Of a stretch of 62,033 bases of DNA, positions 1-62,033 are shown piece by piece. This stretch comes from an uncultured Verrucomicrobiota bacterium (GTDB taxonomy: Bacteria; Verrucomicrobiota; CALLYA01). The stretch covers positions 1 through 62,033 of the forward strand of contig CALLYA010000340.1 of NCBI GenBank assembly GCA_937875495.1, read 5' to 3'. A model generated the notes under the pieces. That model had not been told where the DNA came from. It saw nothing but the letters and a program-made list of their open reading frames with translations, and did not search any database. Numbering within the stretch: the first letter of the stretch is position 1; each line of letters opens with the position of its first letter. The translations under genes and the position numbers were made by a program.

Positions 1-200
1 AGCAAGGTTGTCAAGGAAGAGGGCGGGGAAAACGACCTTCTGCAGCTCGCGCGGGGGCACCAGCCCCCGCGCCGCGGCACGCGTAGTCGTGCCGCGAAGT
101 CGTGCCGCGTAGTCGGTCTTTTCCATTCACCTGTTTACAAATCAATGATATGGTGACCTATTCTAGCTCGTGATTTTGGCAACTATTCGTCTGGAGCGCC

Positions 201-1814
201 ATGATCTCTAAATTCCGACCCTTTCACCAGCCAAAGGCCACCCGGCCGCTGATCCATTTCTGCGCGTGGATCGTAGGACTCCTTCTGATTTCGCCCCTGG
301 CCGCCGCCGTCCTCCAGGTCCAAGAGGGGCAGAGCATTCAGGCGGTCGTCGAGCAAGCCGTCTCGGGCGACGAAATCGTCGTTGAGCCAGGGGAGTACCG
401 GGAACATACCTACATCGAAGGCCTGCAAAACGTCACCATCCGCGCCCTGGCCGGCCCGGAACATACCCGGGTGATCATCCCAACCGGTTCCGACTACGCC
501 TTCCAAGCGAGGTTCTGCAGAGACCTGACCATTTCCGGTTTCACCATCGTTTCCGCGGAAGAGCGAACCGCCTGTTCCGACCTCACCGGCGGGATCTACT
601 ATGTGGACAGCAGCGGGGCCGTAGAGAACTGCGACATCGACCTCTACACCGGTCCCGAAAAGGACACCCTCTGCTTCCGGCATGGAATCGTCATGCAGAC
701 TTGGATTACCCCGGATACGCTGGCGCTCGAGATCCGAGATTGTAACATTCGAGGGTTCCGGAACAACGGTGTCTTCGCCTACGGCAATAGACGTCAAGTC
801 AAAGTATTCCGAAATCGGATCGAGGGAGCGGGGACCTCTGCGGACATGGTACAATACGGGCTCCTCCTCCGATACTTCGCAACCGCCGTAATGGAAGGAA
901 ATGTGGTCACACGTCTCGCCTACGGCACAGACAGCTCCACCGCCGCCGGGGTTCTCGCCTATGGCGCCGACACCCTCAACAGCCGGGTGCATTTCAATAA
1001 TTTCACCGACAACCAGGCCGCCATCATCTCCCTCAACTCCACCGGCCTGAATCTATCCAGCCCTCCCCTCTCCGCCGAGGACAATTTCTGGGGGCATCCC
1101 TCCGGTCCTGGCGGCAACAGCGAAGGTGTCGGCGACCCCGAGTTCGGTGCCGCCTTCACCACAATCTGGGATACCACACACGCCTACGACCCTGAAACTG
1201 GGCGAAATTGGTCCGTTCAAACCAGCGAAGGCCGGATGATCGGGGCGCGTTTTCTCCATCCCGGCCATCTATACCCGCAACCCGAGACACCACCGTACCT
1301 GCGGAGCCCACGATTCGAGTACCATGTCGATCACCTGCCCTATCTCGGGAATCCTGCCCTGCACATCAAGACCGATACCCTGCTGCCTCCCCTCTCCACC
1401 TTTTACGAGTTCAGCCTGATCGATAACCTGGGCAGCCCTCCACAATGGCACCCGCTCCCGGTCGAGGAGTTCGACGGTCGAACACGCTTCAGTATCTCGT
1501 TCGGCACCAATGGCCCCCTCGGTAACGAGGCGACGTCCTGGGTTGCACTCGGAGCACTGGGCACAACACCCCCGCGAATCGAAAGGGCCTCCTTCGATCA
1601 GGAATCCCAAACCTACCGTCTGGTCTGGACCGGCGAACCGGGACATTGGTTTCAAATCGAGGGCACCAGTCCTCTCCCGACCTCCGAATTCCTACCCATC
1701 GGTCATGCCCAACTCGACAGAGCCGTCGGGGTTTTCAGCGGCTCCATACCCCATGACGCCGATGCGTTCTTCCTGCGTATCCGTGATCTCGGGCCAACGC
1801 AACCCCTTCCCTAA
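201..1814 (+). CDS. secreted right-handed parallel beta-helix repeat protein (NosD-like fold)
   Basis: 537-aa ORF with ATG at 201. Signal-like hydrophobic N-terminus (CAWIVGLLLISPLAAA). Repeated PbH1-like turns (ENCDIDL, IRDCNIRGF, VMEGNVV, NNFTDNQ) and a DNFWG motif. Confidence 0.6.
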   Translation: MISKFRPFHQPKATRPLIHFCAWIVGLLLISPLAAAVLQVQEGQSIQAVVEQAVSGDEIVVEPGEYREHTYIEGLQNVTIRALAGPEHTRVIIPTGSDYAFQARFCRDLTISGFTIVSAEERTACSDLTGGIYYVDSSGAVENCDIDLYTGPEKDTLCFRHGIVMQTWITPDTLALEIRDCNIRGFRNNGVFAYGNRRQVKVFRNRIEGAGTSADMVQYGLLLRYFATAVMEGNVVTRLAYGTDSSTAAGVLAYGADTLNSRVHFNNFTDNQAAIISLNSTGLNLSSPPLSAEDNFWGHPSGPGGNSEGVGDPEFGAAFTTIWDTTHAYDPETGRNWSVQTSEGRMIGARFLHPGHLYPQPETPPYLRSPRFEYHVDHLPYLGNPALHIKTDTLLPPLSTFYEFSLIDNLGSPPQWHPLPVEEFDGRTRFSISFGTNGPLGNEATSWVALGALGTTPPRIERASFDQESQTYRLVWTGEPGHWFQIEGTSPLPTSEFLPIGHAQLDRAVGVFSGSIPHDADAFFLRIRDLGPTQPLP

Positions 1815-1922
1815 TCCAGCTTCCCTCCAGACGGAATCCAGGGAGCGATCAAGTGCCCAGGGCCGGAGTTGAACCCATTCCACCGATTGCTCTGCCCCGG
1901 CCAACATAGCCGGTCACGATAA

Positions 1923-1951
1923 TTGAGGAATGGTTTCATCTACCCTATAGT
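1923..1951 (+). promoter_or_regulatory. candidate sigma70-type promoter of ppdK (TTGAGG-N17-TATAGT)
   Basis: -35 at 1923-1928, 17-nt spacer, -10 at 1946-1951. About 110 nt upstream of the ppdK ATG. Confidence 0.4.
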
Positions 1952-2066
1952 GTCAGCTTAGGCCGTATCGGAATGAGCGGCCGCCCGGTCACCGAGTGAG
2001 GGCTTGAGGCCCGCTGGAGAGTGGGATCGCTCCATTTTTCTGGTGTTCAAAAGGAGAAATAAAACC

Positions 2067-4763
2067 ATGGCAGAACAAAAGTTTGTGTACTACTTCGGGG
2101 CAGGTGATTCCGAAGGCGACGCCTCGATGAAGCAGCTCCTCGGCGGTAAGGGAGCCAACTTGGCCGATATGTGTACCCTCGGCCTCCCCGTTCCTCCTGG
2201 CTTCACGATTACGACGGAAGTTTGCGATCTCTATTACAAGCTGGACCGCAAATACCCCAATGGCCTGACCGAGCAGATCGAGCAAAACATCCAGAAGCTC
2301 GAAAAGGCAACCGGCAAGACCTTCGGCCACGGACCCAACCCGTTGCTGGTCTCAGTTCGCTCCGGCGCCGCCGTGTCCATGCCCGGAATGATGGATACCG
2401 TTCTCAACCTCGGCCTCAACGATGAAACCCTCCCCGCTCTGATCCAACTGACCGGGAACGAGCGCTTCGCTTGGGATTCCTACCGCCGGTTCATGCAGAT
2501 GTTCGGCGATGTCGTGCTCAGCCTGGAGCATCACGATTTCGAACACGCCCTCCAATCCGTCAAAGACCGTCGCGGCGCTAAGTTGGACACCGACCTGTGC
2601 GTCGAAGGACTGAAGGAAGTGGCCGCGGAGTATAAGAAGGTCTACGAAGCCGCAGGCAAACAATTCCCCCAGGATGCCCGCGAACAGCTTCTTGCCGCCG
2701 TCACCGCTGTCTTCGGTAGCTGGAACAATCCCCGTGCTCTCAAATACCGCGCGCTGAACGAAATCCGCGGCCTCCTCGGGACCGCCGTGAACGTGCAGAC
2801 CATGGTGTTTGGCAACATGGGCGAAGATTGCGCCACAGGTGTTGCCTTCACCCGTGACCCCTCCACCGGCGAGAACCGTTACTTCTACGGCGAGTACCTG
2901 ATCAACGCCCAGGGCGAAGACGTCGTAGCCGGGATTCGTACGCCGCAGCAAATCACCACTGCAGGCAGCCGCGAGTGGGCCGAGAACAACAGCGTCCCCG
3001 AGGATCGGCGCAAGGCCGATTTCCCCTCTCTCGAAGAGGCGATGCCGGAGTGCTTCCAGCAACTGGACCAGATCCGCGCCAAGCTCGAGAAGCATTACCG
3101 CGATATGCAGGACATCGAGTTCACGATCGAGCAGGGCACCCTCTACATGCTCCAAACCCGCAACGGTAAACGTACCGCTGCCGCGGCCGTGAAAATCGCC
3201 GTCGATATGGTCGCCGAGAACTTGATCACCGAGAAGGAAGCCGTCCTTCGCGTCGATCCCAAACAGCTCGATCAGCTCCTGCATCCCACCTTTAAGAAGG
3301 AAGCCGAAGCAGCAGCCGTCGTTCTCGCGAAAGGCTTGCCCGCCAGCCCTGGTGCCGCTAAAGGCCAAATCGTCTTCTCCGCACACGACGCCGAAACCGC
3401 GGCCCTGGAGGGGCGTGACGTCATCCTCGTGCGCATCGAGACCAGCCCAGAGGACATCGGTGGCATGGATGCCGCCAAGGGTATTCTCACCGGCCGAGGC
3501 GGCATGACGAGCCACGCGGCAGTCGTTGCCCGCGGAATGGGCAAATGCTGCGTCGCCGGTTGCGGCGATGTCGTCATCAATTATAAGGAAAAGACCATGC
3601 GCGCCGGCGATATCGTCCTCAAAGAGGGCGATTGGATCAGCCTCAACGGGTCCAACGGCAACGTCTACAAGGGCAGCGTCGATACCGTCAATCCTCAGCT
3701 GACCGGCCCGTTTGGGACCATTATGGCCCTCGCAGACAAGTATCGGACCCTCGGCGTGCGGACCAATGCCGATACGCCGCATGACGCCGAAGTCGCAGTC
3801 CAACTCGGCGCCGAGGGAATCGGTCTCTGCCGAACAGAACATATGTTCTTCGAGGGCGAGCGCATCGTTGCCATGCGCAAGATGATCCTCGCCGCCGACG
3901 AAGCCGGCCGGAAGAAGGCGCTCGACCTCCTGCTGCCGGTCCAACGCGAGGACTTCATCGGCATCTTCAAGGCACTCAAGGGATTGCCGGCCACGATCCG
4001 ATTCCTGGATCCCCCGCTGCATGAGTTCGTCCCGCACGATGAAGCCGGCCAGGAGGAAATGGCCAAAGCCATGGGCGTCTGCGCACAGGTGATCAAGGAC
4101 AAGGTGGACTCCCTCCACGAGTTCAACCCGATGCTCGGCCACCGCGGTTGCCGTCTCGGCATCTTCTACCCCGAAATCACCGCGATGCAGGCCCGCGCCG
4201 TCATCGAGGCCGCCTACGCGGTCCCCGGCTCTAAGCCTGAAATCATGATTCCGCTCGTCGGAGCCGTCAAGGAATTGACCCACCAGAAACAGATCGTCCT
4301 GGACGTCTATGATGAGATTCGTAAGGAGAAGGGGGCCGATCTCGAATACTTCAAGATCGGAACTATGATCGAGGTCCCCCGCGGGGCCCTCACCGCAGAC
4401 AAAGTCGCCGAAGAGGCCGATTTCTTCAGCTTTGGTACCAACGACCTGACCCAGATGGGCTGCGGCTTCAGCCGTGACGACGCCGGGAAGTTCCTCCAAC
4501 GCTATGTCGAACTCGGCATCTATGAATACGACCCCTTCCAGGTCCTCGACCAAGAAGGCGTCGGCGAACTCGTTCGCATCGCCGCCGAGAAGGGTCGCAA
4601 GACCAAGCCCGATCTCAAACTCGGCATCTGCGGCGAGCACGGTGGCGAGCCGAGTAGTGTGAAGTTCTGCCATAAGGTCGGACTCAACTACGTCTCCTGC
4701 AGCCCCTATCGGGTGCCCATCGCGCGATTGGCCGCCGCTCAGGCCGCGATCCAGTACGCGTAA
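2067..4763 (+). CDS. ppdK: pyruvate, phosphate dikinase
   Basis: ORF 2004..4763 trimmed to ATG 2067, behind AAGGAG (2051-2056). Has the MAEQKFVYYFG..LLGGKGANLA N-terminus, the phospho-His loop GGMTSHAAVVARGMGK and C-terminal PEP-utilising motifs (GTNDLTQ, GICGEHGG). Confidence 0.95.
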   Translation: MAEQKFVYYFGAGDSEGDASMKQLLGGKGANLADMCTLGLPVPPGFTITTEVCDLYYKLDRKYPNGLTEQIEQNIQKLEKATGKTFGHGPNPLLVSVRSGAAVSMPGMMDTVLNLGLNDETLPALIQLTGNERFAWDSYRRFMQMFGDVVLSLEHHDFEHALQSVKDRRGAKLDTDLCVEGLKEVAAEYKKVYEAAGKQFPQDAREQLLAAVTAVFGSWNNPRALKYRALNEIRGLLGTAVNVQTMVFGNMGEDCATGVAFTRDPSTGENRYFYGEYLINAQGEDVVAGIRTPQQITTAGSREWAENNSVPEDRRKADFPSLEEAMPECFQQLDQIRAKLEKHYRDMQDIEFTIEQGTLYMLQTRNGKRTAAAAVKIAVDMVAENLITEKEAVLRVDPKQLDQLLHPTFKKEAEAAAVVLAKGLPASPGAAKGQIVFSAHDAETAALEGRDVILVRIETSPEDIGGMDAAKGILTGRGGMTSHAAVVARGMGKCCVAGCGDVVINYKEKTMRAGDIVLKEGDWISLNGSNGNVYKGSVDTVNPQLTGPFGTIMALADKYRTLGVRTNADTPHDAEVAVQLGAEGIGLCRTEHMFFEGERIVAMRKMILAADEAGRKKALDLLLPVQREDFIGIFKALKGLPATIRFLDPPLHEFVPHDEAGQEEMAKAMGVCAQVIKDKVDSLHEFNPMLGHRGCRLGIFYPEITAMQARAVIEAAYAVPGSKPEIMIPLVGAVKELTHQKQIVLDVYDEIRKEKGADLEYFKIGTMIEVPRGALTADKVAEEADFFSFGTNDLTQMGCGFSRDDAGKFLQRYVELGIYEYDPFQVLDQEGVGELVRIAAEKGRKTKPDLKLGICGEHGGEPSSVKFCHKVGLNYVSCSPYRVPIARLAAAQAAIQYA

Positions 4764-4798
4764 TACAGCAAACCTCGAATCCTAATCTTCGAGCGTGC

Positions 4799-4842
4799 AC
4801 GCCCCGGAACGGTTCCAACCACCGTCCGGGGCGTTTCCTTTG
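4799..4842 (+). terminator. intrinsic terminator after ppdK
   Basis: 10-bp stem ACGCCCCGGA (4799-4808) / TCCGGGGCGT (4825-4834), followed by TTCCTTTG. Confidence 0.6.
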
Positions 4843-4849
4843 CCTCCGA

Positions 4850-5160
4850 TCCGCAGATGAAGGATGAGCGAAAATCGGGATAGGAGTCGCTATCGGTCTC
4901 GGTATCGAAAGGACGCGTGATGGAATTCGGACGGTAACGCAACCGCCTAGTTGGCGTTGATGACGCAACTCGGCAACCAAGTTTAAGCGGTTCATGAAGG
5001 CCAGGTGCCCCCCAGAACAGAAATCGATTCCAATCCCGATTCCGAAACTATTGCCGGAGGTCACGCCTGAAGGAGCACGCCTTTTCGGACAGCTCGAAAA
5101 CGCCACCGCGCCCTCTGCGGGAGACTCGCCGGATCCAGTCAGTTGGAAAGGCGGTTGCCC
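4850..5160. repeat. intergenic mosaic repeat: A-module (inverted relative to the 14957 copy) plus partial B-module
   Basis: Shares GTCGCTATCGGTCTCGGTATCGAA, GGCCAGGTGCC and GATTCC..CCCGATTCCGA with 26160-26455. Ends in CCTTTTCGGAC (5080-5090). 5091-5160 matches the reverse complement of 25861-25930 (CGAAAACGCCACCGCGCCCTCTGCGGGAG). Confidence 0.7.
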
Positions 5161-5200
5161 TCTATCCAGACCGTATCGGTCTGGCCCCCTCCCAGCCTCC

Positions 5201-5244
5201 CACGAAAACGCAAGAGCCCCGGCACCAATCCGGTGCCGGGGCTC
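5201..5244 (-). terminator. intrinsic terminator after secDF
   Basis: 13-bp stem GAGCCCCGGCACC (5214-5226) / GGTGCCGGGGCTC (5232-5244). On the minus strand it is followed by TTGCGTTTTCG. Confidence 0.6.
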
Positions 5245-5313
5245 TCAGGTTCTGCAGTATGATGGCCTTTCTCTGACCGCCTCAATCGAATGGGGAAAGG
5301 CTACCTACCCGAA

Positions 5314-7578
5314 TCATCCTTCGCGGTCTTTGGACTCCGGCCGCAGCGCAAAGACGACCGGACTCGCCACGAAGATCGAGGAGTAGGTGCCAATGACAAT
5401 CCCGACAAGCAGCGTGAAGGCGAAATCGTTGATCACGCCACCGCCGAAAAGGACCAGACACAAGACCACAAACAGGGTGGTCAAGGAGGTCAGCAGGGTG
5501 CGACTCAGCGTCTGATTGATGCTCAGGTTCATCAAATCGATCAGCTTCATCTTGCGCAGTACCGAGTCGAGGTTCTCACGAATTCGATCAAAGATCACGA
5601 TGGTGTCGTTGAGCGAATAGCCGACAATCGTGAGCAAGGCCGCAATAACCGGCAGTGAAATCTGCCGACCCGATAGGACATAGATCCCCATCGTCACGAT
5701 GACGTCATGCACCAGAGCCACCATCGCGCCGATCGCAAACCGAAACTCGAATCGGATGGAGATGTAGAGCACGATGCCCAGAAAGGCCCACAGCAAGGCC
5801 TTCAATGCCTGGAAACTCAGCTCCTTGCCAGCGAGTCCACCCACGCTGTCGACAGCCACCGGAACCGGGTCAAACCCCGCATCCGGATGACGCTCGATGA
5901 TCAGGTCCTTGAGCGCCTCCAAGCCACTCTGCTGCGCCCGAATCTCGAGATAGGCATCCGGCTCACCGTGATAGGCGAATCGAACCCCCTGGAATCCCGC
6001 CTCAGACGCCAACTGCGATAGGACATCCTCGGAGATGGGCTGCCACCCATCCTGATCCGGACCGGAGCCTTCTACATAACCGATCTTCAATGACTCTCCA
6101 CCCGTGAAATCGACGCCCAGTGCATCCTTCCGCTCGATGAAAAAGACCTCGACCAAGGAGGCGATGATCAACACGGCGGTGAGACCATAAGCGATGCGCC
6201 GACGTTCGAGCACCTTGAGCCCCGGGTTGTGGAAGAAGGACATCATCGTCAGCCTCTTCAACTTCCCACTCGATTCCATCAGGTCGAAGATCAGGCGCGT
6301 GACGGTCAGCGCAGTGAACATACTGACCGCAATACCGACACTCAAAGTAAGCGCGAAACCGCGGACCGGACCGGTCGACTTCCAATAGAGAATGGCTGCC
6401 GTCAACAGGGTGGTGACGTTGGCGTCCAAGATCGTCGAGAAGACCTTGTCATACCCGGCCTGAATGGCGGCGTGCAGACTCTTGTGCTCCTCGAGCTCCT
6501 CACGGATGCGCTCGAAGATCAGGACGTTGGCGTCCACAGCCATGCCGATGGTCAGCACAATACCCGCAATGCCGGGCAGCGTCAGCGTTGCGCCGATCAG
6601 GACCAGGATGCCCATCAGGATCACCATGTTGAGCAGGAGCGCAATCGTGGCCACGATCCCAGCAAATCTGTAATAGACCCACATGAAGACAATGACGAAG
6701 GCCATGCCTAGGAGACCTGCAAAGATGCCGCTTTGAATCGATGCCTTGCCCAGGGTCGGCTCTACACTGCGCTCTTGAACGATCTCCACCTCGGTCGGCA
6801 GTGAGCCCGATTGCAGCACGATGGCCAGCTCGTTGGCTTCCTCAAGCGTGAATCCAACCCCGCCGCCGTCGATCTGAGCGCTCCCACCAGCGATGCGATC
6901 ACGAATCGTCGGGGCAGAGCGCACGACACCATCCAACACGATCGCCAAACGCTCGCCCTTGTGCGCCCCGGTCACTTCCTCGAATAGTGTGGCACCCTCT
7001 TTGTCGAAGCGAAGCGCGACATACGGCCGGCCGATGTTGTCGTACGAAACGAACGCAGCTTCCAACGTAGCACCCGTCATCGCGGCCTTGCGTCGCAAGA
7101 ACAGCGTCTCCCGGCGGACTTCCTTGCCGTTCTCATCCCGCTCCACCAACGCTTTTTGCTCGTAGCCAGGAGGTGTGATGAATTCGGGATTGTTGATCTC
7201 GGTGACCAGCCTGTCGTTGTCCGAATGCACCACCTTGAACTCCAAAAAGGCGGCCTGGCCGATCAGATCCTTAAAGCGCTCCTTCTCTTCCTTGGAGAGA
7301 CCGGGGACCTTGATCTCAATCCGGTCGACCCCCTGAATGGGATAGATCTCGGGTTCTGTCAGCCCCTGTGCATCAATCCGGTTGCGGATGATCTCCACCG
7401 CACGGTTGACCACATCCGTTCGCTCCTGGGTGGTCATCCCCTCGGTGTCGACCTGGAGTTCGAAGGAACTCCCCCCGCGCAGGTCTAGACCCAACCGGAG
7501 CTCGTCCATGAATAGAAAGGTGATGGATAACCCTGTTACCAATAGGGTTACGACGATCTTCCAAAGATGTTCTTTCAT
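5314..7578 (-). CDS. secDF: protein-export membrane protein SecDF (fused SecD/SecF)
   Basis: 754-aa ORF. SecD-like N-half (LGLDLRGGSSF, large periplasmic loop) and SecF-like C-half, both TM-rich. Lies downstream of yajC as in tgt-yajC-secDF clusters. Confidence 0.9.
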   Translation of the reverse strand: MKEHLWKIVVTLLVTGLSITFLFMDELRLGLDLRGGSSFELQVDTEGMTTQERTDVVNRAVEIIRNRIDAQGLTEPEIYPIQGVDRIEIKVPGLSKEEKERFKDLIGQAAFLEFKVVHSDNDRLVTEINNPEFITPPGYEQKALVERDENGKEVRRETLFLRRKAAMTGATLEAAFVSYDNIGRPYVALRFDKEGATLFEEVTGAHKGERLAIVLDGVVRSAPTIRDRIAGGSAQIDGGGVGFTLEEANELAIVLQSGSLPTEVEIVQERSVEPTLGKASIQSGIFAGLLGMAFVIVFMWVYYRFAGIVATIALLLNMVILMGILVLIGATLTLPGIAGIVLTIGMAVDANVLIFERIREELEEHKSLHAAIQAGYDKVFSTILDANVTTLLTAAILYWKSTGPVRGFALTLSVGIAVSMFTALTVTRLIFDLMESSGKLKRLTMMSFFHNPGLKVLERRRIAYGLTAVLIIASLVEVFFIERKDALGVDFTGGESLKIGYVEGSGPDQDGWQPISEDVLSQLASEAGFQGVRFAYHGEPDAYLEIRAQQSGLEALKDLIIERHPDAGFDPVPVAVDSVGGLAGKELSFQALKALLWAFLGIVLYISIRFEFRFAIGAMVALVHDVIVTMGIYVLSGRQISLPVIAALLTIVGYSLNDTIVIFDRIRENLDSVLRKMKLIDLMNLSINQTLSRTLLTSLTTLFVVLCLVLFGGGVINDFAFTLLVGIVIGTYSSIFVASPVVFALRPESKDREG

Positions 7579-7671
7579 GCTTTACCTCAACAGTGCAGGC
7601 GGGAAGGGTTTCCGCCGGCCTCGACCGGCAACCCGGAAGCTGCGTCCGGGAACCACTTCGAAAAAAGAAGC

Positions 7672-8034
7672 CTAATTATCGCTTGTTCGATCCGGTTTCG
7701 GCAAGACATCCGCAATATGAGACCGACTCACCTCGATTTTTACGTTCTCGGCGATGCGCACGATCACGATATTGTCTTTGAAGTTGGCCACGATCCCATG
7801 GATTCCTCCTGAGGTGATGACCTTGTCTCCCTTGGACATCGCAGCCAATTTCTGACGCAACTCTTTCTGCTGCTTCTGCTGAGGGCGAATCATCAGCAGA
7901 TAGAGGATTCCAAACATCAGCAGAAAGTAGGGCAGGATCGCCCATGGTGGCGGGCCTTGGCCCGCTGCACCCGCATCCGCCAGCGTCGTGGTCGGGATGC
8001 CTCCCAACAAGGCATTAAGCATTGAAAAAATCAT
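7672..8034 (-). CDS. yajC: preprotein translocase subunit YajC
   Basis: 120 aa. One TM followed by MIRPQQKQQKE..KGDKVITSGGIHGIV, the typical YajC core. Sits between tgt and secDF. Confidence 0.85.
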   Translation of the reverse strand: MIFSMLNALLGGIPTTTLADAGAAGQGPPPWAILPYFLLMFGILYLLMIRPQQKQQKELRQKLAAMSKGDKVITSGGIHGIVANFKDNIVIVRIAENVKIEVSRSHIADVLPKPDRTSDN

Positions 8035-8039
8035 TGATT

Positions 8040-10154
<2,115 letters not shown>

Positions 10155-10182
<28 letters not shown>

Positions 10183-11147
10183 CGTACCTTCCTTCCAGGT
10201 TCGATTTCTTCCAAGGCCGGCTCTGCGAGGTGGCACTCGGCTCGTGCGATCGAGCAGCGGGGCGCGAATTTACATCCGGGCGGCATCTCTCCTGGGTGCG
10301 GGACGCTTCCTCCGATGGTGGAGAGGCGCTCCGCCCCAAGCCCCAGCTTGGGGATCGAATCCAGAAGCCCGCGGGTGTATGGATGCCTCGGAAGTCGAAG
10401 CAGCGCTTCCACAGGGGCCTCCTCGACGATGCGGCCCGCATACATCACCGCAACCCGATCCGCGACTTGCGCCACAACCCCCAAATTGTGCGTGATCAGC
10501 AGCATCGCCATTCCGAGCCGCTCCTTCAAATCCAGCAGCAGAGAAAGGATCTGGGCCTGGATCGTAACATCCAACGCGGTCGTCGGCTCGTCGGCGACCA
10601 ACAGCCGGGGACGGCTCGCCAATGCCATCGCGATCATCACCCGCTGTTGCATCCCACCGCTCAATTGATGCGGATACTCACGCATACGTGCCTCGGGCGC
10701 CGGAATGCCGACCAGCTTGAGCAGACGCAAGACCTCCGCGGCCACCGCACCGCCCCGAAGGTCGCGATGCAGTCGAATCGCCTCGCCAATCTGGTCGCCC
10801 ACACGAAAGACCGGATTGAGCGCCGAACCCGGCTCCTGAAACACATAAGCAACCTTGGCCCCGCGGAGAGATCGCAGCTCCCGGCTGTTCATTGCCAGCG
10901 TGTTGACCCCTTCGAGCATGATCGATCCGCCCGTGACCCGGGAGGGCGGTTCCGGGACCAGGCGGGCAATGGAGAGCGCCGTCACACTCTTGCCACAGCC
11001 GCTCTCCCCTACCAGCGCCAGAGTCTCGGCCTCGCCTATGCTCAAGGAAACACCGTCGACCGCGCGCACCGCCCCATCCTCGGTTGCGAACTGGACCTCT
11101 AAGTCCCGGATCTCCAATATCGTCTGCTTACTTGACTCGCGTCCCAT
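10155..11147 (-). CDS. peptide (Opp/Dpp-type) ABC transporter ATP-binding protein, D-type
   Basis: Walker [10 protein letters not shown], signature LSGGMQQR, Walker [13 protein letters not shown], and C-terminal [10 protein letters not shown]. Confidence 0.85.
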
Positions 11148-12065
11148 TCAGGAGCCCTCCACCATCCGTAACCTGGGGTCCATCGCATCCCGGAGTGCAT
11201 CCCCGAATACGTTGAACGCCAAGACAATAAAAAAGGTCGCACCAATCGATGCCGCCAGCTCCCACCACACTCCCTGCCAGAGGCGTAGGCGGGCGTCGCT
11301 GATCATGATGCCCCAGCTCGGCTCGCCCTCGGCACCCACCCCCAGAAAGCTCAGAATCACCTCCGTACCGACCGCGTTTCCGAAACGTAAGGAAAAGTTG
11401 ATGATCACCAGATGAAATAGGTTGGGTAGGATGTGGCGGATGATGATCCGCGCATGCCCCGCACCCAACGAACGCGCTGCCTCGACGTATTGCAACTGGC
11501 GATGCTTCAGGAATTCAGCCCGCAACAGCCGACACAATCCAACCCAGGTTGTCAGACCTATGCCGAGATATACCCCAATCAAGCCGTGGCCTACAACGCT
11601 CGCGATCACTAAGATCAACAACAACGAGGGGATCGAGGCCACCGTCGAATAGAGCCAGACCACGCACTCGTCCAATCGGCCTCCGAAATAACCGGCCGCC
11701 CCCCCCAACACCATCGCGATCGGTAAGGCAAGCAACGAAGTGATGATCCCCACCCGAAAGGCAATCCTGGCTCCCTGGATCGTCCTGTGGAATACGTCCC
11801 GCCCCAAGGCGTCGGTCCCCAGCCAATGCGCGCCGCTCGGAGGCTCGTAGCGATGCCCGAAATCCTGAACCTGGTAGATCGGTACCACGTCCTGTACCCG
11901 GGCAGACCAGTAGACCCATTCCCCCCAGGACGCCATCAGACAGTAGACCACAATGACGACCAGACAGGCCAATGCCGTTCGGTCACGCTTCAAACGCGCC
12001 CAAACATCGCCTGCTAAGGTCCGCACCCCGCCATGCCATTGCTGCCTGCCGCTCTTGCCCGCCAT
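11148..12065 (-). CDS. peptide ABC transporter permease (OppC/DppC-like)
   Basis: 305-aa multi-TM ORF with a binding-protein-dependent transport loop (YVEAARSLGAGHARIIIRHILPN). Confidence 0.85.
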   Translation of the reverse strand: MAGKSGRQQWHGGVRTLAGDVWARLKRDRTALACLVVIVVYCLMASWGEWVYWSARVQDVVPIYQVQDFGHRYEPPSGAHWLGTDALGRDVFHRTIQGARIAFRVGIITSLLALPIAMVLGGAAGYFGGRLDECVVWLYSTVASIPSLLLILVIASVVGHGLIGVYLGIGLTTWVGLCRLLRAEFLKHRQLQYVEAARSLGAGHARIIIRHILPNLFHLVIINFSLRFGNAVGTEVILSFLGVGAEGEPSWGIMISDARLRLWQGVWWELAASIGATFFIVLAFNVFGDALRDAMDPRLRMVEGS

Positions 12066-12083
12066 GCCACCCCATCCCCCCGG

Positions 12084-13064
12084 TTAACCAAGCCGAATCC
12101 GACGATCCATCCAGACATACGCCAGATCGGTCAGTACATTGAAAAGAACAAACAGCAGTGATCCCACAAATACCAACGCCGACAGGACCGGTCGGTCACC
12201 CGTATGCAGCGCATGCACCCCGATGTAGCCAAGCCCCGGTATCCCGAAGAACGATTCGAGCAATAGACTGCCGGTGTATAAAAACGGGATCGTGATCACC
12301 ACCTGGGTCAGGATCGGTATCATCGCGTTGCGCAGCAGATGCACCCATAACACCCGCCGAGTCGTACAGCCCTTGGCAAAGGCCGTGCGAATGAAGTCCG
12401 CCCGCACCTGATCCAACATCACCGTCCGGTAAAATCGTACGTTGCCCCCCAAACCACTCACGACCCCAATCAACCAGGGAAGCACTAGATGCGAGATTCC
12501 CTCATAGCCCCAAATCGGGAACCAGCCCCAGGCATATCCCAGCCAAAATTGGCCCACCAAAATGTAGCCCAAATACGGAATACTCATCAGCGCAACTGAA
12601 AGGAACACCACAATACGATCGAGATGCCCCTTCCGATGGAGGGCACACATCAGGGCAATCCCAATCGATGCGAGGAATCCTGCGATGAATATGGGGACCG
12701 TCAGAGAGAGCGACGGAATAATTCCCTCGAAGATCATCCGTCGAACCGGCTGGTTCGTCACGTAACTCGTCCCGAAATCCCACCGCGACAACCGCCAGAG
12801 ATAACGCGGCAGCTGGGCATCGAAAAGCCCCACCAGAGATCGCTCCCGAAGCAGCCCCTCCCAGGAGATCAACAGCGGCAGGTCATACCCGTTGTGAGCA
12901 TCCCACTCGGCAATCGACTCGGCTGTCGCACTCTTGCCGAGTACCAGCCGCGCCGGACTCCCCCCGATCGCCTCAAACAAAAGGAAGAGCAAGACCATGA
13001 CCCCTAAGGTCACCGGGATCGTGTAGAGCAGCCGCCGTACCGCGTAGGCACCAAAACCCATCAC
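12084..13064 (-). CDS. peptide ABC transporter permease (OppB/DppB-like)
   Basis: 326-aa multi-TM ORF with an EAA-type loop (FIRTAFAKGCTTRRVLWVHLLRNAMIP). Confidence 0.85.
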   Translation of the reverse strand: MMGFGAYAVRRLLYTIPVTLGVMVLLFLLFEAIGGSPARLVLGKSATAESIAEWDAHNGYDLPLLISWEGLLRERSLVGLFDAQLPRYLWRLSRWDFGTSYVTNQPVRRMIFEGIIPSLSLTVPIFIAGFLASIGIALMCALHRKGHLDRIVVFLSVALMSIPYLGYILVGQFWLGYAWGWFPIWGYEGISHLVLPWLIGVVSGLGGNVRFYRTVMLDQVRADFIRTAFAKGCTTRRVLWVHLLRNAMIPILTQVVITIPFLYTGSLLLESFFGIPGLGYIGVHALHTGDRPVLSALVFVGSLLFVLFNVLTDLAYVWMDRRIRLG

Positions 13065-14944
13065 TCCCCTCCGTTCACAGACAGAGTCGATGGGCGCAAG
13101 CCCAGAGGCTGTTTCCGAAATGCCTTTCGCATTCGCTCTCGACGCGCAGGCTCAACCTTGTAGTAAACTTCGTTGCCGTACGGGAAATCATGCGGCTTGT
13201 AGTTCTCCAGCCAACCGTGGCGCAGCTGATAGATCAGCGGATGCGTCACCAGGATCCAAGGACAATCCTCCTGAACCATCCCGGCTAATCGCTCATAGAG
13301 CTCCGTCCGCTCCGCGCCGTCCGGCATCCTGCGCGCCTGCTCAAACAGGCGATCGAAAGCGTCAGAGGCATAGTTGGTGTGGTTCGGACCAGGACTGGAA
13401 TTGGGCCCGAAAAAGAGCTGCAGGAAATTTTCTCCGTCCGGATAGTCCGCTGACCAAAGGATGTAAAACATTTGGGATTCGCGACGGTCAATGCGCTCGA
13501 AAAAGGTCGGCTCCAATTGAAACCTGGGGGTCAGACGAACCCCGATCGAACGCATCATCCCCACCATCAAGTCCGCCCGTTGCCGCATCTCCGGCTGCCC
13601 CTGACTCGCAAAATCGAGGGTCAATTCCAGTCGCGATCCGGTCCGCTCCGAAATGCCCTCCGGATAGCCCGCCTCCGCCAGCAGACGCCGGGCACGGTCC
13701 AGGTCGTAGCCATAGGGGTTCGGGCGGGTGGTGTTGCCGGGTATCCCCGGGGGAATCGGATTCACCGCCTCGATCTCTTGGCCCGCACGTAGCTCGATCA
13801 ATTTGGAGCGGTCCAAGGCTGAACTGAGTGCCTGCCGCAGCTTCTTGTTCCCACCAACAACCGGATCGTCCATGCCAAAACCGATGTAGATCGTCTGAAG
13901 GGCCGGGACCTTGTCCAGCACGACACCACGTGCCTCCAAGGCGGACGAGAGACCGCCCATCACACTCACCCCCTCAAACTGATCCGTCGTGGGCAGCGTC
14001 AAATCGAGACCACCCGCCAAAAACATCAGCCAGGCAGTCGACTCGTCCTGCACCACATACCGGATGATCCGATCCGCAAACGGCAGACTCGCCCCCGCCT
14101 CCGCCAACAGTCCGGCGCGCACATCATCCGATTGCCCTTCCTCCGGATACACCTCGCGGCGACCCGTCTGCGCCCACTTGGGATTGCGCTCCAATTCTAT
14201 CCGGTAGTTGCGCTTCCATTCCACCAGGCGGTAAGGACCTGTCCCCACCGGATATCGCTGGAAATCTCCACCGTAGAACTCCACGGCCTCTCTGGGCACC
14301 ACATGCAGATAGTGCATCGTCAATACCCAGAGGAACTGCGGGTACGGCTCGGTCAACAGGAATTCCAGCGTGTAATCGTCCAGTGCCTGAATCCCCTCCA
14401 CCGGTTCCTCGTAGGCACGATCTCCAACCTCCTCGACCCGCTTGCGGAAGGCCTCCAAACCACGCAGACGCCCTCGAATGACCCAGAACCCCGTCGTCGA
14501 ACTGCGGGGATCCGCAAGCCGTAAGATCGAATAGCGGAAATCCGCGGCGGTTACCTCACGCCCAGAGCCGGAAGGGAAACAACGGTCATCAGCAAAGTAT
14601 ATCCCCGGCCGAAGCCGGAACGTCATCCGCGTCCCGGTCGCATCCACCTCCGGCATCGCCTCTGCCAGCTGTGGTTCCAAACGGTAGGGTCGATCTAAGT
14701 AGCCATACCGTAACAGACCCTCATAGATCAGCCCCGTGATCATCGCCGAGGCGATGTCACCAGACCCAATCGGATCAAGACTGCGCAACCGCTTGGTGGA
14801 TCCAAGCAGTACCCTGTCAGACCTCGTTTCAGGGTCTGGCCGGGCCAATGTAAAGGCATGCAGGGAGAAGCACTCCCCGAAAACGAAGGCCAATAGAGAC
14901 GAAAGGAGGAACTTCGCAACCGGGATCCGCGGCCATCGTGTCAA
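13061..14944 (-). CDS. ABC transporter substrate-binding protein, family 5 (peptide/nickel type)
   Basis: 627-aa ORF with a signal-like N-terminus. First gene of the ABC cluster. TTG start at 14944 with AGGAGG (14953-14958) 8 nt upstream. Confidence 0.8.
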   Translation of the reverse strand: MTRWPRIPVAKFLLSSLLAFVFGECFSLHAFTLARPDPETRSDRVLLGSTKRLRSLDPIGSGDIASAMITGLIYEGLLRYGYLDRPYRLEPQLAEAMPEVDATGTRMTFRLRPGIYFADDRCFPSGSGREVTAADFRYSILRLADPRSSTTGFWVIRGRLRGLEAFRKRVEEVGDRAYEEPVEGIQALDDYTLEFLLTEPYPQFLWVLTMHYLHVVPREAVEFYGGDFQRYPVGTGPYRLVEWKRNYRIELERNPKWAQTGRREVYPEEGQSDDVRAGLLAEAGASLPFADRIIRYVVQDESTAWLMFLAGGLDLTLPTTDQFEGVSVMGGLSSALEARGVVLDKVPALQTIYIGFGMDDPVVGGNKKLRQALSSALDRSKLIELRAGQEIEAVNPIPPGIPGNTTRPNPYGYDLDRARRLLAEAGYPEGISERTGSRLELTLDFASQGQPEMRQRADLMVGMMRSIGVRLTPRFQLEPTFFERIDRRESQMFYILWSADYPDGENFLQLFFGPNSSPGPNHTNYASDAFDRLFEQARRMPDGAERTELYERLAGMVQEDCPWILVTHPLIYQLRHGWLENYKPHDFPYGNEVYYKVEPARRERMRKAFRKQPLGLRPSTLSVNGGE

Positions 14945-14956
14945 CGTATCAGCCTC

Positions 14957-15258
14957 CTAGCATGTAGTCGTCCGAAAAGACGCGCTTCTTCAAGCGCCGC
15001 CTCCAGGCAATGGTTGTCGATCGGTTCGATCGGTCCGATCCTAGTCCGAATCGGAATCGGGATCGATTCCTGTCCAGTATGGCACCCGGCCCTCTGAAGA
15101 CCGCTCAAACCTTGCTGCCGAATCTTGCCAGCACCGTAACACTACGGTTACGCTACCCGGTTCTCGTGTCCCAATCCCAGCCCGCGTCCCTTCGCTACCG
15201 AGACCGATAGCGACCCCGACCCCGATCTTGCTTCGCCATCTACCTTTTCGGACGACCT
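14957..15258. repeat. mosaic repeat A-module, copy A1
   Basis: About 300 bp, bounded by CGTCCGAAAAG (14969-14979) and CCTTTTCGGACG (15243-15254). Near-identical to A2 over the central ~190 bp. Contains GATCGGTTC/GATCGGTCC 9-mers. Confidence 0.8.
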
Positions 15259-15570
15259 CTAGCATGAGCCCGTCCGAAAAGACGCGCTCCTTCAAGCGCC
15301 GCCTCCAGGCAATGGTTGTCAATCGGTCCGATCCTTGTCTGAATCGGGGTCGGGGTCGGAATCGGAAGCGGGATCGATTCCTGTCCAGGAAGGCACCCGG
15401 CCCTCTGAAGACCGCTCAAACCTTGCTGCCGAATCTTGCCAGCACCGTAACACTGCGGTTACGCTACCCGGTTTCTCGTGTCCCAATCCCAGCCCGCGTC
15501 CCTTCGATACCGAGACCGATAGCGACCCCGACCCCGATCTTGCTTCACTATCTAACTTTTCGGACAGCCC
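15259..15570. repeat. mosaic repeat A-module, copy A2 (direct tandem of A1)
   Basis: Same termini (CGTCCGAAAAG ... CTTTTCGGAC). The microsatellite segment differs from A1 (GGGGTCGGGGTCGGAATCGGAAGC). Confidence 0.8.
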
Positions 15571-15586
15571 CCGAGCACCTCCATGC

Positions 15587-15616
15587 AAAAAAAGGGCAGG
15601 ACACCTTGTCCTGCCC
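15587..15616 (-). terminator. intrinsic terminator after secG
   Basis: Stem GGGCAGGAC / GTCCTGCCC (15594-15616), followed on the minus strand by T7 (A-run 15587-15593 on +). Confidence 0.75.
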
Positions 15617-15653
15617 AATTCATCTGACCGTGCCGGACCAGCAGGTCCATACC

Positions 15654-16238
15654 TCAACTCTCAGGTTCGTCTGGGGCCTGCGCAGCACCCGCCTCATCAC
15701 CAGAGGCCTCGACGGGAGATGCCGCATCAGGAGCCGGAGCCTCAATCTCATTCCCTTCCGGTGCAGTCGCCCCAGCCTCCACAGGTGCGACCTCAGCCTC
15801 CACAGGTGCGACCTCAGCCCCCGCATCCACCGCAGGGATTTCGATGGAGAGTGGCGCCTCACCCGCAGGCACTACAGCCCCCGCATCCGCGGGAGACGGG
15901 ACCTCCGCCGAGACGCCCTCGCCTGGCGTGGCCACCTGACCGGCCGGAATTGCCTCCGCAGACGCGGCAACCGGTGCACCCGGACGGACCATCGACCGCC
16001 CCTGAACAGTCTGCAACTTGGCGATCAACAGCGTATTGCAAATAAAGAAAACGGACAGATACGCCGTGATCTTGACCAGGACGTTACCCGCACGAGAACC
16101 AAAAAAGCTCTCGCCCATGCCGCCGCCGAAGGCCAGGCCAAGGCCCTCACTGGCCGTGCGCTGCATCAAAATGATCAGGATCAACAGCAGGGCAACCAGC
16201 AACTGCAACGCGTAAAGTATTCCAAGAAAGATAGCCAT
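15654..16238 (-). CDS. secG: preprotein translocase subunit SecG with long acidic Ala/Pro/Glu-rich C-terminal extension
   Basis: ATG 16238 behind AAGGAAAG. MAIFLGILYALQLLVALLLILIILMQR...GESFFGSR...two-TM SecG core (~80 aa), then ~110 aa of low complexity. Downstream of tpiA. Confidence 0.8.
   Translation of the reverse strand: MAIFLGILYALQLLVALLLILIILMQRTASEGLGLAFGGGMGESFFGSRAGNVLVKITAYLSVFFICNTLLIAKLQTVQGRSMVRPGAPVAASAEAIPAGQVATPGEGVSAEVPSPADAGAVVPAGEAPLSIEIPAVDAGAEVAPVEAEVAPVEAGATAPEGNEIEAPAPDAASPVEASGDEAGAAQAPDEPES
15775..15816. repeat. perfect 21-bp tandem duplication inside the secG tail
   Basis: GCCTCCACAGGTGCGACCTCA x2. It encodes the repeated heptapeptide EVAPVEA. Confidence 0.85.
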
Positions 16239-16364
16239 CGTGATTTCCGCTTTCCTTTTGCTTCGACCGGGCCACCCAACAATAGGCCGCTGAACCCCCA
16301 TAAAGGGCCGCACCTTGTTAGGCCCAAGGCTTCAACGATTCCACTATGAATCCCCGTTTCCGAT

Positions 16365-17126
16365 TCAGGGCCGTCCGTTCGTGATCAATGTCGCAAAACC
16401 ATCCGGGGTGAGGCAAGCCCCGCCTACCAAACCACCATCAATATCCGGCTGGGAGATCAACTCCGCAACATTGTCCGCCTTCATACTTCCACCATATTGA
16501 ATCCGCACCGCCGCCGCAGCCTCAGCCCCGAAATCGGCAGCGACAATCCCTCGGATGAAGTGATGAACCTCCTGCGCCATCTGCGGCGTGGCCGTCTTGC
16601 CGGTTCCAATGGCCCACACCGGTTCGTAGGCGATCACCAGAGAGGCAACCTGATCACTCGAAAGCCCTGCCAAGCCCCCGCGGACCTGGCGATCGACCAC
16701 CGCCTCGGTCTCTCCGGACTCACGCTCCTCAAGCACCTCCCCCACACAGATGATCGGGGTCAGGCCATGCCCCAAGGCCGCCTTCACCTTCTCATTCACC
16801 GTCTGGTCCGTTTCACCGAAATACGCACGACGCTCGGAATGCCCGATGATCACATATCCACACCCGGCATCCAGGAGCATCGGAGCGGAAATCTCACCGG
16901 TAAACGCCCCGGAATCTTTCCAGTACAAGTTCTGCGCACCCAGTCCGACCGCACTCCCCTCCAACACGACCGACATCGGCTGGAGACAAGTGCTGGGAGG
17001 ACAGAGCACGATCTCAACGTCATCAATGCCCTTCACGAGAGGCAGGAAGGCCTTGGCATACTCCACCGCCTCGGAGGCGGTCTTGTTCATCTTGAAGTTC
17101 CCAGCAATAATTCTTTTGCGCTGCAT
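16365..17126 (-). CDS. tpiA: triosephosphate isomerase
   Basis: Motifs IAGNFKMNK, IGHSERR, AYEPVWAIGTG and YGGS. Start trimmed to ATG 17126 (MQRKRII). Confidence 0.92.
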   Translation of the reverse strand: MQRKRIIAGNFKMNKTASEAVEYAKAFLPLVKGIDDVEIVLCPPSTCLQPMSVVLEGSAVGLGAQNLYWKDSGAFTGEISAPMLLDAGCGYVIIGHSERRAYFGETDQTVNEKVKAALGHGLTPIICVGEVLEERESGETEAVVDRQVRGGLAGLSSDQVASLVIAYEPVWAIGTGKTATPQMAQEVHHFIRGIVAADFGAEAAAAVRIQYGGSMKADNVAELISQPDIDGGLVGGACLTPDGFATLITNGRP

Positions 17127-17244
17127 GATGATCTCTTTCAAAGTGTACTCGGCCACGGCCATTCTCCCTGACGCCGATGGCCTTGTTTTGTGGGGGCACG
17201 CCCCCTGTCCGCTCCGGGACCATATCCCCATGAGACGAAATAGG

Positions 17245-17273
17245 AGTATATAAAGGGGTTGCAGGGCCGTCAA
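17245..17273 (-). promoter_or_regulatory. candidate sigma70-type promoter of tpiA-secG (TTGACG-N17-TATACT)
   Basis: On the minus strand, -35 = 17273-17268 and -10 = 17250-17245. About 110 nt upstream of the tpiA ATG. Confidence 0.5.
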
Positions 17274-17416
17274 TTCAAGGACCGGTGCAGATGCCTGTTT
17301 TCGCACTCAGCCATGACCTCAGCCTCCGCCCTCGACGTCTCCCCGATGCCCGCAGGACCGCTGCCCCTCTCACCTCTGACCCAACGGCATCAGGCCTGCC
17401 GGTCCGGATTATTTGA

Positions 17417-17446
17417 TTGACAGGCGTGTAATCATATCCCCATAGT
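17417..17446 (+). promoter_or_regulatory. candidate promoter (TTGACA-N18-CATAGT) for the 17552 gene
   Basis: Perfect -35 at 17417-17422, but the -10 at 17441-17446 is weak. Lies in an AT-richer patch. Confidence 0.3.
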
Positions 17447-17551
17447 TCTCCTTAGATCAATGGCCCAGCAGGGGCCGCCCAGAGGGGAAACCGTAACGGT
17501 TTGCTACTGAACCTCAGGCCGTGTCGTCTCAGGTGCGTCGCGGAGTTGACC

Positions 17552-18622
17552 ATGGTATCATTGCCGCCCATCAAACGTTCTCAAATCGACCAGTGGCCCG
17601 TTTCGGCCTCCGGCCTCTCCCCGCGTGCCGCCAATTGCCTTACGCGCGCCCGTATCCGCACCATCGGGGAACTCCGAAAGATTCCGAGTGCGGATCTCTT
17701 GAACATCCGCTCCTTGGGGAAGGTTTCCCTGCGCGACATCCGCTCCTTTCTCAATAAGACCAAAGATTTGGAGCAAGGGATCAACCCGCTCCCTCCCATT
17801 CGAACGCTCATCCAACAGTTCGTCGACCGTGGCGACCGCGCCGTTCTCGAACAGCGCTTCGGTTTGATCGGCTCTCGAATCAGCCCCGAAATCGAACGGA
17901 TGTCGCTCCAGGCGATCGGAGAGCAGTGCAGCCGCACTCGGGAGCGAATCCGGCAATGCGAACAGTGCGCGATGGATCGGCTTCGGACCCGCTTGGCCTG
18001 CCACCTCCTACGCCCCTACGCCGACAAGATGGTGACGACCATCGATAGCCGAGATAAGATCCTCTCCGCAGAAGAAGCCCTCATCCTCAGCGGCGATCCC
18101 GATTTCCAGGATTACCACCCAGGCGGACTGCTCCTGCTCTTCTCCGCCCTTTTCCCCGACATCACCTACCACAACGAATACTTCACGACCATTTCCCCAA
18201 ACACCCTCCTCTCGCTCGAGGAGGAAATGCTGAACGCGCTCGATGCGCAATCCGCCCCCGTCTCCAGCACCTTCCTCGCCGAATACCTGTTGACCAACCG
18301 GCCCGGCCCCCTCAAGAGCTGTGGCTTCGTCCATCCCGAGCAAGGCATCGAACGTATCCTCCTTCGAAACCCCAAGGTCGTGGTCACAACCCACCTGGAG
18401 TTCTTCACCAACCAGGAGGTCCTGATCAAACTGCTCGCCCGTGCCATTCAACGCGTCGGCGCCTTCGCGCACTATCGGGATATCTCACAGCAGTACAACG
18501 AAATGATTCACCCCACCCGTCAGCTCGGGGTCGGCTCAATCCTGAAAATCCTCAACGGCGACCAACACTTCACACGGGTCGAACGCGCACACTATGCCCT
18601 CGCCCCAGGCACCAGGATCTGA
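17552..18622 (+). CDS. DNA-binding protein combining an RpoA alphaCTD-like HhH domain and a sigma-70 region-4-like HTH, plus an unassigned ~200-aa C-terminal part
   Basis: LSPRAANCLTRARIRTIGELRKIPSADLLNIRSLGKVSLRDIRSFL parallels [46 protein letters not shown] of the RpoA in this window. MSLQAIGEQCSRTRERIRQCEQCAMDRLR resembles sigma70 region 4. ATG at 17552. Confidence 0.6.
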   Translation: MVSLPPIKRSQIDQWPVSASGLSPRAANCLTRARIRTIGELRKIPSADLLNIRSLGKVSLRDIRSFLNKTKDLEQGINPLPPIRTLIQQFVDRGDRAVLEQRFGLIGSRISPEIERMSLQAIGEQCSRTRERIRQCEQCAMDRLRTRLACHLLRPYADKMVTTIDSRDKILSAEEALILSGDPDFQDYHPGGLLLLFSALFPDITYHNEYFTTISPNTLLSLEEEMLNALDAQSAPVSSTFLAEYLLTNRPGPLKSCGFVHPEQGIERILLRNPKVVVTTHLEFFTNQEVLIKLLARAIQRVGAFAHYRDISQQYNEMIHPTRQLGVGSILKILNGDQHFTRVERAHYALAPGTRI

Positions 18623-18709
18623 ATTTTGCCCACTGGGCCAAAGACCCTTGGCGATCGAAGCGCTTGTGAACCTTTTGCCACGCGGATTCCACGCCGAATC
18701 ACACCCTCC

Positions 18710-18825
18710 ATTCCGACGATCCGGATTTCGATTTCGATCCCGATCCGACCGATCCGACCGATCCGACCGATCCGAAAACCATTGCCTGGAGACGACGCCT
18801 TAAAGGAGCGCGCCCTTTCGCCCCC
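18710..18825. repeat. partial A-module of the mosaic repeat family
   Basis: ATTCCGACGATCCGGATTTCGATTTCGATCCCGATCCGACC(GATCCGACC)x2 GATCCGAAAACCATTGCCTGGAGACGACG..GCGCGCCCTTTCG matches 26330-26450. Confidence 0.65.
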
Positions 18826-18901
18826 CCCCAGCAATCTCCATCTTCGGCCAAATTCGGATCCAACGCTGCGAATCCCCGCACTGGGGCGAAGGCGCCAATG
18901 G

Positions 18902-18930
18902 TTGACAATATTTCCTTCCTCGTCTATTCA
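18902..18930 (+). promoter_or_regulatory. candidate promoter of the lptF/G-like gene (TTGACA-N17-TATTCA)
   Basis: Perfect -35 at 18902-18907, 17-nt spacer, -10 at 18925-18930. Confidence 0.4.
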
Positions 18931-19067
18931 CGAGGGGTCGCAATCCCGATTGCCCGCGGATCCTGGTCCCCAACTTCGCCCAGCGTCAATCGCCCCTTCC
19001 GAGGTCTCGAAGCCACCCGCAAAAACCGACACACTCCCGCTCGGACCAGGGAGGCAAGGCTCAATCC

Positions 19068-20174
19068 ATGCGGATTCTCAACCAATACATCACCCAAGAA
19101 TTCCTGAAGCCGCTCCTTGTCTGTGCGCTGGCATTTCTCATCGTCTTCCTAGTGGCCGATCTGAACGACAACCTCGAGGACTTCACGTCAAACGGAGTTT
19201 CAGGCCTCCGGATTCTCTGGTACTACGGGCTCAAGCTCCCACAAATCATGGTCCAGGTCGCACCCTTGGCCCTGTTGCTGGCCACCCTCTTCACCATCAG
19301 CAACATGGAACGTTACAACGAGCTGATCGCTATTCGCGCCGCCGGCATACACATTCTGCGCACCCTTACTCCCCTTTTTGGCTTCGGCTTGATCTGCTCC
19401 TTCGCGGTCTTTCTCCTTTACGAATTCGTCTGCCCAGACTGGCTCCGTCAGGCCGAAGAATTCAGACGCCAACTCGGCAGCCAAGAACAACCCTCCAAAT
19501 ACATCAGCACCGAGTTCCATTTTGAGAACGACGCCCAAGGACGCCTCTGGACCGCAAAGACGTTCAATCGTCGGGACAACATCCTGGAAGATGTCATCAT
19601 CACCGAGCGCGATCCCGACCGGCCCAATTTCATCAAGCGCAGAATGATCGCGGAAAAGGCGGTCTGGAGAAACAACCACTGGGAGTTTCTTGACGCCGAT
19701 ATCTACCAGTTTAACCAGTTCGGCCGTCGACCCGACCTGCCGAAGTCATTGCTCGACCGCTCCATCTGGCGTGCAACCAACCTGGATGAGACCCCGCTCG
19801 AGTTCCTGCTCTACCTGGAAAGCCGGCCTGAGTACATGAGCGCAAGGACCATGCGCAGTTTCCTGGAACGTCACAAGAACCTCTCGCCTCAAGTGATCCG
19901 AAACTACGAAGTGGAAATGCACAATCGGATGGCCGTGCCCATCGGCTGCCTGACCGCCATCATCATCGGAATCCCGTTCTCCCTTCGAACCGGACGAAAG
20001 GGACCTGCCCTCGCGATCGCCAGCAGCATCGCCCTCTTTATTACCCTCTATATGTTGAGTCATATCGCACTCTACATGGGTATTCGAGGCGTCGTTCCCC
20101 CGATCCTGGCTGCCTGGCTGCCCAACCTCGCCTTCCTTTTCCTCGGACTCGCCCTGTTACCGACCGTCCGCTGA
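19068..20174 (+). CDS. LPS export ABC permease, LptF/LptG (YjgP/YjgQ) family
   Basis: 368 aa. Has the MRILNQYITQEFLKPL N-terminus typical of the family, a TM-periplasmic domain-TM layout and a C-terminal TM bundle. Confidence 0.8.
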   Translation: MRILNQYITQEFLKPLLVCALAFLIVFLVADLNDNLEDFTSNGVSGLRILWYYGLKLPQIMVQVAPLALLLATLFTISNMERYNELIAIRAAGIHILRTLTPLFGFGLICSFAVFLLYEFVCPDWLRQAEEFRRQLGSQEQPSKYISTEFHFENDAQGRLWTAKTFNRRDNILEDVIITERDPDRPNFIKRRMIAEKAVWRNNHWEFLDADIYQFNQFGRRPDLPKSLLDRSIWRATNLDETPLEFLLYLESRPEYMSARTMRSFLERHKNLSPQVIRNYEVEMHNRMAVPIGCLTAIIIGIPFSLRTGRKGPALAIASSIALFITLYMLSHIALYMGIRGVVPPILAAWLPNLAFLFLGLALLPTVR

Positions 20175-21359
20175 TTGCTCAGCCAGCAGTTGCCGGTAGA
20201 GACGATCGATCCCGGCTACCATGCTCTCGATCGAGAAGCGCTCGAGCACCATGGACCGCCCCCGTTCTCCGTCCGCCCGCCGGCGAACGTCATCCGCGAG
20301 ATATCCAACCACCGCATCCACCAGGGCAGGGCGATCCCCCATTTCAACCAGACAACCAGTCTGTCCGGGCAAGACAACCTCCGGCGTGCCATCCAAGGGA
20401 TACGCCACCGCTGGCAGCCCGCAGGCAAACCCCTGCGGGACCGCCCGAGGTAACCCCTCCCGATGGGAGAGATGCACCAAGACATGACTCAGGGCCAAAT
20501 AGTCCGCGACCTCCGTCGGCTGGACCAAACCAACCAGCACCAAGCGGTCCGCCACCCCGAGTTCACGCGCACGCGCAACCAGTTGCGTTCGAAGGATTCC
20601 GTCACCCACCCAAAGCAGCTTGGCCCGCGGCTCCTCCCGCAAGATCGCCGGGAACGCCTCCAAGAGCTCCTCATGCCCCTTCAACGGAAAGAGGCGCGCC
20701 ACCGTCACCGCCACCCGATCCTCCGAAGTGATCCCCAGGCGCTCTGCCAACGCCCCGTCCCTCGCGGCCTCCGTAAACCGGCGCAGATCCATCCCGCTGA
20801 AAATCGTTCGGAATTTGGAGCGTGACGCAATCCGCCGTCGTTCCGCCTCAACCCCCATCGCATCCGCGACCCCAATCATGGCGTCGCAGCTGTGGGCAGC
20901 CAGAAACTCGAGCCACTCAAAAACCGCGTTGTTCAGCCGACTCCCATAGCCGCCGAAAGACCAGCCATGGACCGTGTGAATCACCACAGGCACCCCCGCC
21001 AATCGCGCTGCGAAACGGCCCAGAATACCCGCCTTGGCGCTGTGCGTATGAACGATCTCAAACCGCTCCTCCCGGAAAAAACGCACCAATGCCCAGAGGG
21101 TGCAAAGATCCTTCCAGGGGCGGATCTCACGCACCAGACCAGGGAATTCCCGGTACCAGGTCCCCGCCTCCACAACCTGCGGAACCATCGTTCCCTCAGG
21201 CCCTGTCGTCGGCCCCGAAGCCAAGCAGACCTCGTAACGCCCACCCTGGGATAGCCCCCACACACTGTACACGGTGTTCTCCTGCGCCCCACCGATGATC
21301 AAGCGAGTGATCAAATGGCAGACCTTGATCGGTCGTTTTCGTTCCTCTGCCGGCTTCAT
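20157..21359 (-). CDS. glycosyltransferase family 4 (GT-B fold)
   Basis: N-terminal KVCHLITRLIIGGAQ and C-terminal EX7E-like region SHREGLPRAVPQGFACGLPAVA. Its 3' end overlaps the convergent lptF/G-like gene by 18 nt. Confidence 0.8.
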   Translation of the reverse strand: MKPAEERKRPIKVCHLITRLIIGGAQENTVYSVWGLSQGGRYEVCLASGPTTGPEGTMVPQVVEAGTWYREFPGLVREIRPWKDLCTLWALVRFFREERFEIVHTHSAKAGILGRFAARLAGVPVVIHTVHGWSFGGYGSRLNNAVFEWLEFLAAHSCDAMIGVADAMGVEAERRRIASRSKFRTIFSGMDLRRFTEAARDGALAERLGITSEDRVAVTVARLFPLKGHEELLEAFPAILREEPRAKLLWVGDGILRTQLVARARELGVADRLVLVGLVQPTEVADYLALSHVLVHLSHREGLPRAVPQGFACGLPAVAYPLDGTPEVVLPGQTGCLVEMGDRPALVDAVVGYLADDVRRRADGERGRSMVLERFSIESMVAGIDRLYRQLLAEQSADGR

Positions 21360-21407
21360 CGAACGTTCATCCCCTCAGGCTGTTTTTATCGCTCCGCCTC
21401 GACCACC

Positions 21408-23681
21408 TCACATCAACTGGCCGGGGTCGACGTTGACCAGCCAGCGGATCCCACGCTTCTTTCGCAATTGCTGATAGAGCGGTTTCAGACGGTCCACCAA
21501 CCGCAAAATGCCACGGGTCCGTATCAGAATCTGGAACCGAAACTCCCCCCGCAAACGGGCGATCGGAGCCGGCGAAGGTCCCGATACCTGCATCACAGGA
21601 TCCTTCCATGCACGGATCTGTTGGGTCACGTCCATCGTCTCCGCTAAAACCATTGCTTCGTCCGCCCCTAAGGCCTCCAACAAGACCATGTGGCTCCATG
21701 GCGGGAGCGCCAGAGTCCGCCGGACCTCGATCTCCTCCAAGTAAAACCCTTCGTAATCACTGCGGTAGGCATACTGAATCGCCGGATGAAAGGGCGTGTA
21801 GGATTGGACAAAGACCTCCCCCGGCTCATCCCCACGTCCGGCCCGACCAGCAACCTGGGTCAGCAGCTGGAACGTGCGCTCACCCGCCCGGAAATCAGGC
21901 CGGTGCAAACCCATGTCCGCCTGAATGATCCCGACCAGCGTCACATTGGGAAAGTGCAGCCCCTTGGCAATCATCTGCGTCCCGATCAAGATGTCGAGGC
22001 GCCCCCGCCGAAAATCGCCCAGGATCTCGATAAATCGATCCTTGCGGATCATGGAGTCGGAATCGAGTCGGGCGATCCGCGCCTTGGGCAGGAGCTTGCG
22101 CAGAACCAGCTCGACCCGTTGAGTCCCAACCCCCGCATACCGAATCGCTGTCGATCGACACTGGGGCGAAGGACATTCCCGCGGCGGTGCCTGACGATGA
22201 TCGCAGTAGTGACACAACATGAACTCACCGTCTCGATGATAGGTGAGCGGCAGACTGCAATTGGGACACTCCAACACCGTCCCGCATTGCGGACAGCAGA
22301 GGCTGGAGCTGTGGCCGCGGCGGTTCAGGAATAGGATGCTCTGCTCCCCCCGCTCCAATCTCTGCTCCAGGCCGTTCAACAGCGCCTGAGAGAAGACCGC
22401 CGGTGAGGATTGTCCTCCGCCACCTCCCCGCATGTCCAACACCCGGATGACCGGCATCGACGTGCCTTCGACCCGACTCTTCAGCTCTGCAAGCCCATAC
22501 TTACCCGTGCGCGCATTGTAGCTGCTCTCTACCGACGGCGTCGCCGAGCCGAGCAGTACCAGCGCGCCCTCCATCGCACCCCGGACGACAGCCAGGTCCC
22601 GAGCATTGTAGCGCGGGCTGTCACTCTGTTTGTAAGAGCCCTCATGCTCCTCATCCACGACGATCAGGCCCAGCGGCGAAACCGGCGCGAAGACGGCGGA
22701 TCGCGCGCCGACAACCACACGTGCGTCTCCCGAGCGGAGACGATGCCACTCGTCATGGCGCTCGCCCTGAGACAGGTTGCTGTGCAGGACCGCGACCAAA
22801 GGCCCCAATCGGCTCCGAAACCGCTCCACCGTCTGCGGCGTCAGGCTGATCTCCGGCACCATCATGATCGCACCCTGACCCACCTTCAGGATCCGTTCGA
22901 TGGCCTGGAGATAGACCTCTGTCTTTCCACTCCCGGTCACACCGTGGATCAATACCACCCCCGGTTCTTGCCCACCATCCAGACGCTCAACCACCTGAGC
23001 AAAGGCCGCCGCCTGCTCGGTATTCAGTTCAAGGGGCTTCGTGGAAACGACCTCTTGGTCCTCCCACGGCTCCCGGCTTTGCACCTCGTCACGCAATTCC
23101 ACGAGCCCAGCCTTCACCAGCCCCTTGACCGCCGAGGGCGCCCCCCCTCCAAACCGGCGACGAAGCAGCGTCACCGCCGTCGATCCGTTGTCCCGAAGCC
23201 ACTGAAAAACCTCCGCCTGCTTCGGGGCACGCGTACATATCCGGGCCCATACCGCTTCAGGTGGCGGCTCGGAAATCGGAACGGCCACCTGTAACGTCTT
23301 CCATCGGTCTCCCGACCGCACCGGCTCCGGCAGGACCGTCCTCAACGCCATCTCCAACGGACAGCAGTAATAACGCGCGATCCATTCCGCCAGGGCGACC
23401 GTCGCAGGGCGTAGCAGCGGTTCGGGGTGGACCAGTCCCAATACAGGTCGGAGATTCGGGAAGGAGTCCTCCGGAAAGCCGACCACAAAGCCGGTCACCT
23501 CCCGGCTGGCCAGCGGCACGAGGACGTGGCTGCCCAATCGCACAGCCCCCTGCAGATGAAGGGGAACGGAGTAGTCCAACGGCCGATCCATCGCCACATC
23601 AACCGCCACCCGAACAATGGTGCCGACCTCCATCAAACCTCCCTCAAGACGGACCGGAGAACCGGCATCACCCCGTTTCAT
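21408..23681 (-). CDS. priA: primosomal replication-restart helicase PriA
   Basis: Walker A GVTGSGKTEV, DEEH box (IVVDEEHEGSYK) and Cys-rich Zn module CPQCG..CPNC..CHYC. The ATG overlaps the stop of the upstream ABC gene (ATGA). Confidence 0.9.
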   Translation of the reverse strand: MKRGDAGSPVRLEGGLMEVGTIVRVAVDVAMDRPLDYSVPLHLQGAVRLGSHVLVPLASREVTGFVVGFPEDSFPNLRPVLGLVHPEPLLRPATVALAEWIARYYCCPLEMALRTVLPEPVRSGDRWKTLQVAVPISEPPPEAVWARICTRAPKQAEVFQWLRDNGSTAVTLLRRRFGGGAPSAVKGLVKAGLVELRDEVQSREPWEDQEVVSTKPLELNTEQAAAFAQVVERLDGGQEPGVVLIHGVTGSGKTEVYLQAIERILKVGQGAIMMVPEISLTPQTVERFRSRLGPLVAVLHSNLSQGERHDEWHRLRSGDARVVVGARSAVFAPVSPLGLIVVDEEHEGSYKQSDSPRYNARDLAVVRGAMEGALVLLGSATPSVESSYNARTGKYGLAELKSRVEGTSMPVIRVLDMRGGGGGQSSPAVFSQALLNGLEQRLERGEQSILFLNRRGHSSSLCCPQCGTVLECPNCSLPLTYHRDGEFMLCHYCDHRQAPPRECPSPQCRSTAIRYAGVGTQRVELVLRKLLPKARIARLDSDSMIRKDRFIEILGDFRRGRLDILIGTQMIAKGLHFPNVTLVGIIQADMGLHRPDFRAGERTFQLLTQVAGRAGRGDEPGEVFVQSYTPFHPAIQYAYRSDYEGFYLEEIEVRRTLALPPWSHMVLLEALGADEAMVLAETMDVTQQIRAWKDPVMQVSGPSPAPIARLRGEFRFQILIRTRGILRLVDRLKPLYQQLRKKRGIRWLVNVDPGQLM

Positions 23682-25633
23682 GGCCGAGGTTCATCGATCG
23701 TCCAGGCCTGCTTCTGAAACTGCATCCGATAGAGGCGCTCGTACACGCCGTTGCACGCAATTAACTCCTCGTGCGTCCCCACCTCCTGCATGCGCCCATG
23801 AACAAGGACCACAATTGTATCAGCATGCTGGATCGTGGACAACCGATGGGCGATCGCTATCACCGTTCGATCGGCCATCAGCTCATCCAATGCCTTCTGA
23901 ACCAGATACTCGCTCTCGCTGTCCAGGGAAGAGGTCGCCTCGTCCAAGATCAGGATCGGCGGGTTCTTCAGGATCGCACGAGCAATCGCCAGCCGCTGAC
24001 ATTGGCCGCCCGATAACCGACTCCCACGCTCGCCGATCACAGTATCGTACCCCTGTTCCAACTCGACGATAAAGCGATGGGCATTGGCACGCCTGGCGGC
24101 ATCCTCGATCTCACTCGCGGTCGCATCCGGTTTGCCGTAGGCGATGTTGCGGGCAACGCTCGTGTTGAAGAGGATGGTCTCCTGCGTGACGATCCCGATC
24201 TGGGCCCGCAGTGATCGCGTGGATAGGGTCCTCAAATCATGCCCATCAATCGAAACTGAGCCGGCCGTCGGATCGTAGAACCTTGGGATCAAGTTACAGA
24301 GCGTGCTCTTTCCGCCGCCGCTCGGGCCAACCAGCGCCACGACCGTGCCGGCCCTGACCTCCAGGTCTATACCCTCCAGGACATTCCCACTGGAGTCGTA
24401 GGCAAAATCCACCCCCGAAAAGCGAATCGCCTCCCGAATGCTGGGGAGCGTGACCGGATTCGGCGGATCCGCGATCTCAGGCTCCTCGTCCAATACCTGG
24501 AAGACACGCTCCGCAGCCGCCAGGCTCTGCTGAATCGTGAGGTGAATCCTGCTCAACTTCTTCACCGGCTCGTACATCAACATGAGCGCCGTGGCGAAAC
24601 CGAGGAATTCATTGTGGGTCATCCCAACCTGAAAGCAATAGACCAAAGCGGCCCCAATCCCAAGACAGCTCAGAAAGACAATCACCGGCTCCACGATCGA
24701 AGAGGAACGAAGGATCTTGACCTGCTGCCGGAATAGGTTCTGGGCATGACTGGAAAACCGGTCCGCCTCGTGCTCCTCCATACAGAAGCCCTTGACGATG
24801 CGCGCTCCCGTGAAGGTCTCCTGCAAAATGTCGACCAAGTCGCCGATCTTGCGCTGGGCCTTCGAAGAGGCCCGTCGTACCTTCCGCCCATACATGATGA
24901 CCGGAAGCACGCACAACGGGAAGAGAATCAGGGAGAAGACCGCCAAGAGCGTGTTTCGGAAGAAGACATATCCAATCAACACCACCAGGGTGATCGGCTG
25001 CTTGATCAGATCACTCAGGACCGATGAGACCGCCCGCTGAATCATCTGACAGTCGCTGGTCACCCGTCCGATCAGCTGCCCCGTATGGTTCCTGTGGAAG
25101 AACCCGAGGGAGAGAGCGTGCACGTGCGCGAAAAGCTCATTGCGCATGTCCATGACCGCACGATCCCCGACCCAGCCGATCAAATACCGGTTGCCGAAAT
25201 CGAAGAGGCCGCGCAACAGACCCAACAACGGGATCAGGGCGGCATAAGGCAGAATATGCCATAAGGATCGCGGAGAATTGTGCAGAGATTCAGCTCGATT
25301 GCCCTGCTCTCCGCCGCCCGCGGCAGACCCCTCATCACTGACCGCCTGCAATGCCTCCGATGGCCCTCCCGCTTCGGAAGACTTCTTGCCCGGAAGCATC
25401 TCCCCCGTCCATTCGGGCAAGACCCACCCTCCGAGCCCAACCGGCCCCTCGGACGGCTCAGTCCCCCCGGAATCCCCGAAAACTGCACCAAAGGAGTGCT
25501 GCAGCGCCCATGGAATCGCTCCGGTTGAGGCCGCAAACAGCCCGCCGATTAAGATCGCCTGAATCAGGCGCAACTTGTACGGCATCGCATAGCTCAGCAA
25601 TCGGCGATAGGAGGCCATTGGGTCCAGTTTCAT
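23678..25633 (-). CDS. ABC exporter, fused permease/ATPase (MsbA-like lipid flippase family)
   Basis: Six-TM exporter domain plus NBD (GPSGGGKST, LSGGQCQRLAIARA, ILILDEATSSLD). An extra ~70-aa Gly/Ser/Glu-rich insert follows TM1. Confidence 0.85.
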   Translation of the reverse strand: MKLDPMASYRRLLSYAMPYKLRLIQAILIGGLFAASTGAIPWALQHSFGAVFGDSGGTEPSEGPVGLGGWVLPEWTGEMLPGKKSSEAGGPSEALQAVSDEGSAAGGGEQGNRAESLHNSPRSLWHILPYAALIPLLGLLRGLFDFGNRYLIGWVGDRAVMDMRNELFAHVHALSLGFFHRNHTGQLIGRVTSDCQMIQRAVSSVLSDLIKQPITLVVLIGYVFFRNTLLAVFSLILFPLCVLPVIMYGRKVRRASSKAQRKIGDLVDILQETFTGARIVKGFCMEEHEADRFSSHAQNLFRQQVKILRSSSIVEPVIVFLSCLGIGAALVYCFQVGMTHNEFLGFATALMLMYEPVKKLSRIHLTIQQSLAAAERVFQVLDEEPEIADPPNPVTLPSIREAIRFSGVDFAYDSSGNVLEGIDLEVRAGTVVALVGPSGGGKSTLCNLIPRFYDPTAGSVSIDGHDLRTLSTRSLRAQIGIVTQETILFNTSVARNIAYGKPDATASEIEDAARRANAHRFIVELEQGYDTVIGERGSRLSGGQCQRLAIARAILKNPPILILDEATSSLDSESEYLVQKALDELMADRTVIAIAHRLSTIQHADTIVVLVHGRMQEVGTHEELIACNGVYERLYRMQFQKQAWTIDEPRP

Positions 25634-25781
25634 AAACTCACACGCTCACAAGACAGGCAAATCGACGACGATACCCGCGCCCAAGGGTCGCCGACACCGC
25701 CTCTTGGCAAGACACGATTCAAACCGGGGGGAGAGGTTGTCGGACCTCAGACGGACCATGCGGTCTCCAGCCGCAAGACGC

Positions 25782-25836
25782 AAAAAAAAACCGCCCGGCC
25801 ATGGATCCGCAGAGGACCGGATCCATGATGCCGGGC
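25782..25836 (-). terminator. strong intrinsic terminator (minus strand)
   Basis: Arms GCCCGGCCATGGATCC (25793-25808) / GGATCCATGATGCCGGGC (25819-25836), followed on the minus strand by T9 (A-run 25782-25790). Confidence 0.8.
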
Positions 25837-25977
25837 TTCCAAGGTTTGCTAGAGGATGACCGAAAAGGCATCCGCTTTCCCATCCGGATCCGAAGAGCCT
25901 CCCGCAGAGGGCGCGGTGGCGTTTTCGACCTGCCTATGGAGGTGGGTAGGTTCCATGCTCTGCACGCAACATTTTTG
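25783..25977 (-). ncRNA. candidate ~195-nt small RNA originating inside repeat module B
   Basis: Bounded by the promoter-like TTGGCC-N17-TATAAA (26012-25984) and the T9 terminator (25836-25782). No convincing ORF or SD inside. Confidence 0.3.
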
Positions 25978-26157
25978 GGGAATTTTATAGATATCGTGTT
26001 TCAACAGGCCAAGGCAGTGGCTGATAACTGCTCCGATGCCGCTGCATCCCCCCCTCCCAATACCCCTCTGCGCCCTCTGCGTTCTCTGCGGGAGTCCCTC
26101 CCCATCCGGAGCCGGAAACCTTTCGTTGCGACCCAATGGCCTTTTCGGACGGGTTCT
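25846..26157. repeat. mosaic repeat B-module, full-length (~310 bp)
   Basis: Starts TTGCTAGAGGATGACCGAAAAGG and ends GGCCTTTTCGGACGGG. Internal long inverted arms (CTCCCGCAGAGGGCGCGG at 25898 vs CGCCCTCTGCG..CTGCGGGAG at 26068-26095) flank an AT-rich core. Confidence 0.75.
25984..26012 (-). promoter_or_regulatory. candidate sigma70-type promoter inside B-module (TTGGCC-N17-TATAAA)
   Basis: On the minus strand, -35 = 26012-26007, exact 17-nt spacer, -10 = 25989-25984. It sits in the only AT-rich patch of the element. Confidence 0.4.
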
Positions 26158-26159
26158 TG

Positions 26160-26455
26160 CTAGAGGATGACCGAAAAGGTCAATGGCGAAGCAAGATCGG
26201 AGTCGGAGTCGCTATCGGTCTCGGTATCGAATGGGATTCGGACATGAGAGGCCGGGCAACGCTGTCACAACTCAGCAGCGAAGCTTGATCGGTCCATGAG
26301 GGCCAGGTGCCAACTAGAACAGGAATAGATTCCGATCCCGATTCCGACCCCGACCCCGATTCAAACACCGATCCGACCGATCCGACCGATCCCTCGGATC
26401 GGTAACCATTGCCTGGAGGCGACGCATGATGGAACGCGCCTTTTCGGATACCCAC
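26160..26455. repeat. mosaic repeat A-module (inverted relative to A1/A2)
   Basis: CCGAAAAGG..GTCGCTATCGGTCTCGGTATCGAA..GGCCAGGTGCC..(GATCCGACC)n..AACCATTGCCTGGAGGCG..CCTTTTCGGAT. Matches the reverse complement of 14957-15258. Confidence 0.75.
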
Positions 26456-26560
26456 TTGCTAGAGGATGTCCGAAAAGGTTGCCGCTTTCCCAGCCTGTCC
26501 TCCCCATCCGGAACCAGAGACTCACGTGCAGAGGTGCCAAGAGGTTTTCGGACGGGCTCC
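26456..26560. repeat. mosaic repeat B-module, miniature (~100 bp) derivative
   Basis: CTTGCTAGAGGATGTCCGAAAAGGTTGCCGCTTTCCC...CCCCATCCGGA...GGTTTTCGGACGGG. Has the B termini without the core. Ends 17 nt from the trxB stop. Confidence 0.55.
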
Positions 26561-26576
26561 TTCCTCTCCAATAGAA

Positions 26577-27497
26577 TCAGTCCTGACTCTCCAGGTACCG
26601 AATCGCCTCCAGCGCGGCAGCACAGCCGCTGCCCGCGGCCGTGATCGCCTGCCGATACTCGTGGTCTGCAACATCCCCCGCGCCGAAGACTCCGGGCAAC
26701 GAGGTCGCTGTGCCCTTGGTGAGGATCAGATAGCCCTCATCGTCGAGCTCCAGCCAGGGCTTGAAGACCGCCGTGTTCGGGATGTGCCCGATGGCCACGA
26801 ACATCGCACTGACTTCAATCTCGGAAAGCTCCCCGGTCTTCAGATTCTCGATCCGAAGCCCGCTTACCTCACCCTCCTCGACACCCAATACCTCGCTGAC
26901 CACCGAATCCCAAATGAACTCGATCTTCGGATTGGCTTGGGCACGATCGCCCATGATCTGGGAGGCGCGCAGCTCGTCGCGCCGATGGATGACGTAGACC
27001 TTGCTGGCGAATTTGGTCAGGAAAATCGCCTCTTCCATCGCGGAATCCCCGCCGCCGATGACCGCGACAGGGACGTCTCGGTACAGCGCTCCATCACAGG
27101 TGGCACACGAAGATACCCCGTGCCCGATCAACTTCTTCTCGCTTTCCAGCCCCAAATACCGAGGATCCGCCCCGGTGGCGATGATCACCGCCTCGGCCTG
27201 AATCGGGCCGTCATAGGTCTGAATGGTATAGGGGGCCGACCCCAACTCGACACCGGTCACCTCCACCGACAAAAAACGCGCACCGAAGCGCTCCGCCTGG
27301 GTCCGCATGTTCATGGTCAAATCGAACCCCATGATCCCTTCGGGAAATCCAGGGAAATTCTCCACCATCGTCGTGGTGGTCAACTGGCCACCCGGCATCT
27401 TCCCCTCGATCACCAATGGTTTCAATTTAGCACGGGCCGTGTAAATGGCAGCGGTCAGTCCAGCACATCCAGTCCCAATGATGACAACTTTTTCCAC
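26577..27497 (-). CDS. trxB: thioredoxin-disulfide reductase
   Basis: FAD site GTGCAGLTAA, redox centre CATCDG, NADPH site GGGDSAMEEA. The start was set to GTG 27497 behind GGGAGGA (27504-27510), because the longer ORF would begin inside the candidate promoter. Confidence 0.9.
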   Translation of the reverse strand: MEKVVIIGTGCAGLTAAIYTARAKLKPLVIEGKMPGGQLTTTTMVENFPGFPEGIMGFDLTMNMRTQAERFGARFLSVEVTGVELGSAPYTIQTYDGPIQAEAVIIATGADPRYLGLESEKKLIGHGVSSCATCDGALYRDVPVAVIGGGDSAMEEAIFLTKFASKVYVIHRRDELRASQIMGDRAQANPKIEFIWDSVVSEVLGVEEGEVSGLRIENLKTGELSEIEVSAMFVAIGHIPNTAVFKPWLELDDEGYLILTKGTATSLPGVFGAGDVADHEYRQAITAAGSGCAAALEAIRYLESQD

Positions 27498-27547
27498 CTC
27501 AGTCCTCCCAATTTCAGAAAGCGGTTTGACGATCCATAAGATTGGAT

Positions 27548-27575
27548 AGCATACGATTCCAGGGGGCAGCGTCAA
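27548..27575 (-). promoter_or_regulatory. candidate promoter of trxB (TTGACG-N16-TATGCT)
   Basis: On the minus strand, -35 = 27575-27570 and -10 = 27553-27548. About 45 nt upstream of the GTG start. Confidence 0.4.
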
Positions 27576-27676
27576 ACCCCTGAAATCCCCGTGATCTTGA
27601 CCATACCACGCTTTTGCCCCCGGCGGTGTTTCCTTCCTCAGCCTAACAATGCAGCCAGTAGAAAGGTGCTGATCTC

Positions 27677-28087
27677 ATGAGCGATTCGGACTCCCAACCA
27701 CAACCACCGGTCGCATCCGACATGATGGCGACCATGTTCGCCATGCAACGCGACCTGAACCGGCGAATCGGTGTCGACACCGATACCATGGATGAAAACG
27801 CACAAATCGAATGGGTTCTCAATTACACACGGGCCATGTCTCAGGAACTCGCGGAACTAACCGACAGCGTCCCCTGGAAGTGGTGGGCCAAGTACCAAAC
27901 CTTTGATCAGCAAAATGCACGAGTCGAAGTCGTCGATCTGTTTCATTTCCTCATCAGCCTGGCCCAAACCCTTGGAATGACCGCTCAGGATGTCTACGAC
28001 CTGTACATGAAGAAAAACGAGCTGAACTGGAAGCGCCAAAAGAGCGGCTATACGGAGAAGGACGAGTCGGACAACCGCGACCTCTGA
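27677..28087 (+). CDS. all-alpha NTP pyrophosphohydrolase, dimeric dUTPase-like (dUTPase_2/MazG superfamily)
   Basis: 136 aa. MSQELAELTDSVPWKWWAK...ARVEVVDLFHFLISL resembles the E-x-x-E / WKxW / E-x-x-D helices of dimeric dUTPases. Confidence 0.55.
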   Translation: MSDSDSQPQPPVASDMMATMFAMQRDLNRRIGVDTDTMDENAQIEWVLNYTRAMSQELAELTDSVPWKWWAKYQTFDQQNARVEVVDLFHFLISLAQTLGMTAQDVYDLYMKKNELNWKRQKSGYTEKDESDNRDL

Positions 28088-28111
28088 CCCCACACCAACA
28101 CGTGAAAAAGT

Positions 28112-28149
28112 AAAAGCCGAGGATGCTTACAATGCAATCCTCGGCTTTT
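28112..28149. terminator. bidirectional intrinsic terminator between the dUTPase-like gene and rplQ
   Basis: AAAAGCCGAGGAT (28112-28124) / ATCCTCGGCTTTT (28137-28149). There are A/T runs on both sides. Confidence 0.8.
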
Positions 28150-28213
28150 AGATTCCCGTCGGCGCCAGGTTGAAACCAGCCAACCCCATGCCGGCCAGGC
28201 CGAATGTTCGGAC

Positions 28214-28621
28214 CTAGGCCTCAGCTTCGACGGCAGCTGCCTTCTTCGCCTTGGGGCCGGCATAGGGACCGGACCATTCCAAGACGGACATCTCAGAACC
28301 ATCCCCTACCCTGGCCTTGGCAAGGTGCATGATTCGCGTGTAGCCACCCGGCCGCTCCCGGTGGTCTTCGACCAATTCGCCGAACAACCGCCGAACCGCC
28401 AAGGGGTCATGAAGGATGGAAATGGCACGACGCCTGGCGTGCAATGACCCGTCTTTGGCCAGGGTCATCATCTTGTCCGCCAACTGTCGCACCGCTTTCG
28501 CCTTGGCACGGGTGGTGGTCACACGCCCATGCTGGATCAGACTGCACGTCAAATTGGCCAACATCAGGCGGCGATGTGCACTGGGCCGTCCCAGCTTTAA
28601 AGTGCGTTTGCGATGCCGCAT
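28214..28621 (-). CDS. rplQ: 50S ribosomal protein L17
   Basis: MRHRKRTLKLGRPSAHRRLMLANL N-terminus. Last gene after rpoA. Confidence 0.95.
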   Translation of the reverse strand: MRHRKRTLKLGRPSAHRRLMLANLTCSLIQHGRVTTTRAKAKAVRQLADKMMTLAKDGSLHARRRAISILHDPLAVRRLFGELVEDHRERPGGYTRIMHLAKARVGDGSEMSVLEWSGPYAGPKAKKAAAVEAEA

Positions 28622-28622
28622 C

Positions 28623-29642
28623 TCAATCGTCTCCCATGTTCGCCGCCGAGGGGGTTTCGAGGAGGCTCGGATCGAACTTCATCCCCAATGACATTCCCAA
28701 ATCGGCGAGTTTATCTTTGATCTCGTTGAGGCTCTTTTTCCCGAAGTTGCGATACTTCAACATCTCGGACTCGGACTTCTGAGCCAATTCCCCGACCGTC
28801 GTGATGTTGGCGTTGTTCAAGCAGTTCGCGGCACGGACCGATAGTTCGATCTCGTTGACGCTCATGTTGAGCAGCTCCCGCAGCTTTTCGTCTTCCTCGT
28901 TGGTCTCCTCGATCTCTTCCTCAAACTCAATCATCGTTCGATCGAATTGTACGAAGACATCAAGGTGATGGCGCAGGATCGCGGAGGCCTGCGTCAAGGC
29001 ATCCTCAGGACTGACCCGCCCATCGGTCCAGATGTCAAGAATCAACTTGTCGTAGTCGGTCCGCTGACCAACCCGCGTATTCTCGACCAGATACCGAACA
29101 CGGCGAACTGGACTGAAGAGGCAGTCGATCGGGATGACGCTGATCGGCATCCCCTCGTACTTGTTGTGCTCTGCAGCCAAATAGCCTCGTCCAACCTTTG
29201 CCTCGAGTTCAGCCTGGAAGTCGCCCTCTTCCCCCAGCGTCGCAATGATGTGATCTCCGTTCAAGACCTCAACACCCGGTTCGGTGATGATGTCTTTGGC
29301 CAAGACCGAGCCGAGACGCTTCTTCACATCGATCCGAAGCTTGACAGGCTCGCGTGACTCCATGCGAAGGAGGACGCCCTTCAGGTTCAGGACAATGTCC
29401 GTCACGTCTTCGACGACACCAGGAAGGTGTGTGAATTCATGGAGAGCCCCCTCGAGACGGACCGTGGAAATGGCCGCCCCCTCGAGGCTCGACAACAATA
29501 CCCGACGCAGGGAATTGCCAAGCGTATGTCCATACCCGGCCTCAAACGGCTCGGCGATGAATCGTCCGTACGTTGCGCCGGCGTTTGCCTCGTCCTTTAC
29601 AAGACGACGAGGCATCTCAAATTTGCCCAATCGAACAGCCAT
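28623..29642 (-). CDS. rpoA: DNA-directed RNA polymerase subunit alpha
   Basis: 339 aa. Has the NTD (GHTLGNSLRRVLLSS) and the HhH alphaCTD (LSVRAANCLNNANITTVGEL). Confidence 0.97.
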   Translation of the reverse strand: MAVRLGKFEMPRRLVKDEANAGATYGRFIAEPFEAGYGHTLGNSLRRVLLSSLEGAAISTVRLEGALHEFTHLPGVVEDVTDIVLNLKGVLLRMESREPVKLRIDVKKRLGSVLAKDIITEPGVEVLNGDHIIATLGEEGDFQAELEAKVGRGYLAAEHNKYEGMPISVIPIDCLFSPVRRVRYLVENTRVGQRTDYDKLILDIWTDGRVSPEDALTQASAILRHHLDVFVQFDRTMIEFEEEIEETNEEDEKLRELLNMSVNEIELSVRAANCLNNANITTVGELAQKSESEMLKYRNFGKKSLNEIKDKLADLGMSLGMKFDPSLLETPSAANMGDD

Positions 29643-29717
29643 GGTTCGCGTCCTCCCTTACCCCTGTTCGCTCCAGGCGGGGGCGTCTCTGGTGGTGCGT
29701 GCGGTTCCCTGCCCGGT

Positions 29718-30326
29718 TTACCGAGAGTAGAATTCTACGATGACCCGCTCGTCCACGATCGGTTGGATCTGCTCGCGTGTCGGTTCGGATATAACTTTCC
29801 CACTCAGTTCGGCCGGGCTCGCCTGTAACCACTCCGGTACAGGGCGTGCCGTGGAGGCCTCAACGTTTTGGCGGGCGAGTTGTTGGCTGTTCTGCCGAGG
29901 ATTGATCTCAATCTCATCCCCGACCCGAACCTGGAACGAAGGGATGTTGACCCTTCGACCGTTCACTCGGATGTGCCCATGCGTGCACATCTGACGCGCA
30001 GCACGCCGCGTGGTGGCCAGTCCAAGCCGATAGACAACGTTGTCCAATCGCAGCTCGAGCAGAACCAACAAGGTCTCGCCCGTGATGCCACGCCGACGGT
30101 CCGCAGTCTCGTAGTACCTCCGGAATTGCTTCTCCTGGATCCCGTACATGAAACGGAGCTTCTGCTTCTCAGCCAACGCCAACGCGTAGTCGCTGACCTT
30201 GCGACGGAATCGCGGGCCGTGTTCTCCCGGAGGATAGGCCTTGCGTTCGAGGTATTTGTTGGGACCGAAGATCGGCGCGCCCAGTCTGCGGGCGATACGG
30301 TTTTTTGGACCTAAATAGCGTGACAT
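29718..30326 (-). CDS. rpsD: 30S ribosomal protein S4
   Basis: Start trimmed to ATG 30326 ([16 protein letters not shown]). Carries the S4 RNA-binding domain. Confidence 0.95.
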
Positions 30327-30386
30327 GACTTCTTTTTTACTCCCGGCAGGAACCCTTTTCCTGCACTCCAAACAAAAATAGGTTGA

Positions 30387-30827
30387 TCAGACACGCCGCC
30401 TCTTGGGAGGTCGGCACCCATTGTGCGGCATCGGGGTGACATCGCGGATGACCGTGATTTCATACCCTGCGGCTTGCAGTGCGCGAACCGCGGATTCACG
30501 TCCGGATCCAGGGCCCTTCACCCGAACTTCCAACTCCCGCATTCCATGACCATAGGCTGTGCGCGCAGCAGTCTGCGCCGCGACCTGCGCGGCAAATGCC
30601 GTGCTTTTGCGAGAGCCGCGGAACCCTTCCTTGCCGCCGGTTGACCAACTGATCACATTGCCGTTCATATCGGTAATCGTGACGATCGTATTGTTGAAGG
30701 TCGATACGACATACGCGATTCCAGAATGAATGTTCTTACTGCCCTTGACCCGCTCCACCTTCTGTTCGGTGGGCTTGGTTCCGAGCAGATCCTCTGCTGT
30801 AGGATTGATGACGCCTTCTTCAGCCAT
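30387..30827 (-). CDS. rpsK: 30S ribosomal protein S11
   Basis: [30 protein letters not shown] core. ATG 30827 behind GAAAGGCGAAGG (the ORF-track start is TTG 30848). Confidence 0.93.
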
Positions 30828-30885
30828 TCCCGTACCTTCGCCTTTCAAAGTGTACCAACAGTCCGTTCACTTATGCCGCACCAGC

Positions 30886-31287
30886 CTATTTGCCGGTACG
30901 CAACGCGGCACGGGCCGCCTTGTCTCGAATCACGCCGACCGTGCGGCGTGCACCCTTGCGGGAGCGCGCATTGGTCTTCGTACGCTGTCCACGCACCGGC
31001 AGTCCGCGCCGATGCCGCAAGCCCCGATAGCACCCGATGGTCATCAGGCGCTTGATGTTTTGAGTGACCTCTCTACGAAGATCTCCCTCAACCACGTAGT
31101 CGCGCTGGATGATTTGGGTGATGGCGCGCACTTGAGCGTCGTCCAAATCCTGTGCCCGAGTGGCCGGGTCCAATTCGAGTTTTTGAACGATCTCCGCCGC
31201 AAGGGCAGGACCGATTCCATAGATGTAACGAAGCGAATACTCGACCCGCTTGTTGCCCGGTATGTCAACTCCCAAAATTCTCGGCAT
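30886..31287 (-). CDS. rpsM: 30S ribosomal protein S13
   Basis: [27 protein letters not shown]-terminus. Confidence 0.95.
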
Positions 31288-31307
31288 CTCTTCTCACTCC
31301 TCGCTGA

Positions 31308-31421
31308 TCAACCCTGCCGTTGCTTGTGGCGGGGATTGGTGCAGATCACATAGATGGTCCCACCCCGCCGAACGACCTTACAGCTCGCACAAATTCTGCG
31401 CACCGATGCTTTTACCTTCAT
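31308..31421 (-). CDS. rpmJ: 50S ribosomal protein L36 (Zn-ribbon type)
   Basis: Hand-translated, as it is below the ORF-track cut-off: [37 protein letters not shown], stop TGA at 31310-31308. The ATG overlaps the infA stop (ATGA). Confidence 0.9.
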
Positions 31422-31657
31422 GAATCGTTCTCCCCGGTTTCTCCCGGTAGGGCGCTGAGCCGCCCACTTGTCATGTCAAATGGTCGAAGTTCTACCATCA
31501 CCTGCATCCCCGCATGCCAACCCTTCGCCATCGCTCGGCAAGCGGTGATCGGATGCCCGATGACCCGGTGGCCGTTGGGCAGCCTGACCTGAAAAATTCC
31601 TGGTCGCACCTCGTCTTCGATGCAGCCATCTATTCGAATGGGGTCTTCAGCGGGCAC
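31418..31657 (-). CDS. infA: translation initiation factor IF-1 (divergent)
   Basis: S1-like OB fold: [29 protein letters not shown]...[17 protein letters not shown] start. Located in the canonical map-infA-rpmJ slot. Confidence 0.7.
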
Positions 31658-32394
31658 GTCAAAATCTCCGGCTCGCCATCGGTCACCACAATCGTGTTCT
31701 CAAAATGAGCGGAGGGCCGGCCATCGGCCGTCACCACCGTCCACTGATCGTCCAAGGTCTTGACCGCGGCCACGCCCATGTTCACCATGGGCTCAATCGC
31801 CAGGGTCATTCCCGCCTTCAATCGGGGCCCTCGCCCCGCCGGCCCATAGTTCGGAATCTGCGGCTCCTCGTGCATGTTGCGCCCAACCCCATGCCCGACG
31901 TACTCGCGCACGACGCTGAACCCACGCGCCACCACATACTCTTCGACGGCATGCGAAATGTCGCCGATGCGATTGCCGACCCGTGCCGCGGCAATCCCCG
32001 CAGCCAACGAACCCGCCGTCGCCGCCAGCAAAAGCTCGACCTCCGGAACCGTGTTCCCTACCGCGACCGTACGGGCGTTGTCGCCCACCCAGCCACGATA
32101 CACCACCCCGACGTCGATGCTGACCACATCGCCCGCATGAATCACCCGGTCACCCGGGATTCCATGAACCACCTCGTCATTGACCGAGACACAGATGTGG
32201 CCCGGGTATCCGTGGTACCCTAAAAAAGCGCTCTTCGCCCCGAGTTCCGCGATCTGCTCCGCCGCATATTGATCCAGTTCCCCCGTCGTGATCCCGGGAC
32301 GCACCCAGCGCACCACTCGCGAGAGAACCTCCGCAGCCCGCTCACAGGCCGGGCGCATCTCTTCAATCTCAGCCGCTGTCTTTCGGATGATCAA
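31630..32394 (-). CDS. map: type I methionine aminopeptidase
   Basis: 254 aa with MetAP-I metal-ligand regions (DVVSIDVGV, GHGVG, LAIEP). TTG start behind GGAGGAGGG. Confidence 0.92.
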   Translation of the reverse strand: MIIRKTAAEIEEMRPACERAAEVLSRVVRWVRPGITTGELDQYAAEQIAELGAKSAFLGYHGYPGHICVSVNDEVVHGIPGDRVIHAGDVVSIDVGVVYRGWVGDNARTVAVGNTVPEVELLLAATAGSLAAGIAAARVGNRIGDISHAVEEYVVARGFSVVREYVGHGVGRNMHEEPQIPNYGPAGRGPRLKAGMTLAIEPMVNMGVAAVKTLDDQWTVVTADGRPSAHFENTIVVTDGEPEILTCPLKTPFE

Positions 32395-32497
32395 TTCCTA
32401 CCCTCCTCCACCAGAGGACGAATCCTCCGTGTCCGTGGATGGAGGTCCATTCCTTGAAACTCGTTCAGCGTAAAACGCTCCATTTTACTCGATATCA

Positions 32498-32542
32498 GCC
32501 AAAATGCAAGGAATGAACCGCCTCCCGCAGGCAGCGGGAGGC
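32498..32542 (-). terminator. possible terminator/attenuator after secY
   Basis: 9-bp stem GCCTCCCGC/GCGGGAGGC (32520-32542), followed on the minus strand by GGTTCATTCCTTGCATTTTGG. The U tract is interrupted. Confidence 0.35.
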
Positions 32543-32596
32543 AGTGTGCGGAAACCGGAGGATCTCGAAGATCTCAAGCCCTTGATTGCTCAGATC

Positions 32597-33958
32597 TCAG
32601 AATCGGCCCCGGAGTTTGCCTCGTTTCAAAAATCCGTCGTAATGCCGCGTCAAGAGATGACTCTCGATCTGCCGCATGGTGTCTAGCATGACACCCACAA
32701 TAATCAACAGCCCGGTGCCGCCGAAGAAACTGGCGACCAGATACGGGATGTTGAACTGCTGAGACAGCAAGGTCGGTGCAACCGCGATCACCGTGAGGAA
32801 GATCGCGCCCGCAAGCGTGATCCGCGTCATGACATGGTTGAGGAAGTCGGCAGTCGGCTTTCCCGGACGCACCCCGGGGATGTAGCCGCCATACTTCTTC
32901 AGGTCGTCGGCGATCTGAATCGGATTGAACTGCGTTGCGACCCAGAAAAAGGAAAAGAACATGATCAGGGTGGTGTAGAGGATGTACCACCAGGCATGCC
33001 CCGGTGAAATGGCCGTGGCCACCGCCTGCAAGGCTCCTCCCTTGCTGATCCACCCGATGATCTTGTAAGGGAACATCATCAACGCATCCGCGAAGATGAT
33101 CGGCATCACACCCGCATAGTTGATCCGCAGCGGCAGGAACGTGTTCTGACCACCGTACATCTTACGCCCGACCACACGTTTTGCATATTGGACCGGAATC
33201 TTCCGCTCCGCTTGCGTGATCGCTACGATTCCCATGATGATGATCGGGATCAACACCAACATCAGGATCCCCTTGGCAGGGTTGTGTGCCGCCTGCTGAC
33301 CGCCACCGGGGAAAAACATCGTGACCGCCTGCATAATCGCTCCCGGCAGCCGCGCGATGATATTCACCGTGATGATCAGAGAGATGCCGTTACCGATCCC
33401 TCGCGCCGTAATCTGCTCGCCCAACCACATCAGTAAGACGGTTCCCGCAGTCAGGCAGGTCACCGCCAGGATCTGAAAACCCATTCCCGGGTTCGGAACC
33501 AATCCCGGCAACGCGGCGCCGAACAAATCCTCAGGGTGCTGCAAGGCGTAAGCGAGCATCCAGCCTTGGATCACGCAGAGCGCGACCGTCAGATACCGCC
33601 CGAATTGGATCAGCTTTTGCCGCCCGGAATCGCCTTCGCGCGCCATCCGTTCGAGACTGGGTATCACCGGGGTCAGAAGTTGCAGGATAATGGTGGCGCT
33701 GATGTACGGCATGATGCCCAGCGCGAACACCGCGGCCTGCTCAATCGCGCCGCCGCTGAAGAGGTTGAACAGCGTCAACACACCCCCGGTGCTGCTCTGC
33801 TGTTCGATTTGAGAGATGAAATCGCTGAGAACTCCTGCATTCACGCCCGGTACCGGAATGTTCGCACCAAGGCGACACACAGCTACAAGACCGAACGTAA
33901 ACAGTATTCGTTCCCGCAATTCAGGGATCTTAAATGAATCTCGAAATGCCGATAGCAT
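32597..33958 (-). CDS. secY: preprotein translocase subunit SecY
   Basis: 453 aa with ten TM segments. N-terminus LRERILFTFGLVAVCRLGANIPVPGV. Confidence 0.97.
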   Translation of the reverse strand: MLSAFRDSFKIPELRERILFTFGLVAVCRLGANIPVPGVNAGVLSDFISQIEQQSSTGGVLTLFNLFSGGAIEQAAVFALGIMPYISATIILQLLTPVIPSLERMAREGDSGRQKLIQFGRYLTVALCVIQGWMLAYALQHPEDLFGAALPGLVPNPGMGFQILAVTCLTAGTVLLMWLGEQITARGIGNGISLIITVNIIARLPGAIMQAVTMFFPGGGQQAAHNPAKGILMLVLIPIIIMGIVAITQAERKIPVQYAKRVVGRKMYGGQNTFLPLRINYAGVMPIIFADALMMFPYKIIGWISKGGALQAVATAISPGHAWWYILYTTLIMFFSFFWVATQFNPIQIADDLKKYGGYIPGVRPGKPTADFLNHVMTRITLAGAIFLTVIAVAPTLLSQQFNIPYLVASFFGGTGLLIIVGVMLDTMRQIESHLLTRHYDGFLKRGKLRGRF

Positions 33959-34090
33959 GGGACCGACCTCATGGTGTCCGAGTTTGGCATCAGGATCCGG
34001 CCGGTCCTATTGTGCTTGGAACCGATTCCCGGGTAATCCAGTGCCCGCTTCGCCTGACCGTACCACCTTACCCCAACTCAACCGCGACTC

Positions 34091-34549
34091 TTACCGAGCG
34101 CCTTTCGTAGAGGCCACTTCGCAGGTGCCTCCGGCGGCTTCGATCTTCTCTCGCGCAGTCTTCGTGAAGGCTGTCGCGATGACGGTGAGCTTTCGCTCTA
34201 AAGTGCCATCGCCCAGAATTTTTACTCCATCGCGCCCCTGCCTGACAAGCCGCGCCGCCCGCAAGGCGTCGTAATCGACCGTCGTCTGATCCTCAAAGCG
34301 ATTCAGGTCCGAGACGTTCAAGACGACATACTCGAACCGGTTCGGCTTCTTGAACCCGCGCTTCGGCAGCTGACGGATCAAAGGCATCTGACCACCTTCG
34401 AACCCAAGCCGCTGAGAATGCCCGGAGCGTTGGCCCGCGCCCTTGTGGCCTCGCCCGGATGTCTTTCCGGTGCCGCTGCCAGGCCCGCGACCGACACGCT
34501 TCCGATTCTTGGCGGTGTTGCCGTTCTGACCTAACTTGTGAAGTTCCAT
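34091..34549 (-). CDS. rplO: 50S ribosomal protein L15
   Basis: Start trimmed to ATG 34549 (MELHKL..KRVGRGPGSGTGKTSGRGHKG) behind CAAGGAG. Confidence 0.93.
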   Translation of the reverse strand: MELHKLGQNGNTAKNRKRVGRGPGSGTGKTSGRGHKGAGQRSGHSQRLGFEGGQMPLIRQLPKRGFKKPNRFEYVVLNVSDLNRFEDQTTVDYDALRAARLVRQGRDGVKILGDGTLERKLTVIATAFTKTAREKIEAAGGTCEVASTKGAR

Positions 34550-34637
34550 GAATCTACTCACTCCTTGAGCGGAAAATAGGTTTCGGGTGCGCACACAGGT
34601 AACGATCAAAGACCGGAACCTGGCCCACCCGATCGCA

Positions 34638-35126
34638 CTAGGATTGCGCCTTGCGCATCGCCATCACATCTTTGCGCGAACGCAACTCGTTCAAGGCCTT
34701 CATCGTCGCCTTGGCGAGGTTGATGGGATTGCTGGATCCGAGAGACTTGGAGAGCAAGTCACGGATTCCAACCGATTCGCATACCGCCCGAACTGCACCG
34801 CCCGCAATGACACCCGTACCGGCCGAGGCCGGCCGCAAGAGGACCTTTGCACCGTCGAATTCGGCAAGGATCTCGTGCGGGATCGTAGTGCCATCCAGGT
34901 TTACCCGCGTCAGGCCGCGGCGGGCCAATTCAGATCCCTTTCGGATCGCGTCTGCGACTTCGTTGGCCTTGCCAAACCCAATCCCGACACGACCCTCGCG
35001 ATCCCCGGCGACAACCAGGGCGCTGAAGCTGAAACGGCGTCCGCCCTTAACCACTTTTGCGCAGCGGTTGACGGCGACAACCTTTTCTTCGATCTCGTCG
35101 AAAGTTTCCTGTTCCCTTTTAGCCAC
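34638..35126 (-). CDS. rpsE: 30S ribosomal protein S5
   Basis: [27 protein letters not shown] core. Confidence 0.95.
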
Positions 35127-35189
35127 GAAAGACTCCTGGGTTGGATGAGGGCCCGAACCATCCGGCCGGGCGACCTTCCAAAATAGTTG

Positions 35190-35558
35190 CTAAAATTCCA
35201 GCCCGCATTCCCTTGCAGCATCGCCGATGGCCCTTACCCGGCCGTGGTAGGGAAACCCACCACGATCGAAAACCACCGTCTTTACGTCCGCTTTGAGCGC
35301 CCGCTCCGCAGCAATCTTGCCCAGGCGTGCTGCGCCCGGAAGATTGGCCTTGTTCGCGTCACCGCTCTTGAACTCCGCCGATAGAGTGCTCGCCGACGCC
35401 AGCGTTCGTCCCGCCACGTCGTCTATGAACTGGATGTAAATATGCTTTCCGGTACAGCACACGCTCATGCGGGGCCGATCCGCGGTCCCGCGGATCTTTC
35501 TCCGGATCCTGAGATGACGCCTTACCCGGCTTTCTATGCGTTTGTTGACCTTCTTCAT
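35190..35558 (-). CDS. rplR: 50S ribosomal protein L18
   Basis: [29 protein letters not shown] pattern. Confidence 0.95.
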
Positions 35559-35606
35559 GAATTCATAACCCCCGCGGCCACGGGACCGCCAAAAGCCATA
35601 CCTGTA

Positions 35607-36143
35607 TTAGGCTCCGGCCTTGCCTTCCTTGCGCCGCACATACTCGCCAACATACCGAATGCCTTTGCCCTTGTAGGGCTCAGGCGGGTAATAGCGTCGA
35701 ATCTTTGCGGCGGTCTCCCCGACCACCTGCTTGTCCGCGCCACTCACTGTGATCTTTGTGTTCTCGGCGACCTCGATCTGAATGCCGTCGGGTGCTGGGA
35801 ATTCAACAGGGTGGCTGAATCCGAGGCTCAGATTCAGGACGTTGTCCTTGACCTGTGCGCGGTATCCAACGCCCTGGATCTCCAGCCGCTTGACGTACCC
35901 TTGGGTGACGCCCTCTATCATGTTGGCAATCAGCGAACGACCGAGTCCGTGTTGCGCCCGGGCCTGCCTTGTTGCATTCACCGGTGTGACATGCAGCGTG
36001 CCGTCCTCCTCCGCAAGGTTCACCAACGGTGGTAACGCCAAGGTCAGACTGCCTTTCGGACCGTCTACCTGGACCTCACGGTTCTCGATCTTAACCTGAA
36101 CACCCCCCGGTACGGGGATCGGTAATTTACCAATTCTGGACAT
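35607..36143 (-). CDS. rplF: 50S ribosomal protein L6
   Basis: MSRIGKLPIPVPGGVQV N-terminus and a two-domain L6 pattern. Confidence 0.95.
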   Translation of the reverse strand: MSRIGKLPIPVPGGVQVKIENREVQVDGPKGSLTLALPPLVNLAEEDGTLHVTPVNATRQARAQHGLGRSLIANMIEGVTQGYVKRLEIQGVGYRAQVKDNVLNLSLGFSHPVEFPAPDGIQIEVAENTKITVSGADKQVVGETAAKIRRYYPPEPYKGKGIRYVGEYVRRKEGKAGA

Positions 36144-36159
36144 CTGCTACTCCTCCCCG

Positions 36160-36564
36160 CTACCACACCTGCGCCAGCACTTCACCGCCGATGCCACGCT
36201 TGCGGGCCTCCTGTCCGGTCATCAATCCTTGCGATGTCGAGATGATGGCAATTCCCATACCGCCCAAGACGCGAGGAATCTCCGTCTTGTTGACGTATTT
36301 GCGAATGCCCGGCTTGCTCACCCGACGCAGACCGTTGAGGACCTGCTTGGGTTTGCGCCCACCGACATACTTCAAATTGATGATCAAGGTCTGGCCCGGC
36401 GAAGCCGGCTCGACACGATAGCCGCTCACAAAACCCTGCTCTTTGAGCAGCTTTGCCACTTGCTCCTTGAGCTTTGAGTGGGGCATGGCGACTTCTTCGT
36501 GAAACTGACTGTTGGCATTGCGGATACGAGTCAGCATGTCCGCAATGGGATCGCTCATACTCAT
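36160..36564 (-). CDS. rpsH: 30S ribosomal protein S8
   Basis: DPIADMLTRIRNA motif and C-terminal GGEVLAQVW. Confidence 0.95.
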   Translation of the reverse strand: MSMSDPIADMLTRIRNANSQFHEEVAMPHSKLKEQVAKLLKEQGFVSGYRVEPASPGQTLIINLKYVGGRKPKQVLNGLRRVSKPGIRKYVNKTEIPRVLGGMGIAIISTSQGLMTGQEARKRGIGGEVLAQVW

Positions 36565-36592
36565 GTCCGGTCCCTCTCTTTACATTGGCCCC

Positions 36593-36778
36593 TTACCAGC
36601 TGGCCTTGGTTACTCCAGGAAGCTTACCCTGGCTGGCCAGTTCCCGAAAGCAGATGCGGCAGAGTTGAAACCGTCGCATGTACGCCCGGGGCCGGCCACA
36701 GGCACGGCAGCGGTTGTAGGATTGGGCGGAAAACTTGGGCTTTCGATTCGCCCGGGCAATCAGCGCCTTTTTTGCCAC
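36593..36778 (-). CDS. rpsN: 30S ribosomal protein S14, short zinc-binding (type Z) form
   Basis: GTG 36778 behind GGAAGGGA gives 61 aa: [33 protein letters not shown] (CxxC...CxxC). Confidence 0.9.
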
Positions 36779-36872
36779 TGTTCTGTCCCTTCCATTAAAT
36801 GTGTTTCGCCGAAGCACCACCGCTCACCTGCGTGCGCCATGGTCGCTTCGTGCGCCCACCCGTTGGTCACCC

Positions 36873-37445
36873 TCAGGCAGCCGCGGTTTCGTCCGAACCG
36901 GTGTTGGATTCGGCCTTCTTAAACGGCATCCCGATCAGCGTAAGCAGTTCGAGCGCCTCCGCATCCGTGCCAGCCGTCGTGACGATGGTAATGTTCATCC
37001 CCTGAGTCCGCTTGACCTTGTCTAGATCGATCTCAGGGAAAATGGTCTGATCCACGATCCCTAGGCTGTAACTCCCACGCCCATCAAAGGCCGTGGAGGG
37101 TATGCCGCGGAAGTCGCGAACGCGCGGTAAGGCGATGTTGATCAGCCGATCCAAAAAATCCCACATCCGTTGTCCACGGAGCGTGACCTTGCAGCCGATC
37201 GCGTTGCCTTCGCGAAGCTTGAAGTTCGCAATGCTCTTGCGAGCCTTGGTGATGACGGGGCGCTGTCCGGTGATTTGGCCCATCTCGAGAGCCGCCTGCT
37301 CCAAATCCGCCTTGTCATGCCGGGTGCCAACACCCATGTTCAAGACCACCTTGGTGAGTCGAGGAACTTGGTGGTTGTTTTTGTAGTTCAGGCGCGTTTT
37401 CAGCTCCGAAACCACTTCGTTTTGGTATTTTTCCTTTAAGGACAT
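36873..37445 (-). CDS. rplE: 50S ribosomal protein L5
   Basis: [39 protein letters not shown]-terminus. Confidence 0.95.
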
Positions 37446-37478
37446 TTAAAATCTCCTGTGGGACCTGAAACAGCGTCG

Positions 37479-37760
37479 CTATTTCTGCCCCTGACCCGTC
37501 CTGCGCGCTTCCCACTCGGAGGCTTTCATGACGTTGGACGCATGGACCGGTGCTTCCCGATCCACCAACCCACCCGCCTGAGTCCCAGTCGGCCGAAGGG
37601 CCTTCTTGACCAGATTCACACCCTCGATCAGGACCCGTTGGCGCTCGGGATACACGGCCAGAATCTTTCCCCGCTTGCCGCGTTCCTCTCCCGCGATCAC
37701 GACCACTTCATCGCCTCGGCGGACGTGTACTTTTCGTGGCGAATTCCTGCGCTTTGCCAT
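37479..37760 (-). CDS. rplX: 50S ribosomal protein L24
   Basis: KOW motif VRRGDEVVVIAGEERGKRGKI. Confidence 0.93.
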   Translation of the reverse strand: MAKRRNSPRKVHVRRGDEVVVIAGEERGKRGKILAVYPERQRVLIEGVNLVKKALRPTGTQAGGLVDREAPVHASNVMKASEWEARRTGQGQK

Positions 37761-37761
37761 G

Positions 37762-38127
37762 TCAAATCACCTCCGGAGCGAGCGAAACAATTTTCATGTA
37801 GTTGCGCTCACGCAACTCGCGGGCAACCGGTCCGAAGATACGGGTACCGCGAGGATTGCCCTGGTCGTCGATGATCACAACTGCATTTTTGTCAAAGCGC
37901 AGCACGGATCCATCAGCCCGCCGAATCGGCGCACTGGTGCGCACAACCACGGCCTTGACCAATTCCTTGCGCTTCACAACGCCATTCGGGCTTGCCACCT
38001 TGACGGCCGCACGAATCACATCTCCGACCGCTGCATACTGTTTGCGTTGGCCGAGCACCCGAACACAAGAGACCTCTTTCGCCCCCGTGTTGTCTGCCAC
38101 TACAAGCCTTGTTTCCATCTGGATCAT
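37762..38127 (-). CDS. rplN: 50S ribosomal protein L14
   Basis: [22 protein letters not shown] 38127 behind AAGGAGG (the ORF-track start 38130 is TTG). Confidence 0.95.
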
Positions 38128-38167
38128 CAAGGCACCTCCTTAAAACCCAAAGCCAGTTCCAGCGGAA

Positions 38168-38434
38168 CTAGTGGGATAAAATCTTCACCAGCCGCCAGCA
38201 CTTGGTTTTGCTCAAGGGCCGCGTCTCCATGATCCGGACCCGGTCACCGACTTTGGCCTGGCCGTCCTCGTCGTGCACCGCAAACTTGGTCGTCAGGCGG
38301 ACGACCTTTTCATAGAGCGGATGACGCACATGGCGGTCGACACGGACTACAATGGTCTTGTCCATCCGGTCGCTGACCACGACCCCCACCCGCTGCTTCC
38401 GCAGCTTCCGCTGTTTTTCAGGTTGTTCGGTCAT
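38168..38434 (-). CDS. rpsQ: 30S ribosomal protein S17
   Basis: [30 protein letters not shown] core. Confidence 0.95.
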
Positions 38435-38509
38435 CGTCTTTCTGTCCCGGTTTCTTTCCGGGCCTCCACGAACGTCTTTTCATTTACCGACGTGATCGGC
38501 GAACCGTTG

Positions 38510-38737
38510 CTAGGCGACAGTCGATCCCGCAATTTGCCGTGCACGTTGAATTCCCTTGATGCGCGCCACTTCGCGCCGGGCGAGACGCAACCGAATCGGG
38601 TTTTCAATCTGCCCGTTTTCCTGTTGCATCCGAAGGTTCAGGATTTCTTGCCTGAGGTCCCGCTCGGTTCTGGCGAGTTCATCATCCGTTAATTCCCGCA
38701 GGTCACCCGCGGTCTTCAAATTTTTCATTGGATTCAC
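38510..38737 (-). CDS. rpmC: 50S ribosomal protein L29
   Basis: LRELTDDELARTERDLRQEILNLRMQ pattern. The start could instead be the ATG at 38728. Confidence 0.9.
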   Translation of the reverse strand: MNPMKNLKTAGDLRELTDDELARTERDLRQEILNLRMQQENGQIENPIRLRLARREVARIKGIQRARQIAGSTVA

Positions 38738-38763
38738 ACTCCCTGTCTTCCAGGCTGCCGGAC

Positions 38764-39186
38764 TCAGGTGATGACACTGTGACGAGTCACAAACCTGGTC
38801 TTGACCGGCAGCTTGGCCGCCGCAAGACGCAGAGATTCGCGGGCGAGACTCTCAGGAACCCCGTCCAACTCGAACATCATCGTGCCGGGACGGACGGTGG
38901 CAGCCCAAAATTCAGGCGCACCCTTTCCTTTTCCCATCCGGGTCTCAGCCGGTTTCTTGGAAATCGGCTTGTGCGGGAAGATCCGAATCCAGACCTTACC
39001 GCGACGGCGCATGCTGCGGGTCATCGCAATACGAGCGGCTTCAATCTGCGTTGCGGTGATCCAACCCCGCCCCAAACATTGCAGGCCATACTCACCGAAG
39101 CTGACGGCGTTGCCGCGATTGGCGTCACCGGCCCGGCTGCCCCGCTGTTGCTTGCGGTGCTTTACCCGCTTTGGCATCAGTGGCAT
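38764..39186 (-). CDS. rplP: 50S ribosomal protein L16
   Basis: [14 protein letters not shown]-terminus and [10 protein letters not shown] motif. Confidence 0.95.
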
Positions 39187-39240
39187 TGAATTTCCCCTTT
39201 CGGCAGGAGCCCGTTCGGCCCCCGTCTTCCCTTAAAATGG

Positions 39241-40014
39241 TTATTGTGCGTCCTGCCGCGGGGCTCCGCCCCCACGCTGCTGACCACCCCTACCGGGACG
39301 ATTCCCGCCACGACCGCCACCACCCTTGGGACCACGGCCGCCACGACCACCCGTTTGGGGCCTGCGACCGCGAACCGCCATGGTCGAGTCCTGGCCGCGC
39401 TCACGACAGATCCAAACTTTGACGCCGATCTTGCCATAGACCGTCCCCGCCTCGGCAAAGCCATAGTCGATGTTGGCATCCAACGTCTGGAGCGGCACCT
39501 TACCCTCACGGTAGCTTTCGATCCGTCCGAGCTCAGCACCGCCGAGACGGCCGCCGGCCTGGATCCGCATACCGAGAGCACCAAAGTCCATCGTCGTGCT
39601 CAGCGCCTTCTTCATCGCACGTCGGAAGCTGACACGGCGCTCCAATTGGATCGCTACGTTTTCAGCCACCAGCTGCGCGTCGAGCTCCGGAGTCTTCACT
39701 TCCAAAATGTCCAAGAAGACCTCACGCCCAGTCGCCAGGGAGAGCTCGGCCCGAAGCTTGTCGATGTCAGCGCCTTTTCTCCCGATCACGATCCCGGGGC
39801 GAGCGGTGAAAATCGTCACCCGGATCCGGTTGGAGGCGCGCTCAATGTTGACCCTCGGCACCGCCGCAAACTGCAACCGCTGCTTGATGATCTTGCGGAT
39901 CGTCAGGTCCTCGTGCAGCAGGGTTCCATAATCGCGCTTGTTCGCATACCACCTGGACGACCAGTCCTTCTTCACTGTCGTCCGAAATCCAATTGGATTG
40001 ACCTTCTGGCCCAA
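39241..40014 (-). CDS. rpsC: 30S ribosomal protein S3 with Arg/Gly-rich C-terminal tail
   Basis: [12 protein letters not shown]-terminus and KH domain. The last ~50 aa are RGG-rich ([23 protein letters not shown]). Confidence 0.95.
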
Positions 40015-40032
40015 GGTTAGCCTCCTTTGCCC

Positions 40033-40374
40033 TTAGCGGGGCTCCGTGTCCGTCAGCACAATTCGGATGTGACTCGTTCGCTTCAGGACCGGACCCGCCA
40101 TACCGCGGGCCTTTGCCTGGAACCGTTTCAATGCGGGGCCACTCCCGACCATCGCCTCTTTTACCCACAGGCTGGACGGTTCGATCTCGTGGTTGTTTTC
40201 CGCATTCGCCATCGCGGAGCGGACGGTCCGTCCAATGAAGCGGCTCGCCTTCCGCGGAGAAAATTTCATCAAATCCAAGGCCTGCTGCGCCGGCAGCCCA
40301 CGGATCAAATGAATTACAGACCCTACCTTTTGCGGGCTGATCCGCACATATTTGGTCGTTGCTACGACATCCAT
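40033..40374 (-). CDS. rplV: 50S ribosomal protein L22
   Basis: Start trimmed to ATG 40374 (MDVVATTKYVRISPQKV). 113 aa. Confidence 0.93.
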   Translation of the reverse strand: MDVVATTKYVRISPQKVGSVIHLIRGLPAQQALDLMKFSPRKASRFIGRTVRSAMANAENNHEIEPSSLWVKEAMVGSGPALKRFQAKARGMAGPVLKRTSHIRIVLTDTEPR

Positions 40375-40471
40375 TGTTCCGTTACTCCACCGAGGAAATC
40401 CCCGTTTGCATCCGCCTGGCGGCGATTCCTTGGTTACGATAAAGTGTTTGCGTGAGCTGGCGGCCGTTTCC

Positions 40472-41437
40472 TCAAGGGATCCGAACCGTGTCTCCCACCC
40501 GGGGCTCTCCCTCTGAACCTTCCGTCGGTTCCAGCAGCGCTCCGGCCACATGTTCCCGTAAATCGACAATGCGCGCACCGACAATGGTGCGCCCATCCCG
40601 CTCCACGGTGATTAGGGCTCCGAGGACCAATCCGCGATCCCTTCCACCCTGAATTCCGATCAGACCGAGCTCCGGACTGAAGGATAAAACTCGCATTGGA
40701 GATGCATCAGCCGCTTCCGACTGCTGCATCCTGAAAGGCGCCCGGCTCAGAGCCAACTCAATCTCTTGAGCCAGCTCAGGTCCCGTCGAGGTCCGATCGA
40801 TTTGCGCTAGCAGACCCCCAAGACGCTCACTGCGTTGACGTTCTTGATCCAGCAACTCCAAGGCCGTGATCAGCTGGCTCTGAATTTCATCCACCCCCCT
40901 GCCGAATTCCACCGCCAGGGCGAGCGTCTGCCTCCGAAGCTCAGCCTCTCGAAACTGCTCCCGGTACCGCTCGGCCAATCGATTCGATCGATTGAGCGAG
41001 GCGGTGACCTCTTCAAGTCGTGCCTGAAGTCGTCCGTTCTCCTCTTTCAAGGTAGACGCAACACTAGCCTCTCCCTTGCAGTCCTGCAACTCACGCTGAA
41101 AAGTAAGTTTTTCACCCACCTCCCGCTGGAGGCGAATCTCCATCTCCAGCAGTTGCTCCTGCAGCGAGGCATTCGTCCCTTCAAGCGCAGCAATCTTAGC
41201 CCTAAGTCCCGTTATGGTCGTTTGTAATGACCGTTCAAGGCTTGCCCATTGCGCCATCAATGCGTCGATGAAACCTTCCGCAAAGGTGTGGGTGGAGTCC
41301 TGAAATTTTTCTTCCTCCACCGCCTTTGAGGGCGTGTGCGTCACGGCCACCCACAAGATCCCAATGAACAGGATTTTAGCCCCTGTCGATCTTCGCAGGC
41401 CCCTGCCGGTTCGAAGACGATACACATCCCTTGCCAT
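40472..41437 (-). CDS. membrane-anchored coiled-coil protein with small C-terminal beta-rich domain (family unassigned), embedded in the S10 operon
   Basis: The 321-aa ORF exactly fills the 1.1-kb rpsS-rplV gap on the same strand. It has a hydrophobic span AKILFIGILWVAVT, ~180 aa of E/R/L/Q-rich heptad-like sequence and a Gly/Val-rich C-terminus. Confidence 0.65.
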   Translation of the reverse strand: MARDVYRLRTGRGLRRSTGAKILFIGILWVAVTHTPSKAVEEEKFQDSTHTFAEGFIDALMAQWASLERSLQTTITGLRAKIAALEGTNASLQEQLLEMEIRLQREVGEKLTFQRELQDCKGEASVASTLKEENGRLQARLEEVTASLNRSNRLAERYREQFREAELRRQTLALAVEFGRGVDEIQSQLITALELLDQERQRSERLGGLLAQIDRTSTGPELAQEIELALSRAPFRMQQSEAADASPMRVLSFSPELGLIGIQGGRDRGLVLGALITVERDGRTIVGARIVDLREHVAGALLEPTEGSEGEPRVGDTVRIP

Positions 41438-41490
41438 CGCTCGACCTTACCCGCGGACCTGCCGCTGCAGGCCACCACGGTTCAATGCCA

Positions 41491-41769
41491 TTATTTGCTG
41501 ACTCGCTCGGTCGCAGCTCCATGCCTACGGAAACTTCGCGTCGGGGCGAACTCGCCAAGGCGATGTCCGACCATGTTTTCAGTGACGAAAACAGTCACGA
41601 AGGCTTTGCCGTTGTGCACGTTGAAGGTGTGTCCAACGAAGTCAGGAAGGATCATGGAACGCCTGCTCCATGTCCGAATCGGGCGTTTTTGCCCGGAGTT
41701 GTCCATGCGGACGATCTTGCGCATCAAGGACTCGTCAACAAACGGTCCCTTCTTAATGGATCTGGCCAA
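41491..41769 (-). CDS. rpsS: 30S ribosomal protein S19
   Basis: [25 protein letters not shown] pattern. Confidence 0.96.
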
Positions 41770-41772
41770 TGG

Positions 41773-42597
41773 TTACTTCCTCCGCTTCACAATGAACTTG
41801 TTTGAGGGCTTGCTCCGCTTGCGCGTCTTCTTGCCCTTGGTTTGCCAACCCCACGGGCTGACCGGATGGCCACCACCGCTGGAGCGTCCTTCGCCTCCAC
41901 CCATTGGATGGTCGACTGGATTCATCGCCACGCCGCGGACGTGTGGCCGGCGACCAAGCCAACGCTTCTTCCCCGCCTTGCCCAATTTCACGTTGGCATG
42001 GTCAGGGTTGCTGACCTGCCCGATCGTCGCGCAATTGGCGATGTGGACGAGACGAATCTCGCCGGAAGGTAGGCGCAGGGTCGCATATTGGCCATCGCGC
42101 GCCATCAGCTGAGCTGAATTTCCGGCACCGCGACAAAGCTGGCCGCCACGACCACGCTGCAATTCGATGTTGTGGACCATCAAACCGAGCGGAATCTTGC
42201 CGATCGGAAGGCAATTGCCGATCTCAGGCTCCGCCTCCGGACCGCTCATCACCGTGGCGCCGACCTTGATTCCGTTCGGTGCAAGCATGTACCGCTTTTC
42301 ACCGTCGGCGTAGTGCAGAAGCGCGATTCGAGCAGAACGATTCGGATCGTACTCAATGGTCGCTACCTTGGCCGGCACACCATCTTTGTTCCGCTTGAAA
42401 TCGATAACCCGGTACCGGCGCTTGTTGCCGCCGCCCCGGAATCGTGTGGTGATGCGGCCGCTGGAATTGCGGCCGCCAGTGCTGTGCTTCACCTTGACCA
42501 GCGGCTTGTGCGGCTTCTCGGTCGTCAGGTCCGCGCCCGAGACCATCGTCGTGCCACGCCGGCTGGGTGTCGTCGGTCGAAAATTTCTGATTGCCAT
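41773..42597 (-). CDS. rplB: 50S ribosomal protein L2
   Basis: Start trimmed to ATG 42597 ([15 protein letters not shown]). Contains the GGGEGR motif region. Confidence 0.95.
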
Positions 42598-42626
42598 GGA
42601 TCTTCTCTCCGTCGGCCGTGTCGGCC

Positions 42627-42911
42627 TTACAACAGGTCGATGGTGAACCCTTCTTCCAGAGTGACCACCGCCTTCTTCCAATCCGCACGCTTCCCATATT
42701 GCCACCGCCGGTTCCGCTTCCGCTTCCCCTTGCGATTCATCGTATTGACGGAAACGACCTTGACGTCGAAGATCTTTTCGACGGCCTGACGGACCTCAAT
42801 CTTGTTTGCATCCGGCGAGATGGAGAATGCGTACTGATTGTTCAAGGTTTGCAGCTTGGTGCCTTTCTCCGTCACCAGCAATGTCTTGATCACGGAATAG
42901 GGGTCTTTCAT
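42627..42911 (-). CDS. rplW: 50S ribosomal protein L23
   Basis: [38 protein letters not shown] pattern. Confidence 0.94.
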
Positions 42912-43603
42912 TCACCCTCCTCCTGCCCAGCTTCAGAGGCCGATCCGCCGACGCCCGACTCCACTTCGGAGACTTCGGTACCGAGTCGCACAGCAAGCGC
43001 GTCCAGTCCCGCACGGGTGATCAAGATCTGCCGAGCCTTTAAGATTTGATACACATTCACATTGCGCGCTTCAGAGGTCTCCACGCCGGCAATGTTCCGT
43101 GTGGAGAGCAGGAAATTGACGCCGGCCTCATCCACGATAATCAACAGGGGACGGGCGTTGAGACCGAGCTGATTGATCAGATCAATGGCCAGTTTGGTCT
43201 TTGCCTGCTGCAACTCGAAATCGGCAACTACGGAAATATTCCCAGCGTTCCACTGCGTGGCGAAGGCCCGCTGAAAAGCCAGGCGCCTCACCTGCTTAGG
43301 CAGGTTCTTCCTGTAATCCCGCGGCTTCGGACCGAATGCAATTCCACCATGGCGATACTGATTAGCACGCGTGCTTCCCTGGCGTGCTCGGCCGGTTCCT
43401 TTTTGCCGATAGGGCTTCCGACCTCCACCGGAGACCTCGCCCCGGGTAAGGCTGCTGGAGTTTCCCTGCCGTTGATTCGCGTGGTACGCGACAACAGCCT
43501 CGTGCACCGCCTGCTCGCCCTTGGCCTCAGCCGGAACCAAGCCACCCAGAGTCACCTGGCCGGTGGTTGCACCTTTTTTGTCGGTGACTTTTACCGTACT
43601 CAT
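42908..43603 (-). CDS. rplD: 50S ribosomal protein L4 (acidic C-terminal extension)
   Basis: GGGRKPYRQKGTGRARQGS motif. 4-nt overlap with rplW. Confidence 0.94.
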   Translation of the reverse strand: MSTVKVTDKKGATTGQVTLGGLVPAEAKGEQAVHEAVVAYHANQRQGNSSSLTRGEVSGGGRKPYRQKGTGRARQGSTRANQYRHGGIAFGPKPRDYRKNLPKQVRRLAFQRAFATQWNAGNISVVADFELQQAKTKLAIDLINQLGLNARPLLIIVDEAGVNFLLSTRNIAGVETSEARNVNVYQILKARQILITRAGLDALAVRLGTEVSEVESGVGGSASEAGQEEGE

Positions 43604-43637
43604 TGGTCGCTCCTCTTAAAATATCTGTTGGGCCAAC

Positions 43638-44267
43638 CTATTTCTGAGCCTTGACGGCGCAACGAATCTTGACCAAACCCCCGTTGGGGCCCGGTATACC
43701 ACCGCGAATCAGAAGCAGATGATCCTCGGGACGTACCTCGACAACCTCCAGATTCTGGACGGTGACGTTGTCGAACCCGGTCTGACCACCCATCTTGATT
43801 CCCTTCATCACACGGGAAGGGTCCGCAGCCATTCCGATAGAGCCAGGCCGACGCCAGGTCTGTGAACCATGGGTCTTCGGTCCGCCGGCGAAATGGTGGC
43901 GCTTGATGACGCCCTGAAATCCCTTACCCTTGGATCGGGCCGACACGTCGACCTTCTGCCCCTGCTCAAAAATGGCGACCGTGACCTCTGACCCGACCTC
44001 GGGGAGATCACCGTCCACCGGAAATTCTACTATATGCCTTTGCGGAGCTGCCCCCGCCTTTGCGAAATGTCCGACGAGAGGCTTGGTCATACGCTGCGGC
44101 TTCTGCGGCCCAAACCCAAGCTGAACGGCGCTGTAGCCGTCCTTCTCTTGGGTCTTTTGCTGCACCACAACGCAAGGCCCAGCCTGAATAACCGTGACCG
44201 GGATCAACGCCCCTTCGGGGCTGTAAATCTGGGTCATCCCGATTTTTTTGCCTAGGATCCCTTGCAT
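43638..44267 (-). CDS. rplC: 50S ribosomal protein L3
   Basis: MQGILGKKIGMTQIY at ATG 44267 (the ORF-track start 44270 is TTG). Confidence 0.95.
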   Translation of the reverse strand: MQGILGKKIGMTQIYSPEGALIPVTVIQAGPCVVVQQKTQEKDGYSAVQLGFGPQKPQRMTKPLVGHFAKAGAAPQRHIVEFPVDGDLPEVGSEVTVAIFEQGQKVDVSARSKGKGFQGVIKRHHFAGGPKTHGSQTWRRPGSIGMAADPSRVMKGIKMGGQTGFDNVTVQNLEVVEVRPEDHLLLIRGGIPGPNGGLVKIRCAVKAQK

Positions 44268-44283
44268 CAAATAATCCCCCTGC

Positions 44284-44592
44284 TCAGATCTTGATCGTAA
44301 TATCCACCCCTGCGGGCAGATTGAGCTTCTTCAACTCATCCACGGTCTTGGCCGTCGGATTGACGATGTCCAACAACCGCTTGTGAGTCCGGATCTCAAA
44401 TTGCTCCATCGACTTTTTGTCGACGTGTGGCGAACGGTTGACGCTGTAGCGCTCAATCTTCGTGGGGAGGGGAATTGGACCTGCTACCTGCGCCCCCGTG
44501 CGTTTGGCAGTCTCGACGATTTCACCCGCCGACTGGTCCAAGATCCGGTAATCATACGCCTTCAGCCGGATTCGGATGCGTTGCCCGTCCAT
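44284..44592 (-). CDS. rpsJ: 30S ribosomal protein S10
   Basis: [29 protein letters not shown] pattern. Only 17 nt downstream of fusA. Confidence 0.96.
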
Positions 44593-44609
44593 CGCGCTTC
44601 TCCTTGCTA

Positions 44610-46748
44610 CTAAATGTCGAGAATTTTCTTCTGCAGTTCGCTCGGAACCTGCTCGAAGTGCTTCGGTTCCATGGTATAGCTTCCTCGCCCACTGGTGAGC
44701 GAACGCAGCTCCGTCGCATAGCCGAACATCTCGGCCAGCGGCACATCGGCCCGCACGACCGTTGAGCCATTGTTTCGGGTCTCCATCTCCCGGACTCGGC
44801 CACGCCGAGAGTTCAGGTCGCCGATAACCGAACCCATGAACTCCTCCGGACAGAAAACCTCAACCGACATGACGGGCTCCTGAAGCACCGGCTTTGCACG
44901 CCGGATCGCCTCGCGGAGTGCCATTCCGCCGGCCAATGAAAATGCCATTTCGGAGCTGTCCACTGCATGGAACGATCCATCCAGCAGCTCCACCTTGAGA
45001 TCCACCATCGGGAATCCCGCCAGCACACCGGTCGTCGCAGCCTCGCGAACGCCCTTCTCCACTGCGGGAATGTACTCCTTGGGGATATTGCCCTGGCGAA
45101 CCAGGTTATCAAATGTGATTCCGCCGCCCGCTGCCACCGGATGCACCGCCAGTATGACGTGCGCGTACTGCCCACGACCACCGCTCTGCTTGACGAATTT
45201 GATTTCCGCCTCGCTGCTCGCGGTGATGGCTTCCCTGTACGCCACCTGGGGTCTCCCGACATTTGCGTCGACCTTGAATTCCCGGAACATCCGATCTTTG
45301 ATGATCTCGAGATGGAGTTCACCCATGCCCGCGATGATTGTCTGCCCGGTCTCCTCATTTGTGGAGATGCGGAAAGTCGGATCTTCTTCAGCCAAACGCA
45401 AGAGCGATTCTTGCAATCGATCACGATCGGCCTTTGTTTTCGGCTCCACCGCCATCGCGATGACCGGTTCAGGGAAGGTGATCGTCTCAAAAACAATCGG
45501 TTTGTCCACCGCGCAGATCGTGTCACCGGTCGTGATGTTTTTCGGTCCGATGATCGCCGCGATGTCCCCGGAATAGATGACGTCACGCTCCTCGCGCGAT
45601 GCGGCATGCATTTGGAGCAATCGCCCGATCCGCTCCCGGCGCCCGGTGCGGGTGTTAACCACTTGGTCCCCGCGGGCGATGCGTCCGCTGTAAATCCGGA
45701 TAAAGACCAATTTGCCCACGTGCGGATCACTCAAAATCTTGAACGCGAACCCTGAAAACGGCGCGAAGTCATCCGCCGGTCGGGAAATCAACTCCTCCGT
45801 CTTGGGATGGATTCCGGTCACATCCGGCAAATCCAACGGGGAGGGCATATATTCCACGACCGCATCCAGCAGCGGCTGAATACCGCGGTTTTTGAAGGCG
45901 GATCCACAGACAACCGGAACGGCCTGGTTGGCGAGCGTCACCCGGCGGATTGCGGACCGCAACCGCGCCACCGTGATCGGGGTTCCGGCCACATACGCCT
46001 CCATGACGACGTCGTCGAGCTCGGCCAACTCCTCCATCATCAGCTCGCGCTGGTGCGCGGCCTCCTCCATCAGATCCGCCGGGATTTCCTCGGTCCGATA
46101 GGTCGCACCCAGCTCTTCGCCGTCCCAATAGAGCGCCTTCATCTCCAAGAGGTCGATGACCCCTCGGAAGGTATCCTCCGAGCCGATCGGCATCTGGATG
46201 GGAATCACATTGGCGCCGAGGCGCTGGCGCATCTGCTTGACCACACCGTAAAAATCGGATCCTACGCGATCCATCTTGTTGATGAATCCAATCCTGGGGA
46301 CATGATATTTGTCCGCCTGCCGCCAAACCGTCTCCGACTGGGGCTGAACACCGCCCACGGAACAGAACACCGCAACCGCCCCGTCCAGCACGCGCAGAGA
46401 ACGCTCGACCTCTACCGTGAAGTCGACGTGGCCAGGTGTATCGATGATGTTGACGCGATGCTCCTTCCAAAAGCAGGTCGTGGCCGCGGAAGTGATCGTG
46501 ATTCCGCGCTCCTGCTCCTGCTCCATGTAGTCCATCGTCGCGCTGCCCTCATGCACCTCACCGATCTTGTAGGTCCGTCCGGTGTAGTAAAGCACACGCT
46601 CCGTCGTCGTCGTCTTGCCGGCATCGATGTGCGCCATGATACCGATGTTTCTGGTCCGCTCCAGGGGTACCATTCGACCAGGATCCGATCGACCCGCGGG
46701 GTTTGCTGACTCACCTGTGTGACCTGTCCGTTCCATTACCGTTTCCAT
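44610..46748 (-). CDS. fusA: elongation factor G
   Basis: G domain [27 protein letters not shown]. Start set to ATG 46748 behind AGGAG. This gives a ~25-aa N-terminal extension before the usual PLERTRNIG. Confidence 0.93.
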
Positions 46749-46877
46749 TCCGTACTCCTGAAATGCTACGAGTGGGTGATGCGATGCGTTCGGGTGAATG
46801 CACACCGCAGTGCCTTGTGCGTTACGGCGGCTCCCCACTTGATGCTCCCTTTCAGGCGCCACCCGCTCATAACGAAT

Positions 46878-46907
46878 GGAAAGACAGGGGCGAACCCCTG
46901 TCTTTCC
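46878..46907 (-). terminator. perfect 13-bp hairpin between rpsG and fusA (attenuator or stabiliser; weak U tract)
   Basis: On the minus strand: GGAAAGACAGGGG-TTCG-CCCCTGTCTTTCC followed by ATTCGTTAT. Confidence 0.4.
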
Positions 46908-46930
46908 GGTCGATCGATTCCGCCAGCCTC

Positions 46931-47401
46931 TTACCAGCGGTAGTGCGCAAAGGCCTTGTTGGCCTGCGCCATTTTGTGCGTATCGTCGCGACGCTTGATA
47001 CAGGATCCCTGACCCTGCGATGCGTCCAAGATCTCGGCGGCCATGGCAGGCGCAAGACCCATTCCGCGACGGCCGCTCGAAAACATAATCAACCACCGAA
47101 ACGTCAATGCCAGCTGACGGTCCGAGGAGACCTCGATCGGCACCTGGTAGGTCGCACCACCCACGCGCCGGCTCTTCACCTCAAGGCGAGGCCGAATATT
47201 GTCGACCGCCGAGTTGAAGACCTCCAGAGCAGGCTTACCCGAACGCTCTTCCACGATCTGGAAGGCGTCGTAGACGACCTTCTGCGCCGTCGACTTTTTG
47301 CCGCAACGCATCACCTGGTTGATGAGTCTTCCAACCTGTTCATTGTTGAACCGCGAGTCCCGTGGCCGGGGCCGCTTAACCGCTCTTCTTCGACGAGCCA
47401 T
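46931..47401 (-). CDS. rpsG: 30S ribosomal protein S7
   Basis: Start trimmed to ATG 47401 ([18 protein letters not shown]). C-terminus AFAHYRW. Confidence 0.95.
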
Positions 47402-47624
47402 GCTCCCACGATCCCTTCTGGAAAGTGTAATCGGGTGGATGTTCCCGTGCATTTCGGCGGAGTTGCCAGCCCCCCGGCCTTCGCGGGATTCCCGGCTTGT
47501 ACTTCCGCCTGTTTCCGTGTCGCCACAGCAAACCTGCTTGCTGGGCCATCCTGAAAATGTTAGATCGCTGGACGGCAGCCCGCACACTGGGCACAGCCAC
47601 CGGATCCCGCGGCCTTCAAAGTTC

Positions 47625-47996
47625 CTACTTCGGACGCTTGGCCCCGTACTTGGAGCGACCGGCCCGGCGCTTTTCCACGCCGAGAGAGTCCAGAGTCCCA
47701 CGTACGATATGGTAGCGAACACCCGGAAGGTCTTTCACGCGACCGCCGCGTACCAAGACAATGGAGTGCTCCTGTAAGTTGTGCCCCTCACCAGGAATGT
47801 AGGCGGAGACCTCAATCCCATTGGTCAGGCGGACACGTGCAATCTTCCGCAAAGCCGAGTTCGGCTTTTTCGGAGTCTGGGTCTTCACCTGCAGGCAAAC
47901 CCCTCGCCGTTGCGGGCAGTTGGAGAGCGCCGGAGATTTCGAACTCTTTTCAACTTTCTTCCGTCCTTTTCGGACGAGCTGATTAATCGTTGGCAT
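47625..47996 (-). CDS. rpsL: 30S ribosomal protein S12
   Basis: [14 protein letters not shown] at ATG 47996. [10 protein letters not shown] motif. Confidence 0.96.
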
Positions 47997-48046
47997 CAAT
48001 CTTCTTCCAATTAAGTGGGTTCAGCCTCTAATGGAGGTGAACGTTT

Positions 48047-48075
48047 ATTTTACGAAGGTGTCACCCAATCTGCAA
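48047..48075 (-). promoter_or_regulatory. candidate internal promoter ahead of rpsL (TTGCAG-N17-TAAAAT)
   Basis: On the minus strand, -35 = 48075-48070 and -10 = 48052-48047, within the 104-nt rpoC-rpsL spacer. The -35 is weak. Confidence 0.35.
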
Positions 48076-48103
48076 GCAGAATTTCATCTTCTGAGAAGTT
48101 GGT

Positions 48104-51100
48104 TTACCCAATTGTGCCGTCGCCCACCGGTGGAGTCGGAACGGAATCCCCTCCAGGGATGATGGCGGTGTCCATTTTCGGAACGATCCGGACATTGCGA
48201 TAACGAGGAAAGCCCGTCCCAGCCGGGATCAGGTGCCCCATGATCACGTTCTCCTTGAATCCGCGTAAACGGTCCACCTTGCCCAGGGTCGCCGCCTCGG
48301 TCAAGACGCGGGTCGTGTCCTGGAAGGACGCGGCCGAAATGAAGCTCTCCGTCTCCAAGGACGCCTTGGTGATCCCCAAGAGCACCGGCTGGGCCTCGGC
48401 CGGCTTTCCACCATCCATCTGAATCCGCGCGTTCTCGTCCTCAAAGGTCTGGCGCTCCACCTGCTCACCCCAGACAAAGGCGGTATCCCCCGGATCGGTG
48501 ATCCGGACCTTTCGAAGCATCTGCCGTACGATGATCTCGATGTGCTTGTCGTTGATCTCCACGCCCTGCAGACGGTAGACCTCCTGCACCTCGTTGACCA
48601 GGTACTCCTGGAGCTCCTGTGGTCCGCAAACCTCTAAGATCTCATGCGGAACGACAGGCCCTTCCGTCAGCTGCTGACCCTTCTTCACCTGGTCGCCCTT
48701 GTACACAATGATGTGCTTGCCCATCGGAATGAGGTGCTCTTCCTCTTCCCCTGTCGTCTGGTCCCGAACCAACAGACGTCGACGACCACGAGCCGTACCA
48801 CTCATCTCGACGAACCCGTCGATCTTCGCAATCTCGGCGGCATCCTTCGGACGCCTGGCCTCGAACAGCTCCGCCACCCGGGGCAAGCCGCCGGTGATGT
48901 CCTTGGTCTTGGAAACCTTCCGCGGAGTCTTCGCCAGCAAGGCTCCGGCATCCACCTCTGCACCCTCCTGAACCGTCAGATGCGCGCCGGCCGGAATCGA
49001 GTACGCCATGATCCGCTGTCCCGTCCCGTCCAGGATCACGACCTGAGGATGCAGGTCTTCCTTGTGCTCAATGATCACCGTATCGGTCGACCCCGTCGAT
49101 TCGTTGACCTCCCGCTTCATGGTCACATGTTCGACAATGTCGTGATACTCGATCACACCTTGGAATTCTGTGAGAATCGGGACACTATACGGGTCCCATC
49201 TCACAAAGGCCTCGCCGACCTCGACCTTGCCACCGTCAGGCGTGGTCACCATTGCGCCGATCGGCACAGTGTGACGCTCCAGCTCCCGGCCGTCCTCCGG
49301 GTCCTTGATCACAACAATACCGTTTTTGTTCAAAACAATGCTGTTGCCATCCATCCCGGCGACCGTCCGCAGCTCTCCATACTCCACAATACCCGAGCGC
49401 TTGGCCAAAATATGCGGCTGCTTGAAGGTCTGGCTCGCCGTTCCTCCAATGTGGAATGTGCGCATCGTCAGCTGCGTTCCAGGTTCACCAATCGATTGCG
49501 CGGCAATGATCCCCACCGCTTCGCCCAGCTTGGCCTCCTTGTTGTTGGCCAGATTCCGGCCGTAGCACTTCGAACAGACCCCCGACCGACTCTCGCAGGT
49601 CAAGACGGATCGAATCCGAATCTGCTCAAAGCCAAGGGCCTCAATCGCCGCCGCTTTCTCTTCGGTGATCTCCTCGGCCGCAGCGACAATCACCTTCTCC
49701 GTGATCGGATCGCGAATGTCGTCCGCCGCTACTCGACCCAATGCCCGGTCCCCAATCGTCACGATCTCTTCGTCACCCTCGTAGATCGCCTTGATCAGAA
49801 TTCCGTTGATCGTTCCACAGTCCTCCTCGACAATGATGACGTCCTGCGAGACATCCACCAACTTACGGGTCAAATAGCCGGAGTCGGCCGTCTTCAGGGC
49901 GGTGTCGGCCAAACCCTTACGGGCGCCATGCGTACTGATGAAGTACTCGAGCACGGAGAGGCCTTCACGGAAGTTGGAGGTGATGGGTCGCTCGATGATT
50001 TCACCCGAAGGCTTGGCCATCAGACCACGCATTCCGGCCAACTGCCGGATCTGCTGCTTACTGCCACGCGCGCCGGAGTCCACCATCACATACACCGAGT
50101 TGATCCGATCCTCGTAGATGTCCTCCTCCATACGGTGGAACATCGCCGCCGAGATCTCGTCGGTCGCATGCGTCCAAATGTCGATAATCTTGTTGTACCG
50201 CTCACCATCGGTGATCACACCCTGGTGGAATTGGTCCTCAACCTCCCGGATCTCTTCCCGGGCATGCGCCAGAATCGGGACCTTCTCCTCAGGAATCAAC
50301 ATGTCGTCGATTCCAATGGAGATCCCCGCCTTCGTCGCCTCTTCAAACCCAAGGGTCTTGATGTCGTCGAGCACACGCACCGTCTCGTCGTGCCCAGCGA
50401 GCTGGTAGCATCGCCACAGCAGCTCCCCAAGCGCCTTCTTGCCGACGTTCTTGTTGTAAAATCCAAGGACCTCCGGCCACGGCTCGTTGAAGATGATGCG
50501 CCCGACCGTGGTGCGGATCATCGGCGATTTCGCGTCGCCAAAGAAGGTCTCTTTCCCGAGATCCGGATTGCGCAACCGGAGCTCCGAATGCAGCCTCAAG
50601 GCACCCTCTTCGAAGGCATAGAGCACGTCTTCCTGCGTTGCAAACGCCGGCAGGGTGCGAACGTAGGCCTCCTCGTCACCCCCCTGGGACAACCGCAGCC
50701 GACGCTGCTTCTGGATCCAAAGGTCGTTGGTCAGATAGTAAGACCCGAGGGTGATGTCCTGGGTCGGCGTCGTGATCGGTTTCCCGCTGGAAGGCGAGAA
50801 AATGTTGTTGGGCGCCAGCATCAACAGCCGTGCCTCGAGCTGGGCCTCCGTGGAAAGTGGGACATGCACCGCCATCTGGTCTCCGTCGAAGTCCGCGTTG
50901 TATGCAGTACAGACCAAGGGGTGGATCCTGATGGCCTCACCCTCGATCAGGACGGGGTCAAAGGCCTGGATGCTGAGCCGGTGCAGGGTCGGCGCGCGGT
51001 TGAGCATCACCGGGTGGCCCTTGGTGACCTCCTCGAGGATGTCCCAAACCTCCGGGGATTCGCGCTCAATCATCTTCTTCGCGCTGCGAACCGTGTGCAC

Positions 51101-52276
51101 ATAGCCCAGCTCTTTGAGCCGCCGGATAATGAACGGCTCGAACAGGACCAAGGCCATCTTCTTCGGCAGCCCACACTGACCGAGCTTCAGCTCCGGACCG
51201 ATCACGATGACCGATCTTCCGGAGTAGTCGACACGCTTTCCGAGCAGGTTCTGGCGGAAACGTCCCTGCTTGCCCTTCAGCATGTCACTCAGCGATTTCA
51301 GTGGACGGTTGCCGGCACCCGTCACGGCCCGTCCGTGACGGCCGTTGTCGAACAACGCGTCGACAGCCTCCTGCAACATCCGCTTCTCATTGCGGATGAT
51401 CACATCCGGAGTCTTCAGTTGCAGCAGGTTCTTCAGCCGGTTGTTTCGGTTGATCACTCGGCGGTACAGATCGTTCAAGTCGCTGGTGGCAAAGCGCCCG
51501 CCCTCCAGAGGGACCAACGGCCTGAGATCCGGCGGAATCACCGGCAAGACGTCGAGAATCATCCATTCAGGCCGGCTCCGTGAGTCACGGAACCCTTCCG
51601 TGATCTTCAGACGCTTGGCCAGCTTCTTCCGGATCTGCTTGCTCCGGGTCTGGTTCATATCCTCACCGATCTGCACGAGCAACTCGTCCAGGTCGATCTT
51701 GGCAAGGAGTTCACGAATCGCATCGGCACCCATTTTGGCCGTGAAAGACTCGCGACCATATTGCTCCTGCGCCTCACGGTACTCCATCTCGTTGAGGAGC
51801 TGCTTCTCCTGCAACGGCGTGGTCCCGGGGTCCACGACCATGTAGTCCTCGTAATACAAGACCCGCTCCAGCTCCCGCGAAGTGACGTCAAGCAGGAGTC
51901 CCAGCCGACTGGGCAGGCACTTGAAAAACCAGATGTGGGAGACAGGAACTGCCAGCTCGATGTGGCCCATTCGTTCCCGACGCACCCGAGAGAGAGTCAC
52001 CTCAACCCCACAGCGATCGCAGATGATCCCGCGGTGCTTGATCCTCTTGTACTTACCGCAACTGCATTCCCAATCCCGGATCGGACCGAAAATGCGCTCG
52101 CAGAAGAGCCCTCCCTTTTCGGGCTTGAATGTCCGGTAGTTGATCGTCTCGGGGTTTTTTACCTCACCACGACTCCAGGAGCGGATGGTTTCCGGAGACG
52201 CCACCCGGATGCTGACATGATCGAAACCCTCCTGGCGATCCAGGCCTAAAAGTTGTCGCGCGCTTGTTTTGCTCAA
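48104..52276 (-). CDS. rpoC: DNA-directed RNA polymerase subunit beta'
   Basis: 1390 aa. Zn-finger [23 protein letters not shown] and catalytic NADFDGD. Confidence 0.98.
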
Positions 52277-52378
52277 AGCTGACCCTCCGAACGAAGGAAA
52301 GAAAAGATGGGTGGGTGGATGGAGAAATGATGCGGCGGGGCCGCCGTTGGACGGCCCCGTCCGCCTGGAATCTTGAAC

Positions 52379-56131
<3,753 letters not shown>

Positions 56132-56361
56132 ACGCTCCAATGACCTCCTGAGAGGAGTTATCTGACGTTCCAATTCGGGAAGACCCGATAGGGGGAAAAG
56201 TGTCAAACCGATTCCCCAAGGACTGAACCGGCTTGCGCGTTGGCGGGTTGCCACCGCGTTGCTCCCAAAACCCGCACCGCATGAAGCTGTGCGATGGACC
56301 ATGCGATGCATGGACCGTGCAATTTTTGCTCTTTTTCCACAAATATAATAAAGGCGGGTCA

Positions 56362-56396
56362 AGGCCGAATCCCTTTTTTCCGGAGAGATTCGGCCT
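56362..56396 (-). promoter_or_regulatory. hairpin (possible attenuator) just downstream of rplL
   Basis: 10-bp stem AGGCCGAATC (56362-56371) / GATTCGGCCT (56387-56396), followed on the minus strand by the AT-rich CCTTTATTATATTTGTGGAAAAAG. Confidence 0.4.
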
Positions 56397-56435
56397 CAAC
56401 CAGTCCTAAGTACAAGGCTGTGAATCAGCCGAGCA

Positions 56436-56861
56436 TTATTTGATTTCGATGACGGCGCCGGCGGACTCGAGCTTGTTTTTCAGCTCCTCGGCCTCTTCCT
56501 TGGTCACGCCCTCTTTGACGGTCTTCGGGGCACCATCCACAAGCTCTTTGGCCTCTTTCAGACCAAGACTCGTGATGGCACGGACCTCTTTGATGACCTG
56601 GATCTTCTTTTCGCCGGCGGATACCAGGACGACATCAAAGGAATCCTTCTCTGCCTCGGCCTCCACCGCGCCAGCTCCACCCATCATTCCCATCGGCATT
56701 GCAGCCATCGGGGCAGCAGCCGTTACGCCAAGGCGCTCTTCAAGAGCCTTGACCAGCTTGCTGAGCTCGAGCACGGTCATGTTCTCCACCCACTGGATGA
56801 ACTGATCCATCTCAGGGGTAACTTCCACTGCTGCCTTTTGGTCGGTCGTCTCTTCGGACAT
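56436..56861 (-). CDS. rplL: 50S ribosomal protein L7/L12
   Basis: Start trimmed to ATG 56861 behind GAAGGAG. Ala/Gly hinge and C-terminal [12 protein letters not shown]. Confidence 0.95.
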
Positions 56862-56881
56862 CGATCTTACTCCTTCAGGTT

Positions 56882-56910
56882 GTGCCGGTTCCGCGATTGT
56901 GAACCGGCAC
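56882..56910 (-). promoter_or_regulatory. 10-bp hairpin immediately upstream of the rplL SD
   Basis: GTGCCGGTTC (56882-56891) / GAACCGGCAC (56901-56910), within the 176-nt rplJ-rplL spacer. Confidence 0.4.
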
Positions 56911-57037
56911 AAATGATGCATTTCAGTTTTGAGCCCTCGCGCCTGTCAGGCCCGTCGGCTCGACCGCATCCTGTTTCAGAATGGTTGTGGCCTCCAGGAT
57001 CATCAAAGCGATCCGGATTACGCCAGCTCTCCTCAAA

Positions 57038-57565
57038 TCAGGAATCACCTTCCAGCTTACGCTCGTAAGCCTTCAGCACGTTCACAATGCTGCTTGCCGC
57101 GGCATTCAAGACGCCGACGAGGTTGGCAGCGGGCGCGTTCATTACGCCCAACAACTGTGCATACAAGATCTCGCGGGAGGGAAGATCGGCGATGGCGTTC
57201 ACATCGTTGGCCGTCAGAACCGCCTGCTGAAGCACTCCACCCCGAACCTGCAAAGGCTCACGGTCCTTCGCGAATTCCTTGATGATCTTGGCCGCCGCAG
57301 AGACGTCTCCACGACCCACAACGATCGCCGTCGGCCCCGTCAACAGATCATCGACCGCCCCCTCCTTCACCCCCATCTCGGTTACGACCCGCTTGAGGAG
57401 CGAATTCTTGACCACGTGAATCTCTGCGTCCGCAGCTTCGAGCTTGATACGCAAATCAGTGAACTGCTCGACGGAAAGGCCTAGGTAGTGCGTCGCGATG
57501 ACATAGTCACTCTGCGAAACGATCTCTTCGATCTGAAGGATCAGATACTTTTTTTCCGGACGCAT
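57038..57565 (-). CDS. rplJ: 50S ribosomal protein L10
   Basis: 175 aa with an L10 pattern (..FTDLRIKLEAADAEIHVVKNSL..). Starts 3 nt after the rplA stop. Confidence 0.93.
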   Translation of the reverse strand: MRPEKKYLILQIEEIVSQSDYVIATHYLGLSVEQFTDLRIKLEAADAEIHVVKNSLLKRVVTEMGVKEGAVDDLLTGPTAIVVGRGDVSAAAKIIKEFAKDREPLQVRGGVLQQAVLTANDVNAIADLPSREILYAQLLGVMNAPAANLVGVLNAAASSIVNVLKAYERKLEGDS

Positions 57566-57568
57566 GGA

Positions 57569-58270
57569 TCACCCCTTCGAAAGTTCGCGAGCATCAAGCG
57601 TAATGCCCGGCGACATCGTCGAACAGATCGTTACGCTTTGAATGTAAATACCCTTCGCGGCCGTCGGCTTCGCCTTGTTGATCGCATCCCACACCGCCAC
57701 CGCGTTGTCCTTCAACTGCTCAGCAGAGAAACTCTTCTTGCCGATCGGGACATGCACGTTCGCCGTCCGGTCATTGCGATACTCCACCTTGCCGGCCTTG
57801 ACCTCCTGGACCGCCTTCGCCACGTCGTCAGTCACCGTTCCGACCTTTGGATTCGGCATCAAGCCACGGGGACCCAACACACGTCCGAGCTTGCGGACCT
57901 CTTTCATCGTCTCCGGCGTCGCGATCGCCACATCGAAATCGACCCAGCCTTCTTTCTGGATCTTCTCGACAAACTCTTCATATCCAACATGTTCCGCACC
58001 GGCCTCTTTGGCCGCTTCGGCCTGCTGACCCGTCGCAAAGACCATGACCTTGACCTCCCGACCACTTCCGTGGGGCAGCTTCAAGGTTCCACGCACCATC
58101 TGATCCGCCTGCCGAGGATCGATGCCCAAATGCATCGCCATCTCGACCGTCTCGTCAAACTTCGCGTTCGGAAACTCTTTGAGCACGGCAAGCGCACCCT
58201 CAAGCTCATAAGTCTTCTGCCGATCGATCTGCTCGACCGCCTTGCTGTATCGTTTGCCTTTACGCGGCAT
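57569..58270 (-). CDS. rplA: 50S ribosomal protein L1
   Basis: Start trimmed to ATG 58270 ([13 protein letters not shown]). Contains [12 protein letters not shown] motif. Confidence 0.95.
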
Positions 58271-58694
58271 CGTCGACCACCTCGATTCCCATGCTGCGCG
58301 CCGTTCCCTCAATTAACCGCACCGCGGCTTCGAGATCACGGGCATTGAGATCTACCATCTTGGTTTGAGCGATCTGCTCGACCTGCGCGCGGGTGACCTT
58401 GCCAACCTTGTCCCGTAAGGGATTGGCTGAACCCTTGGCCAACCCAGCCGCCGTTTTCAACAAAACGGCCGCCGGCGGACTCTTCGTGATAAAGGTAAAC
58501 GAGCGATCCTGATAAATCGTGATCACCACGGGTGTAACCAAACCCGCCTTGTCCTGCGTCATGGCGTTGAACGCCTTGCAGAACTCCATGATGTTGACGC
58601 CGTGTTGACCCAAAGACGGGCCTACGGGAGGCGCGGGATTGGCCTGGCCCGCAGGAATCTGCAGCCGCACCGTAGCCGTTATCTTTTTTGCCAT
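58260..58694 (-). CDS. rplK: 50S ribosomal protein L11
   Basis: Start trimmed to ATG 58694 ([34 protein letters not shown]). Confidence 0.95.
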
Positions 58695-58779
58695 GCCGTT
58701 GCCTACCCCTCTGAAGGGACGTCTGTTATCCGACCGCGTCCGCCCCGCTCCGCTCCCGGCACGCGACGCTCTGTCGGAC

Positions 58780-59355
58780 TCACGTCCTCTCAACCTGCCA
58801 ATATTCCAATTCCACGGGCGTGGACCGGCCAAAAATCGAAACCGAGATCTTCAGCTTCCCACGCTCCGGGTCCACTTCCTCGATTACCCCAGTGAAGTTC
58901 AAGAAAGGACCGTCCGTCACCTTGACCGACTCTCCCATCTCGTACGCCACCTTCGGGGCCACCTTGCTGCGCTTTTCGTCGATTTGCGAAAGCATGTTGT
59001 CCACTTCGTCGGGACGGAGCGGAACCGGATTGTCCCCTCCGACGAAGCCGATCACGCCCGGGGTCGCCTTGATAAAATACCAGGCGCGCTCTATCAGCTG
59101 GTTCCCCTCGTCATATAGACGCATGTTCACCAGCAGATATCCCGGATAAAACATCCTCGAAATGGTCCGCTTCTGACCGTGCTTGACCTCCGAGACCTTT
59201 TCAGTCGGGAGGAGCACTTCGAAAATCAGATCCTCGAGCTCTTCCGCCTGGATCCGCTTCTCAATGCTCTCCTTGGCCTTGCGCTCCTGGCCCGAAAGGG
59301 TGTGAAGCACAAACCACTGGGCATTTGGATGATCTCTTGTGGTTTCCTCGGTCAT
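58780..59355 (-). CDS. nusG: transcription termination/antitermination factor NusG
   Basis: Start ATG 59355 ([18 protein letters not shown]). NGN domain and C-terminal KOW ([18 protein letters not shown]). Confidence 0.93.
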
Positions 59356-59474
59356 TTGCAGGACCCCCGTCTGAAAAAAAAGGATCAGGGACACTCCGCC
59401 CCTGAAATTTCGGCCCGTCCAGCAGCGGCCTCAAAGCGCGTTCATTGCCGTGCAACCCGCGCACCCTGCTCACA

Positions 59475-59708
59475 TCAGAACAAGAGCCGCATCGCCAACT
59501 GAAAAACAAAGTCGCAAATGGCCACATATACCGCGACCAACACAACAGAGACGATCACGACCATCGTCGACTCCATCAGCTCCGGCCTGCTCGGCCAGAC
59601 CGACTTTCTCAACTCCTGGATCATCTCCTCCCAGAAACGCTGCACCCTCTTGAAGATGCTCGGCCTTCCTGCGACAGCTTTTTTGTGCTTGGTTGTGCTC
59701 ACCGACAT
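59475..59708 (-). CDS. secE: preprotein translocase subunit SecE
   Basis: 77 aa. ELRKSVWPSRPEL followed by a single TM. Sits between tRNA-Trp and nusG. Confidence 0.9.
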   Translation of the reverse strand: MSVSTTKHKKAVAGRPSIFKRVQRFWEEMIQELRKSVWPSRPELMESTMVVIVSVVLVAVYVAICDFVFQLAMRLLF

Positions 59709-59746
59709 GACCTTGAAACCTTTTCCCTTAGCCGCCGACCGCTGGG

Positions 59747-59823
59747 TGGCAGGGCAGGAGGGACTCGAACCCCCAACCCTCGGTTTTGGAGACCGATGCT
59801 CTAGCCAATTGAGCTACTGCCCT
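59747..59823 (-). tRNA. trnW: tRNA-Trp (anticodon CCA)
   Basis: Hand-folded cloverleaf: AGGGCAG TA GCTC AATTGGCTA GAGC A TCGGT CTCCAAA ACCGA GGGTT GGGGG TTCGAGT CCCTC CTGCCCT G CCA. The CCA is encoded. Confidence 0.93.
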
Positions 59824-60092
59824 TCGAATGCGACCATCCGCCAGTGGTTTAGACCGCGCGATATGGACGTTTTGCAATTATCTCCGACTTCAGCGTGCAA
59901 ATCAAGCCAGAAGTCGCTTCTTTTCTTGAGACCTTTCGCCTGCCCCTGGTCGCGGCAAGGCTTGCTATCCGGGAACGGACAGGCGGGAGCCTGGCCCCCG
60001 CCTGTTCAAGCCTGTCTTCACCGCATACCCGGCCCTCGAAAGCGGATGTTAAATCCCTGGAGCCGGTAGGGCGCTCGGCCTCTCAGTGCCGA

Positions 60093-61286
60093 TTATTCCT
60101 CGATCGCGATGACCTGGCCCGCACCAACCGTGCGGCCACCCTCACGAATCGCGAAACGGAGACCCTTCTCCATCGCGATCGGGTTGATCAGCTCGATCTG
60201 CATCTCAATGTTGTCACCAGGCATCACCATCTCCACACCCTCGGGGAGATTCGCGACACCGGTCACATCCGTCGTGCGGAAGTAAAACTGGGGACGGTAT
60301 CCGGTGAAGAACGGCGTGTGACGACCACCCTCTTCCCGGCTCAGCACGTAAACCTGGCCCTTGAACTTCGTGTGCGGGGTGATCGAACCAGGCACCGCAA
60401 GCACCTGACCACGCTCCACCTCGTCCTTCTTGATGCCGCGCAGGAGGCAGCCGACGTTGTCACCGGCCTCGCCCTGATCAAGGAGCTTCTTGAACATCTC
60501 AACGCCCGTGACCGTCGTCTTGACCGTCGGACGAATCCCGATGATCTCCACCACGTCGCCGACATGGACCACACCGCGCTCAATACGGCCGGTCACCACG
60601 GTTCCACGACCTTCAATGCTGAAGACGTCTTCGATCGGCATCAGGTACGGCTGATCGATCGGACGGGTGGGCAACGGGATGTATGCATCCACCGCGTCGA
60701 TAAGCTCCATGATGCACTTCGTGTCCGGTGAGGTCGGATCTCCCGACTCCATCGCCTTGAGCGCACTTCCCTTGATGATGGGAATGTCATCGCCCGGGAA
60801 CTCGTACTGGCTCAGCAGCTCGCGAACCTCCAGCTCCACCAACTCCAAAAGCTCTTCATCGTCGACCATGTCCACTTTGTTCATGAAGACGACGATCGCC
60901 GGGACTCCGACCTGGCGCGCCAAAAGGATGTGCTCCCGCGTCTGCGGCATGGGACCGTCCGCGGCGCTGACCACGAGGATCGCCCCGTCCATCTGAGCAG
61001 CACCCGTAATCATGTTCTTCACGTAGTCCGCATGTCCCGGACAGTCCACGTGCGCGTAATGCCGCGTGTCCGACTCATACTCAACGTGGGCCGTGGCGAT
61101 CGTGATACCGCGCTCACGCTCTTCCGGCGCGTTGTCGATCGAATCGAAATCACGCTTCTCGGCACGCCCCATCGCCGACAAGGTCTTGGTGATGGCACTG
61201 GTGAGAGTGGTCTTCCCGTGGTCGACGTGACCGATTGTTCCTACGTTCACATGAGGCTTGGTGCGCTCGAATTTTGCTTTGGCCAT
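60093..61286 (-). CDS. tuf: elongation factor Tu
   Basis: [41 protein letters not shown]. 397 aa. AAGAGGAGG SD. Confidence 0.98.
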
Positions 61287-61492
61287 GAAATGTGCCTCCT
61301 CTTACCGCTCGCCCCGATTTGCACGGTGGGGCTAAGCCCGCATCCTTTTTTTCCGGACACGAATTTTGTTTCCTACCGTTGGTCGCCCCGCACCATGTTA
61401 TGGATGTTTGCCATGTGCAAGAGAGGCGATAGCCCCTTCACCCCGTTCCTCCGGAGATCCAGGCCGAGAAAAAGATCCTTAGAAACAGAAAA

Positions 61493-61568
<76 letters not shown>

Positions 61569-61742
61569 TCTCCGAATTCTGCCAAGGTGACTCGTCCAGC
61601 ACTGTTCCTCTGTCAGGTGCATACCGCGACAGAGGCTTTTGATTGCCGGACTCAAATCGGGACCATCGCGCGAAGAAGGCCTCTTCTTATGCAATGATAC
61701 CGATCCGATTGATCGCTCCAGCGTTTCGCAGATGAGCGTTGC

Positions 61743-61770
61743 AGTATACGAGACCGGCGGCGGCTGTCAA
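61743..61770 (-). promoter_or_regulatory. candidate strong sigma70-type promoter of the tRNA-Thr/tuf unit (TTGACA-N16-TATACT)
   Basis: On the minus strand, a perfect -35 at 61770-61765, a 16-nt spacer and -10 at 61748-61743. About 170 nt upstream of the tRNA-Thr 5' end. Confidence 0.55.
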
Positions 61771-61829
61771 CTCCACCCCGGAAAATTCCCTGGGGAGCAC
61801 CGGCGGCCACGCACTGACTGAACAGACAA

Positions 61830-62020
61830 ACTAGAGAGTCCATTCGTAGGATGCAACTACAGCGCGCATTTTCAACGGCCCCGCCAACGCAGTCCGAAAT
61901 GATCGGTGGCAGAGAAAGCTCGGTCTCGATATCGGTCTCGATTTCGCCCCCGATTCAAAGACGGATTGGACGGATCGGAAACCATTGGCTGGAGGGGCGC
62001 GTCTTTCCGGACGGGGATTA
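61830..62020. repeat. short/degenerate copy of the mosaic repeat (A-type) at the window edge
   Basis: CTAGAGAG...CGGTCTCGATATCGGTCTCGATTTCGCCCCCGATTC..GGACGGATCGGAAACCATTGGCTGGAGGGGCGCGTCTTTCCGGACGGGG parallels 26200-26455. Confidence 0.5.
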
Positions 62021-62033
62021 GCCACAGAGGGCA

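Follow-up and report, generated by a model that had tools for sequence, protein, structure and literature searches.

The bacterial MITEs, which include Correia/NEMIS in Neisseria, RUP in Streptococcus pneumoniae, and Nezha in cyanobacteria, are small, non-coding, spacer-confined elements with terminal inverted repeats, which are present in tens to hundreds of copies and can form long hairpins; they comprise subfamilies and internal-deletion derivatives that share ends, and they have no transposase of their own. The BIMEs of enterobacteria are mosaic spacer arrays in which short inverted units of alternating orientation are set apart by a few conserved linkers, and they are found after genes and between convergent genes. 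BOX in S. pneumoniae and the RIME/ERIC-type repeats are built from a few box types with variable internal modules and have stable predicted stem-loops. Ends abutted at a fixed short spacing, with varied modules stacked, are also produced by the end-targeted insertion of IS30, IS21, and IS3 and are found in the pdif modules of Acinetobacter plasmids, which are swapped or stacked between XerC/D core sites; these systems depend on identified transposases or recombinases and usually have coding cargo. As for the REP superfamilies, those treated in one published account have a GTAG or CGTC head and an imperfect palindromic unit of 20-40 nt (PMC3733652).

Here, we describe an array of three repeat copies (B, A, and mini-B) that lies downstream of trxB in 62,033 nt of DNA from an uncultured Verrucomicrobiota bacterium (this whole stretch is referred to below as the window). 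The repeats look like an undescribed family of a known general kind, the MITE-like one, and the array probably consists of members of a non-autonomous family bounded by terminal inverted repeats that spread in an old burst and is now decaying. All the MITE features listed above recur here, and the original prediction of a MITE-like nature is supported by the inverted ends, the lack of a coding frame, the spacer-only location, and a relative in which the orthologous spacer has no repeats. The differences are that target-site duplications are not clear-cut, that no parent IS was found in the sequence searched, and that there are arrays with an exact 17-6-17 palindromic junction, hexamer and 9-nt motifs in the arms, and a hypervariable VNTR in module A. 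In contrast to BOX and RIME/ERIC, with which there is no sequence similarity, each module has inverted ends of its own and can be found singly; in contrast to the IS30, IS21, IS3, and pdif systems, no transposase or recombinase has been identified.

The likeness to BIMEs bears on another reading, in which the repeats would be of the REP/BIME or REPIN type and would be moved by a RAYT, an IS200/IS605-like HUH transposase that acts on single-stranded hairpins. The arrays are, like BIMEs, mosaics in which short inverted ends are joined by conserved linkers, the junction folds as a hairpin of 40 nt, the isolated copies have no target-site duplication, and the copy population is old, with no IS-like partner nearby. 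However, the units are ~100-300 nt rather than 20-40 nt, the linkers being themselves hairpin modules of 100-300 nt and the repeated unit a 17-nt half-site rather than a 35-nt palindrome; neither a GTAG nor a CGTC head is seen in the end logo; the inverted ends of isolated elements are plain, not subterminal hairpins; divergent spacers are used equally often; and no RAYT or RAYT-like gene is present in the window or between end pairs. Mobilisation by a RAYT is, in our estimation, very unlikely, and the term BIME, which the original prediction had offered, does not apply in the strict sense of short REP units with one of these heads.

The trxB Array and the Other Copies in the Window

The predicted order of the array, B-A-B(mini), is matched by nhmmer profiles (Table 1). 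Modules A, B, and mini-B share at their ends a 17-nt inverted repeat, GAGGNNNTCCGAAAAGG; the inverted termini proposed earlier are real and shared, but are 17 nt and not 9 nt long. The hexamer that flanks these ends is TTGCTA at the trxB array and TAGCTA in the family consensus. Mini-B corresponds to module B without its core hairpin; a single CCCATCCGGA remains (26503-26512), and the right end is degenerate (GGTTTTCGGACGGGCTC, 26543-26559). Since the array is located between the trxB stop codon, 17 nt from the end of mini-B, and a terminator on the trxB strand, it is probably transcribed as the trxB 3' UTR. The same array is present in two independent assemblies (L189 and L190) and is therefore not an assembly artefact.

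Profile searches recovered all six loci that had been proposed to carry related sequence, the similarity holds up in formal alignments, and each conserved block was located where it had been placed: TTGCTAGAGG at 25846, 26157, and 26456, with ATGCTAGAGG at 15256-15265 on the minus strand; GTCGCTATCGGTCTCGGTA at 4886 and 26208 (reverse complement at 15196 and 15508); GGCC(A/G)GGTGCC at 4999 and 26301 (reverse complement at 15081 and 15392); and AACCATTG(C/G)CTGGAG at 18777, 26404, and 61980 (reverse complement at 15001 and 15303). Eleven GAGGNNNTCCGAAAAGG sites lie in these repeat loci; for CCGAAAAGG, the expectation in the window is 0.9 occurrences and 11 are present, a total that 0 of 100 shuffles reached. 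Altogether, repeats account for 3.0% of this window, which was not selected for them.

Contrary to the earlier description, some modules lack an intact end: in the copy at 4858, the 5' end is degenerate and the 3' arm shortened, and the element at 18717-18820 is only a 3' fragment of module A, without either inverted end; fragments that start near the same profile point recur family-wide (22 matches). The fragment of module B at 5087-5161 carries the arm TCCCGCAGAGGGCGCGGTGGCG (5101-5122, minus strand; inverted repeat 91% complementary). The tandem copies between secG and the SBP_bac_5 gene are 91% identical to each other. The locus at 61830 does contain repeats, as proposed, but runs past the end of the window: in L001, its module C continues for ~130 nt and is followed by a further A copy.

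Table 1. Coordinates of the repeat modules and associated features in the window.
Feature	Position	Strand	Details
Intrinsic terminator, trxB strand	25775-25845	-	17-bp interrupted stem, then U9; -34.6 kcal/mol, z=-4.1
TTGCTA hexamer outside module B left end	25846-25851	+	also at 26157 and 26456
Module B	25852-26156 (profile match 25848-26157)	+	305 nt including both inverted ends; nhmmer E=3.7e-89
Module B inverted ends	left 25852-25868; right 26140-26156
Module B core hairpin arms	TCCCGCAGAGGGCGCGGTGGCG 25900-25921; CCCTCTGCG..TCTCTGCGGGAG ~26066-26094		AT-rich centre between
Module B direct repeats CCCATCCGGA	25879 and 26101
First junction palindrome 17-6-17	26140-26179		B right end, TTGCTA (26157-26162), A left end
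Module A	26163-26455 (profile match 26158-26457)	+	293 nt; nhmmer E=7.3e-84
Module A inverted ends	left 26163-26179; right 26439-26455
Module A 5' arm	GTCGCTATCGGTCTCGGTA 26208-26226		TCGGNN hexamers, including GTCGCTATCGGTCTCGGTA
Module A core	GGCCAGGTGCC 26301-26311		then 3' arm of CCGAYY hexamers
Module A 9-nt VNTR GATCCGACC	26370-26387		plus a further partial unit
Module A AACCATTGCCTGGAG	26404-26418		then weak tail hairpin
Second junction palindrome 17-6-17	26439-26478		A right end, TTGCTA (26456-26461), mini-B left end
Mini-B	26462-26559 (profile match 26461-26559)	+	98 nt
Module A copy, convergent PPDK/SecDF spacer	4858-5096 (profile match 4858-5093)	+	nhmmer E=5.4e-42
Module B 5' fragment	5087-5161	-	nhmmer E=9.1e-15; abuts the A copy at 4858
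Module A, promoter-distal tandem copy, spacer from secG terminator to SBP_bac_5 gene	14964-15259 (profile match 14964-15264)	-	nhmmer E=1.7e-76
Module A, second tandem copy	15266-15571 (profile match 15264-15571)	-	nhmmer E=3.9e-83; begins 9 nt past the secG terminator
Module A 3' fragment (microsatellite, AACCATTGCCTGGAG, tail)	18717-18820	+	nhmmer E=7.9e-22, profile positions 202-306
Degenerate module A (arm and tail)	61889-62014	+	nhmmer E=2.0e-15 and 5.4e-06
Module C hairpin start TTAGCCACAGAGGGCA...	62018-62033	+	cut by window end

Size, Composition, and Placement of the Family

An exact 21-mer of module A was found in 62 metagenome contigs, ~50 of which are from one related assembly (4-8x coverage), and a profile search of 489 kb (the window plus the 62 metagenome loci) gave 157 matches to module A and 105 to module B, so that the family is present in high copy and with consistent boundaries. 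The assembly UOOH01 is from the same species as the window or from a relative (G+C of 59.2% against 58.9%). In a search for empty sites, no sequence overlap was found between the metagenome loci and the window.

Beyond the two module types already distinguished, A and B, there is a third hairpin type, C, and module lengths range from 98 to 390 nt, below the ~600 bp taken as the upper limit for MITEs. Hairpins of type C are nested in junctions, and mini-B, the A 3' fragments, and an element combining an A arm with a B core (L134) are deletion derivatives and chimeras. The arms are periodic: those of A repeat the hexamer TCGGNN, and in those of B and C the heptamer CRCAGAG recurs every 9 nt. Module C has a CACAGAG triple that is also seen in spacers of unrelated phage contigs.

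Elements are restricted to spacers, and the claim that copies are never inside genes stands. Similar proportions of tandem (23%), convergent (23%), and divergent (30%) spacers are occupied, and there is no orientation bias with respect to genes (14 co-oriented and 10 anti-oriented). No reading frame is conserved, open frames differing between copies; a coding role for module A, with its 6- and 9-nt units, was considered and set aside, all three minus-strand frames being open in different copies and none being conserved.

The family is star-like, with a mean pairwise identity of 78% and a best dispersed match of 78-92%, and contains no near-identical dispersed pair, so that there is no sign of current activity. 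Along module A, of which 31 copies were aligned, conservation is even: the 20-nt bins score 0.82-0.93, except for that of the microsatellite (0.76) and those at the two termini (0.84 and 0.72). This does not agree with the idea that the core of module A had diverged strongly, and it fits neutral decay.

Ends, Junctions, and Flanking Hexamers

The conserved junction that had been noticed between adjacent modules proves to be a fixed 17-6-17 palindrome. In 13 of the 19 close end pairs in the whole family, the spacing from CCTTTTCGG to CCGAAAAGG is 22 nt, and the centre is a palindromic, TAGCTA-like hexamer; a 2-nt spacer was not observed, 6 nt being the rule. Full 17-6-17 sites occur between modules. 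An element standing alone, like the outermost edge of an array, has the inner half-site only, with no arm-like sequence in the outer flank. A MITE derived from IS630/Tc1-mariner would be expected to show a TA duplication in a CTAG target. The end logo reads c-t-a-G-C-t-a, the last three positions before GAGG forming part of a CTAG that spans the element boundary; CTAG is 13 times denser at elements than in the rest of the window, and the two bases adjoining the end are TA in only ~40-45% of solo ends.

For isolated copies, none of the models of target-site duplication (4 nt, 6 nt, and TA/CTAG) is significant. The two hexamers flanking the same element match beyond the shared consensus when all 38 elements are taken together (p=1e-5), but not significantly in the 24 isolated ones (p=0.24); the excess is seen only inside arrays, where gene conversion, a confounder of this comparison, can account for it.

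One explanation of such junctions would be that the modules are cassettes of a site-specific, tyrosine-type (Xer- or integrase-like) recombinase, with 17-6-17 as a core site whose 6-bp crossover region lies between two inverted binding arms, and with modules exchanged or stacked between such sites as in the pdif system. This would be in keeping with the fixed geometry and palindromic centre, with the stacking of different module types between identical sites, with the identity, within arrays, of the two hexamers flanking a module, and with the lack of an ordinary target-site duplication at isolated copies. However, only the inner half of the site is found at isolated elements and array edges, no recombinase gene adjoins the arrays examined, and recent gene conversion accounts, at least in part, for the left ends within an array being identical (strains L189, L119, and L121 retain the unconverted version). 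We consider such cassettes quite unlikely. The MITE-like reading, for its part, requires an extra assumption because of the exact 22-nt spacing, namely that insertion was targeted to resident ends.

Comparison with Relatives and Strains

In a relative whose ABC protein, the nearest homologue, is 78% identical (the next homologues, from Kiritimatiellae and Lentisphaerae, are 48-57% identical), the spacer between trxB and the ABC gene is 228 nt long and free of repeats. The corresponding spacer in the window is 944 nt long, which is the sum of the 715 nt of the array and 229 nt.

Differences between strains are all due to slippage, deletion between repeats, or gene conversion, and no insertion or excision was found at the strain level among the close strains compared. 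The 9-nt VNTR of module A has 3 units in the window and 8 in L189, and one chimeric A copy replaces the secG-SBP_bac_5 tandem pair in L118, L119, L123, and L124.

Folding, Covariation, and RNA Tests

The predicted fold of the module A consensus is a single long hairpin (-157.4 kcal/mol, z=-8.5). The fold of module B, of which 15 full copies were aligned, has an energy of -123.5 kcal/mol (z=-2.8) and that of the first junction, 40 nt long, -26.5 kcal/mol (z=-4.1); the tail hairpin of module A is no better than shuffles (z=0.59). RNAalifold on the full A alignment gave 13 pairs only, the gappy microsatellite making it uninformative, and was replaced by pair counting on the consensus fold. In this way, covariation was found to be absent from module A (a score of 0.093 versus 0.099 in shuffles for 102 pairs in 31 copies, with 494-500 of 500 shuffles reaching the observed values), which means that the hairpin potential comes from shared ancestry; the proposal that the hairpins are maintained by selection gains no support from this check. 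At Watson-Crick consensus pairs, departures of the G:U type outnumber those of the A:C type (172 versus 85, in cells that are not independent), which hints at some strand-specific tolerance.

At gathering thresholds, a search of the whole window against Rfam found two tRNAs only, and at E<=1 the region 25700-26650 gave only two sub-threshold matches at chance level. A reading as an sRNA gene carrying both a promoter and a terminator was rejected: no sigma-70-like or terminator-like site was found in a scan, the tail hairpin is unstable, and there is no orientation bias.

These results bear on the possibility that the modules are selected, structured elements (3' UTR hairpins, terminators, stabilisers, or protein-binding DNA) that were spread by recombination, not transposition. 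Such functions would be consistent with the position of the array between the trxB stop codon and the terminator, with the folding of the A consensus far better than shuffles, with the 2:1 excess of G:U-type departures on the tail-bearing strand, and with arms made of short periodic motifs, one of which, the CACAGAG triple, is found in unrelated phage contigs. Against this are the absence of covariation (all 500 shuffles reach the observed value) and of a preferred orientation relative to genes, the weakness of the A tail and the lack of any terminator-like or promoter-like site in the scan, the lack of an Rfam match, conservation that is even along the element, and the orthologous spacer of the relative, which manages without an array. 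Selection for such a function is, on balance, unlikely. A related proposal is that gene-free cassettes shuffled at 17-6-17 sites by a lineage-specific recombinase, or TCGGNN/CRCAGAG motifs acting as binding arrays for a DNA- or RNA-binding protein, would constitute a functional, tunable 3'-UTR layer with hypervariable VNTRs; this too is unlikely.

The Search for a Mobilising Enzyme and for Known Relatives

In 631 kb, including the strain loci, there is no transposase between any pair of ends, and in the 489 kb of window and metagenome loci there is no multi-copy protein. Candidates for an autonomous partner, sought among the ORFs between ends 0.6-4 kb apart, were rejected as housekeeping genes (ABC-F, glycogen phosphorylase, MurC, P-type ATPase, and GlmS); one group II intron reverse transcriptase is also among these ORFs.

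The family had not been recognised at the outset, and it has no counterpart in Rfam; neither modules A and B nor the junction has a match in the PLSDB plasmids, a phage collection, or viral contigs. Matches to a 15-mer in a genome collection (L006-L117) were single, chance matches in unrelated taxa and were set aside. A search of the literature for the family or its end sequence found no published description and only unrelated papers and primers.

A Scenario for the Origin of the Arrays

In the MITE-like scenario, an enzyme encoded elsewhere and acting in trans would recognise the 17-bp repeat GAGGNNNTCCGAAAAGG, and the module between two such ends would be a long, imperfect hairpin with arms of short periodic motifs. 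One old burst of amplification, presumably by transposition, would have placed copies in all kinds of spacer regardless of gene orientation. New copies may preferentially have landed flush with the end of a copy already present, which would generate arrays with 17-6-17 palindromes centred on a TAGCTA-like hexamer, and hairpins of the B-core and C types would have become nested in mini-B scaffolds and junctions. Thereafter, the copies would have decayed neutrally, with local change only: slippage at the microsatellite, deletions or duplications arising between direct repeats, and conversion of short tracts between neighbouring ends.

Significance

This lineage is uncultured and poorly sampled, and knowledge of the family helps in both assembly and annotation: many of the 21-mer matches sit at contig ends, which indicates that short-read assemblies are broken by the family, and the family gives rise to spurious ORF calls in public MAG annotations. 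The 9-nt VNTR (3 versus 8 units, the latter in L189) and the changes in copy number can serve as strain markers. The exact 17-6-17 junction poses the question of end-targeted insertion versus site-specific recombination, and the neighbouring repeat ends offer a clean example of concerted evolution by short-tract gene conversion. Finally, arrays lying between a stop codon and a terminator, as at trxB, may alter 3' UTRs.

Repeat Array and Copy Number

The spacer between the ABC-transporter gene and trxB holds one module B, one module A, and one mini-B, each with the inverted 17-mers GAGGNNNTCCGAAAAGG and CCTTTTCGGANNNCCTC at its ends and the hexamer TTGCTA directly before it. The independent assemblies L189 and L190 carry the same array, so it is not an assembly artefact. 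It begins 17 nt past the trxB stop codon, and a strong terminator lies beyond it as seen from trxB. The original prediction had placed related sequence at five further loci; all are real, with nhmmer module matches at each, and the conserved blocks that it named were each recovered in their places. CCGAAAAGG occurs 11 times in the window against 0.9 expected, and the last 16 bases of the window are the start of a module C.

Coordinates of the repeat modules and associated features (window positions unless a locus is named)
Feature	Position	Strand	Remarks
Array	25846-26560		715 nt; between ABC-transporter gene (23678-25633, minus) and trxB (26577-27575, minus)
Module B	25852-26156		in array
Module A	26163-26455		in array
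Mini-B	26462-26559		in array; 98 nt
Terminator	25775-25845	minus	-34.6 kcal/mol, then U9
Module A copies	4858-5093; 14964-15264; 15264-15571; 26158-26457		nhmmer E-values 5e-42 to 4e-83
A 3' fragment	18717-18820
Degenerate A	61889-62014
B fragment	5087-5161
9-nt microsatellite	26370-26396		in module A; L189 equivalent in alignment A3, columns 209-253
ORFs called on repeats	25801-26163; 4684-5106; 15228-16349		no Pfam match
ORFs called on repeats	L189 4948-5166, 5448-5810; L190 2686-2904, 3167-3505		hypothetical proteins, 72-120 aa; no Pfam match
C-arm motif	L197 5416-5451, 6560-6595, 7787-7822; L198 10067-10088; L199 675-696		IMG/VR contigs
ORF between repeat ends	L163 229-2532		452 aa
Two-gene insert	L118 4790-7350		window site ~18866-18893
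Alpha-CTD/sigma ORF	17501-18622	plus	PF03118 and PF04545
ATGCTAGGAGGCTGATACGTTG	14944-14963	minus	past last A copy

A check of copy number, proposed with that prediction, gave a high count in the sequence sampled. A 21-mer from the A tail matched 62 metagenome contigs, about 50 of them from one assembly (UOOH01, 4-8x coverage); many of the matches are at contig ends. Iterated profile searches of the window and these loci (489 kb), with overlaps removed, gave 157 A and 105 B matches, of which 31 and 15, respectively, are full copies; other repeated segments remain, module C among them. In the unselected window, the repeat share is 3.0%. These contigs have only the repeats in common with the window, at equal G+C (59%), and may derive from other regions of this species' genome or of a related one. 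A genome-collection scan with a 15-mer gave chance matches only.

Exact protein matches assign the window to Verrucomicrobiota-labelled MAGs, whose sources are fermentation and digester metagenomes; the closest homologue of the ABC protein outside the species is 78% identical, and the next (48-57%) are from Kiritimatiellae and Lentisphaerae. Very few CTAG sites lie outside the repeats (0.32 per kb, versus 4.25 per kb inside). GATC abounds throughout the genome, at 9.9 per kb, which is several times the base-composition prediction.

Anatomy of the Modules

A and B each match their own profile on both strands, which marks them as long imperfect palindromes. For the A consensus, folding gives one hairpin (-157.4 kcal/mol, z = -8.5): its two ends pair together, GGTCAATGG pairs with the conserved CCATTGCC block, the TCGGNN hexamers of one arm pair with the CCGAYY hexamers of the other, and the core of about 120 nt contains small hairpins. 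B is the mini-B scaffold plus a core hairpin, which is flanked by CCCATCCGGA direct repeats and whose arms are three CGCAGAG heptamers with a 9-nt period; mini-B is this scaffold without the core hairpin. Module C, situated inside junctions, is a hairpin of 120-135 nt (GCCACAGAGGGCACAGAGTTCA...CTCTGTGGC) with arms of three CACAGAG heptamers at the same period. Chimeric modules occur, for example in L134, where an A arm is joined to a B core. The 9-nt unit GTCGGATCG of module A is present in 3 copies in the window versus 8 in L189, with flanks otherwise about 99% identical.

Among 19 close end pairs, 13 have CCTTTTCGG and CCGAAAAGG exactly 22 nt apart where modules abut; the junction is therefore a 17-6-17 palindrome with a TAGCTA-like centre, which folds in the window at -26.5 kcal/mol (z = -4.1).

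The 22-30-nt C arm (GCCACAGAGGGCACAGAGTTCACAGAGAGA, with its heptamers and period) is found identically in IMG/VR contigs of 44-55% G+C. One of these, L197, is a genuine phage that encodes a portal, an S49 protease, and a cement protein, and has the motif in three spacers between structural genes. Since these contigs are without A or B modules and without the 17-nt ends, the motif is wider than the repeat family.

Tests of Function

Which frame is open varies between module copies; no reading frame is therefore conserved, and the ORFs called on repeat arrays are almost certainly spurious. Rfam searches at gathering thresholds returned two tRNAs only and no match to the repeat family, and those at E<=1 only two sub-threshold, chance-level matches.

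The 102 pairs of the A consensus fold were counted over 31 copies and compared with shuffles: 85.7% of the cells are paired, versus 86.4% after shuffling. The covariation check proposed with the original prediction gave no signal (415-500 of 500 shuffles reach the observed measures), and the pairing therefore reflects inherited sequence, not maintained structure. At Watson-Crick-consensus pairs, G:U-type departures number 172 versus 85 of the A:C type, in cells that are not independent, which hints at strand asymmetry. Repeats occupy 23% of tandem, 23% of convergent, and 30% of divergent spacers. Among the tailed A copies, 14 are co-oriented with flanking genes and 10 anti-oriented. The A tail hairpin has no stability beyond that of shuffles (z = 0.59), and a consensus scan revealed no promoter-like or terminator-like site. 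The lack of covariation and of an orientation preference, together with the weak tail hairpin, gives no support to a role as a maintained RNA or terminator.

Evidence Bearing on Mobility and Age

In the relative L196, a repeat-free 228-nt spacer separates trxB, which ends in ..ALEAIRYLEKLD*, from the ABC gene after it. The corresponding 944 nt of the window equal the 715-nt array plus 229 nt. This empty spacer, together with the window's terminator beyond the array, therefore indicates an insertion into what is now probably the trxB 3' UTR.

The hexamer outside the ends has the consensus TAGCTA, left and right alike. An element's own two hexamers match beyond cross pairs over all 38 elements (p = 1e-5), whereas the 24 isolated elements show no excess (p = 0.24), so target-site duplication is not established, which argues against a classical DDE cut-and-paste mechanism. 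Within arrays, the hexamers match because of short-tract gene conversion. This process is responsible for the identity that the B, A, and mini-B of the window show over their 23-nt left ends, rare variant GAGGATGA included; in strains L189, L119, and L121, the outer B end is still GAGGTCGT..CCGAAAAGA, with identical flanks.

Differences between strains are all local. A variant secG-SBP spacer has one A copy instead of two, combining the A1 body with the A2 right flank, and so points to deletion between direct repeats; in L119 two B modules are fused via the CCGGATGGG repeat, and L121 has a 27-nt deletion.

The mean pairwise identity of the copies is 78%, and each copy's best dispersed partner is 78-92% identical, usually one of those closest to the consensus; higher values (91-95%) are confined to tandem neighbours. 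Conservation along the element is even. This pattern fits one old burst followed by neutral decay.

No partner enzyme was found among the ORFs between end pairs 0.6-4 kb apart, which are housekeeping genes and one group II intron reverse transcriptase, and no multi-copy protein was found in the sampled repeat-bearing sequence. In L163, from a related metagenome assembly, the ORF between two repeat ends contains ..RFADDFVMGF.. and resembles a group II intron reverse transcriptase.

Neighbouring Genes

One strain (L118, GCA_050948605.1) has a 2.56-kb insert between LptF and the RNAP-alpha-CTD-like gene, encoding a 435-aa protein without a Pfam match and a 292-aa PF14236 DruA-domain protein. It adjoins the A 3' fragment and is absent from the window. 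A direct repeat of about 27 bp, GCCTTCGCCCCAGTGCGGGGATTCGCA, flanks it on both sides and is present once in the window; the arrangement suggests either a small integrated defence cassette or a deletion between repeats. The alpha-CTD/sigma ORF of the window joins an RNA polymerase alpha C-terminal domain to sigma-70 region 4, an unusual pairing, and the true rpoA is sited elsewhere in the window. ATGCTAGGAGGCTGATACGTTG looks like the hexamer and the start of another element end; it supplies GGAGG, a candidate ribosome-binding site, 8 nt before the TTG of a 627-aa SBP_bac_5 ORF, for which other assemblies call a 575-582-aa product.

Nature of the Family

The original prediction described the repeats as BIME/MITE-like. 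A strict REP/BIME assignment fails: by the criterion of PMC3733652, such elements have a short palindromic unit headed by GTAG or CGTC, and the end logo shows none. The MITE-like part is favoured: the repeats are rather likely to be non-autonomous elements bounded by terminal inverted repeats, which fits their anatomy and distribution. Several body types have one end pair in common, and deletion derivatives occur, as do nested insertions. The geometry of the junctions suggests exact placement of new copies next to resident ends; some IS families are known to target element ends. Instead of such end-targeted insertion, a site-specific recombinase could act on the 17-6-17 sites; the half-sites at isolated copies count against this reading.

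The family had not been recognised from the sequence, and Rfam, PLSDB, and the phage collection likewise contain no match; neither the A block nor the junction pattern is in IMG/VR, and no paper on the family was found in the literature. These MITE-like repeats are thus an undescribed family of a familiar kind. The hypervariable 9-nt VNTR of module A could serve strain typing. Specialists may take note of the palindromic junction with its fixed geometry, the arms made of periodic motifs with a VNTR inside, the gene conversion that can be demonstrated between adjacent ends, and the CACAGAG triple of module C, found in unrelated phage contigs as well.

Follow-up and report, generated by a model that had tools for sequence, protein, structure and literature searches.

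The string of genes that runs from rpsJ to rpsQ is a textbook example of a frozen gene order. Non-ribosomal genes are fixed elsewhere in ribosomal protein operons and co-inherited with them, namely secY, adk, map and infA in the spc operon and rpoA in the alpha operon; nearly all bacteria have these passengers, whose functions are known and which lie at the ends of their operons. Among envelope proteins, TsaP is an exported component of a ring assembly, and Skp is periplasmic. FlgT is part of a periplasmic ring complex, the 'LPHT ring' (8z5n). Within a stretch of 62,033 nucleotides from an uncultured Verrucomicrobiota bacterium, referred to here as the window, the rpsJ-to-rpsQ order is interrupted by a gene for a predicted exported protein, which we call gene X. 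Such a break, kept throughout a clade, is unexpected.

A non-ribosomal gene at the rpsS–rplV junction

Gene X is a 321-aa open reading frame with an ATG start (Table 1), exactly as first described by a sequence-only reading of the window: rpsS and rplV stand 1.1 kb apart, the intervening space is filled by this same-strand frame, and the coordinates and the 53- and 97-nt spacers agree. The S19–L22 gap measures 1116 nt, which is exceptional compared to the norm of 4–133 nt in an S19-seeded sample of other bacteria. A relative of the window lineage, L001, carries an X ortholog with 61% identity at the same junction. The flanking proteins of the window are 98.9% (S19) and 94.7% (L22) identical to those of L001, for which the Pfam families Ribosomal_S19 and Ribosomal_L22 are recorded. 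The spacer between rpsS and X is poorly conserved with respect to L001, and the 70 nt nearest rplV in the other spacer are ~90% identical, the GGAG Shine-Dalgarno motif included. An RNA element in this conserved spacer was rejected, as its predicted fold is not significant (z = 0.55 and -0.81) and no Rfam family matches at the gathering threshold. No terminator-like or sigma-70-like site was found on the minus strand within 40375..41490, in line with the earlier remark that no terminator flanks the frame. Further along the window, map (31630..32394) and secY (32597..33958) occupy their usual place.

Table 1. Features of the rpsS–X–rplV region, with positions in the window
Feature	Position	Strand	Basis or note
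rpsS (ribosomal protein S19), upstream neighbour	41491..41769	-	ORF and translation
rpsS–X spacer, 53 nt (rpsS stop to X start)	41438..41490	-	AAGG Shine-Dalgarno-like motif ~9 nt before ATG
Gene X, predicted exported coiled-coil/beta-barrel protein	40472..41437	-	stop codon 40472..40474 included
X, predicted Sec signal peptide, aa 1-39	41321..41437	-	sequence reading and own heuristic
X, coiled-coil/helical region, aa 53-232	40742..41281	-	AlphaFold2 helices, heptad test
X, family-conserved helix-turn-helix core, ~aa 131-216	40790..41047	-	distant homologs align from ~residue 130 on
X, C-terminal six-strand beta-barrel, aa 247-321, FlgT_C-like	40475..40699	-	alignments, domain model, Foldseek
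X–rplV spacer, 97 nt (X stop to rplV start)	40375..40471	-	GGAG Shine-Dalgarno
rplV (ribosomal protein L22), downstream neighbour	40033..40374	-	ORF and translation

The non-ribosomal gene inside the S10 operon proved genuine, and it is kept at the same junction in relatives. Apart from L001, every homolog of X with readable flanks, in more than 100 loci of Chthoniobacterales/Spartobacteria and Kiritimatiellia, lies between rpsS and rplV, with a single exception in which rpsS lies upstream and a holB-like gene takes the place of rplV downstream. Contig look-ups of family members put X between S19 and L22 in seven out of seven cases. When GTDB species-representative genomes were scanned with a nine-sequence C-domain alignment as the query, 80 loci were returned, and S19 was upstream and L22 downstream in all 74 of them that had both flanks readable. 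The 85 complete X frames have a median length of 269 aa. Spacing is tighter in relatives than in the window: the median distance is 3 nt between the end of rpsS and the X start codon, and 28 nt between X and rplV; in most lineages the X start codon lies 1–4 nt past the rpsS stop. Of two further homolog searches, the first returned mostly members of one Kiritimatiellia subfamily and the second only short fragments; both were used for context and not for breadth. Cluster names gave little taxonomic information other than Verrucomicrobiota, Verrucomicrobiales and Verrucomicrobiae.

A survey of rpsS–rplV spacing had been recommended at the outset. Run on an S19-seeded metagenome sample, it found the C-domain in each of 32 loci with a gap of 667–1051 nt and in none of 29 with a gap of 4–133 nt. 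In five loci without X the operon stops directly after rpsS; these apparently represent one lineage, and those inspected share an S19 C-terminal motif. The arrangement could have been taken for a peculiarity of a single genome, but it is the rule in an entire clade that extends over two NCBI phyla; an rpsS–rplV gap of ~0.7–1.1 kb that holds the X domain is a simple genomic marker for this clade. The sequence-only reading had allowed for a characterised family common at this position; the family is indeed common there, but it is uncharacterised.

Architecture and fold of the X protein

The long coiled coil and the small C-terminal beta-barrel that had been suspected are both borne out. Heptad periodicity over residues 53–232 exceeds that of 500 out of 500 shuffled sequences, and AlphaFold2 models this region of the window protein as helices at 53–177, 182–216 and 220–232, with pLDDT values mostly above 90. 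The same model closes with a barrel of six strands (residues 248–319, pLDDT above 95), and the C-domain modelled in isolation reaches a pLDDT of 91.5 and a pTM of 0.81. Across 68 aligned sequences, the barrel residues G265 and R294 are invariant, and G269, G273, R280, G299, G315 and D316 are conserved in at least 90%.

The profile and structure searches that had been proposed returned no curated family for the window protein, with FlgT and the LPHT ring as the top fold matches. A Foldseek search with the barrel model gave FlgT as its two best matches (8z5n, the LPHT ring, and 3w1e; TMq 0.65–0.66, E = 9e-4 and 2e-3), and the X barrel, in the model of pLDDT 91.5, superposes on the FlgT C-domain fold. 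However, FlgT, the LPHT ring and the N-terminal barrels of F1 alpha/beta all fall at TMq 0.60–0.67, and the F1 barrels score about as well as FlgT, so that the fold match is not specific to FlgT; the link to FlgT_C is weak and the barrel fold generic. Membership of FlgT as a whole fails, as only the barrel aligns, over 87–112 alignment columns of a 352–356-residue target, the FlgT N and M domains are missing, and the surroundings are those of the S10 operon and not the flagellar genes flgO, flgP, motX and motY.

At the level of sequence, a profile of the family searched against PDB sequences matched TsaP best (E = 1.3e-4). Pfam FlgT_C (PF16538) matched 25 of the 68 family C-domains (best E = 2.4e-5), and a few fragments in databases had been assigned to PF16538 beforehand. 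The window protein itself has no FlgT_C match, neither at E<=10 for the full protein nor at E<=1 for the domain alone. The X family reads as a distant relative of FlgT_C, in which the window sequence taken by itself is not assignable; scans against Pfam, NCBIfam and PDB sequences left it unclaimed by any family. SH3_and_anchor (21.9 against a 65-bit cut-off) and SMC were rejected as coiled-coil noise.

It is unlikely that X is a periplasmic holdase chaperone similar to Skp or prefoldin, whose barrels would oligomerise while hairpin tentacles hold unfolded outer-membrane or secreted proteins. Its supply would then scale with translation capacity, in parallel to secY of the adjacent spc operon, which is present in the same gene cluster. 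A predicted exported protein with a helical hairpin of ~45 residues per arm and a small barrel would suit this role, and the nearest barrel folds, those of the F1 crown and FlgT, form rings. However, in Skp and prefoldin the hairpin interrupts the run of barrel strands, whereas the X barrel is a separate and contiguous C-terminal domain. OmpH/Skp (PF03938) matched no member scanned, and the only sub-threshold Pfam match of the window protein, Prefoldin_2 (E = 0.007; 16.7 against a cut-off of 27.6 bits), was discarded as ordinary coiled-coil noise.

The layout of an N-terminal hydrophobic segment, a coiled coil and a beta domain had also invited comparison with MreC and EnvC, that is, with a morphogenesis or division scaffold that organises or activates peptidoglycan synthases or hydrolases. 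This role is improbable for X, and neither kinship held up. The Pfam MreC barrel (PF04085) matches four of the 68 C-domains, the window protein not among them, and one fragment was automatically named MreC by JGI; these matches are rarer and far weaker (best E = 0.012) than those to FlgT_C, which is the closer relative. The 50 best Foldseek matches include no MreC structure, and X has a single barrel where MreC has a tandem beta core. As for EnvC, Peptidase_M23 (LytM) was matched in Pfam scans by none of 40 full-length and 68 C-domain sequences, and no M23 structure is present among the same 50 Foldseek matches. Neither mreB/mreD nor ftsEX adjoins X in any of the more than 100 loci.

Predicted export, selection and expression

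The N-terminal hydrophobic segment noted earlier is present. In the window protein, a basic n-region (RLRTGRGLRR) precedes an h-region of 14 residues (AKILFIGILWVAVT), followed by the c-region PSKA/VEE, in which the slash marks the putative cleavage site. A type I signal peptide calls for a basic n-region, a hydrophobic h-region of 7–20 residues and small residues at positions -3 and -1 of a cleavage site. By our own heuristic, signal-peptide-like N-termini with AxA-type sites are found in 70 of 74 intact genomic ORFs. Among 55 database representatives 41 pass the heuristic, and most of the failing N-termini look like truncated gene calls. The window signal is less canonical than those of relatives, one of which reads MKVVATAAAFIVLPGIFGSSA/QDN. 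Because the span is only 14 residues long, is followed by PSKA/VEE and corresponds to canonical signal peptides in relatives, the N-terminus reads as a cleavable Sec signal peptide and not as the membrane anchor proposed before, and the product is probably exported.

Such an N-terminus bears on the idea that X is a cytoplasmic ribosome-associated factor or a lineage-specific ribosomal protein. This would account directly for its clade-wide position between two ribosomal protein genes and for the tight packing of its start codon against the rpsS stop. It is nevertheless disfavoured, and we regard it as very unlikely: besides the signal-peptide-like starts, the positive-inside rule places the body of the protein outside the cytoplasm, the mature coiled-coil part ranges from acidic to neutral where RNA-binding ribosomal proteins are basic, its fold matches periplasmic ring proteins, and X evolves several-fold faster than each of the neighbouring ribosomal proteins.

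Compared to its L001 ortholog, X has a dN/dS of 0.23 at a dS of ~1.4, and is under purifying selection. By region, dN/dS amounts to 0.14 in the coiled coil, 0.20 in the barrel and 0.42 in the signal-peptide region, which is the least conserved part of the protein (12% identity). mRNAs that encode membrane proteins localise to the membrane, and X could conceivably act mainly in cis, its Sec-targeted nascent chain tethering the S10 mRNA to the membrane (transertion) with the protein product secondary. A predicted exported protein encoded in mid-operon with apparent translational coupling would fit, and secY might tether the spc operon mRNA in a similar way. A purely cis function predicts the reverse of this regional pattern, as the mature part is conserved, especially helix A/B and the barrel, and cleavable Sec signals are often targeted post-translationally; we give this idea very little credence.

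The codon choice of X had struck the sequence-only reading as deviant. It is so mildly: the CAI is 0.644, at the bottom of the ribosomal protein range (0.724 +/- 0.042; other genes 0.731 +/- 0.037), no gene of the cluster has a lower GC3 (0.61), and CGA, AGG and CTT are over-represented, but overall GC is the same as in the neighbours. A CAI this low gives no sign of selection for very strong translation. The slightly atypical usage might speak for a spurious frame, or for a recent insertion by horizontal transfer or a mobile element, but these readings are refuted by the matching GC, by intact orthologs at one junction in more than 100 loci of two NCBI phyla, by purifying selection, by co-divergence with L22 (Spearman 0.72 between X and L22 identities, 1953 pairs) and by the lack of repeats, an integrase or a tRNA at the X borders in the window.

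Co-transcription of X with the ribosomal protein genes, presumed earlier, is very probable. The gene is read in the direction of its neighbours at distances of 53 and 97 nt, neither spacer contains a consensus promoter or terminator, and relatives share the position with tight spacing, all as expected of an S10-operon passenger. Where the start codon follows the rpsS stop by 1–4 nt, a promoter or terminator could not fit in between, and translational coupling is favoured. Transposon insertions in the gene would be polar on the ribosomal protein genes downstream, so that Tn-seq in Akkermansia would say little about its essentiality. Some expression data come from Akkermansia muciniphila, in which Amuc_0299 (UniProt B2UMT5, 'uncharacterized protein') is placed between Amuc_0300 (S19) and Amuc_0298 (L22) and, judged by position only, would be the X homolog. 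In Table S2 of PMC6538878, Amuc_0299 is transcribed under both conditions tested (normalised counts 98 and 196), and this 2-fold change compares to changes of 7–41-fold for its ribosomal protein neighbours. Strict co-regulation is for this reason doubtful, and with it the stoichiometric coupling that had been envisaged; the difference hints at an internal promoter or at differential mRNA stability. The outer-membrane proteome supplement of PMC4960237 contains no S19 or L22 rows. In the literature searched, we found no mention of Amuc_0299 or B2UMT5, and the X family and its placement between rpsS and rplV are described nowhere. The PVC signature protein already known, CT421.2, has been described as small and has no tie to this locus.

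Proposed role and comparison with known systems

Our preferred reading, to which we assign a probability of roughly 55%, is that X is an exported and abundant structural or assembly protein of the envelope that is inherited vertically as a passenger of the S10 operon. X would be exported by Sec to the periplasm, its signal peptide being cleaved off, and the mature protein would join a helical hairpin or coiled coil, one face of it conserved, to a barrel of the FlgT_C type. An ancestor of Verrucomicrobiota and Kiritimatiellia would have acquired the gene between rpsS and rplV, and descent would have been vertical ever since. Transcribed on the S10 polycistron, X would therefore be made from the strongest growth-linked transcription unit in the cell. 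The helices may mediate oligomerisation, and the barrel, by analogy with the periplasmic rings of FlgT and TsaP and with the F1 crown, may serve as a docking or lateral-association module. A stronger version is possible, although on balance doubtful: the rpsS–X–rplV arrangement would be a shared derived character of Verrucomicrobiota and Kiritimatiellota, and X a so far unrecognised, abundant and probably essential periplasmic envelope component of this clade, Amuc_0299 included, with its production hard-wired to ribosome synthesis. If true, X would represent a lineage-specific counterpart of major structural envelope proteins known from Proteobacteria.

X points to an envelope protein family, so far uncharacterised and probably highly expressed, in a clade that includes abundant soil and freshwater bacteria as well as Akkermansia muciniphila, which is studied for therapeutic use. 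Amuc_1100 and other proteins of the Akkermansia surface and envelope are of direct medical interest. X is also a natural case of a non-ribosomal gene accommodated in an operon whose products are expected in balanced amounts, and the hint of buffered expression in the Akkermansia RNA-seq data offers a starting point for asking how.

Of the known systems, the FlgT C-terminal domain (PF16538; 3w1e; 8z5n) and the FlgT-like domains of TsaP (3jc8) have, like X, a small periplasmic beta-barrel of ~75 residues, and they share with it the motifs G..G(V/L)..G and (V/I)xVR..(I/V).G. However, X lacks the FlgT N and M domains and a LysM domain, its barrel is partnered by a long coiled coil, and its context is always the S10 operon and never flagellar or pilus genes. 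MreC (PF04085) likewise starts with a hydrophobic segment, has a coiled coil and bears the motif G..GV..G in a periplasmic beta-barrel, whereas X has a single barrel and lies outside an mreBCD context. Skp/OmpH and prefoldin, the 'jellyfish' holdases, resemble X in joining a helical-hairpin arm to a small beta module and in possibly oligomerising, but their topology differs and no sequence or profile match connects them, so that any analogy would be functional only. A genomic parallel is found in the spc and alpha operon passengers, which like X are non-ribosomal genes co-inherited with a ribosomal protein operon, and secY, as proposed for X, couples an envelope or export function to ribosomal protein transcription. 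In contrast to these passengers, X is clade-restricted and uncharacterised, and it splits the rpsJ-to-rpsQ core itself, at a junction that spans 4–133 nt in the other bacteria sampled.

Gene X at the rpsS–rplV junction

A minus-strand translation and transcription cluster occupies part of the window in the order tuf, secE-nusG, rplKAJL, rpoBC, rpsL, fusA, S10, spc, secY, map and alpha, and within its S10 operon rpsS and rplV are separated by 1116 nt. As the sequence-only reading had proposed, this gap is filled by one same-strand ORF, gene X, which is set off from the rpsS stop by 53 nt and from the rplV start by 97 nt. The absence of terminator signals was likewise borne out, as a consensus scan of the minus strand (40375-41490) returned neither terminator-like nor sigma-70-like matches. 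The deviant codon choice described earlier holds in part: CGA, AGG and CTT are over-represented, X has the lowest GC3 of the cluster and its CAI of 0.644 falls short of that of r-protein genes (0.724 ± 0.042) and of other window genes (0.731 ± 0.037), but the shift is mild and GC content equals that of the neighbouring genes.

Features of the S10 operon around gene X
Feature	Coordinates	Strand	Description
rpsS	41491..41769	-	S19
gene X	40472..41437	-	321 aa, ATG start, sole ORF in the rpsS–rplV gap
rplV-proximal element	40375..40444	-	~70 nt of the X–rplV spacer
rplV	40033..40374	-	L22
rpsC	39241..40014	-	S3, 257 aa, C-terminal Gly/Arg-rich (RGG-like) tail

The window contig carries the protein entry HCF95323.1 (Verrucomicrobia MAG), and its 90% cluster includes database entries (P0170, P0172, P0177) whose annotated length is 292 aa or 282 aa. 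A 292-aa call would match a GTG start at V30 and would lose the signal peptide (region 41350..41437); the 321-aa start is supported by the family-wide conservation of that peptide. The S3 protein of Kiritimatiellia loci measures 212–222 aa, shorter than that of the window.

The rpsS-X-rplV arrangement is shared across a whole clade. Searched exhaustively with phmmer against 1.84 billion representatives (E ≤ 1e-3), X matched 67 proteins, mostly of 170–305 aa with a few shorter fragments, which cover X residues ~130–320 in alignments reaching their own C-termini, and contig look-ups of homologs (window lineage, two Kiritimatiellia-type and three long-read contigs) found the rpsS–rplV slot in all. 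When one genome per GTDB species was scanned with a Chthoniobacterales-type alignment of the C-domain (the C-terminal barrel, aa 247-321), 138 relatives were confirmed, of which 80 loci were listed. Both flanks were readable in 74, and each of these has S19 on the upstream side and L22 on the downstream side, 793–1011 nt apart. As a control, a metagenome scan seeded with S19 alone yielded 61 loci having both S19 and L22; the X C-domain lay inside all 32 gaps of 667–1051 nt and in none of the 29 gaps of 4–133 nt. Named hosts comprise Chthoniobacter, Terrimicrobiaceae, Spartobacteria, Verrucomicrobiales, Verrucomicrobiae and Kiritimatiellia; within the PVC group they belong to two NCBI phyla.

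Across the loci from the look-ups and the species scan, 85 X ORFs were complete (median 269 aa), with a lone exception to the arrangement: in a Terrimicrobiaceae MAG contig (L068, 3268..4410), S19 and X are followed by a holB-like (DNA polymerase III delta') ORF without rplV or rpsC, which may reflect a misassembly or chimeric assembly. A 2.8-kb contig labelled Blastocatellia MAG from an Acidobacteria bin (L049, JANMKA010000044.1) carries a typical Chthoniobacterales-type S19-X-L22 and is probably binning contamination. Five S19-seeded metagenome loci (L093, L100, L102, L104, L149) have neither X nor rplV after rpsS. Unrelated genes lie 3' of rpsS in all of them except L100, where an apparent intrinsic terminator hairpin directly follows it, and S19 ends in ...HGVISGK in L100, L102 and L149; the S10 operon of these five loci seems to be split exactly at the point that X occupies in related lineages.

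X is a real gene. Its ortholog in the same slot of a JGI metagenome contig (L001) is 61% identical, and at a dS of ~1.4 the pair gives a dN/dS of 0.23 for X (coiled coil 0.14, C-domain 0.20, N-terminal 52 residues 0.42) and 0.002–0.16 for the flanking r-protein genes; X is thus faster-evolving than r-proteins, yet clearly constrained. Its identity correlates with that of L22 across pairs (Spearman 0.72), which indicates vertical descent.

Predicted domain organisation of the X protein

The membrane anchor suggested earlier is disfavoured. Of 74 intact ORFs, 70 open with a basic n-region that leads into a hydrophobic stretch (median 17 residues) and an AxA-like site (for example ...LLLAARSEA↓QSS and ...GIFGSSA↓QDN), and the window N-terminus, RLRTGRGLRR / AKILFIGILWVAVT / PSKA↓VEE, reads as a predicted cleavable Sec signal. 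The coiled-coil middle was recovered, since the heptad periodicity of residues 53-232 exceeds that of 500/500 shuffles and AlphaFold2 places helices at 53-177, 182-216 and 220-232 with high confidence. A helix-turn-helix (SLA.AN.EAE.FR..Y.EL.L..EALG ... LE.RLL.AVRDL) forms the family-conserved core, and the window lineage has ~70 additional coiled-coil residues.

The small C-terminal β-barrel also stood, being modelled as six strands (domain pLDDT 91.5, pTM 0.81) with G265 and R294 invariant and G269, G273, R280, G299, G315 and D316 nearly so. A Foldseek search of the PDB returned a Vibrio LPHT ring chain and FlgT as top hits (E = 9e-4 and 2e-3; TMq 0.65–0.66), followed by the N-terminal barrels of F1, V1 and FliI ATPases (TMq 0.60–0.67). 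The family profile matches TsaP (E = 1.3e-4) and, weakly, the RND adaptor lipoyl hairpin, and 25 of 68 family C-domains match Pfam FlgT_C (best E = 2.4e-5). From these structure, profile and Pfam results, the barrel is probably a distant FlgT_C-type, and the protein as a whole represents a family so far undescribed. The sequence-only reading had left the family unassigned while recalling MreC and EnvC; the former stands in that the window sequence alone matches no curated family, but kinship with these was not supported, as only 4 of 68 C-domains match Pfam MreC (best E = 0.012) and the family members scanned gave no match to M23, nor to OmpH.

Spacing and expression

In most lineages X starts 1–4 nt past the rpsS stop and rplV 10–30 nt past the X stop, a spacing too tight to hold a promoter or terminator and one that fits termination-reinitiation coupling. 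Shine-Dalgarno motifs are mostly absent before both genes in these tightly spaced lineages. Chthoniobacterales-type loci (L010-L089) hardly ever carry one before X (13 of 74) or, among the ~30 inspected, before rplV, and have A-rich leaders instead. Spacers are longer in the window lineage. The window and L001 have X–rplV spacers of precisely the same length, 97 nt, and the rplV-proximal ~70 nt (L001 6988..7057) are ~90% identical, despite a flanking-gene dS of 0.6–1.4 and saturated synonymous sites. This element, in which neither a significant RNA fold nor a promoter consensus was detected, is specific to the window lineage, because other lineages have only 10–30 nt there.

In Akkermansia muciniphila RNA-seq data, the 'uncharacterized protein' Amuc_0299, a putative X homolog by position only, lies between Amuc_0300 (S19) and Amuc_0298 (L22), and its normalised counts of 98 (mucin+) and 196 (mucin-) differ 2-fold, versus 7- to 41-fold for the r-protein genes around it (PMC6538878 Table S2). 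Its count is the S10-cluster maximum in mucin(+) and the minimum in mucin(-) (rows Amuc_0294-0306, PMC6538878 Table S2). A cultured species thus transcribes the gene in this position, but without strict co-regulation with its neighbours, a hint that its control is separate or its mRNA stability different.

Proposed role and relation to known systems

X is most safely described, from its sequence, as a coiled-coil protein that is predicted to be exported to the periplasm and that ends in a FlgT_C-like barrel, an S10-operon passenger fixed throughout a large PVC clade. We propose an envelope structural or assembly role, since X is predicted to be exported, is built of interaction modules rather than catalytic ones, and probably belongs to the S10 polycistron, which would imply high, growth-linked synthesis. 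Oligomerisation would run through the helices, and docking or lateral association through the barrel, by analogy with the F1 crown or the rings of FlgT and TsaP. Domain topology, failed membership tests, signal peptides and the constraint pattern each speak against one or more of four other explanations. An MreC/EnvC-like morphogenetic scaffold, for which the few MreC matches could be cited, is unlikely, and a Skp/prefoldin-like holdase, with which X would share a helical-hairpin arm and a small β-module, equally so. A ribosome-associated factor, as the operon might suggest, is very improbable, and an action in cis by mRNA tethering slightly more so.

The literature searched held no description of an exported family at the rpsS–rplV junction. 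FlgT_C-type barrels are already known, as are non-ribosomal passengers of r-protein operons (secY, adk, map, infA and rpoA). X shares with these its place as such a passenger; its novelty lies in being an uncharacterised protein family, specific to a clade and predicted to be exported, that splits the rpsS–rplV junction.
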